From an uncultured Actinocrispum sp. (GTDB lineage: Bacteria > Actinomycetota > Actinomycetes > Mycobacteriales > Pseudonocardiaceae), in assembly GCA_966244135.1 (NCBI GenBank), contig CBIMJO010000001.1, positions 1 through 35,982 on the forward strand: 35,982 nt of DNA, in the 5' to 3' direction. Below, piece by piece: positions 1 through 35,982 of the stretch. Under the pieces are notes generated by a model that saw nothing but the letters and a program-made list of their open reading frames with translations, did not search any database and had not been told where the DNA came from. The position numbers were made by a program, and so were the translations under genes. Every line of letters starts with the position of its first letter. Positions within the stretch are counted from its first letter, which is position 1.

Positions 1-331
1 CGGCGGCCCAGTCGATCGCGGCCATCGCGTCGTCGGCGTCGCCCGGGTCGAAGGGCGGCCGTTGCGTTCCGTCCGATGAGCCGGTGCCCCTGATGTCCAC
101 CAGCAGTGACGCGTAGCCACGCGCCGCGAACCATCGTTCGGTCACCGATCCGGTGAGCGCGGCGACGTCCCGGCGGTAGGGCAGGACCGTGACCAGGACG
201 GGCACCGGCTCTGCGTCCGATGGCAGGAACAGGTCGGCCGACAGGGTCACATCGGACTGTCCGGCCGGTATCCGGACGTCCCGGACCACAGTGACCTCGT
301 AACGCCGATCCGTGTGCATGCGAGCAGGCAT
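1..331 (-). CDS. CocE/NonD family hydrolase, N-terminal part (runs off window start)
   Basis: Not in the ORF track because there is no stop in the window. Manual translation from ATG at 331 (GGAGG RBS upstream): MPARMHTDRRYEVTVVRDVRIP...LSADLFLP...PVLVTVLPYRR...WFAARGYASLLVDIRGTGSSDG...AIDWAA, typical CocE/NonD motifs. Confidence 0.88.
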   Translation of the reverse strand, partial: MPARMHTDRRYEVTVVRDVRIPAGQSDVTLSADLFLPSDAEPVPVLVTVLPYRRDVAALTGSVTERWFAARGYASLLVDIRGTGSSDGTQRPPFDPGDADDAMAAIDWAA

Positions 332-373
332 CGTCGCCTCCGGCCCGAAGTGGGTACGAAATGGAATACGTCA

Positions 374-393
374 GTACCGTCGACAGTACGGTA
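374..393. promoter_or_regulatory. Putative TetR operator upstream of the CocE/NonD gene
   Basis: GTACCGTCGACAGTAC (374-389) shares GTACC-N5-CAGTAC with the site at 1148-1163; an overlapping inverted repeat TACCGT-N7-ACGGTA spans 375-393. Confidence 0.5.
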
Positions 394-444
394 GGCACAC
401 CCGACTGTCCGCCGCAAGCCCCACAGCGGGCGGTTGCCCAGCCG

Positions 445-1074
445 TTACGCGGGCGAGCGGTTGGTGAGCGCGGACAGCACGAGGGCGGCCAGCTCGGTGT
501 AAGCGTCCGCGGTGGACAGTCCGGTCCGGTCGAGCAGCTCGCCGTGCTGGATGCCGTCGATCAGCAGACTCACCGCGCCGCCGACGAACTCGGCGTTGAC
601 CGCGCGGAACGCACCGGAGGCCACACCGTCCTGAATGGACTCACGAACCCGGTGCGCGGTGGCCATCGAGTGCTTGGCGTAGATCTCGGCGGTGGCCTCG
701 GCACCGACCATGTCCGCGTAGCACTCCGGCGACATGTGCCGCAGCTCCTCACCGAGCCCGGACAGGTAGGCCGCGATCCGCTGCGGCGGGTCGGTGATCG
801 ACGCGACCTTCTCGGTGACCCGCGCGGTGGCCTCCCGGAAGAAGTGCCGCATGGCGACCACGACGAGCTGTTCCTTGCTGGCCGCGATGGCGTACAAAGT
901 CGACTTCGAGCACTGCAGCCGGCCGGCCAGGTCGTCCACCGTCAGCCGGGCGAACCCCTCCGCCAGGATCAGGTTCTCCAGCCGCAGCAGCAGCTCCGCG
1001 CGCCTGCTGTCGGACATCCGGCGCCCCCGCGCCGGACGCGCTCCCGGCGTCATCCAGGATGGCTTAGCGGTCAT
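445..1074 (-). CDS. TetR/AcrR family transcriptional regulator
   Basis: HTH motif LILAEGFARLTVDDLAGRLQCSKSTLY. Start placed at ATG 1074 (GAGG RBS) rather than 1182. Confidence 0.92.
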   Translation of the reverse strand: MTAKPSWMTPGARPARGRRMSDSRRAELLLRLENLILAEGFARLTVDDLAGRLQCSKSTLYAIAASKEQLVVVAMRHFFREATARVTEKVASITDPPQRIAAYLSGLGEELRHMSPECYADMVGAEATAEIYAKHSMATAHRVRESIQDGVASGAFRAVNAEFVGGAVSLLIDGIQHGELLDRTGLSTADAYTELAALVLSALTNRSPA

Positions 1075-1130
1075 CGTGTCGCCTCGCATGCTGTCCACGG
1101 CACTCCCAAGATCAGCGAGCCCGGTAAGGA

Positions 1131-1164
1131 CAGTACCCGGTACGATCGTACCCCGCCCAGTACC
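1131..1164. promoter_or_regulatory. Putative TetR autoregulatory operator
   Basis: Perfect 14-bp palindrome GGTACGATCGTACC (1139-1152), plus GTACCCCGCCCAGTAC (1148-1163) and repeated CAGTACC, upstream of tetR. Confidence 0.5.
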
Positions 1165-1165
1165 C

Positions 1166-2002
1166 TCACGGGAGTAGGCCAAGGCGCCGGGCGGTGACCA
1201 CAGCCTCCATCCTGGAACCCGCGTGCAGCTTGCGCATGGCGCTGCGCAGGTAGCTCTTCACGGTCTCGGCGGTCAGCCCCAGATCCGCCGCGACCTGCGT
1301 ATTCGTCCAGCCCAGGGCGACGCACGCCAGCACGTCCGCCTCGCGGGCCGACAGGGTCGGCGCGGTACCCGGCCGCGCGGCCCGCTCCCCCACCGCCGAC
1401 AGCTGCTCGCACCCCGCCAGCACCCGCCGCCGCGCGTCCTCGTCGGCCAGGCCGGCGGCCACGACGCGCAACTGGGCGTAGGCCGCACGGAGCACCTCCC
1501 ACTGCGGCCGGGCCGGGTCGGCCACGTCGTAGCGGTCGAGCGACTTCAGCCGCAGCGCGACCTCGTCGTGCACGGCCTGCGCCTGTTCGAGATCCCGGGC
1601 GGTCTCCAGGACCGAGTGCACGATCCGGTCGCCGATGGGCAGGTCGCCGCGCTGCGCGCCGTAGAGCACCGCGCGCACGACCCGGCCGACGACGACCGGG
1701 ACGGCCACCATGGCGTGCAGTCCCTCAGCCTGGATGACGTGGTCGTAGTGGTGGGTGATCCCGGTCGCCGACACGTAGTCGTTGACCACCACCGGCCGGC
1801 GCAGCGCCACCACCTTGCCGCCGAGGCCCCGGCCGCAGTCGAGGGTGACGCCACGCAGCGGGCCCACCACCGGGCCGGCGAACTGGGTGAGGCTGGTCTG
1901 CCGCTCGGCGTCGACCGGGCCGCCGAAGGTGAGCGGCAACCCGGTCACCCCGCGCATCCTGGTCAGCGCCCGCAGGATCCGCGGCCGGATGTCCGTGTCC
2001 AT
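1166..2002 (-). CDS. GAF domain + LuxR C-terminal HTH transcriptional regulator (RamA-like architecture)
   Basis: GAF signature GRGLGGKVVALRRPVVVNDY...EGLHAMVAVPV; LuxR HTH LSAREADVL...TVKSYLRSAMRKL. ATG 2002 with GGAGGAGG RBS. Confidence 0.9.
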   Translation of the reverse strand: MDTDIRPRILRALTRMRGVTGLPLTFGGPVDAERQTSLTQFAGPVVGPLRGVTLDCGRGLGGKVVALRRPVVVNDYVSATGITHHYDHVIQAEGLHAMVAVPVVVGRVVRAVLYGAQRGDLPIGDRIVHSVLETARDLEQAQAVHDEVALRLKSLDRYDVADPARPQWEVLRAAYAQLRVVAAGLADEDARRRVLAGCEQLSAVGERAARPGTAPTLSAREADVLACVALGWTNTQVAADLGLTAETVKSYLRSAMRKLHAGSRMEAVVTARRLGLLP

Positions 2003-2138
2003 CGCGCCTCCTCCCCTCACTCGGGGGTGCCTCGAGGATTGTTGTTGGGGAAACATCATTCGCTACCGAGCTTCTCCGGGGAGGGAGGGAATCGCTCAGC
2101 CGAAGGTACGCCGTTCACCCGATCTCCGGGAGCACCCC

Positions 2139-3716
2139 ATGACCAGCCCGCAGGATCACATCGCCGAACTGCTGACCCTCTTCGGGCACGCCGGGGCCTG
2201 CACCGCGGAGTTGTTGTGCGACCAGCATCCCGCGGACGCGGTGGCCTTCACTGTCATCGAGCCGGATCTGAGCTTCGAGGACCTGACCTACGGACAGCTG
2301 CGGGACCGCTCCGCCCGGTTCGCGACCGCCTTGGCATCCCTGGGTGTCGGGCGCGGCGACCGGGTCGCCACGCTGATGGGCAAGTCCGCCGAGCTGGTCA
2401 TCGCCGCGCTGGCCATCTGGCGGCTCGGCGCGGTCCAGGTACCGCTGTTCACGGCGCTGGCTCCGCCCGCGATCGCCGGCCGGATCACCGGCAGCGGCGC
2501 CACCGTCGCGATCACCGAGGCCGCGTACCGCGCCAAACTGGACCAGATCGGCCCGATGCCGCTGATCGTCAGCACGGACATGGCCAGTGGCACCGATTTC
2601 TCGTTCCACGCCATGCTCAGCTCCGCGCCACAGCCGGTCCCGGTGCCCGTCGGCGGCGACGGGATCATCGTCGAGCTGTACACGTCCGGTACGACCGGCG
2701 CACCCAAGGGCGTGACCGTCCCGTTGCGGGCGGTGGCCTCGATACGCGCGTACCAGCTGTACGGCCTGGACCACCACGAGTCCGATGTGTACTGGAACGC
2801 CGCCGATCCCGGCTGGGCGTACGGGCTTTACCACGCCGTCATCGGCCCGCTCGCGCTGGGCCGCCGGAGCCTGCTGCTGCACAGCGGATTCTCGCCCGAG
2901 CTGACCTGCTCCGTGCTGGACCGGTTCGAAGTCACCAACTTCACCGCGGGCCCGACGGTCTACCGGGCGCTGCGCAACGCCGGAGGCAAGACGTCGGCGC
3001 CGCTCGCACACTGCTCCTCGGCGGGTGAACCGCTCCCACCGGATGTCAGCGTGTGGGCCGAACAGGCGCTGGGCGCGCCGATTCGTGACCACTATGGACA
3101 GACCGAGCTCGGGATGGTCGCCGCCAACGGCTGGCATGCCGACGTCATGGCCGAGCTGCGGCCCGGGTCGATGGGACGTGCGCTGCCCGGGTGGCGGCTG
3201 GACGTTCTTCAGTCCGATGTGGACGAACCGGCACCGGCCGGTTCGCCGGGCCGGCTGGCCGTCGACCTCGACGGCAGCCCGCTGATGTGGTTCACCGGGT
3301 ACCGCGGCCTGCCCGGGAGGTTCACTCCGGACGGGCGCTGGTACGTCACCGGCGACACGGCGGTGCGGGACGTGGACGGGTTCTTCTCGTTCGCCTCACG
3401 CGACGACGACGTGATCCTGATGGCCGGATACCGGATCGGCCCGCACGAGGTGGAGAACGTGTTGCTGGAGCACGATTCGGTGGCCGATGCCGCGGTGGTC
3501 GGCGCTCCGGACGCGTTGCGGGGCGAGGTGCTGGTGGCCTATGTCGTGCTGCGGCCCGGGTATCGGCCGTCGCGCACGCTGGTGACCGAGTTGCAGAACC
3601 TGGTGAAGACCGGCTTCGCCGCGCACGCCTACCCCCGCGAGGTCCACTTCCTGGCAGAGCTGCCGCGCACATCCAGCGGCAAGCTCCAGCGCTCCGCGCT
3701 GCGCCGTCCGCGCTGA
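2139..3716 (+). CDS. AMP-binding acyl-CoA synthetase (acetate/short- to medium-chain acid CoA ligase-like)
   Basis: YTSGTTGAPKG P-loop, ADPGWAYG, SAGEPL, HYGQTE, RDDDVILMAGYRIGP, LPRTSSGK. ATG 2139 after GGAG. Confidence 0.92.
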   Translation: MTSPQDHIAELLTLFGHAGACTAELLCDQHPADAVAFTVIEPDLSFEDLTYGQLRDRSARFATALASLGVGRGDRVATLMGKSAELVIAALAIWRLGAVQVPLFTALAPPAIAGRITGSGATVAITEAAYRAKLDQIGPMPLIVSTDMASGTDFSFHAMLSSAPQPVPVPVGGDGIIVELYTSGTTGAPKGVTVPLRAVASIRAYQLYGLDHHESDVYWNAADPGWAYGLYHAVIGPLALGRRSLLLHSGFSPELTCSVLDRFEVTNFTAGPTVYRALRNAGGKTSAPLAHCSSAGEPLPPDVSVWAEQALGAPIRDHYGQTELGMVAANGWHADVMAELRPGSMGRALPGWRLDVLQSDVDEPAPAGSPGRLAVDLDGSPLMWFTGYRGLPGRFTPDGRWYVTGDTAVRDVDGFFSFASRDDDVILMAGYRIGPHEVENVLLEHDSVADAAVVGAPDALRGEVLVAYVVLRPGYRPSRTLVTELQNLVKTGFAAHAYPREVHFLAELPRTSSGKLQRSALRRPR

Positions 3717-3793
3717 CGGCCGCCGGAGAGCACGGCCCCCTGTCTCGCGCTCCACCCTGCCCGGAGCGCGTGTTCACCCTGCCCAAGGAGGCA

Positions 3794-4714
3794 ATGATGC
3801 CTGCCAACCGCCGCATGTTCCTGCTCGGCGCCGCCGCGACGGTCCTCGTACCGGCCGCGGCCCCCCGTGTGGTGGCCGAGAACCGGCTCGGCGCCCGGAT
3901 GCTCGACATCACCATCGACTCGCCCGCGCTCGGCGCGGCGGTTCCGGTGCGGCTGCTGCTGCCACCGGCCTGGACGGCGGGCTCGTCCCGCAGCTGGCCG
4001 GTGCTGTACCTGTTGCACGGCGCCGGCGACGACTACACGTCGTGGACCCGGTCCACCGATGTCGCGACTTTGGTCCAGCAGAAGGAGATCCTGGTGGTCA
4101 TGCCGTCCGGCGGCCGGGACGGCTTCTACTCGGACTGGCGCACCGGCCAGCACTGGGAGACGTTCCACCTGACCGAGATGCTGCCGATCATCGAACGTGG
4201 CTATGGCGCGGGCGGCACCCGCGTCATAGCCGGGCTGTCGATGGGCGGGTTCGGCGCGATGTCCTACGCCGCACGGCATCCCGGTATGTTCCAGGCGGCC
4301 GCGTCCTACAGCGGGCTGCTGCACACCCGCCAGTCCGCCCGCAGCACCAGCCTCATCCAAGGGGTTCTGGTCAAGGACGGCTACGACCCCTTCGCCCTGT
4401 GGGGGGACCCGATCGTCAACGCCGCGAACTGGGCCGCGCACAACCCGTACGACCTGGCCGGCGAACTGCTTGGCATCCCGTTGTACGTCGCGTGCGGTGA
4501 CGGTCAGGTCGGACCGCTCGACCCGCCCGGGGCCCTGCCCGACCTCGCGATCGAACCGGTATGCCGGGAGCAGAGCGCCGCGTTCGTCCAACGGGTCCGC
4601 CAGCTGGGCGGCACCGTGACCGCCAACCTCTACACCCCCGGCACGCACAACTGGGGCTGGTGGCAACGAGAACTGCACTCCTCGTTCCCCATGCTCGCCA
4701 CCGCGCTCGCCTGA
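3794..4714 (+). CDS. Tat-exported esterase, antigen-85-like putative esterase family
   Basis: AAGGAGG RBS; twin-arginine signal NRRMFLL; PVLYLLHG, GFYSDW, GLSMGG nucleophile elbow, GTHNW catalytic His motif. Confidence 0.88.
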   Translation: MMPANRRMFLLGAAATVLVPAAAPRVVAENRLGARMLDITIDSPALGAAVPVRLLLPPAWTAGSSRSWPVLYLLHGAGDDYTSWTRSTDVATLVQQKEILVVMPSGGRDGFYSDWRTGQHWETFHLTEMLPIIERGYGAGGTRVIAGLSMGGFGAMSYAARHPGMFQAAASYSGLLHTRQSARSTSLIQGVLVKDGYDPFALWGDPIVNAANWAAHNPYDLAGELLGIPLYVACGDGQVGPLDPPGALPDLAIEPVCREQSAAFVQRVRQLGGTVTANLYTPGTHNWGWWQRELHSSFPMLATALA

Positions 4715-4750
4715 TCCACAGTGGACACCTGGCCGGCGGCACCCCGCCGG

Positions 4751-5959
4751 TCAGGTGCCGGTGCGGCGCATGACGAGCAGGGCGACGTCGTCCTCGGGCG
4801 GGTTGGCGCCGGTGAGGGCGGACATGACCTTGGCGGTGACGGCCTCGGCGGGTCTGGTGTCGATGGCGGCGCGCAGGAGTTCCAGGCCGGTGTCCACGAT
4901 CCAGTCCCGGCGTTCGATCAGGCCGTCGGTGTAGAAGCAGACCACGGAGCCTTCGGGGATCTCGACGGCGGTGCTGCGGCGATCTCCGTTGTGCCGCATG
5001 CCGATCGGCGGATCCGGCCGCAGGTCCAGCAGTTCCGCCGCCGCGCCCGGACGGGCCAGGACGGGTGGTGGGTGACCGGCCAGGGACACGTTCATCCGGG
5101 CATGGGACGGTTCCACGACCGCGTACAACACCGTCGCCATGATGCCCGGTTCGAAGTGGGTCGCCTTGCGGTTCAGCTTCTCCAGCACGCCGGCCGGGTC
5201 CTCGACGTCGAGGGCGTAGGCGCGCAAGGCACTGCGCAGGCGGCCCATCACCACGGCCGCGGGCAACCCGTGCCCCACGACATCGCCCATCACGATGCCC
5301 CAGCGGTCACCGGGCAACGGGAACACGTCGTACCAGTCGCCGCCGATCCGAAGCCCCGCACCGGGAACGTACCGCGCCGCGAACTCCAGGCCTTCCGGCC
5401 GCGGCAGCCTGCCGGGCAGCAGGCTGCGCTGCAACGCCGCCGCGGTCGCCCGCTCGGTCTGCGAAACCTGGGACTGCGTGGCCAAAGCGATCCGGTCGGC
5501 GGCCAGCTGCAGCAGCTGGATGTCGTGATCGTCGAACTGCCGGTGCGCGAACGTACCAACGTGCACGACGCCGATCAGCCGGCCGGCGGCCACCATCGGC
5601 ACGCCCAGCATGGTGTGCAGGCCCTTCTCCCACAGCAACGGGTTCACCACGGTCGACGCGTCGACCCGTTCGATGATCACGGGCTTCCGTTCCGCGGCAA
5701 CCTGACCGGCGAAACCCGAGCCCACCGGGACGCGAACGCCCTGCCGGACCTCCTCCTCGAACCCCGCCGCCGCGGCCGCTACGAGCTGACCGGCGCCGCT
5801 GTCGTGCAACAGGACGGTGGCAGTGTCGACCGCGAGCAGGTCACGCACCCGCTCCAGCAGCTCCTGCAGGAGCTTCTCCAGGTCGAGGTGGGACAGCGCC
5901 GAATCGGTCACACTCTCGATCCGCTGCAACTGATCCTCTGCGCCGTTGGCCTCCGTCAC
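4751..5959 (-). CDS. GAF + SpoIIE/RsbU-type PP2C protein phosphatase
   Basis: GAF (GSGFAGQVA...LGVPM), LQRSLLP, GGDWYD, GDVVGHG, YTDGLIE, DDVALL motifs. Confidence 0.93.
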   Translation of the reverse strand: MTEANGAEDQLQRIESVTDSALSHLDLEKLLQELLERVRDLLAVDTATVLLHDSGAGQLVAAAAAGFEEEVRQGVRVPVGSGFAGQVAAERKPVIIERVDASTVVNPLLWEKGLHTMLGVPMVAAGRLIGVVHVGTFAHRQFDDHDIQLLQLAADRIALATQSQVSQTERATAAALQRSLLPGRLPRPEGLEFAARYVPGAGLRIGGDWYDVFPLPGDRWGIVMGDVVGHGLPAAVVMGRLRSALRAYALDVEDPAGVLEKLNRKATHFEPGIMATVLYAVVEPSHARMNVSLAGHPPPVLARPGAAAELLDLRPDPPIGMRHNGDRRSTAVEIPEGSVVCFYTDGLIERRDWIVDTGLELLRAAIDTRPAEAVTAKVMSALTGANPPEDDVALLVMRRTGT

Positions 5960-5990
5960 GCGGTCAGGCTAACGCAACACCGTGCCGCGA

Positions 5991-6344
5991 TCATGCGGCC
6001 GAGGCCACGACCCGCCCGGCAGCGGTGTCCATGCTGGCCCGGCAGGCCGCGACCAGCCGGTCCGTGGCAGCGCTTCCGCCGTCACCGCAACGCGGGCAGG
6101 ACATGCTCACCGTGTGCGTCAGCTCGTCCACCGCGACGGTCAGGGCCGTCCGGCAGGTACGGCACCAGCGATGCCGCGTGATCTGGTTGACGTGCACGGG
6201 CGAGCTGACGCACTGGTGGATCCACCGGCCGTGCACGTGGCAGGTCAGCCGGTCGTCGGGGGCCAGGAAGCCCATGTCCTCAGCGATGTCCTCCATCGCC
6301 AGGCTGGTGGCGAGGTCGGTCCTCAGCCGGGTCACGGTGCTCAT
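5991..6344 (-). CDS. Small Cys/His-rich hypothetical protein, probably metal (Zn) binding
   Basis: 117 aa with purine-rich RBS; CHVH..WIHQC, HRWCRTC and CPRC motifs; GC-rich third positions; fits between its neighbours. Confidence 0.75.
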   Translation of the reverse strand: MSTVTRLRTDLATSLAMEDIAEDMGFLAPDDRLTCHVHGRWIHQCVSSPVHVNQITRHRWCRTCRTALTVAVDELTHTVSMSCPRCGDGGSAATDRLVAACRASMDTAAGRVVASAA

Positions 6345-6419
6345 CTCGGGTCCCCTTTCCGGTCTCTGCCCATGCGTCGAGCCGGACCCGGCGATCTCGA
6401 CACGACCGCGGCGAAATTC

Positions 6420-6794
6420 TCAGCCGATTCCCGGCGGCAGGAACCCGTGCTCGGACAGGTCGAACCAGTTGCCCTCCGGGTCGATCGCGCGGTACTCGGC
6501 GAACGGCCGGCCGGTCGGCCGCGAGACCGGCCGCGGCACACCCGCGGCCACCATCCGGCCGGACACGGCGGCCACATCGCCCACGGCGAACCCGAAGTGG
6601 TTGAACCCGGCCGGTGTCTCGCCGTCCAGCCGGTGCTGGATGAGCGCGAGGTTGATGTACCCATCAGTCACGAAGTGGCTGCCGTCCGGGTCGACGTGGA
6701 ACAGCTCCATCTCCAGCTGCTCGCAGTAGAACGCGGCCATCTTGGCGGCGTCGCGCACGACGAAGGCGACGTGCCGCAACTTGGGCTTGCTCAT
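6420..6794 (-). CDS. VOC/glyoxalase family protein
   Basis: MSKPKLRHVAFVVRD...FY...GFNHFGFAVGD...DPEGNWFDL; its ATG overlaps the upstream stop (ATGA). Confidence 0.9.
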   Translation of the reverse strand: MSKPKLRHVAFVVRDAAKMAAFYCEQLEMELFHVDPDGSHFVTDGYINLALIQHRLDGETPAGFNHFGFAVGDVAAVSGRMVAAGVPRPVSRPTGRPFAEYRAIDPEGNWFDLSEHGFLPPGIG

Positions 6795-7159
6795 CGGGTC
6801 GGTCCTCCAGCGGCGGGAATCATGTTGTGGAAGGCGGTGATCGCGCCGTCGGTGACGACGGCCTGGGCGTGGGTGGTGATCCCGGCGGGATAGATCGTGG
6901 ATGTGGCGTGCACCAACCACACCCCGCCGGCCAGCTCCCGGACGAACCGGATCTCCGGCGCGAGCAGCGTTCCCTGGTACACGGTGGTGAACAGCCGGGC
7001 GTGCGACTGTTCGACGGTCGCCCGGCCGTGGTGTTCCTCGCCGCGCACGGTGACGAACGAGACGTCCTCGGCGAAGACCGACGCGAACGCGGTGGCGTCC
7101 CCGCGGTTCCACCCGTCGGCCATGACCTCCCACAGGCGCTTGATGTCGTCGTGGGTCAT
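6791..7159 (-). CDS. NTF2/SnoaL-like protein (SgcJ/EcaC or DUF4440 type)
   Basis: GWNRGDATAFASVFAEDVSFVTVRG...GRATVEQSH...ITAFHN; ATGA overlaps at both ends. Confidence 0.85.
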   Translation of the reverse strand: MTHDDIKRLWEVMADGWNRGDATAFASVFAEDVSFVTVRGEEHHGRATVEQSHARLFTTVYQGTLLAPEIRFVRELAGGVWLVHATSTIYPAGITTHAQAVVTDGAITAFHNMIPAAGGPTR

Positions 7160-7752
7160 GCGGGCACCCCGCTGGACAGCCGCACGGGAACCTGGACACA
7201 GCCGGAATCGCCGGGCTGCCACGCGGCGAGGCTGTGATAAAGCCTGCCGTGCAGGCGTTCCAGGTAGCACACGAGGTTGACCGGCCACCCGCTGGCGCGG
7301 AACACGTACTCGTCCATCGGCGTCGGCCGTTCGCACAACGGATGCGCGCGAGCCGCCGCCGGGCCCAGGCGGTGCCAGTCCGGGTGCATGTGGATCGACC
7401 CGAGGATCTCCAGTCCCCTGGCCTCCGCGGCGCGGGCCGCGCAGAGCAGGTCGGCCGGGTCGAACCACCACGCGCGCACCGGGTTCTCGTACGCGGCCCC
7501 GAACTGCGGCACGATCACCGCCGCGAACTCCGCACGCGCGGCGGGGTTGGTGGTCCGCACGTTGCGCCCGAACTCGATGCCCTCGACGACGTGGGCACCG
7601 TCCACGACCCGCCCGAGGACCACCGCGAAGCACGGTCTGGGCTCATCCGGCGTGATGGCCTCGTACTGGCGGGCGGCGACGTTCAGGAACGGTCGCAGTG
7701 CCCGGTCGGACAGCAACACGGGCGCACGGGCGGCATGCACCGCAGTCGGCAT
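7156..7752 (-). CDS. JAB/MPN (Mov34) domain protein, atypical
   Basis: WWFDPADLLCAARAAEARGLEILGSIHMHPD...PTPMD resembles the JAMM pattern (IDPxExLxA...GLEVVGxYHSHP...PSxxD). ATG 7752 with GGAG RBS. Confidence 0.75.
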   Translation of the reverse strand: MPTAVHAARAPVLLSDRALRPFLNVAARQYEAITPDEPRPCFAVVLGRVVDGAHVVEGIEFGRNVRTTNPAARAEFAAVIVPQFGAAYENPVRAWWFDPADLLCAARAAEARGLEILGSIHMHPDWHRLGPAAARAHPLCERPTPMDEYVFRASGWPVNLVCYLERLHGRLYHSLAAWQPGDSGCVQVPVRLSSGVPA

Positions 7753-7824
7753 CGAAAATCTCCATCTGTGCAGGGGTTTCGGCAAAGCTAGACGAAAGAT
7801 CGGTGCCGGAGACGGCCCGCGGCA

Positions 7825-7852
7825 TATGACAATGGGTGATAACACTCGTCAC
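7825..7852. promoter_or_regulatory. Possible LysR binding region in the divergent promoter
   Basis: AT-rich patch with dyads TAT-N11-ATA (7825-7841) and GTGA-N9-TCAC (7836-7852) between the divergent JAB operon and lysR. Confidence 0.35.
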
Positions 7853-7878
7853 AGCACGCGACCCCCGGAAGGACCTGC

Positions 7879-8841
7879 ATGCGTCTGGACGTCCGTCATC
7901 TGGAGCTGATCGTCGCGATCGGGACCGCGGGCAGCCTGCGGCGCGCGGCCGCCGAACTGCACCTGACCCAGCCCGCGGTGACCACCCAGCTCAGACGGAT
8001 CGAGCGGCACCTGGGCGGCGCGTTGTTCCTGCGCGGCACCGAGGGCGTGCAGCCGACGCACCTGGGCAGCCTCGTGCTGCAGCAGGCCAAGCAGGTGCTC
8101 GGGCAGCTGACCGACCTGGAGCAGACCGCCCGGCGGGAGGCCGCGTCGGTGCCGGTGCGGGTCGCGGGGATCCCGGCCCAGCAGTACGCGCTGCTGGTCG
8201 AGACGCTCAGGACGGTGCTGCCGTCGTCGGAGATCCTCAGCAGCACGCACCGCTCGACGCGGCAGTTGCTGACGATGCTGGACACCGGCGAGGTGGACGT
8301 GGCCGTGCTCCGGGAGTTCCCCGGGTTCCCGTTGCGGCTGCCGCCGCTGGTCGACCATCGGCTGCTGGTGACCGAGCCGATCTTCGTCGGCGCGCACGGG
8401 GACCATTCGCTGGCGGGCCGGACGGACGTCGAGCTCGCCGAACTGGCGGCGGAGAGCTGGGTGATGCCGCACCCGGACGACAGCGGCATGAACGAGTTCT
8501 TCGCGGCCGCCTGCCGCGCCGCCGGGTTCGAGCAGCGGATCACCGACTTCACCACCGAGTCGCACGTGGCGTTCGCGCTGACCTCGTCCGGCCGGGTGAT
8601 CTGCCCGCTGTACCCGATCGGCGCGAACCGGGACGGGCTGGTCACGTTGCCGCTGGCCGGCAACCCGCTGTTGCGGCGGATCGTGCTGGCCTGGCGGACC
8701 GACTGGGCCGAGGCCGCCCTGGTGGACGAGCTCTGCGCGCGGATCGACAAGGGTTACCGTGAGCTGGTCGCGGGCGCCCCGGTCTACGCGGGCTGGTGGG
8801 CGCGCGGCGGGGCCACCTTCGCCCTGCCGGGACCGGAATGA
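7879..8841 (+). CDS. LysR family transcriptional regulator
   Basis: GSLRRAAAELHLTQPAVTTQLRRIERHLGGALFLR HTH followed by a substrate-binding domain (GEVDVAV). Confidence 0.95.
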   Translation: MRLDVRHLELIVAIGTAGSLRRAAAELHLTQPAVTTQLRRIERHLGGALFLRGTEGVQPTHLGSLVLQQAKQVLGQLTDLEQTARREAASVPVRVAGIPAQQYALLVETLRTVLPSSEILSSTHRSTRQLLTMLDTGEVDVAVLREFPGFPLRLPPLVDHRLLVTEPIFVGAHGDHSLAGRTDVELAELAAESWVMPHPDDSGMNEFFAAACRAAGFEQRITDFTTESHVAFALTSSGRVICPLYPIGANRDGLVTLPLAGNPLLRRIVLAWRTDWAEAALVDELCARIDKGYRELVAGAPVYAGWWARGGATFALPGPE

Positions 8842-8854
8842 GAGGCGGAAGACT

Positions 8855-9358
8855 GTGGCCATCCGAGGGATGAACCACGCGGTGCTGTGGGTGCGTGACG
8901 CGAGCGTCAGCACGGACTTCTACGTCGGTGTCCTGGGCTTCCGGGTGGTGCACCGGACGGCCAAGGCCGCGTTCCTGCAGGCCCCGGAGTCGGCCAACGA
9001 CCACGACCTGGGCCTGTTCGAGGTCGGCCCGGAGGCCGGGCTGAGCACCGCGGGAACCGGCCAGGTCGGCCTGTACCACGTGGCCTGGGAGGTCCCGACC
9101 CTCGCTGACCTGCGGCAGTACCGGGAACGCCTGGCCGAGGCGGGCGCGCTCGTGGGTTCGGCGGACCACGGCACGACCAAGGGCCTGTACGCCAAGGACC
9201 CGGACGGGCTGGAGTTCGAGGTCTGCTGGCTCGTGCCGGCCGACCTCGTCGACGACGACGCCCGCAACAGCCGCGGCGAGCTCGACCTGGACGCCGACAT
9301 CGCCCGCTACGGCGCGGACACCCTCGGCGCCTGCGCCCGGGTCGGCGCCCAACTCTGA
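8855..9358 (+). CDS. VOC/glyoxalase family protein
   Basis: GTG start; MNHAVLWVRD, NDHDLGLF, GLYHVAWEV, DHGTTKGLYAKDPDGLEFEVCW. Confidence 0.9.
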   Translation: MAIRGMNHAVLWVRDASVSTDFYVGVLGFRVVHRTAKAAFLQAPESANDHDLGLFEVGPEAGLSTAGTGQVGLYHVAWEVPTLADLRQYRERLAEAGALVGSADHGTTKGLYAKDPDGLEFEVCWLVPADLVDDDARNSRGELDLDADIARYGADTLGACARVGAQL

Positions 9359-9360
9359 CG

Positions 9361-9418
9361 TCACCCCTCGTGAGTGGTTGTGCCGGTTCGAACCGGCTTA
9401 ACCACTCACGAGGGGTGA
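9361..9418. terminator. 58-bp near-perfect palindrome; bidirectional terminator and/or REP-like element
   Basis: TCACCCCTCGTGAGTGGTT-GT-GCCGGTTC / GAACCGGC-TT-AACCACTCACGAGGGGTGA, 27 of 29 positions paired, between convergent stop codons. Confidence 0.8.
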
Positions 9419-9426
9419 GGTGGGGT

Positions 9427-12400
9427 TCATGACTTGGTGGGGGCGCCTTCGTAGCGGAGTTTGGGCAGCAGGCGTTCGTGTTTCATCACGACGCTGTGCG
9501 CCGCGACCGAAGTGCACCTGCCGATGTCCGCGCCGTACAAGGGAACCGTGGCGTGCGCCAACGTGGAGTAGGCGCCCACCTTGACCTTGTCGATCTTCAG
9601 CACGCGGTCTTCGAAGGTGTGCGCCTGGAACATGGCGTTCACCGTGGCGCCGTCGCCGAACTCCAGCATGTCCGGGTCGACGACCTGGGCGAACCCGTCA
9701 CCGAGCACGACCCGCTTGCCGATCTTCATGCCCATCCGCCGCAGGTAGACCGCCAGCATGAGGGTGCCCTCCAGCGCGGCGAGCACTCCGCTGGCGATGA
9801 CTCCCCAGGCGACGTACAGGAAGTCCCACCGGCTGCACCAGCATGACCACAGTGGATGGACGCCGGGCCGGACCTTGCCCAGCAGCAGCCATTTCATCGC
9901 CAGGATGATCAGGCACGGCAGCAGGGTGACCCCGAACGTGACCACCGCGGCGCCGATCGCGAGAAAAGCCGCGAACGGCAGCATCCGCACGGCGGTCGCG
10001 GTCCACCAGAACCAGGTCACCATGATCGCCAACGGCACTATGGGCAGCGCGAACCGCAGCCATTCCCAGAACAATCGCGTGACCCGCCGGGCGAACGACG
10101 GCGAGTGGGTCAGCTTCCGGTCCACCTCCACGACTTCCCGGTGCGGCAGCTCGAAAGCGGGATGCCCGAACCACGAACTGCCCGGTCGCACGGCACGATC
10201 GTCGGCCACGGTGCTGATGCCGATCAGGATGTCCGCGGGCAGCCGTTGCCCGCCGGTGATCACCGCGTGGTTGCCCAGGAACGTCTGCGGGCTGATGTGG
10301 ACGCTGCTCAGCGTGACCGTGCCCTGCTGGATCCGTGGCCCGCCAAGGTAGATCCCGTCGGCGAAGAACGTGTCGCCGCCGATGTGGACCAGCTCGGGGA
10401 CGACGTCGATGATCGTGCTGATCTCACAGCCACGCCCCAGTTTCATGCCCGCCCAGCGCAACCACACCGGCCAGTACAGGCCGCCGGACAGCCAGCGGCC
10501 GGCCGAGTCCACCAGCCCGGCCTTCAGCCAGATCCGGATGTAGGCCGGGCTCCACCGGCTGATCACCTTCTCGGTCACCCGGCCGAGCATCCGCGCCACC
10601 AGTGCCTCGAACGCGATCGTGACCATCAGCGTCAGGCACACCAGCCCGGCCATCAGCCACAGGAAAGGCATGTACAGCAACGGGTTGGAGATGGTCTCGA
10701 GCACCGAGTCGTACGTCACGCCGTAGTACAGGATGACGCCGACCGTCAGGCCGGTGGCCGGGATCGCGAGCACAAAGCCGAGCAACGTCCGGCTGACCAT
10801 CATCGCGATCGCGTGCAGCAACGGCGAAAGCACGCTGCCGTCCCGCTCGGGCTCGGGCGGGCGGGGCGCCGGGCCGACGAGCCGCGCGGGCACGCCGTCG
10901 TGCAACTCACCGTCCGAAATGGACTGACCGGCGGGCAGCGAGGACAGCGGCGCGAGCCAGGAGTCGCGTCCCATGTGCGTCCCCGCTTCCAGGCCGGCGC
11001 GAATGTCCACTGTGGCGCCGGAGTCGATCCGGACCGGGCCGACGACCACCTGGCCGTGTTCGAACCCCACCAGCCCGATGTGCGCGTCCTGGCTCAGTGT
11101 CACGTCGTCGCCGATGTCCAGCAGGTCCCAGCCGCCCTGAGTCAGGTTGACACCGCGGTGGATGTGCACGCGTTTGCCGATCCGGGCACCGAGTTTCCGC
11201 AACGCGATGCACTGGAACTCGGTGCCCGCGATGAACCCCCATGGAATCAGGCGTACGACGTGCTGCACGATCCACATCCGCAGCCGCAGGTTGCTCCAGG
11301 CCGGGGCCCGCACCGGCCGGTAGATCCCGATGAGCATCCGCTTCAGCCAGACCGCGAGCAGCACCGCGATCGGCGTCCAGGCCAGGCCGAGCGGGATCAG
11401 GACCACCGGCACGATCAGCACCAGCGGCAGCAGCCCGATCTGGCCCGCCAGCCACGGCAGGAACTTGAACGTGACGAGGTAGGCGATCGGCGCCAGCAGA
11501 AGCAGTTCGAGCGCGATCCAGCCGGCTTGGACCATGGTCACCTTGGCCGCGGCCCGCGCGGTCGAGACGACCGGCACGGGCGCCGGTTCCTGCCGGGCCG
11601 GCGCTCCCGGGCTGACCCGTCGCGCGAGCTGAGCCACCGTGCGGGCTTCGTAGACGTCCCGGACCGTGATCGCCTCGGTGGCCCGGTTCAGCCGGAGCTT
11701 GGAGATCAGGATCGCCGCCTGCAGCGAGGTCCCGCCGAGATCGTCGAAGAAGTCGTCCGTTGTGGACACTCCCCCGCTGATCTGGAAGACCTCGGCGAAG
11801 GCCTGCGCGATCGCCTTCTCGATCGGATCCGCCGCCACCGCACCACCGGTGCTGCGGCGTTCGGGCAACGTCAGCAGCGGCAGGTCGGTCCGGCGCAGCT
11901 TGCCGCCCGCGCTGCGGGGCAGATCCTTGATCACGCCGTACAGCGCGGGCACCATGTACGCAGGCAGTTCCTCATGCAGCCTGGCCTTCAGGCCGGCCAC
12001 ATGGGGCGGCCGCATCGGGTCGACCGGAACGATGTGCGCGGCAATGGCCTGCGCCGCACCCTCGCCCTGGACCCGGCAGGCCGCCTCCCGCACGCCGTCG
12101 CACCGCGCCAGGCAGGTCTCGATCGCCTCCAGTTCGATCCGGTAACCGCGAACTTTGACCTGCGAGTCGATCCGGCCGTGGTAGAACAGCGTCCCGTCCG
12201 GCTCGGCGTGCACGAGGTCACCGGTGCGATAAAGGCGCCCCAGCGCGGGGTGGTCCGGGAACTTCTCGGTGCTCAGTTCCGGCAGGTTGAGATATCCCAG
12301 CGCGAGCCCGGCACCGGACATGCACAATTCGCCCTTGTGCCCTGGGGCGACCGGGTTCAGGTGCTCGTCGAGGACCCAGGCGCGCATGCCGGGCACCGCG

Positions 12401-13377
12401 TGGCCGACGGCGATCGGTTGTCCCGCAACGATGTCCTGCCGCAGACAGGTGACCGTGCACTCGGTCGGGCCGTAGCCGTTGACCATCCGCCGCCCGCGAG
12501 ACCACTGCTCGGCGACATCGTCGGGCAGCGCCTCGCCGCCCACGTACAGCAGCCGCAGCTCGGGCAGCGCGGCCAGCGGATCGGGACAGGCGGCGGCCCG
12601 CAGCAGGGTCGGCGGCGGGCAGAACACGGTGATCCGCTCGTTGCGCAGCCACGGCACCACATCCGGGCCGAGCCGGACGGTCTCGTCGTCCATCACCACG
12701 ACGGTCGCGCCGGCCGACAGGGCCATCCAGGTCTCTTCGACGGAGGAGTCGTAGGCGGCGGACGACCCCTGCGCCACGCGGTCGCCCGGACGGAGGCCGA
12801 ACTCCATCAGGTCGCCGCTGACCAGGTTGGCGATGGACGAGTGCGCGATCATCACACCCTTGGGGCGGCCCGTGGTGCCGGACGTGTAGATCAGGTACGC
12901 CAGGCCGTCCGGCGCGAGCGGCGCCTCGATCGGCTGCATGGCCGCGATCGGCGCGTCGACCTGCACGACCGCGCCCGGGTAGCCGATCCGGCGCGCCCGC
13001 TCGGCACCCGCGGCGTCGGTGACCAGCACCCTGGCCCCGGCGTCCTTCAGGATGTGTTTGACCTGGTCGTCCGGAAAGGACGGATCCATGCACACGTGCG
13101 CCGACCCGGCCTTCAGCACGGCCAGCTGGGTCGCGTACAGCGCGTCGGACGTGCGCGGCAGCAGCAGCGCGATGATCCGCCCCCGGCCGACCAGCCGTTC
13201 GAAGATCCCCGCCGCCGCGTGGCTCTTGCGCAGCAGGTCGCGGTAGGTGATCCGGCTGCGCTGCGGCCGCCCGCCGGCCGGCGGGATGTCCACCGCGACC
13301 GCGTCCGGCCACCGCTGGGCGGCCTGCTCGAAGAAGTCGTAGAGCGAGACCGCCGGGGACTGGACGGTCGCGGTCAT
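9427..13377 (-). CDS. Pls/PosA-family membrane-bound single-module NRPS-like poly(amino acid) synthetase
   Basis: A domain (YTSGTTGRPKG, YGPTE, LYRTGD, GRIDSQVKVRGYRIEL, PRSAGGK), T domain (FFDDLGGTSL), hydrophobic TM segments, three tandem hexapeptide-repeat regions (LGARIGKRV, AGMKLGRGC, MGMKIGKRV), C-terminal QAHTFEDR. No canonical C or TE domain. Start ATG 13377 overlaps the SET gene stop. Confidence 0.92.
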   Translation of the reverse strand: MTATVQSPAVSLYDFFEQAAQRWPDAVAVDIPPAGGRPQRSRITYRDLLRKSHAAAGIFERLVGRGRIIALLLPRTSDALYATQLAVLKAGSAHVCMDPSFPDDQVKHILKDAGARVLVTDAAGAERARRIGYPGAVVQVDAPIAAMQPIEAPLAPDGLAYLIYTSGTTGRPKGVMIAHSSIANLVSGDLMEFGLRPGDRVAQGSSAAYDSSVEETWMALSAGATVVVMDDETVRLGPDVVPWLRNERITVFCPPPTLLRAAACPDPLAALPELRLLYVGGEALPDDVAEQWSRGRRMVNGYGPTECTVTCLRQDIVAGQPIAVGHAVPGMRAWVLDEHLNPVAPGHKGELCMSGAGLALGYLNLPELSTEKFPDHPALGRLYRTGDLVHAEPDGTLFYHGRIDSQVKVRGYRIELEAIETCLARCDGVREAACRVQGEGAAQAIAAHIVPVDPMRPPHVAGLKARLHEELPAYMVPALYGVIKDLPRSAGGKLRRTDLPLLTLPERRSTGGAVAADPIEKAIAQAFAEVFQISGGVSTTDDFFDDLGGTSLQAAILISKLRLNRATEAITVRDVYEARTVAQLARRVSPGAPARQEPAPVPVVSTARAAAKVTMVQAGWIALELLLLAPIAYLVTFKFLPWLAGQIGLLPLVLIVPVVLIPLGLAWTPIAVLLAVWLKRMLIGIYRPVRAPAWSNLRLRMWIVQHVVRLIPWGFIAGTEFQCIALRKLGARIGKRVHIHRGVNLTQGGWDLLDIGDDVTLSQDAHIGLVGFEHGQVVVGPVRIDSGATVDIRAGLEAGTHMGRDSWLAPLSSLPAGQSISDGELHDGVPARLVGPAPRPPEPERDGSVLSPLLHAIAMMVSRTLLGFVLAIPATGLTVGVILYYGVTYDSVLETISNPLLYMPFLWLMAGLVCLTLMVTIAFEALVARMLGRVTEKVISRWSPAYIRIWLKAGLVDSAGRWLSGGLYWPVWLRWAGMKLGRGCEISTIIDVVPELVHIGGDTFFADGIYLGGPRIQQGTVTLSSVHISPQTFLGNHAVITGGQRLPADILIGISTVADDRAVRPGSSWFGHPAFELPHREVVEVDRKLTHSPSFARRVTRLFWEWLRFALPIVPLAIMVTWFWWTATAVRMLPFAAFLAIGAAVVTFGVTLLPCLIILAMKWLLLGKVRPGVHPLWSCWCSRWDFLYVAWGVIASGVLAALEGTLMLAVYLRRMGMKIGKRVVLGDGFAQVVDPDMLEFGDGATVNAMFQAHTFEDRVLKIDKVKVGAYSTLAHATVPLYGADIGRCTSVAAHSVVMKHERLLPKLRYEGAPTKS

Positions 13378-13862
13378 CGCACTTCGGCAGCGAGCAGGTG
13401 AGCCGCCAGCCACGGCCGCAGCCGCGCCCGCTCGTCCGCGGACAGGTGCCGGAAGCCCTGCACGCGCCCGGCACAGCGCTCGCTGCCGCACCGGCAGGCG
13501 AACGGCTCGGCCATGTCGTATTCGGTCGTGTTGTAGTTGAAGGTGATGTCCTGTCCGAATTCGATCGGTTTCAGGCTGACCACCTCGCGGCCCTTGATCG
13601 TCACCGTCGGATCGCAGCCATGGTTCATGAATCGCCAGTAGAACCGGTCGAGAATGGCCTCGAAGTCATATTCAGCCGGTACATCGATATGCATGGCCGG
13701 ACCGACCTGCACCGTATACTTCGTCGGCCTGTGGCTGAGCTCGCCCACCACGGTGAACAGGTGTTCACCAGCGGCGACCGGCCTGTTGGCGATCAGGCGG
13801 AACTCGCCGCCGGCCCGCACGACCGCCACCGAACTCGTCGTGCCGAGCATTTCTATGGTCAC
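13374..13862 (-). CDS. SET-domain (lysine-type) N-methyltransferase with post-SET Cys motif
   Basis: RFMNHGCDP, ITFNY and post-SET CRCGSERC. GTG 13862 follows a GGGAG RBS (ATG 13850 or 13883 are alternatives). Confidence 0.9.
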   Translation of the reverse strand: MTIEMLGTTSSVAVVRAGGEFRLIANRPVAAGEHLFTVVGELSHRPTKYTVQVGPAMHIDVPAEYDFEAILDRFYWRFMNHGCDPTVTIKGREVVSLKPIEFGQDITFNYNTTEYDMAEPFACRCGSERCAGRVQGFRHLSADERARLRPWLAAHLLAAEVR

Positions 13863-13977
13863 ATCGACTCCCCGGATCGGCATTTTCCACTGCTTCCACC
13901 TGGGATACGAGGGCACCTCGGAATTGGTTCAGACTCCGCCGACGACCGGCAATACGATACGAAATTCGTTCCCGGCT

Positions 13978-13999
13978 GGACACTCTGTCAGGAATGTCC
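13978..13999. promoter_or_regulatory. Putative PucR-type operator upstream of the SET-NRPS operon
   Basis: GGACA-N12-TGTCC inverted repeat with an internal GACA repeat (minus strand GGACATTCCTGACAGAGTGTCC), overlapping the pucR stop and followed by an AT-richer promoter-like patch. Confidence 0.45.
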
Positions 14000-15145
14000 G
14001 GGATGAATGGCGTCGTGGCCGAGCACCGCGATGTGCAGGGCCGCCCTGGCCCGCGGCGAGTCGAGGTCGGCGTCCAGCAGCTGCCCGATCCGCTTGAGCC
14101 GGTCGTACAGCGCCTGCCGCGACATGTGCGCCGCGGCCGCCGCGTCGCTCTTGTTGCCACCACTGTCCAGATAGGACCGCAACGTGCCCAGCAGGTCCGA
14201 ACCCGGGTTCTCGGCGGTGTGCGCGAGCAGCGGGCCCAGCTCACGCTCCACATAAGCCTGCAGGTCATGGTCATCGCGCAACGACATCATCAGGGCGGGC
14301 AGGCCGACGTCGGCCGGACGGACATAGGACCGGCCACCGGTGCTCGTCGCGACCGCGGCCACCCGCAACGCTTCCGTCAACGACTGCCGTGCGTCGTGGA
14401 CGGCGGTCACCACCCGGCCGGCCCCGATCACAACGTCCGGCCCCACCCGGTTGCGCACCGCGGCCGCCAGCTTGGTCACCTGGTCGTGACCGTCCTCTCC
14501 GGACGCCAGCGCGAGCAGGATCGCTACGGAACCATCGGCGACCGAGCCGAACAACGCCGGCTGGCCGGTGTCGCGGAGCGCGTCGCCGACGGCCCGTGGG
14601 CGGCCGCGCACCGCGACACCTATGAGGGCACCCTCCGCCACGGGCACCCCCAGCACCTCCGCCCGCGTCGCGAACTGCGCGGCGGGCAGGTTTCCGGCCA
14701 GCAGGGCGGTCAGCAGGCCGCGCTGTGCCCGGTGCGCCGGGTCCTCGTCCTGGCGCAGCAACCGGTCGAGCGCGATCACCGCCGCGGCCCGTTCGGCCAG
14801 CAGCACATACGAGTCCGACGGTTGCGCGCACCGCACCAGCAGCCGGCCCCAGAACTGCCCGCCCGCACCGACAACCGTTGTCAGCCAACCGGTTCGCTCG
14901 TCGTACGACGTCGGTCCCGGCGTGACGATCCGGCGGGACAACGCTCTCCATTGGACGAGTACCGCCTGAGCGTCCGCCGACGGCGGGGCGAACGCAAGCA
15001 CGCGATGCGCGGTGTCCTCCAGCAGCACCGGACCGCCGGCGAATGCGGCCGCTTGTGCCACAACGACATCAGCGTCCGCGCCGGACAGCGAGAGCTCGGT
15101 GAAACACCGGTGGATTTCCATGCATGACGGTAATTCCGGTGCCAT
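13988..15145 (-). CDS. PucR/CdaR family transcriptional regulator
   Basis: C-terminal ELGPLL...LLGTLRSYLDSGGNKSDAAAAAHMSRQALYDRLKRI HTH, preceded by GAF- and GGDEF-like regions. ATG 15145 after GGAGGAGG; start uncertain. Confidence 0.9.
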   Translation of the reverse strand: MAPELPSCMEIHRCFTELSLSGADADVVVAQAAAFAGGPVLLEDTAHRVLAFAPPSADAQAVLVQWRALSRRIVTPGPTSYDERTGWLTTVVGAGGQFWGRLLVRCAQPSDSYVLLAERAAAVIALDRLLRQDEDPAHRAQRGLLTALLAGNLPAAQFATRAEVLGVPVAEGALIGVAVRGRPRAVGDALRDTGQPALFGSVADGSVAILLALASGEDGHDQVTKLAAAVRNRVGPDVVIGAGRVVTAVHDARQSLTEALRVAAVATSTGGRSYVRPADVGLPALMMSLRDDHDLQAYVERELGPLLAHTAENPGSDLLGTLRSYLDSGGNKSDAAAAAHMSRQALYDRLKRIGQLLDADLDSPRARAALHIAVLGHDAIHPGHS

Positions 15146-15261
15146 CGTCGAGCCGGCTCCTCCTCCTTGGCGGACAGCCATGGTTTCGCGGACCGGCGCG
15201 CGCCCGCATCCGCCGACCGGCCGGAGCACCCCCGCCGGGTGGCGGGGATATCGTCGGGCGG

Positions 15262-16350
15262 GTGCGTGCCCGCCTTTTCGACGCGATGGCCGTCTGTGCC
15301 GCGGCACTGGATGCCTGGATCAGCGTCGACACCACCGACCACATCGGCATGATCTGCGCGGCGGTCGCGTGCGCCGCTCTCGTGGTGCGCAGGCGTCTGC
15401 CCTACCTGGTCTTCGCGCTGACCCTGCCCGCGGCCGTGGCGTCCATGGCGGTGATCGCGTCGCTGATCGCCTTGTACACACTGGCTTGCCGGACCCGCAA
15501 CCGTCCGGCGCTCATCGCGTGCACCGTGGTCACCGTGATCGGTTACGCCCTGCCGTGGCCCACTGCCGAGTTCGACCTGACCAGCCCGGACGCGATCCTG
15601 ATCAGCCTCGCCTACTCGACCGCGACCGCCGCGGCGCCTGCGTTCTTCGGCCAGCTCGTCCTGGCCCACCGGGACCTGTCCGCACGGCTCGCGGAGATCG
15701 AGGAGGTCCGGGAACACCAGCAGGAGCTGATCGCGCAGAACGTGCTGGCCAAGGAGCGTGCCCAGCTGGCCAGGGAGATGCACGACGTGGTCTCGCACCA
15801 GGTCAGCCTGATCGCCGTGCGCGCGGGCGCCCTGCAGATGAGCACTGGCGACCCCGACGCGGCCGAAGCCGCCACCACCATCCGCGCGCTCAGCGTCGGC
15901 ACCCTGGACGAACTGCGCCATATGGTGACGTTGCTGCGCGCGTCCACCACGGTCCGCGCCGAGCTCGCGCCCCAGCCGACCTTCGCCGAGCTGGAGGTGC
16001 TGCTGGCCAACAGCGGTGTGCCCATCCGGCTCGACGGCGACCTGCCCGCCGGTATTCGCCCGCCGCATCAACGCGCGATCTACCGGACGATCCAGGAGGC
16101 CCTCACGAACATCCGCAAACACGCACCCGGCGCCACCGCGACCGTCCAGGTCTGGTCCGACGACACCCACGCGGGCGTCACGGTCACCAACACCCCGCCG
16201 ACCAGGCCCGTCATCCCGTTGCCGAGCGCCCGGCACGGCCTGATCGGCCTGCGTGAACGGGCCGAGTTGCTCGGCGGCGACCTGAACTGCGGGCCCAGCC
16301 CGGATGGCGGCTTCGAACTACGGCTGCGCCTCCTTACCACCGAAGCGTGA
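15262..16350 (+). CDS. Membrane sensor histidine kinase (HisKA_3/DesK-NarQ type)
   Basis: TM helices; ERAQLAREMHDVVSHQVS H-box; YRTIQEALTNIRKHA; HGLIGLRERAELLGG. Start approximate. Confidence 0.92.
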   Translation: MRARLFDAMAVCAAALDAWISVDTTDHIGMICAAVACAALVVRRRLPYLVFALTLPAAVASMAVIASLIALYTLACRTRNRPALIACTVVTVIGYALPWPTAEFDLTSPDAILISLAYSTATAAAPAFFGQLVLAHRDLSARLAEIEEVREHQQELIAQNVLAKERAQLAREMHDVVSHQVSLIAVRAGALQMSTGDPDAAEAATTIRALSVGTLDELRHMVTLLRASTTVRAELAPQPTFAELEVLLANSGVPIRLDGDLPAGIRPPHQRAIYRTIQEALTNIRKHAPGATATVQVWSDDTHAGVTVTNTPPTRPVIPLPSARHGLIGLRERAELLGGDLNCGPSPDGGFELRLRLLTTEA

Positions 16351-16387
16351 CCAGTGTCCCGCGCCGGGGGACACTAGAGTTCCGATC

Positions 16388-17035
16388 ATGATCCGGGTGG
16401 TCGTCGTCGACGACGAAGCGCTGGTGCGGTCCGGTTTTCAGCTGATCCTGCAGGCCGCCGGGGACATCGATGTGGTGGCCACCGCGACCGGCGGGACGGC
16501 GATGGCCGAGATCGCGCGGCACGCACCCGACGTGGTCCTGCTCGACATCCGGATGCCCGACATTGACGGCCTGACCATCCTGCGGCAGATCCGCGCCCTG
16601 GCCGGCCCGCCGGTCGTGGCCATGCTGACCACGTTCGACTCCGACGAGTACATCGCCGCCGCGCTCCGCGAGGGCGCCGCCGGGTTCCTGTTGAAGGACA
16701 CCGATCCCCAGCAGCTCGCCGCACTGGTCCGCAGCCTCGCGGGCGGCGGCATCGTGTTGTCCCACAAGGTGATCCGCTCGGTCGTGGACGGCTACCTCGG
16801 CGGTGGCGCCGCCCCTGCCGAGGCCGGGCGCGTGTCCCGCCTGACCGGGCGCGAACGCGAGGTGCTCACCCTCATCGCCGACGGACTGTCCAATGCGGAC
16901 ATCGGCACCCGGCTGCACCTGAGCGTGGGCACGATCAAGGACCACGTCAGCTCGATCCTGACCAAGCTCAAGGTGACCAGCCGGATCCAGGCCGCCCTGC
17001 TCGCCCAGCAGGCCGGCCTGTTCCGCGGCAATTAG
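16388..17035 (+). CDS. NarL/LuxR family response regulator
   Basis: MIRVVVVDD, PDVVLLDIRMP, LTTFD, GFLLKD, LTGREREVL HTH. Confidence 0.95.
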   Translation: MIRVVVVDDEALVRSGFQLILQAAGDIDVVATATGGTAMAEIARHAPDVVLLDIRMPDIDGLTILRQIRALAGPPVVAMLTTFDSDEYIAAALREGAAGFLLKDTDPQQLAALVRSLAGGGIVLSHKVIRSVVDGYLGGGAAPAEAGRVSRLTGREREVLTLIADGLSNADIGTRLHLSVGTIKDHVSSILTKLKVTSRIQAALLAQQAGLFRGN

Positions 17036-18504
17036 TCCACTACCGCGACAGCGGGTTCGCTTTCGTCGACGGGCTCCGCCTTGGTGTCCTTGCGACGGCG
17101 GGTCAGCTGCACCCCGACGACAATGGTCAGCAGCGCGAGGGCGGCCGACACGGCGAAAGCCAGCCGCATCCCGCTCAGCTGCGCCGTCGCGGGAGCGACA
17201 CCGTCGGCGATCAACGCGCTGGCCCGCGCGGACAGCACCGTCACCGCGAGCGCGGTGCCGAACGCGGCCGCGACCTGCTGCAACGTTCCGAGCATCGAGC
17301 TGCCGTGCGAGTACAGGTGCTCAGGCAGCGCGGCCATGCCGAGCGTGAAGACCGGCGTGAACACCGCCGCGAGGCCCAGCATCAGCAACGTGTGCAGGCC
17401 CAGGATCTGCCAGTACGGCATCGTCGCGGAGATCTGCGCGAACCCGGCCAGCGCGAGCACCATGCCGATCGTGCCCGGCAGCACCAGCGGCTTGGCGCCG
17501 AACCGGTCGTACACCTTGCCCGCGGTCGGCCCGAGCAGGCCCATCGCCAGACCGCCCGGCATGACCAGCAGGCCGGTCGCCAGCGGGCTGAGCCCGCGCA
17601 GGTTCTGCAGGTACAGCGGCAGCAGGATCATCGAGCCCAGCATGGCCAGGAACGCGATCGCCTGCAGCACCAGCGATTGGCGGAAGGTGCGGTTCAGCAG
17701 GGTGCGCAGGTCCAGCAGCGGCGTCCCGGTCCGCTGCAGCCTCAACTGGCGGGCCACGAAGACCCCGATGGTCGCGGCCCCGGCCACGACGATGCCGATG
17801 CCGAGCGCGACCGGCGAGGCCGGGTCGCCGAACAGGCTCAGGCCGTACACCAGGCCACCGAAGCCGAGCGCGGCCACCACGACGCTGAACCAGTCGATCG
17901 AGCTCACCCGCGGCTCGCCGATGTCGGTCATCTTGCGCAGCCCGAGCGCGCCGACCACGCCGGCGATCGGCAGCACGACGACGAACAGCAGCCGCCACGA
18001 CCCGGCCTGCAGGATCAGCCCGGACACGGCCGGTCCGAGCGCGGGCGCCACGGAGATGGCCAGGGTGACGTTGCCCATCACCCGGCCGCGGTCATGCTCG
18101 GGCACGACGACCATCAAGGTGGTCATCAGCAGCGGCATCATCACGGCGGTGCCCGAGGCCTGCACGACCCGGGCCAGCAGCAGCACCACGAACGACGGCG
18201 AGACGGCGGCCAGCACGGTGCCCGCGAGGAACACGCCCATCGCGGTCGCGTAGGCCTGCCTGGTGGTGACCCGCTGCAGGAACCAGCCGGTCATCGGGAT
18301 CACCGCGGCCATGGTGAGCATGAACGTGGTGGACACCCACTGCGCGGACTGCTCGGTGACGTGCAACGACTCCATCAGCCGCGGAATGGCGTTGATCATG
18401 ATGGTCTCGTTGAGGATCACCACGAACGTGGCCAGCACCAGCAGCCGCACCACGGTGGGTGTTCGGCCTTTGCCGGCCGGTCGTTCCGGGGTGAGAGCTG
18501 ACAT
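17032..18504 (-). CDS. MFS drug:H+ antiporter (DHA2, LmrB-like)
   Basis: FVVILNETIM, LLLARVVQASG, APALGPAVSG, LLDLR; multiple TM segments consistent with DHA2. Stop overlaps the response regulator stop. Confidence 0.92.
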   Translation of the reverse strand: MSALTPERPAGKGRTPTVVRLLVLATFVVILNETIMINAIPRLMESLHVTEQSAQWVSTTFMLTMAAVIPMTGWFLQRVTTRQAYATAMGVFLAGTVLAAVSPSFVVLLLARVVQASGTAVMMPLLMTTLMVVVPEHDRGRVMGNVTLAISVAPALGPAVSGLILQAGSWRLLFVVVLPIAGVVGALGLRKMTDIGEPRVSSIDWFSVVVAALGFGGLVYGLSLFGDPASPVALGIGIVVAGAATIGVFVARQLRLQRTGTPLLDLRTLLNRTFRQSLVLQAIAFLAMLGSMILLPLYLQNLRGLSPLATGLLVMPGGLAMGLLGPTAGKVYDRFGAKPLVLPGTIGMVLALAGFAQISATMPYWQILGLHTLLMLGLAAVFTPVFTLGMAALPEHLYSHGSSMLGTLQQVAAAFGTALAVTVLSARASALIADGVAPATAQLSGMRLAFAVSAALALLTIVVGVQLTRRRKDTKAEPVDESEPAVAVVD

Positions 18505-18560
18505 GTGGTCTACCTCGCTGAGCTCCGGGTCGCGGCCGGGCCCCCAGGCAGCGACGGTGG

Positions 18561-18612
18561 TGGTGTCACCGATACAGACCAGCACTCCCTGCGGAACTCA
18601 TCGGTGACACCA
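18561..18612. repeat. 13-bp perfect inverted repeat in the MFS upstream region
   Basis: TGGTGTCACCGAT (18561-18573) and ATCGGTGACACCA (18600-18612) with a 26-nt loop. Confidence 0.7.
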
Positions 18613-18707
18613 GAGTCTTTCTCATCAACGCGCGAGACTCACCCGAATTTCCGCCCATATCCGCAAGAAACGCGCAATCCCTAGGCACACAGGACATCGA
18701 GGGCTAC

Positions 18708-18723
18708 TGTGACCTGCGTCACT
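18708..18723. promoter_or_regulatory. Crp/GlxR-like binding site
   Basis: TGTGA-CCTGCG-TCACT, one mismatch from TGTGA-N6-TCACA, just upstream of the amidohydrolase start. Confidence 0.4.
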
Positions 18724-18736
18724 GGGGGTGATATCC

Positions 18737-20254
18737 ATGTCGGTAACGAACCGGCGAACGTTTCTTTCCTGGCTGGCCAAGAGCGGGCTCGTGCTCGCCG
18801 CGGCCGGCTCTGCCATGGCGGAGGGCACCGTAGCGGCGGCCTCTCCGCGCGAAATTCTCGTGCTGACCAACGCCACGCTGATCGACGGCACCGGGGCAGG
18901 ACCCCGCCCAGACACAACGATCGTTGTGGCAGGCAACCAAATCCTCGCCGTCGGACGCCAGGGAATCGCGCCACCGGCCGGGGTGCGCGTGGTGGACCTG
19001 CGCGGAAAGTACGTCCTCCCCGGTCTGTGGGACATGCACACGCACACCGCGGACTTCGAACAACTACTGCTGCCGTTGTACATCGCGAATGGTGTCACCT
19101 CGGTGCGGGAGATGTGGGGTTTTCCGTTCGTGCGCGATGTGCACCGGCGGATCTCGTCCGGTGAGCTGCTCGGGCCGCGGATGGTGGTCGCGAGCACGAT
19201 CGTGGACGGTCCCGACTCGTGGCTGGTCAACCTGTGGAAGGACAACAAACCCTTCCAGGTGCGGACCCCGGCCGAGGCTCGCGCCGCGGTCCGGCAGGCG
19301 AAGCGGGACGGCGCCGACTTCATCAAGGTGTACTCGCTGCTGCGGGAGGACACCTTGGCGGCGACCGCGGATGAAGCTTCGAGGCTGGGCCTTCGCATCG
19401 CCGGGCACGTGCCAGATCGGCTGTCCGTCACACGATCGAGCGAACTTGGCATGCGCACGCAGGAGCACCTGTACGCGCTGTATGTCGATGTGTCCCGCGA
19501 CCGTGACGCGATCCGGCACACCATCCGGTCGATGCCCACCAACCCGGCCGATCCGTTCGCGTTCTTCTTCGCGGTGCGTGAGCTGGAGCGGCAGGCGATC
19601 AAGTCCTACGACCCTGGGCGTGCGGCGCCGGTGTTCGCTTCGTTGGTGCGCAACGGCACTTTCCTGACGCCCACGCTGACCGTGTTGAAGCTGTTCACCT
19701 CCACACCAGACGAGATCCGGGATCCCAGCCGCGAGAAGTACATGCCCAAGTGGGTCGTGGACCTGCGGTGGGCGCTCGGGCCGACACCGCCGCCGGACGT
19801 GATCGCCGCCAACCGCGCGTTCTTCGAGGCATCCGCGCAGCTGGTGCGCGACGCCTCGGCGGCCGGCGTCACCATGGTCGCCGGTACCGACGGCGGGTTC
19901 CTGGCGCCGTACATCCTCGGCGGGTTCTGCCTGCACGATGAGCTGGAACTGATGGTGCGAATCGGGTTCACGCCCATGCAGGCGCTGTTGAGCGCGACCC
20001 GGGATGCCGCGCGCACGGTCGGCCTGCAGCACGTCAGCGGGACGGTCGCGCCGGGCAAGTACGCCGACCTGCTGGTGGTGGACGGCAACCCGCTGGCCGA
20101 CATCCGCAACACCACCCGGATCCACGCGGTCGTCGCCAATGGACGGTTCATCAGCCGGGCCGAGCGGGAACGGATGCTCGCGGACGTCGAAGCCAAGGCC
20201 AAGCTGATCCCACCACCACCGGAAACCGTTCTGCCGATGAGATCCTGCTGCTAA
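18737..20254 (+). CDS. Tat-exported metal-dependent amidohydrolase
   Basis: NRRTFL twin-arginine signal; PGLWDMHTH, GADFIKVY, AGH, EH, AGTD, GKYADLLVVDGNPL motifs. Confidence 0.92.
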   Translation: MSVTNRRTFLSWLAKSGLVLAAAGSAMAEGTVAAASPREILVLTNATLIDGTGAGPRPDTTIVVAGNQILAVGRQGIAPPAGVRVVDLRGKYVLPGLWDMHTHTADFEQLLLPLYIANGVTSVREMWGFPFVRDVHRRISSGELLGPRMVVASTIVDGPDSWLVNLWKDNKPFQVRTPAEARAAVRQAKRDGADFIKVYSLLREDTLAATADEASRLGLRIAGHVPDRLSVTRSSELGMRTQEHLYALYVDVSRDRDAIRHTIRSMPTNPADPFAFFFAVRELERQAIKSYDPGRAAPVFASLVRNGTFLTPTLTVLKLFTSTPDEIRDPSREKYMPKWVVDLRWALGPTPPPDVIAANRAFFEASAQLVRDASAAGVTMVAGTDGGFLAPYILGGFCLHDELELMVRIGFTPMQALLSATRDAARTVGLQHVSGTVAPGKYADLLVVDGNPLADIRNTTRIHAVVANGRFISRAERERMLADVEAKAKLIPPPPETVLPMRSCC

Positions 20255-23136
20255 CCGGCCATGGCGCGCATCAGCTCCGCTCGGGACCGGATGCCGAGTT
20301 TGCGGTAGGTCCGCGCGACGTGTGACTCGACGGTCCGGTGGCTCATGAAGAGGGTGGCCGCGACCTGCTTGTTGGTCATGCCCGTGACGACCAGCTCGAC
20401 GACTCGCCGTTCGGTGCCGGTCAGGTGGGCGGTCGCGCGGCGGCGGCCCACCCGCGACAGCTCGTCGCGAGCCATCGCCGCCCACACCGGGTAGTCCTCG
20501 AAGAGTGTCTCGGCCTCGGTGAACGCGGCCGCTGCTGCGCCTGGTCTCCGGGCCCGGCGCAGCAACCGGCCGCGCTGCAACAGCACCCTGGCCTGCTCGA
20601 ACCTCGGCCAGCTCGGGTCCACCTCCAGCTCGGCGGTCTCGCCTCTCACGGCCGCTCGCGCCCGGACCAGGACCGGCTGCATCCACATCCTCGGGAACCG
20701 TTCGTAGCGCTGTTCGAACTCGGCCAGCTCCACTTCGGCTTCCGCGGTGCGACCGAGTTCGGCCAGCGCGCAGATCCGTTCGGCTGCCGGGTCTTCGGGG
20801 CCGATGGGTTCCTTGATGCGCATGGTGGCGAGGTGCCTTCTGCTGCGGGCGGTGTGGTCGACCACCGCTTGAGGGTCGGCCTCGGACGCGGCAATGAACG
20901 CCAGCACATTTAGGTACCCGACCGCTGAGACGAGATCTCCGTTGGCTTCCGTGCGGTCCGCGCCTTCCTGTGCTTGGTGTTTTGCCTCGTCGAGGTGGCC
21001 GGTGCAGGCGTCGATTCGCGCTCTCAGGCACTTGGGGCGGTCGGCGAACTGCTGGCCTTGTTGCTGTGCGATTCTGATCGCGGCATCAGCGTGTTCCTTG
21101 GCTTTGCCGAGGTTTCCCTGGATCAGTTCGGCTTCGCCTTGGCGGATGTCGTCAGGAATGCCGATGGCGGGTACCGCGTATCCGGATCGCAGGCCGAGCT
21201 GGACTTCGATGTGGTCTCGCAGCGCCGTGGCCGATGAGTTTGTTAGAACGGCTGTCTGGGCGTGCTTGAGTGCCTCTTCGCGATCCGCCTCACAGAAGAT
21301 CGCGAGCAGGGCATGGATTTCGCCGGTCAGCCTCCGGTCGGCTTTGGCGTCATCGAGCGCCTCATCGAGAAACTTGGCGGCCACCACACCGCCGTCCTGG
21401 TGCCAGGCGACTTTGCCGCGGAGGGTGAGGGCGCGTGCTCGTAACGGACCGGCGGCCAGTTTGGGGATCTCTTCGTCGAGGAGTTCGCGGGCGGCATTGA
21501 GGTCGCCTTCGGCGTAGAGGGCCTCGGCGAGGAACATGACGCGCCGGGTGTGGGCGGGGCCGGTCGGCGTCTTCAGCCTGGCCAGGCTCAACAGTTCGGC
21601 TGTTCGTGGCGTGGTGTCCTCAAGGAGCTGGGCGAGCGTCTCGTCGGGACCGATGGTGCCGAGCGCGCGATGCCATGCCCCGAAGCCGGGCTCGACCTCA
21701 GCGAGCCTGCGGTGAACACCCCTCCGCCTCGGCGCGGACACCTCCCCGTAGACCACCAACGCGAACAACGGGTGGTTGAAGATCACCTCGTTGCCGCGAA
21801 CGTGGATGATCCCAGCCTCCTCCGCCTCCTCCAGTTCGGCGCTCACCTCCACCCGGGCAGCCACATCCCCGCCAAGCCCCTCCCACACCCGCGGCCCGGC
21901 GGTCACACCGTCGTCGAATGCCTGCCGCAGCCGCTCCACCGTCGGCGTCTTCATCGCGGCCGCCGCGAGCAGGACATCGCTCTCCGGTTGCGGCGGGACC
22001 AATCGAAGTAGCTCGTCCGGCACCGGCCACGGCTCGTCTGGATGCAGCGACTCCCGCCCGCTAAGCGCCCCGGCCATCACCACGCCCACCAACGGATTCC
22101 CCTGGCAAAGCGCATGCAGCCGGTCCAGCACCGGCCGCGCCAGTCCCCGACCCAACCGCCGGTACACAACGTCATGAAGCTCGTCCCGGCTCAGCCCGCC
22201 CAGCCACACCTTCGCCAGTACTGGCCGGTCCGCCACGGAAGCCGCACCGAGTACTGGACGGTCCAGTTCCGCCCCTGCCGCGAGTACTGAACGGTCTAGT
22301 TCACCTGGAGCCATGGGTACTGAACGGTCCAGTACAACCGGCGGCGTGGGTACCGAACGGTCCAGTACCGAACTCGCCGCCAGTACTGGACGGTCCAGTT
22401 CATCCGGAGCCTCCGGTACCGAACGGTCCAGTTCCAATCCCGACCCGGGTACTGAGCGGTCTAGTTCCCGCGCCTGCGCGGGTACTGGACGGTCCAGTTC
22501 ATGCGGAACCTCCGGTACTGGACGGTCCAGTTCCACCCCTGGCCCGAGTACTGGACGGTCCAGTTCCACCCCTGGCCCGAGTACTGGACGGTCCAGTTCC
22601 CGCGTCATCCCAGGTACTAGACGGTCCAGTTCCCAAGGCGGCGCGCCCGGGTGATCAGCGCGACGGGCGACCAGGATCGCGACCCGCGCACCGGCCAACC
22701 GGCGGACAGCGAAGTCGAGAACAGCGTCGGTCTCCGGGTCCAGCCACTGCAGGTCATCCACCACCAGGAGCACCGGCCGCTGAGCCGCGAGCGCCCGCAG
22801 CACGCTCACCACGCCAGCCGCGACCACATGCGGATCGGCGACACCCGCCGCGCGATGAGTAGCGACCTCCAAGGCCTGCCGCTGAACCGAAGGGATCACC
22901 GGCAGCGAAGGCATCAGATCCGCCAGCCCGGCATACGCGTACCCGGTCTCCCCACGACCAGGACCGCAGCGCAGCACCGTCCACTCACGAGAGCGCGCCT
23001 CGTCGATGGCCGCCGACAGGATCGCCGACTTGCCGATCCCCGCCACGCCCTCCACCAGCAATGCGGCCGGCGCGACCGCACCACGGTCAAGCAGCAACTT
23101 GACCCGCCCCAGCTCAGCGTCCCGGCCGATGATCAC
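20251..23136 (-). CDS. AAA ATPase + LuxR HTH (LAL-like) regulator with internal 11-aa repeat insertion
   Basis: IIGRDAEL, Walker A GVAGIGKS, Walker B LLVVDDLQWLD, GNPL, C-terminal LTGTERRVVEL...TVESHVARTYRKLGI. GTG start at 23136. Confidence 0.88.
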   Translation of the reverse strand: MIIGRDAELGRVKLLLDRGAVAPAALLVEGVAGIGKSAILSAAIDEARSREWTVLRCGPGRGETGYAYAGLADLMPSLPVIPSVQRQALEVATHRAAGVADPHVVAAGVVSVLRALAAQRPVLLVVDDLQWLDPETDAVLDFAVRRLAGARVAILVARRADHPGAPPWELDRLVPGMTRELDRPVLGPGVELDRPVLGPGVELDRPVPEVPHELDRPVPAQARELDRSVPGSGLELDRSVPEAPDELDRPVLAASSVLDRSVPTPPVVLDRSVPMAPGELDRSVLAAGAELDRPVLGAASVADRPVLAKVWLGGLSRDELHDVVYRRLGRGLARPVLDRLHALCQGNPLVGVVMAGALSGRESLHPDEPWPVPDELLRLVPPQPESDVLLAAAAMKTPTVERLRQAFDDGVTAGPRVWEGLGGDVAARVEVSAELEEAEEAGIIHVRGNEVIFNHPLFALVVYGEVSAPRRRGVHRRLAEVEPGFGAWHRALGTIGPDETLAQLLEDTTPRTAELLSLARLKTPTGPAHTRRVMFLAEALYAEGDLNAARELLDEEIPKLAAGPLRARALTLRGKVAWHQDGGVVAAKFLDEALDDAKADRRLTGEIHALLAIFCEADREEALKHAQTAVLTNSSATALRDHIEVQLGLRSGYAVPAIGIPDDIRQGEAELIQGNLGKAKEHADAAIRIAQQQGQQFADRPKCLRARIDACTGHLDEAKHQAQEGADRTEANGDLVSAVGYLNVLAFIAASEADPQAVVDHTARSRRHLATMRIKEPIGPEDPAAERICALAELGRTAEAEVELAEFEQRYERFPRMWMQPVLVRARAAVRGETAELEVDPSWPRFEQARVLLQRGRLLRRARRPGAAAAAFTEAETLFEDYPVWAAMARDELSRVGRRRATAHLTGTERRVVELVVTGMTNKQVAATLFMSHRTVESHVARTYRKLGIRSRAELMRAMAG
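22218..22632. repeat. 13-unit tandem array, 33-bp period: 19-bp palindromic core plus 14-bp variable spacer
   Basis: Cores (consensus GTACTGGACGGTCCAGTTC) start at 22218, 22251, 22284, 22317, 22350, 22383, 22416, 22449, 22482, 22515, 22548, 22581 and 22614; they encode ELDR(P/S)V-x5 in the LuxR frame. Confidence 0.95.
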
Positions 23137-23249
23137 CTTCCGGGATCCCCTGATCCACGATCTCGCATAACAGCGTTCTAGCGCCCGGGGGTTGTTCGGC
23201 GCCGGGGCGCGGCTGCCGATCAACCAATCCGCGACCAATGCCATACTGC

Positions 23250-23265
23250 CCGTGACCAGTCACGG
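23250..23265. promoter_or_regulatory. Palindromic site in the divergent LuxR/STAND promoter
   Basis: CCGTGAC-CA-GTCACGG; preceded by CATACT (-10-like, 23242-23247) and ACCAAT direct repeats 11 bp apart (23223, 23234). Confidence 0.4.
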
Positions 23266-23297
23266 AACGGTGCTGGTCAGGGAGGGGACAGGGGGCT

Positions 23298-26200
23298 GTG
23301 CCACGACCAGAACGCCCGCTGGAGTCGGCGGACGAGGCGCTCCGCCAGTTCGCGGCCGACCTGCGCGGTCTGCGGGAGAAGGCGGGCGGCCCGACCTACC
23401 GTGAGCTCAGCAAGATCGCGCACTACTCCCCCAGTGTGCTGTCCGAGGCGGCGAACGGGCGGTCCCGCCCGAGTCTCGCGGTCACGTTGGCGTATGTGGA
23501 TGCCTGCGGCGGTGACCGCGGCGAGTGGGAACAGCGGTGGCGCGAGCTGGATGACAGTCCACCGGAGATCCAGGACAGCGGGGAGCCGCCGTATGTGGGG
23601 CTGGCCGCGTTCCAGGCGGATGACGCGGACCGGTTCTTCGGCCGGGACAAGCTGGTCACCGAGCTGCGGGCCCGGGTCCGGCAACGGCGGTTCGCGGGTG
23701 TCTTCGGGCCGTCCGGCTCGGGCAAGTCGTCGCTGCTGCGTGCCGGCCTGGTCGCCGGGACGGCTACGCCCACCCTGCTGTTCACGCCGGGACCGAACCC
23801 GATCGAGGAATGCGCGGTCCAGCTCGCCGCGCTGACCGGTGGATCGGCCGCGCAGCTGCGCACGGAACTCCACGAAGACCCGCGCAACCTGCACCTCCTC
23901 GTCCGCCAGGCCGTCGCCCGCGAGCCGGACGGAACGGACCTGCTGCTGGTCATCGACCAGTTCGAGGAGACGTTCACGCTGTGCCCGGACCGGGACGAGC
24001 GGACCCGGTTCATCGAGGCCCTGGTCCACCTGGCGACCGCGGACACCAGCCGCGCCCGCGTGGTGATCGGCGTCCGGGCGGACTTCTACGGCCACTGCGC
24101 GCAGTACCCGCAGCTGGTGGCCGCCCTGAATGACGCGCAGATCCTGGTCGGCCCGATGTCCGTCGAGGAACTCCGCGAGGCCATCACGGCACCGGCCGCG
24201 CGGGTGGGTTGCATGGTGGAGTCCGCGTTGGTGTCCAAGGTGATCGCCGATACCGCCGGTGAGGACGCCGTGCTGCCGTTGGTGTCGCACGCGTTGCTGG
24301 AGACCTGGCGCAGGCGCAGCGGCGCGCGGCTCACGCTCGCCGGGTATGAGGCGGCGGGCGGGATTCACCACGCCATCGCGCGCACGGCCGAAGACGTCTA
24401 CACCAGCCTGGACGAAAGCCAGCGCGAGATCGCGCGGCGGATCTTCCTGCGCCTGGTCGCCCTGGGCGAAGGCACCGAGGACACCAAACGCCGCGTGCGC
24501 CTGCGTGAACTCGACGCCGACAATCCGGACACCCGCGCGGTGCTGGACCGCCTGGCCGGCGCGCGGCTGCTGACGTTGCACAGCGACACAGTCGAGATCG
24601 CGCACGAGGCCCTGATCCGCTGCTGGCCGCGGCTGCGCGATTGGCTGTCGGACGACCGCGAGGGTCTGCGGGTGCACCGTCATCTCACCGAGGCGACCGA
24701 CGCGTGGGAGTCGGCCGAGCAGGATCCCGGGGCGTTGCTGCGCGGGACCCGCCTGGCCAGGGCGGGCGACTGGGCCGCTGAGCATGCTGGGCTGCTTACC
24801 TTGCGGGAAAAGGACTTTCTCGATACCAGTTTGTCCGCGCAGGCGGCAGAGCAGACCGCGGCGAGGCGGCGCACGCGCCGGCTGCGCCAGCTCGTGGCCT
24901 TACTGGCCGTCCTGCTTCTGTTGGCGTCCGCCGCGACCGTGTTCGCGGTCGGTGCTCAGCGCGAAGCCACCGAGCAGCGCGACATCGCGCTCGCCCGCAA
25001 GGTGGTCGGCGACGCGGAAGCGTTGCAGGCCACCAATCCCGCGCTCGCCGGGCAGCTGAGCCTGGCCGCCTACCGGCTGACCCGGATCCCGGAGGCACGC
25101 GACAGCCTGCTCGCGGCGACCTCAGCCCCGGCCGTCAGCAGGCTGACCGGGCACACCGCCGACGTGCAGTCCGTGGCCGTCGATCCCAGCAGTCACCTGC
25201 TGGCCACGGCCAGCACGGACAAGACCGTCAAACTCTGGGACATCAGCGACCCTCAGCGACCGTCACCAGTCGCAACCCTGACCGGGCACACCGATATCGT
25301 CAACTCCGCCGCCTTCGGCCCGGACACGTTGGCGACCGCGAGCAGCGACGGCACAATCCGGCTTTGGGATCTGCAAAACCAGTCCCCGATAGTCCTAACA
25401 GGACATAAAGGGCCGGTCTACTCCGTGGCGTTCAGTCGCGACGGCACCATGGCCAGCGCGGGCAGCGACAAGATCGTGCGGCTCTGGAACCGACAGCATC
25501 AGGAAATCGCCGCCCTGGCGGGACATACAGCGTCCATCCGGTCGGTGGCGTTCAGCCCGGACGGGTCCACCTTGGCGTCCGCGGGCAACGACGGCACCAT
25601 CCGGCTCTGGGATGTCCAAACCCACTCCTCGACCATCCTCACTGGACACATCGGCGCCATCCGATCCATCGCGTTCAGCCCCGATGGGTCCACATTGGTC
25701 AGTGGCGGCGTCGACAAAACCGTGCGGCTGTGGAACGTCAGCCAACACGTCTCGACGGCCATCCTGACCGGGCATACCGACTTCGTTGACGCGGTGGCGT
25801 TCAGTGCCGACGGACGGTACCTGGCCAGCGGCGGCAACGACTACACCGTCCACCTGTGGTCCCTTTTCGGTACACCCCAGGAGCTTGCCGTTCTCAACGG
25901 GCACACCAACATCGTCAACTCGGTGACGTTCAGTCCCGACGGCCGCAGCCTGATCACCGGCAGCGCGGACAAGACCGTCCGGGTGGAGAACCTGACGCAG
26001 CTGGTGTTCGCCCGGCACACCGACGCGGTGCGGTCGGCGGTGTTCAGCCCGGATGGCCGCATCGTCGCGACCTCGAGCAACGACCGGACCGCCCGGCTGT
26101 GGGACATCAGCGACCCGTTGCGGCCCCACGAACTCGCGGTCATCCAACAGCCATCCACCTTGTGGTCGGCCTTGTTCAGCCCCGACGGAAAACTCCTGGC

Positions 26201-27014
26201 CACCAGCCATGACGACGGCACCGCGCGCCTCTGGGACGTCACCGATCCTCGCAATCCCCGGGCCCTGGGCGCGGTGACCCACTCCGAGGCCATCTGGTCG
26301 ACGAGGTTCAGCCCGGACAGCCGGACGCTCGCCTCGGTCGGCGGCGATGCCGTGCGGCTGTGGGACATCAGCGATCCCACGAATCCGCGTCCGCGCGGCA
26401 CCGTCCCGGACCGGCCGATCACGTCCGTCCGGTTCAGCCCCGACGGCCGTCTCCTGGCCACTGCGAACGCTGACAACACGGCGGGTTTGTGGGACATCAG
26501 CTCGCCGGACTTGCCTCGCGAACTCAGCGCCCTTCGGGGCCACACCGCCCGTGTCACGCAGGTCGCGTTCCGTCCTGATGGCCACGTCCTGGCCACGGCG
26601 AGCTGGGATCACGACATCCGGCTGTGGGACATCGCGGATGCGGCCAGTCCCAAGGAACTCAGCGTCCTTCGCGGTCACACGGAAACGGTCACCTCGGTCG
26701 CCTTCCGGTCCGACGGCCAGGCCCTGGTGTCCGGCAGCCACGACCGGACCGCACGGCTCTGGGATGTCAGCGACACCCGCAATCCGCAGGCTCTGTCCAC
26801 TTTGGCCGGTCACAGTGGAGTGGTCGTCTCCGTGGGCTTCGGCCCCGACGGCCATCTCGTGGTGACCGGCAGCCAGGATCGGACCGCCCGGCTGTGGCAG
26901 ACCGATGTGGACAGTGCGGCCGCTCAGGTCTGCGCGCGGGCGTATCCGGCGATCAGCCAAGCCGAGTGGAACCAGTACTTCCCCAGCCTGAGCTACCAGC
27001 CACCCTGCCCCTGA
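23298..27014 (+). CDS. HTH + STAND NTPase (nSTAND1-like) + TM + 14 WD40 repeats signalling protein
   Basis: N-terminal XRE-like HTH (PTYRELSK), PYVGLAAF...FFGRD, GPSGSGKSSLLRAG, IDQFEE, LPLVSHAL, EIAHEALIR, TM helix, 14 GH...WD repeats counted. Confidence 0.93.
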   Translation: MPRPERPLESADEALRQFAADLRGLREKAGGPTYRELSKIAHYSPSVLSEAANGRSRPSLAVTLAYVDACGGDRGEWEQRWRELDDSPPEIQDSGEPPYVGLAAFQADDADRFFGRDKLVTELRARVRQRRFAGVFGPSGSGKSSLLRAGLVAGTATPTLLFTPGPNPIEECAVQLAALTGGSAAQLRTELHEDPRNLHLLVRQAVAREPDGTDLLLVIDQFEETFTLCPDRDERTRFIEALVHLATADTSRARVVIGVRADFYGHCAQYPQLVAALNDAQILVGPMSVEELREAITAPAARVGCMVESALVSKVIADTAGEDAVLPLVSHALLETWRRRSGARLTLAGYEAAGGIHHAIARTAEDVYTSLDESQREIARRIFLRLVALGEGTEDTKRRVRLRELDADNPDTRAVLDRLAGARLLTLHSDTVEIAHEALIRCWPRLRDWLSDDREGLRVHRHLTEATDAWESAEQDPGALLRGTRLARAGDWAAEHAGLLTLREKDFLDTSLSAQAAEQTAARRRTRRLRQLVALLAVLLLLASAATVFAVGAQREATEQRDIALARKVVGDAEALQATNPALAGQLSLAAYRLTRIPEARDSLLAATSAPAVSRLTGHTADVQSVAVDPSSHLLATASTDKTVKLWDISDPQRPSPVATLTGHTDIVNSAAFGPDTLATASSDGTIRLWDLQNQSPIVLTGHKGPVYSVAFSRDGTMASAGSDKIVRLWNRQHQEIAALAGHTASIRSVAFSPDGSTLASAGNDGTIRLWDVQTHSSTILTGHIGAIRSIAFSPDGSTLVSGGVDKTVRLWNVSQHVSTAILTGHTDFVDAVAFSADGRYLASGGNDYTVHLWSLFGTPQELAVLNGHTNIVNSVTFSPDGRSLITGSADKTVRVENLTQLVFARHTDAVRSAVFSPDGRIVATSSNDRTARLWDISDPLRPHELAVIQQPSTLWSALFSPDGKLLATSHDDGTARLWDVTDPRNPRALGAVTHSEAIWSTRFSPDSRTLASVGGDAVRLWDISDPTNPRPRGTVPDRPITSVRFSPDGRLLATANADNTAGLWDISSPDLPRELSALRGHTARVTQVAFRPDGHVLATASWDHDIRLWDIADAASPKELSVLRGHTETVTSVAFRSDGQALVSGSHDRTARLWDVSDTRNPQALSTLAGHSGVVVSVGFGPDGHLVVTGSQDRTARLWQTDVDSAAAQVCARAYPAISQAEWNQYFPSLSYQPPCP

Positions 27015-27187
27015 CCTGGGCGAACCTTCCTCACCCCGGACGTGCGTCACCACTCTACAGGGTGACGAATGGCATGAATCTGCCAGTGCCACCAGTCTTC
27101 GATCACAAAACTCATCACCGGCTTGACAGGTTATCAATTCGCCTGTGAAGGTATTTCCGATCGAGCCGGAAGGTGAACCCGAAATCC

Positions 27188-28789
27188 ATGAAACTTTCAA
27201 CAAGACTGTTAACGGCGGCCGTACTCCTGGCCCTCCTGATCCCGCTCACCGCGGTGGCCGCCTCATCGCAGACAGGGCCACAACAGCAGGTCGCGTGCGC
27301 TTCGGTGCCGGTCAGCGCGCCGCCGGGCGCGAAGATCGAGTCGGTGCAGGCGACGCCGCAGCCGGGCGGGACAGTCTCGTTCCCGGCCACTCCCCTGTCG
27401 CCGGCCGTCACGATCGCCGACGTTCCCGCATATTGCGAGATCACCGTCGCACTGACCCATTCCGGCGCGAATGACCACGTCAAAGTCGCCTTGACGCTGC
27501 CGGACACGGGCTGGTCGGGCCGGCTTCAGGCGACCGGCGGCAGCGCGTACACCGCGGCCGGGTTCGGCGCGCCGATGGTCCAAGCCGTCAAGGACGGCTA
27601 CGCCGCCGTGTCGACCGACGCGGGCGTACCGCTGACCGGCCTGGACACCAGCTGGGGGCTGACCGCGGACGGCAAGGTCAACCAGCCGCTGCTGACCAAC
27701 TTCGCCACCCGCTCGGTGCACGAGGCGGCCCTGATCGGCAAGGAAGTGACGAGGAAGCACTTTCACCGCGAGGTCTCGTACGCCTACTGGAACGGCTGCT
27801 CGACCGGCGGGCGCCAGGGGTATGCCGAGGCCCAGAACTACCCCGATGACTTCGACGGCATTCTCGCCGTGGCACCAGCCGTCAACTGGACACAGTTCGC
27901 GGTGGCGACGATGTGGCCGCAGACCGTGATGAACCAGGACCACCACTTCGTCAGCAACTGCGTACTGGGCGAGTTCCAGAAGGCCGCGATCAAGGCCTGC
28001 GACGCGAACGACGGCGTCACCAACGGCATCATCGACTACCCGGACGAGTGCGGCTACGACCCGCGCCGGCTCGTCGGCACCAAGATCCTCTGTGAGGGCA
28101 AGGAGATCACCGTGACGGCCGCCGACGCGGACGTCATGCGCAAGATCTGGGCCGGCCCGACCGACGAGCGCGGCCGCGGCCTGTGGGCGGGCCTGCCGAA
28201 GGGCGCCGACTTCGCCTACCTGGCGGGAACTCAGGCCAGCGCGGACGGGAACCTGTCCGCTCCCGGGTTCGTGGTCGCGGTGAAGTGGGTGCAGACGTTC
28301 CTGGAGAAGGACCTGGCCTTCGACACCTCGAAGATCACCTACCAGCAGTTCCGCGACCTGTTCCGGCAGTCGGTGCGGGAGTACGACGACGTCATCGGCA
28401 CCTCCGACCCGAACCTCTGGGACTTCCGGCGGGCCGGTGGCAAGCTGCTGAGCTTCGTCGGCACGGCCGACCAGCTGATCCCGCCGGGCGGCACGCTGCA
28501 GTACCGGCAGGACGTGGAACGGCGGATGGGCGGCGCCAACCGCGTGAACGACTTCTACCGGTTGTTCCTGGCTCCGGGTGCCCAGCACTGCTCCGACGCG
28601 ACCGGGCTGGTTCCGACGAACCCGTTGGGCGCGTTGGTGGACTGGGTCGAGCACGGCAAGGCCCCGGCGACGCTGGCGGCGGCGAGCAAGGACGGCTCGG
28701 CGACCCGGGACCTCTGCCCGTTCCCCCAGCTGTCGCGCTACTCGGGTCACGGTGACCCCAAGGTGCCGTCGAGCTACCGCTGCCGCTGA
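27188..28789 (+). CDS. Secreted tannase/feruloyl esterase family hydrolase
   Basis: Sec signal peptide; GYAAVSTDAG, GCSTGGRQG nucleophile motif, ADQLIP, APGAQHC (CS-D-HC type), LVDWVEHG. Confidence 0.93.
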   Translation: MKLSTRLLTAAVLLALLIPLTAVAASSQTGPQQQVACASVPVSAPPGAKIESVQATPQPGGTVSFPATPLSPAVTIADVPAYCEITVALTHSGANDHVKVALTLPDTGWSGRLQATGGSAYTAAGFGAPMVQAVKDGYAAVSTDAGVPLTGLDTSWGLTADGKVNQPLLTNFATRSVHEAALIGKEVTRKHFHREVSYAYWNGCSTGGRQGYAEAQNYPDDFDGILAVAPAVNWTQFAVATMWPQTVMNQDHHFVSNCVLGEFQKAAIKACDANDGVTNGIIDYPDECGYDPRRLVGTKILCEGKEITVTAADADVMRKIWAGPTDERGRGLWAGLPKGADFAYLAGTQASADGNLSAPGFVVAVKWVQTFLEKDLAFDTSKITYQQFRDLFRQSVREYDDVIGTSDPNLWDFRRAGGKLLSFVGTADQLIPPGGTLQYRQDVERRMGGANRVNDFYRLFLAPGAQHCSDATGLVPTNPLGALVDWVEHGKAPATLAAASKDGSATRDLCPFPQLSRYSGHGDPKVPSSYRCR

Positions 28790-28796
28790 CTGACGC

Positions 28797-28826
28797 GTGG
28801 AGGTGCCGCTGCCACGGCACCTCCAC
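28797..28826. terminator. Intrinsic terminator hairpin between convergent genes
   Basis: 12-bp perfect stem GTGGAGGTGCCG / CGGCACCTCCAC with a 6-nt loop, followed by CGTTT. Confidence 0.8.
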
Positions 28827-28847
28827 CGTTTGCCTGTTCCTGACCGG

Positions 28848-29645
28848 TCATGCCGTCAGCTCACGGACGGCCCCGGCGACGGCGGCGAAGTCCTTGCGCA
28901 GGATCGCACCGTGGTTGCTCGCGACCTTCGCGCTCACCTCGATGTTCGGGTTGCGGGCGACCACCGCGTCAAGGCTGGTTCGGATGCGTTCCTGCTCGTC
29001 GCCGCGGCTGCCGAAGGACGTCCCGGACGCGAGGACGTACCGCACCGGGACGGCGATGTCGTCCAGTACCGGGCCCAGTTCGCGCTCGCGGGACAGCCTG
29101 CCGAGCTCGATGTTGCTCTCGGCCTGCTGTCCGGCGCTCATCCGCGGGGTCAGGCCGGTCGGCCGCAGCAGCGGCATGAACCAGTTCAGCCGCCGGAACA
29201 GCTTCCGGATCCGCTGCTCCATCGCGTCATCCAGCCAGTCGTGCGGGAACGCGCCGTCGACCAGCACCGCACCCAGCGCACGGTCCGGGTTCCGGCGAGC
29301 CCAGTGCGCCGCCACGACCGCGCCATACGACCAGCCCACCACCAGCGCGCGGTCCACACCCCTGGCCGCGAGGACAGCGTCGACATCCCGCACGGCGACC
29401 TCGAAGGAGTAGTCCGCCGAACGCTTCGACTTGCCGCGGGCCCGCTCGTCGAAAGTGATGTGCCGCCAGTCCGTCCCCAGCTCGGCCAGCACCCGCCGCC
29501 AGTACCCCTGCGTGGCGAACTGGCCATTGAGATACACCACCGGGACACCGGGACCACCCGTATCGGTGACCGCCAGCTCCGTGTCGTCGACCGCCACCAT
29601 GCCGGTCCACATCGAATCGGTTGCGAGAGTTCCGTTCTTCGTCAT
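28848..29645 (-). CDS. Alpha/beta fold hydrolase
   Basis: VVYLNG, TFDERARGKS, GWSYG nucleophile elbow, VLVDG, C-terminal SNH. Start ATG 29645 after a GGTGG RBS. Confidence 0.88.
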   Translation of the reverse strand: MTKNGTLATDSMWTGMVAVDDTELAVTDTGGPGVPVVYLNGQFATQGYWRRVLAELGTDWRHITFDERARGKSKRSADYSFEVAVRDVDAVLAARGVDRALVVGWSYGAVVAAHWARRNPDRALGAVLVDGAFPHDWLDDAMEQRIRKLFRRLNWFMPLLRPTGLTPRMSAGQQAESNIELGRLSRERELGPVLDDIAVPVRYVLASGTSFGSRGDEQERIRTSLDAVVARNPNIEVSAKVASNHGAILRKDFAAVAGAVRELTA

Positions 29646-29701
29646 GCGGCCACCTTGAGCGCGCGCCCTGACGCGCCCCTGACGCCGCCCTGTCACGGTG
29701 A

Positions 29702-30280
29702 CTACCGGAGTACCGCCAGCGCGGCGGTGACCGCGAGCGCGGTCTGCCCGTCGAGGGTGTCGAAGGTTTCGAAGCTGCCGAGGGCGCAGAGCAGGTCGAG
29801 GGTCTGGTCGCGGTCGCGGCCGGAGGTGTCCAGATCGGGGAAGCGGTCGAGCAGGGCGGTGAAGCCCTGGCGCTGGCGGGCGTTGCGGGCCTTGATGACG
29901 GCCTCGAGGTCCTTGTCGAGGGTGGCCAGGCCGCGCAGGCGCCTGGTCGCCGTGCGGTCGGTGGCCCAGAACTTGTAGAAGGCCGTGAGGAACAGGGTGA
30001 TGGCCTCGGTGCCGTCCGGGGCGGTGAACGCCGCGGCGATGCGGTCGATCCGGCCGCGTTCGGCGAGGTGGTCGCACAACGCCTCGAGCAGGCCGGATTT
30101 CGAGCCGAACGCGTTGTAGACGGTCTGCCGCGAGACGTCGGCCTGCGCGGCGACGGAGTCGATGGTCAGCTGGGGAACGCCGCGGCCGGCCAGCACCCGG
30201 CGCGCGGTCTCCAGGATCCGCCGACGCGTCTCGTCGGCGGCGGCCTGCCGCTTCTCCGACTGGTAACCCCGTGGGCTCAT
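29702..30280 (-). CDS. TetR/AcrR family transcriptional regulator
   Basis: RQAAADETRRRILETA...TIDSVAAQADVSRQTVYNAFGSKSGLL; GGAGG RBS. Confidence 0.93.
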   Translation of the reverse strand: MSPRGYQSEKRQAAADETRRRILETARRVLAGRGVPQLTIDSVAAQADVSRQTVYNAFGSKSGLLEALCDHLAERGRIDRIAAAFTAPDGTEAITLFLTAFYKFWATDRTATRRLRGLATLDKDLEAVIKARNARQRQGFTALLDRFPDLDTSGRDRDQTLDLLCALGSFETFDTLDGQTALAVTAALAVLR

Positions 30281-30301
30281 CGGGTTGCCTCCGCCGCTCA
30301 A

Positions 30302-30322
30302 TTGGATGTACGGTCTGTCCAA
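30302..30322. promoter_or_regulatory. Putative TetR operator between divergent tetR and SDR genes
   Basis: TTGGA-N11-TCCAA inverted repeat in a 69-bp divergent intergenic region. Confidence 0.5.
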
Positions 30323-30349
30323 CAAATAGTAGCACGGGAGGAGCGGGAG

Positions 30350-31093
30350 ATGGACCTGACCGGACGGATCGCGGTCGTGACCGGCGGCTCGAGGGGGATC
30401 GGCGCGGCCACGGCCACGAAGCTGGCGGAGCTCGGCGCCCGGGTGGCGATCGTGGGCCGCGACCAGGAGGCCATCGCGGCCATGGTGTCCACAGTGGAGG
30501 GCTCGATCGGCGTGCAGGCGGATGTCACCAACGCCGACGACATCGCCGAGATACGCCGCCAGACCGAGGACAAGCTAGGGACCGTGGACATCCTGGTGGC
30601 GTTCGCCGGCGGCAACCCTGCCAGGCCCAAGCCGTTGGTCGACGTCACCCTGGCCGAGTGGCTGGCCGCGATCGATGGCAACCTGACGGCGACTTTCCTG
30701 ACGGTGAAGGAGTTCCTGCCGGGCATGATGCAGCGCGGGAGCGGGTCGATCGTGACGATGTCGTCAACGGCCTCCCGTCAGCCGACCGTCCACTCCCCCG
30801 GCCCGTACGCGGTGGCCAAGGCCGGCGTGGAGATGATGACCCGCAAACTGGCGCAGGAAGCCGGTCCGAGCGGCGTGCGGGTGAACTGCGTTGCCCCGGC
30901 GGCGATCCTGACCGAGCGGAACAAGCGGGACATCCCCGCGGAGATGCAGCGGACCATGGCGCAGTCGTACCCGCTGGGCCGGGTCGGCGCGCCGGCCGAT
31001 GTCGCGTCGGCGACCGCGTTCCTGGCCTCCGACGAGGCCGCGTGGCTGACCGGGCTGACCGTCGACGTCGCCGGCGGGCTCGTTCTGCGCTGA
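30350..31093 (+). CDS. SDR family NAD(P)-dependent oxidoreductase
   Basis: VTGGSRGIG, YAVAK catalytic motif, VRVNCVAP, PLGRVG; GGAGGAG RBS. Confidence 0.95.
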   Translation: MDLTGRIAVVTGGSRGIGAATATKLAELGARVAIVGRDQEAIAAMVSTVEGSIGVQADVTNADDIAEIRRQTEDKLGTVDILVAFAGGNPARPKPLVDVTLAEWLAAIDGNLTATFLTVKEFLPGMMQRGSGSIVTMSSTASRQPTVHSPGPYAVAKAGVEMMTRKLAQEAGPSGVRVNCVAPAAILTERNKRDIPAEMQRTMAQSYPLGRVGAPADVASATAFLASDEAAWLTGLTVDVAGGLVLR

Positions 31094-31112
31094 CCGCGCT
31101 AACGTGGGGATC

Positions 31113-31943
31113 ATGGCAGAACGGCGCGAACGCAAGGCGAACATGGGCGTGGTGTCCCAGGTCGAGCAGCTCACCCCGCACATGGTGCGGGTGGCGCTGG
31201 GCGGGGACAGCCTGGCGGGGCTGCCCGCCGGCCAGTTCACCGACCACTACATCAAGATCCTCTTCCCACAGCCCGGCGTGACCTACCCGGAGCCGTTCGA
31301 CGTCGGCACCATCCGGGCGAGCATGCCGCCGGAGACCTGGCCGGTCATCCGCACGTACACCATCCGCCGCTGGTCACCGGCGGTCCCGGAGCTCTGGGTG
31401 GACTTCGTCATCCACGGCGACGTCGGCGTCGCGGGCCCGTGGGCGTTGCAGGCCGAACCGGGCGACCGGGTCTTCTTCATGGGACCGGGCGGCGGGTACG
31501 CGCCGAGCGCGGAGGCGGACTGGCATCTTCTCGCCGGCGATGAGAGCGCACTGCCGGCCATCGGGGCGGCCTTGGAAGGCATGCCCGCCGGGGCGCGGGT
31601 GACGGCGTTCATCGAGGTCATCGACCCCGCCGAGGTGCAGAAGCTGGAGACCCCGGCGGACGCGGACATCATCTGGCTGTACCGCGGCGACCAGCGCCCC
31701 GGCTCGGCTCTCGTACCCGCGGTGCGCTCCTTCGAGTTCCCCGACGGCCAATTGCAGGCGTTCGTGCACGGCGAGGCCACCTTCGTCAAGGATCTGCGCC
31801 GCTACCTGCGGGTCGAGCGCGAGATCCCGCTGTCCCAGCTGTCGATCTCCGGCTACTGGCGCAACGGCATGAACGAGGACGGCTGGCAGTCCAGCAAACG
31901 CGAATGGAACGCGCAGATCGAAGCCGAGCAGGACCAGGCATAA
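31113..31943 (+). CDS. Siderophore-interacting protein (FAD-binding ferric reductase, ViuB-like)
   Basis: LTPHMVRV, DHYIKILF, RTYTIR, DFVIHG, AGDESALPAI, SISGYWR. Confidence 0.95.
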   Translation: MAERRERKANMGVVSQVEQLTPHMVRVALGGDSLAGLPAGQFTDHYIKILFPQPGVTYPEPFDVGTIRASMPPETWPVIRTYTIRRWSPAVPELWVDFVIHGDVGVAGPWALQAEPGDRVFFMGPGGGYAPSAEADWHLLAGDESALPAIGAALEGMPAGARVTAFIEVIDPAEVQKLETPADADIIWLYRGDQRPGSALVPAVRSFEFPDGQLQAFVHGEATFVKDLRRYLRVEREIPLSQLSISGYWRNGMNEDGWQSSKREWNAQIEAEQDQA

Positions 31944-31946
31944 CAG

Positions 31947-32717
31947 TCATTCGGTGGTGTCGTCGACATCCCCGGCCTCCACGGACATGACTCCGGGTTG
32001 CTCGGCCAACGCGGCCAGCAGGTCGTTCACCTGCCGCGGGCCGCGCAACCGGAGTCGCAGGTCGATCAGCCCACGACCACCGACCCGGCCACGGCCACGG
32101 GCGTAGTCGTCGTCCGGTTCGATCCGGTTGGTCGCGGCGTGCTCGACGACGTAGTCCGACCGGGTGGCCAGCTCCAGGATGGTGCGCAGCGCGCCCTCCC
32201 CGTCCCGGTAGGCCACCCGCACCATGCTGGTGGCCGGGCGCGTGCGGGTCGCGAGCCGGATCAACGGCGGATACCCGTACACCACAAGGAAATGCGCCCC
32301 CGTCACGACCAGCGCGAGCACCGGCAGCCCGGCCGCGCACGCACACCCGGCCGCGCACGCACACCCGACCGCCACGCTCATCCACACGACCGCCGCCGTG
32401 GTCAGCCCGCGGACCACGTCCCGCCGCACGAAGATCAGCCCGCCGCCGATGAACCCGATCCCGGACACGATCTGCGCCGCGACCCGCGACGGGTCCAGCA
32501 CGATCCGGCCCTCGGCCAGCACATCGGTGAACCCGTACTTGCTGATCAGCAGGAACAACGCCGCCCCGACGCCGACCAGCGTGTGCGTGCGCAGCCCCGC
32601 GCTCTTCTGCTTGAGCTCCCGGTCCAGTCCGATGAGCGAGCACAACACCAACGCAAGCAACAGTTCCGTCACCTGCGTCCAGCCCTGCCCAGACGGTTCG
32701 CCCCACGTCATCGGCAT
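31947..32717 (-). CDS. MgtC/SapB family membrane protein
   Basis: IGLDRE..QKSAGLRTHTLVG, DPSRVAAQIVSGIGFIGGG, VRGLTTAA. Start at ATG 32717 or 32711. Confidence 0.92.
   Translation of the reverse strand: MPMTWGEPSGQGWTQVTELLLALVLCSLIGLDRELKQKSAGLRTHTLVGVGAALFLLISKYGFTDVLAEGRIVLDPSRVAAQIVSGIGFIGGGLIFVRRDVVRGLTTAAVVWMSVAVGCACAAGCACAAGLPVLALVVTGAHFLVVYGYPPLIRLATRTRPATSMVRVAYRDGEGALRTILELATRSDYVVEHAATNRIEPDDDYARGRGRVGGRGLIDLRLRLRGPRQVNDLLAALAEQPGVMSVEAGDVDDTTE
32328..32367. repeat. 18-bp tandem duplication inside the MgtC gene
   Basis: CCCGGCCGCGCACGCACA twice plus CCCG, giving GCACAAGCACAAG in the protein. Confidence 0.9.
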
Positions 32718-32793
32718 TCGATGGTAGCCGCGCGGCGTCTGGGCCGCTGATCGAGTTATTTCGCGCGCTGCGCGGCCGCGATCATCTCGTCGG

Positions 32794-33247
32794 TCAGCAC
32801 GGTGCCTTGCACGCACAGTCGATCAAATGCGCGCGGTACCCGGGGTCCGCCAGCGACGGGGCCAGCCCGATCGGCTCGTCGAGGTCGGCGGACTGGCCGT
32901 GCAGGCACGTCCGGTAGGCCGCTCGTGCCGGTCCGCTTGATCGCACAACGCGAGACACTCGTGGGTCAGGCCACTGGCGCGCAACAGCATCGCCATCCGC
33001 GCCGTCGACTCCGGCCACGGATCACGTTCGGACACAAGGGAGATCGCGTCGAACCACGGCCGCAACAGAGCGCGCATCTCGTCGGTGGTCAGGTTCCGGC
33101 GGCCGTCGATGATGCGCAACACGCCTTCTGTCAGCGCCTCGGCGCTCACCATCCCGAGGAACGCTGAACCACGGGGCGTCAGCCCAGGCGATCTGCGGCT
33201 CGTACCCCACGACACCGCCGAGCGCCATGCTTCGTCACCGACCAAGC
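32794..33247 (-). pseudogene. Frameshifted remnant of a helical (possibly TPR-like) hypothetical protein gene
   Basis: Protein-like segments run across more than one frame: ...GGVVGYEPQIAWADAPWFS / AFLGMVSAEAL...PWFDAISLV...RMAMLLRASGLTHECLALCDQAD / AAYRTCLHGQSADLDEPIGLAP...; no single intact ORF covers them. Confidence 0.5.
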
Positions 33248-35305
33248 CTACTGGTTGACCTCGCCGGTCATCATGCCGTGGGCGAAGGTTGTGGCTTCGT
33301 CGATGAGTTCGGCGTGGCGGGCGGTTCGGCCAGGGCGGAAGTCGTTGTCGCGCGGCCTGGTCTCCGAGCCGTCGATTTCTTCCATGTCGAGGTGGCTGAG
33401 AAAGGCGCGGAGTTCGGGGCGGGTGGTGGGTGCGGAGACGAGATCCCGCCGGATGTGGGGCGGGAAACCGCTGGAGTAGCGGGCGCCGTGGTACTCGTCG
33501 ACGACGCCGAGGAACATCGAGTCGAGGTGGGGAAACGATTCCCGGGCAATGACTTCTGGGGGCAACGGGGTGTCGTAGGGCCACGCAATGGGGTTCCAGC
33601 AGTCCTGTTCCAGGTCGAGTTCGAGCAGTTGTTGTGCCGCTTGGGATACGGCCAGGTCGATCAGCCCGTCGTCGCCGATGATGTGGTCGTGCAGGTTCAG
33701 TTCCCACAGCTGCGGCAGAACCTTCCAGGCCGCGAGTGCTCGTGCGCCGCGTGACCCAATGCTGTTGTAGGCCAACGAGATGCTGCGGAGATCCGGAGCG
33801 GTGGCCGTTGTGAGGGCTTCGATGTCGTCATCGTCGAGACCGCACTCAGCGAGGTTCAGGGCCTGCAGTGTTCGCCAGTCGTCCAGGGACTGGGGCCAGC
33901 TGTTGACGGGATTGCATGACACATCGAGGTTCGTGAGCCGCAGCGTGGAATTCATCAGCGCGGTAAGGCCGTCCGCGCCGAGCCCGGTGGCCGTGAGCTT
34001 CAAGGTGGTCAGTTTCGGAGCGTTCGACGACGCCAAGGCTTCGGCGCCCGCGTCGCCGATCGGTTGAACGGAAGGACGCCCGTAGTAGGGCGAGCCACCC
34101 TTGCGGCCGCTGAGATCGAGGTATTCCAACGCTGGCAGCTGGACCTCGGTCGCCAATTGCTGAGCGCCCTTGGCGCTGAGGCAGTTGCCGCGCAGATCCA
34201 AGTGGCGCAGACGAGGATAGGCGTCGGCGAACGCCGAGACCGTCAGATCGGTGGCGACGACATCCGCCAGCGTCAGGTTCTCGATGAGCGAATGATCGAT
34301 ACCCGCGATGACGTCGGTGAGGGCCGCGTCGCCGAGCGGCAGCAGTTCGATGGAGAGCGAGGTCAGCTGACGCAACACGCCACTGGCGACAATCGCGGCT
34401 GCTCCGCGGACGCCGAGCCCTTCCCGGCCGGGTCCCAGCGCCGTGCCCTGCACTTCGAGGGTGCGCAGGCCGGTCAGATCGGCGTGGGCGAAGAACTCCT
34501 CGCAGGCTTCGTCGTCTTCCTTGATGACGTTGCCGAAGAACGGCCCCCATCCCCGGTGCGATTTGTTCCAGCCGCAACGGAACCCGATCGCCAACCGGTC
34601 CAGTCGCGCAAGCTCCGGACAACCGGCAAGCTCTCGCGCCTCGTCGAGGTTCGCCACCAGGACGTCAGCGGAGCGCAGGTCCGGCACCAGGCCAGACCGC
34701 ATCAGGTGGGCCAGATCAGGCGCCCCCAGCCCCACGTGCCGCAAGCGCCATGGCTGCCCGGCAGGCGGACGGAATCGCGGTTTGTCGAAGTGGAACAGGT
34801 CCTCGTGCGCGGCCGCCAGGGTCAACGAATCGAGCCGGGCGACGGCGGGGGTCTCCCCGAACCGTGCGACCACCTCGTTGTCCAGTGGGCTGAGACCGGT
34901 GATCTCGACCGCCCGGAGGTTGTCCCACCGGTCCATGGTCTCGGCCAGTGCGGCCAGCCGACGGGCTCCGGGCCCGAACCAGCCCAGGTCGAGGTGGGTG
35001 ACGCCGTGCGCTTCCGCGTGGGAGTCCGGCAGCGCGATGCGGGTGGTGCCGGCGTGGCCGGACCGGAATCCGAGGGACCGGACCAGCCGCCACGCGGGCT
35101 TGCTGAAACCGGCGTCCAGCGCGGCAAGCCAGGACCAGGGCGCCTCGCGAACCGGATCAGGCCATGCGGCCAGTCGTTGCCCGGCGTGCGAGACCAGGTC
35201 CTCGGGACTGCCGGCGCGACTGAGCGCGGCGCAGAGAGCGCGGAATGCGAGCTTGCTCGGCGGGCCACCCAGTATGCGCTCGACCTCAGCGCGATAGTCG
35301 ATCAC
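33248..35305 (-). CDS. Leucine-rich repeat protein (RNI/GALA-like LRRs)
   Basis: LRHLDLRGNCLSAKGAQQLA, IGDAGAEALA, LNLAECGLDDDDIEAL, ISLAYNSIGSRGARALA, LNLHDHIIGDDGLIDLA. Start uncertain (GTG 35305 or 35347). Confidence 0.85.
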   Translation of the reverse strand: MIDYRAEVERILGGPPSKLAFRALCAALSRAGSPEDLVSHAGQRLAAWPDPVREAPWSWLAALDAGFSKPAWRLVRSLGFRSGHAGTTRIALPDSHAEAHGVTHLDLGWFGPGARRLAALAETMDRWDNLRAVEITGLSPLDNEVVARFGETPAVARLDSLTLAAAHEDLFHFDKPRFRPPAGQPWRLRHVGLGAPDLAHLMRSGLVPDLRSADVLVANLDEARELAGCPELARLDRLAIGFRCGWNKSHRGWGPFFGNVIKEDDEACEEFFAHADLTGLRTLEVQGTALGPGREGLGVRGAAAIVASGVLRQLTSLSIELLPLGDAALTDVIAGIDHSLIENLTLADVVATDLTVSAFADAYPRLRHLDLRGNCLSAKGAQQLATEVQLPALEYLDLSGRKGGSPYYGRPSVQPIGDAGAEALASSNAPKLTTLKLTATGLGADGLTALMNSTLRLTNLDVSCNPVNSWPQSLDDWRTLQALNLAECGLDDDDIEALTTATAPDLRSISLAYNSIGSRGARALAAWKVLPQLWELNLHDHIIGDDGLIDLAVSQAAQQLLELDLEQDCWNPIAWPYDTPLPPEVIARESFPHLDSMFLGVVDEYHGARYSSGFPPHIRRDLVSAPTTRPELRAFLSHLDMEEIDGSETRPRDNDFRPGRTARHAELIDEATTFAHGMMTGEVNQ

Positions 35306-35557
35306 AAGGGTCAACGTAGCGGTGCGGCGGCGGGTGGGACCAGCCACGCTCTGCTTGACGCAAACCTGGTGAAGGCCGTCTGAAACCCGGTGTTCCCGCT
35401 CTTACCTCGCGACTCGGCCGGACCGCTACGTCTGGAAAGGACCGCGCGGAGGTGCCGGTTGTGACAAGGGGTGCCCGTTGATCGCTGTCACAAACCCGTG
35501 CGCTGCCTTGTCCTTGCTGGCGACCTGACCAGAGGACTGCCGAGACGAGGTTCAACG

Positions 35558-35982
35558 ATGGGCACCAGCCGCGCCATCGACACGGTGGACGATCTTCGCC
35601 GCCACCTGCAGTGGGCGATCGAGCTCGAGCATTCGACGATTCCGCCGTATCTGTGCGCGCTGTACTCGTTGGATCCCGCGCGCAATGCCGACGCCATCCA
35701 GGTGGTCGGCAGTGTGTTCGCCGAGGAGATGTTGCATCTGGGCCTGGCCGCGAACCTGCTCAACGCCGTGGGCGGAACGCCGAAGGTCGACACACCGGAG
35801 CTGCTGCCGGCCTACCCGCACCCACTCCCCCACGGCGACAAGTCCCTGCACGTCAACCTGCTCCCGTTCGGTCCGGAGGCGCTGGAGCTGTTCCTGCGCA
35901 TCGAGAAGCCCGAGTCGGCCGGCGCACCACCGCTGCGGCGGTTTCGTCGGAATATTCATGCTCCTGTGGTCCGTAGAACGGC
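35558..35982 (+). CDS. Ferritin-like domain protein (VioB C-terminal-like), partial and possibly disrupted
   Basis: Not in the ORF track. Manual translation from ATG 35558: LRRHLQWAIELEHSTIPPYLCALYS...EEMLHLGLAANLLNAVGGTP...LFLRIEKP; open to the window end. Confidence 0.85.
   Translation, partial: MGTSRAIDTVDDLRRHLQWAIELEHSTIPPYLCALYSLDPARNADAIQVVGSVFAEEMLHLGLAANLLNAVGGTPKVDTPELLPAYPHPLPHGDKSLHVNLLPFGPEALELFLRIEKPESAGAPPLRRFRRNIHAPVVRRT

What the first reader, a model, noticed from the sequence alone, without database searches (positions are those of the whole stretch)
9427..13862. SET-domain methyltransferase translationally coupled to a Pls-like poly(amino acid) synthetase
Seen: the SET gene stop overlaps the NRPS start (ATGA at 13374-13377), making a tight two-gene operon closed by a strong hairpin. 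The NRPS has the A-T-TM-(3x hexapeptide) layout. Known: this layout defines epsilon-poly-L-lysine synthetase (Pls) and relatives that polymerise diamino acids through isopeptide bonds; SET domains methylate lysine-type amines using SAM. The degrading peptidase (Pld-type) and PPTase often found near Streptomyces pls are absent from this window. Inference: the pair makes an N-methylated cationic isopeptide polymer or oligomer, by methylating the monomer, the T-tethered intermediate or the free amines of the chain. I know of no characterised SET + Pls pathway.
Basis: partly seen in the sequence, partly recalled or inferred. Interest (0 to 1): 0.88.

Follow-up and report, generated by a model that had tools for sequence, protein, structure and literature searches.

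The report
Methyltransferase feeding a polylysine-like synthetase
A small methyl-adding enzyme is encoded with, and once fused to, a membrane enzyme built like polylysine synthetase; it likely methylates a free amino acid (best guess: lysine to trimethyl-lysine) that the synthetase would join into an undescribed, permanently charged product.

Summary
The pair is real. A 162-aa SET gene overlaps (ATGA) a 1316-aa A-T-(membrane pair + beta-helix)x3 synthetase. It recurs in 65 of 80 SET loci from five phyla, in 21 of 21 places both ways among 301 family genomes, and once as a fusion. The A-domain code is DSECYGGVTK, not the Pls lysine code; a published domain with this code prefers Arg about five-fold over Lys and barely uses Orn, Dab or Dap. 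The SET's closest solved structure is BurB, which methylates free methionine. Closer unsolved relatives sit in a goadvionin-like cluster or are fused to amino-acid decarboxylase, oxidase and ATP-grasp domains, so it likely methylates a free amino acid. Best guess is trimethyl-lysine, with methyl-arginine and S-methylmethionine as rivals. None has a side-chain amine for isopeptide bonds, so an alpha-linked chain or aminoacylated acceptor is more likely. Against a strict partnership: 42 of 48 metagenome synthetases with this code (or a close variant) have no adjacent SET. The scan found this pair before in other genomes; I found no paper on it.

The parts
13374..13862 (-). Small SET/post-SET methyltransferase, 162 aa, BurB-like class; three post-SET cysteines plus C83, Tyr110 kept, Val38 and Phe108 at the two amine-binding tyrosine positions
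13868..13873 (-). GGGGAG, likely ribosome-binding site of the SET gene
   Evidence: sequence
13374..13377 (-). ATGA overlap of SET stop and synthetase start; an in-frame start gives the same -4 overlap in 20 of 65 linked loci, and lies between -23 and +3 in most others
9427..13377 (-). Pls-like single-module membrane synthetase, 1316 aa
11899..13332 (-). Adenylation domain (residues 16-493), pocket code DSECYGGVTK
11614..11814 (-). Thiolation domain (residues 522-588) with invariant Ser551
9439..11496 (-). Terminal region (residues 628-1313): three units of a membrane helix pair plus a left-handed beta-helix, acetyltransferase-like
9358..9421 (.). Palindromic hairpin between the convergent synthetase and glyoxalase genes; member of a dispersed repeat, possible terminator

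Best explanation
The two overlapping genes encode a SET methyltransferase that likely methylates a free basic amino acid, most likely L-lysine to N-epsilon-trimethyl-lysine (methyl-arginine is the next choice), and a membrane synthetase that would activate this permanent cation and condense it into an alpha-linked cationic chain or onto an acceptor at the membrane. Steps: (1) Shown: the genes overlap, travel together, and are once fused. (2) Inferred: the SET binds a free amino acid as BurB does and, lacking both amine-binding tyrosines, methylates to the top state. (3) Inferred: the A domain holds the alpha-amine with Asp210 and the cation with Glu214 and Tyr278, with Gly301 (Thr in Pls and PosA) making room; plain Arg fits the same pocket and would serve where the SET is missing. 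(4) Inferred from family knowledge: a host PPTase primes Ser551 and the three beta-helix units form the amide bond. (5) Inferred: a quaternary ammonium or guanidinium side chain cannot make an isopeptide bond, so the link is through the alpha-amine or to another acceptor.
For: Linkage: synthetase directly downstream in 65 of 80 SET loci (best 80 of 281); 21 of 21 places both ways in 301 family genomes, where 216 genomes carry some Pls-type protein; 8 of 15 genomes with a lone SET carry the same synthetase clade elsewhere; fusion P0414; SET and synthetase distances correlate (rho 0.62, 62 pairs; kin are not independent). Free amino acid: BurB is the top match by Foldseek (E 3.7e-10 against 9.9e-8 next), VIA-align (Z 14.0, rmsd 3.1, 125 aligned, against Z 10.5) and profile; BurB seals a free amino acid in its pocket (PMC12542666); SETs of this class are fused to a LysA-like decarboxylase, a flavin oxidase and ATP-grasp ligases at 32-36% identity. 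Basic amino acid: a 36%-identical SET (86.7 bits, against 58.5 for BurB) is the only methyltransferase I matched in a lipolanthine cluster with LanKC, SxxSxxC precursor, LanD, type I PKS, Fab enzymes and GNAT. A review says that in the like-built goadvionin pathway 'lysine first undergoes methylation' (PMC8842026), and goadvionins carry a trimethylammonio head (PMC9811515). Pocket: same code as Bdello_A, which ranks Arg > Lys > Orn > Dab and whose authors suspect 'a larger analog'. No tyrosine at position 38 in any of 65 linked SETs and Phe at 108 in 99% or more; loss of these tyrosines raises the methylation state in SET7/9 (PMC12514578).
Against: No substrate of this SET has been tested. Only 6 of 48 evaluable metagenome synthetases have an adjacent SET, and the code is the same with or without it. 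Three of three non-seed genomes with this synthetase in a 251-genome phylum sample lack a close SET. No residue separates SET-linked from SET-less synthetases (best difference 0.55). The only tested enzymes of this SET class that I read about methylate methionine, not lysine. That the goadvionin lysine methyltransferase is a SET protein is not stated in anything I could read, and the lipolanthine relative's place next to this clade is unresolved (SH-aLRT 88, open fork). No alpha-linked product of a Pls-family enzyme appears in the papers read.
Confidence: 0.42

Rival explanations
1. The SET is a BurB-type methionine S-methyltransferase. It makes S-methylmethionine, which the synthetase activates and joins into a sulfonium-bearing chain or transfers to an acceptor.
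For: BurB is the best solved match by three methods. The hairpin motif that binds the methionine amine in BurB (His72-Thr73-x-Gln75, His81) is kept as Tyr49-Thr50-x-Gln52, His58, and both lack the first channel tyrosine. A 34%-identical SET is fused to a LysA-like decarboxylase (P0428), recalling BurB plus the decarboxylase BurI. A Glu plus aromatic pocket suits a sulfonium, and neither Met nor S-methylmethionine was in the Bdello_A panel.
Against: Only 21-22% identity to BurB, while BurB and its Streptomyces counterpart share 35%. This clade has an invariant Trp76 where BurB has Ser88 and an 11-residue insertion. Bdello_A activity rises with chain length (Arg > Lys > Orn > Dab), and S-methylmethionine is short. 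SET-less synthetases keep the same code.
Confidence: 0.2
2. The synthetase uses plain L-arginine everywhere. The SET is an optional tailoring enzyme that methylates the carrier-bound unit, the finished oligomer, or the acceptor or starter molecule.
For: Arg is a real substrate of a domain with this code (about 3.1 against 8.3 for PosA on Orn). The code does not change with SET presence. SET-linked and SET-less synthetases are interleaved in the tree. Linked SETs keep an acidic inserted helix better than lone ones (Glu68 91% against 47%, Asp72 97% against 33%), which could be a docking or product-binding surface. SET7/9 can methylate arginine under forcing conditions.
Against: The BurB-type pocket closes over a small free substrate. 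Fusions of this SET class are to enzymes that take free amino acids. Eight genomes keep the SET and the synthetase apart, which suits a diffusible product.
Confidence: 0.2
3. One reading: the pair makes an N-methylated isopeptide polymer, for example from N-epsilon-monomethyl-lysine joined through the secondary amine.
For: Asp210 and Glu214 match the two residues essential in PosA. Many polar residues of the terminal region are shared with canonical Pls-type proteins (for example Glu985, Asp1007, Gln1251, His1253, Asp1257). All characterised family members make isopeptides. A monomethyl-lysine would be a 'larger analog suitable for polymerization'.
Against: Lys, Orn, Dab, Dap and beta-Lys are poor substrates for this code. 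The SET lacks the tyrosines that hold methylation at the mono state. SET-less members would have no monomer.
Confidence: 0.1
4. The SET methylates a protein (the synthetase itself or another target) and regulates rather than builds the product.
For: Databases name these proteins 'protein-lysine N-methyltransferase'. The NH and post-SET cysteine motifs match histone enzymes. The synthetase occurs without it.
Against: BurB outranks every protein methyltransferase by fold and profile. The relatives' fusions and clusters are biosynthetic.
Confidence: 0.06

Closest known systems
Pls, epsilon-poly-L-lysine synthetase of Streptomyces albulus (A domain 7WEW), and the CHPA synthetase family (PMC10522769, PMC8117764)
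   Same: A-T-(two membrane helices + acetyltransferase-like domain)x3 layout; Asp and Glu at code positions 1 and 3; many shared polar residues in the terminal region.
   Different: Code DSECYGGVTK against DAESIGTVVK; 31% identity to this genome's own canonical Pls; below the TIGR02353 cut-off (350 against 423; the canonical copy scores 740); no peptidase beside it; a SET gene in front.
Bdello_A, the Bdellovibrionales CHPA-synthetase A domain of Patel and Gulick 2023 (PMC10522769)
   Same: Identical ten-residue code.
   Different: Only the isolated A domain was assayed, on seven substrates; no product, no methylated substrate, and no occurrence of 'methyltransferase' in the main text. I could not find its accession, so whether it has a SET neighbour is unchecked.
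PosA, delta-poly-L-ornithine synthetase of Acinetobacter baumannii
   Same: Same layout; tested isopeptide polymer of 7-12 units.
   Different: Code DMEHNGTVSK with Thr304 and Ser313 binding the side-chain amine; single gene without a partner.
BurB (9L4T, 9L4V) and MSMT, SET-domain methionine S-methyltransferases
   Same: Best structural and profile match; same size, same hairpin motif, same central tyrosine, no first channel tyrosine.
   Different: 21-22% identity; Trp76 for Ser88; inserted helix; BurB feeds a decarboxylase route to DMSP, and no such genes recur beside this pair.
Goadvionin / lipolanthine starter pathway (PMC8842026, PMC9811515, PMC7540663)
   Same: A pathway methylates free lysine to give a permanent cation; a 36%-identical SET lies in a cluster of this build (L114).
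   Different: There the methylated amino acid is shortened to an acyl starter for a lipopeptide. That the goadvionin enzyme is a SET protein was not confirmed in any text I read.

Membership tests
Pls/PosA (CHPA) synthetases | A and T domains, no C or TE domain | tested here: met
   Pfam; Ser551 invariant
Pls/PosA (CHPA) synthetases | Three acetyltransferase-like domains separated by six membrane helices | tested here: met
   model, hydropathy, Foldseek hits to hexapeptide acetyltransferases, internal repeats
Pls/PosA (CHPA) synthetases | TIGR02353 score above the curated cut-off | tested here: not met
   350.2 bits against 423.1, full-length match, E 2e-104
Pls/PosA (CHPA) synthetases | Asp and Glu at code positions 1 and 3 | tested here: met
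   Asp210, Glu214; rule from PMC10522769
Pls/PosA (CHPA) synthetases | Code of a tested diamino-acid synthetase | tested here: not met
   DSECYGGVTK matches none of the Pls, PosA or beta-lysine codes seen and matches the Arg-preferring Bdello_A; full Dap and Dab codes were not seen
Pls/PosA (CHPA) synthetases | Isopeptide-linked homopolymer as product | not testable with these tools
   needs product analysis
SET-domain methyltransferases | SET fold, NHxC motif, central tyrosine, post-SET cysteines | tested here: met
   Pfam above cut-off; N80-H81, C83, Y110, C123, C125, C130 conserved; model pLDDT 93
Protein-lysine SET methyltransferases | Channel tyrosines that bind the lysine amine | tested here: not met
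   Val38 opposite the Tyr of NSD2 'EYVGE', aliphatic in 64 of 65 linked SETs and one gap; Phe108. Equivalence to SET7/9 Y245 and Y305 is recalled; their role is
BurB/MSMT methionine S-methyltransferases | Fold and substrate hairpin of BurB | tested here: met
BurB/MSMT methionine S-methyltransferases | Orthologue-level similarity and DMSP pathway neighbours | tested here: not met
   21-22% identity; apart from the pair, no gene family recurs in more than 10 of 80 loci once shadow frames are set aside
BurB/MSMT methionine S-methyltransferases | Methylates free L-methionine | not testable with these tools
   needs an enzyme assay

The most novel reading that the evidence does not exclude
A two-gene cassette spread over at least five bacterial phyla makes a natural poly-onium peptide: a SET enzyme turns a free amino acid into trimethyl-lysine or S-methylmethionine, and a Pls-type membrane enzyme polymerises it through alpha-amide bonds. 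This would be the first permanently charged, non-isopeptide product of this enzyme family, with poly-arginine as the SET-free version.
Probability: 0.3. Interest if true: 0.85.

Novelty: new variant of a known kind. Interest (0 to 1): 0.62.

Why it matters
Patel and Gulick left the true substrate of the DSECYGGVTK synthetases open. The linked SET gives a short list of candidates that two purified proteins can test. A polymer of permanent cations would widen a family known for antimicrobial polymers (epsilon-polylysine is a food preservative) beyond isopeptides. It would also add a new small-molecule reaction to bacterial SET enzymes, most of which are annotated as protein-lysine methyltransferases by default; the same SET class is fused to ATP-grasp, decarboxylase and oxidase domains elsewhere.

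Tried and rejected
Complex prediction of the SET with the A-T part gave no answer (score 0.00, mark 0.32); it is no evidence either way. No RNA holder was listed among sequencing runs, and the best DNA share was 0.17; none was laid. No third gene is conserved beside the pair or beside the SET-less synthetases (largest neighbour cluster 8 of 80). No SET-synthetase fusion was found in my 180 loci; it appeared only in the longer-protein search. Two more genome samples were uninformative: 1 of 126 and 2 of 121 matches, being the two seed genomes and one 184-residue piece. Whether SET-less metagenome synthetases have a SET elsewhere in their genomes could not be checked, as those records are not held. 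No full-length solved relative of the terminal region was found by sequence or by Foldseek. PADLOC gave no match for either gene. The protein atlas returned only generic SET clusters. The hairpin as a conserved terminator was rejected. A substrate-switch residue tied to SET presence was looked for and not found. The goadvionin primary paper is not held and the lipolanthine supplement was too large to read, so the role of SET proteins there stays inferred. One supplementary file of PMC10522769 could not be read. BurB could not be placed in my SET tree because no BurB sequence was held.
Full report
OBSERVATION. The SET gene runs from 13862 to 13374 and the synthetase from 13377 to 9427, both on the minus strand, overlapping in ATGA. 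The SET passes the Pfam cut-off (30.6 against 22.4 bits). The synthetase has A and T domains and a full-length TIGR02353 match that stays below the cut-off (350 against 423). An AlphaFold model of the terminal region (pLDDT 88.8) shows three alternating units of a helix pair and a beta-helix; its Foldseek matches are hexapeptide acetyltransferases and gamma-class carbonic anhydrases. The hairpin at 9358-9421 is strong (z -8.9) but lacks a U tail, recurs on 11 contigs, and has a counterpart in only 5 of 59 related loci. The genome is an actinomycete; its closest titled relative is an Actinocrispum record at 95% identity. It has three PPTase matches and a canonical Pls with a peptidase on another contig.

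IS THE PAIR MORE THAN CHANCE? Yes. Of the best 80 of 281 genome loci with this SET, 65 have the synthetase directly downstream; 13 do not, and 2 end too soon to tell. By record title the 65 come from Actinomycetota, Verrucomicrobiota, Planctomycetota, Armatimonadota and Gammaproteobacteria. In 301 genomes of the window's family, 216 carry a Pls-type terminal domain, but the close SET (E < 1e-60) occurs at 21 places in 20 genomes and this synthetase clade at the same 21 places (seven candidates were scored per genome). Of the 15 genomes whose SET stands alone, 8 carry the clade synthetase elsewhere, with the same code in the 6 that could be read. One 1500-aa protein fuses the two (P0414, cluster of 10). 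Pairwise distances of SET and synthetase correlate (rho 0.62 over 62 pairs, 0 of 999 permutations; kin are not independent).

THE LINK IS ONE-SIDED. Searching from the synthetase in metagenomes (best 80 of 448 loci), only 6 of 48 loci with at least 700 bases upstream have a SET; the other 32 were too short or had no A domain. A SET elsewhere in those genomes could not be checked. In a 251-genome sample of another phylum, three non-seed genomes carry the clade synthetase and none has a close SET; their other SET proteins score 58 bits or less and do not match the substrate hairpin. In a FastTree tree of 130 rows, SET-linked or SET-in-trans synthetases occupy the deepest branches and SET-less ones are interleaved (the middle of the printout was cut). 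No column separates the two groups. The SET nearly always goes with the synthetase; the synthetase often goes without it.

THE A DOMAIN. The pocket code is DSECYGGVTK in 59 of 63 aligned rows from the SET loci, window included; the others are two single-change variants, one truncated row and one unrelated domain. It is the same in 117 of the best 120 database relatives and in 53 of 62 metagenome rows, 2 of which were partial. Pls reads DAESIGTVVK and PosA DMEHNGTVSK. Patel and Gulick assayed a Bdellovibrionales domain with exactly this code: Arg 2.8-3.2, Lys 0.6-0.7, Orn 0.2-0.4, Dab, Dap, beta-Lys and citrulline 0.3 or less, blank under 0.1. They suspected a larger analog. Met, S-methylmethionine and methylated Lys or Arg were not in that panel. 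The change of a hydrogen-bonding Thr to Gly and the gain of a Tyr suit a bulky, delocalised cation (inference).

THE SET. The model (pLDDT 93) matches BurB best by Foldseek (E 3.7e-10, next 9.9e-8) and VIA-align (Z 14.0, rmsd 3.1 over 125 residues, next Z 10.5), and the family profile does too (E 5.7e-15). BurB methylates free methionine, held by main-chain bonds in a pocket that closes when SAM binds. The hairpin that binds the amino acid is kept, and the tyrosine of the histone enzymes' EYxG motif is aliphatic in both. Loss of the channel tyrosines allows higher methylation in SET7/9 (the mapping of positions is recalled). Identity to BurB is only 21-22%. Closer relatives point to N-methylation: a 36%-identical SET is the only methyltransferase I matched in about 26 kb of a lipolanthine cluster of goadvionin-like build, and reviews state that goadvionin synthesis starts with lysine methylation and ends in a trimethylammonio head, while microvionin has a dimethylguanidino head. 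Other relatives are fused to ATP-grasp, decarboxylase and oxidase domains. The order of these groups is unresolved.

MECHANISM. The common thread is a free amino acid turned into a permanent cation and passed to an amino-acid-using enzyme. The first three all lack a side-chain amine able to form an isopeptide, so the product would be alpha-linked or an aminoacylated acceptor. Shown: gene structure, linkage, fusion, code, fold matches. Inferred: every substrate and the product.

WHAT IS KNOWN. It works like a Pls/PosA synthetase by layout and shared terminal residues, but it fails the family score and the diamino-acid code, so I file it as a separate branch. Ten literature searches listed no paper on a SET with a Pls-type enzyme; most subscription journals are not searched. 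What I saw: PMC12542666, parts 1-3 of 4; PMC10522769, part 1 of 8, section 11, passages and one supplement file; passages only of PMC7496086, PMC8117764, PMC9811515, PMC8842026, PMC7540663, PMC10125368, PMC12514578, PMC5700997, PMC13245600, PMC12159101, PMC9505594 and bioRxiv 10.1101/2023.10.25.564083. Unread supplements may bear on the Bdello_A gene context and on SET genes in lipolanthine clusters. The scan's own notes list this pair in other genomes (four notes with all search words and one more); they gave me the fusion and in-trans leads, which I tested, and a search of them for BurB or S-methylmethionine found nothing.

VERDICT. A real, widespread, uncharacterised two-gene unit: a new variant of a known kind, interest 0.62. 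It makes an open substrate question testable with two proteins. The score is held down because the SET is dispensable in much of the clade and no chemistry is shown.

Noticed in passing
window 13988-15019 (-): PucR-type regulator gene 125 bases upstream of the SET on the same strand. A gene family that looks the same lies upstream in 10 of 80 loci, mostly the closest relatives.
   Followed up: partly
window 9358-9421: The hairpin belongs to a dispersed palindromic repeat with matches on 11 contigs of this genome.
   Followed up: partly
G000:C117:6489-11701: The same genome has a canonical lysine-code Pls (DAESIGTVVK, 740 bits) followed by an M1 aminopeptidase.
   Followed up: yes
P0241, P0242, P0244, P0246: Leishmania, Trypanosoma and Strigomonas proteins of 855-1479 aa hold up to ten tandem SET domains that match this bacterial class; their role is unknown to me.
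   Followed up: partly
P0415-P0427 and others, P0243, P0412: A recurring fusion of this SET class with a D-Ala-D-Ala-ligase-like ATP-grasp domain, also in the alga Mesostigma; possibly a second route to methylated peptides.
   Followed up: partly
P0428, P0430: SET fused to a LysA-like decarboxylase, and SET fused to a flavin amine-oxidase-like protein.
   Followed up: partly
L114 with L247 and L248 (G011:C15:21000-47000); L113 (G101): A lipolanthine cluster with SET, TPP enzyme and Glu/Leu/Phe/Val dehydrogenase; G101 has the SET, dehydrogenase, ligase, ACP and Fab genes with no lanthipeptide gene in the stretch read.
   Followed up: partly
L115 and L117: A more distant SET lies between two NRPS genes, one of them a C-A-T-TE protein fused to an MFS transporter; codes DTMTIGEATK and DLYNMSLIWK.
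   Followed up: partly
P0219, P0239: Synthetases of this clade with an extra C-terminal HGSNAT/DUF418 membrane acyltransferase-like domain.
   Followed up: no
L032, L028, L033, G132: Apparently broken copies: a synthetase matching only residues 11-205 (L032), SET genes in two pieces (L028, G132) and a synthetase in pieces (L033).
   Followed up: no
L154, L178, L192: A variant pocket code DSECYGDVSK in three SET-less metagenome synthetases.
   Followed up: no
L026, L030: Records titled Akkermansia muciniphila group with a Pedosphaera record in the synthetase tree; the titles may be wrong.
   Followed up: no
window 20251-27014 and 33248-35347: A LuxR-AAA regulator divergent from an nSTAND1-WD40 protein, and a leucine-rich-repeat protein.
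   Followed up: no
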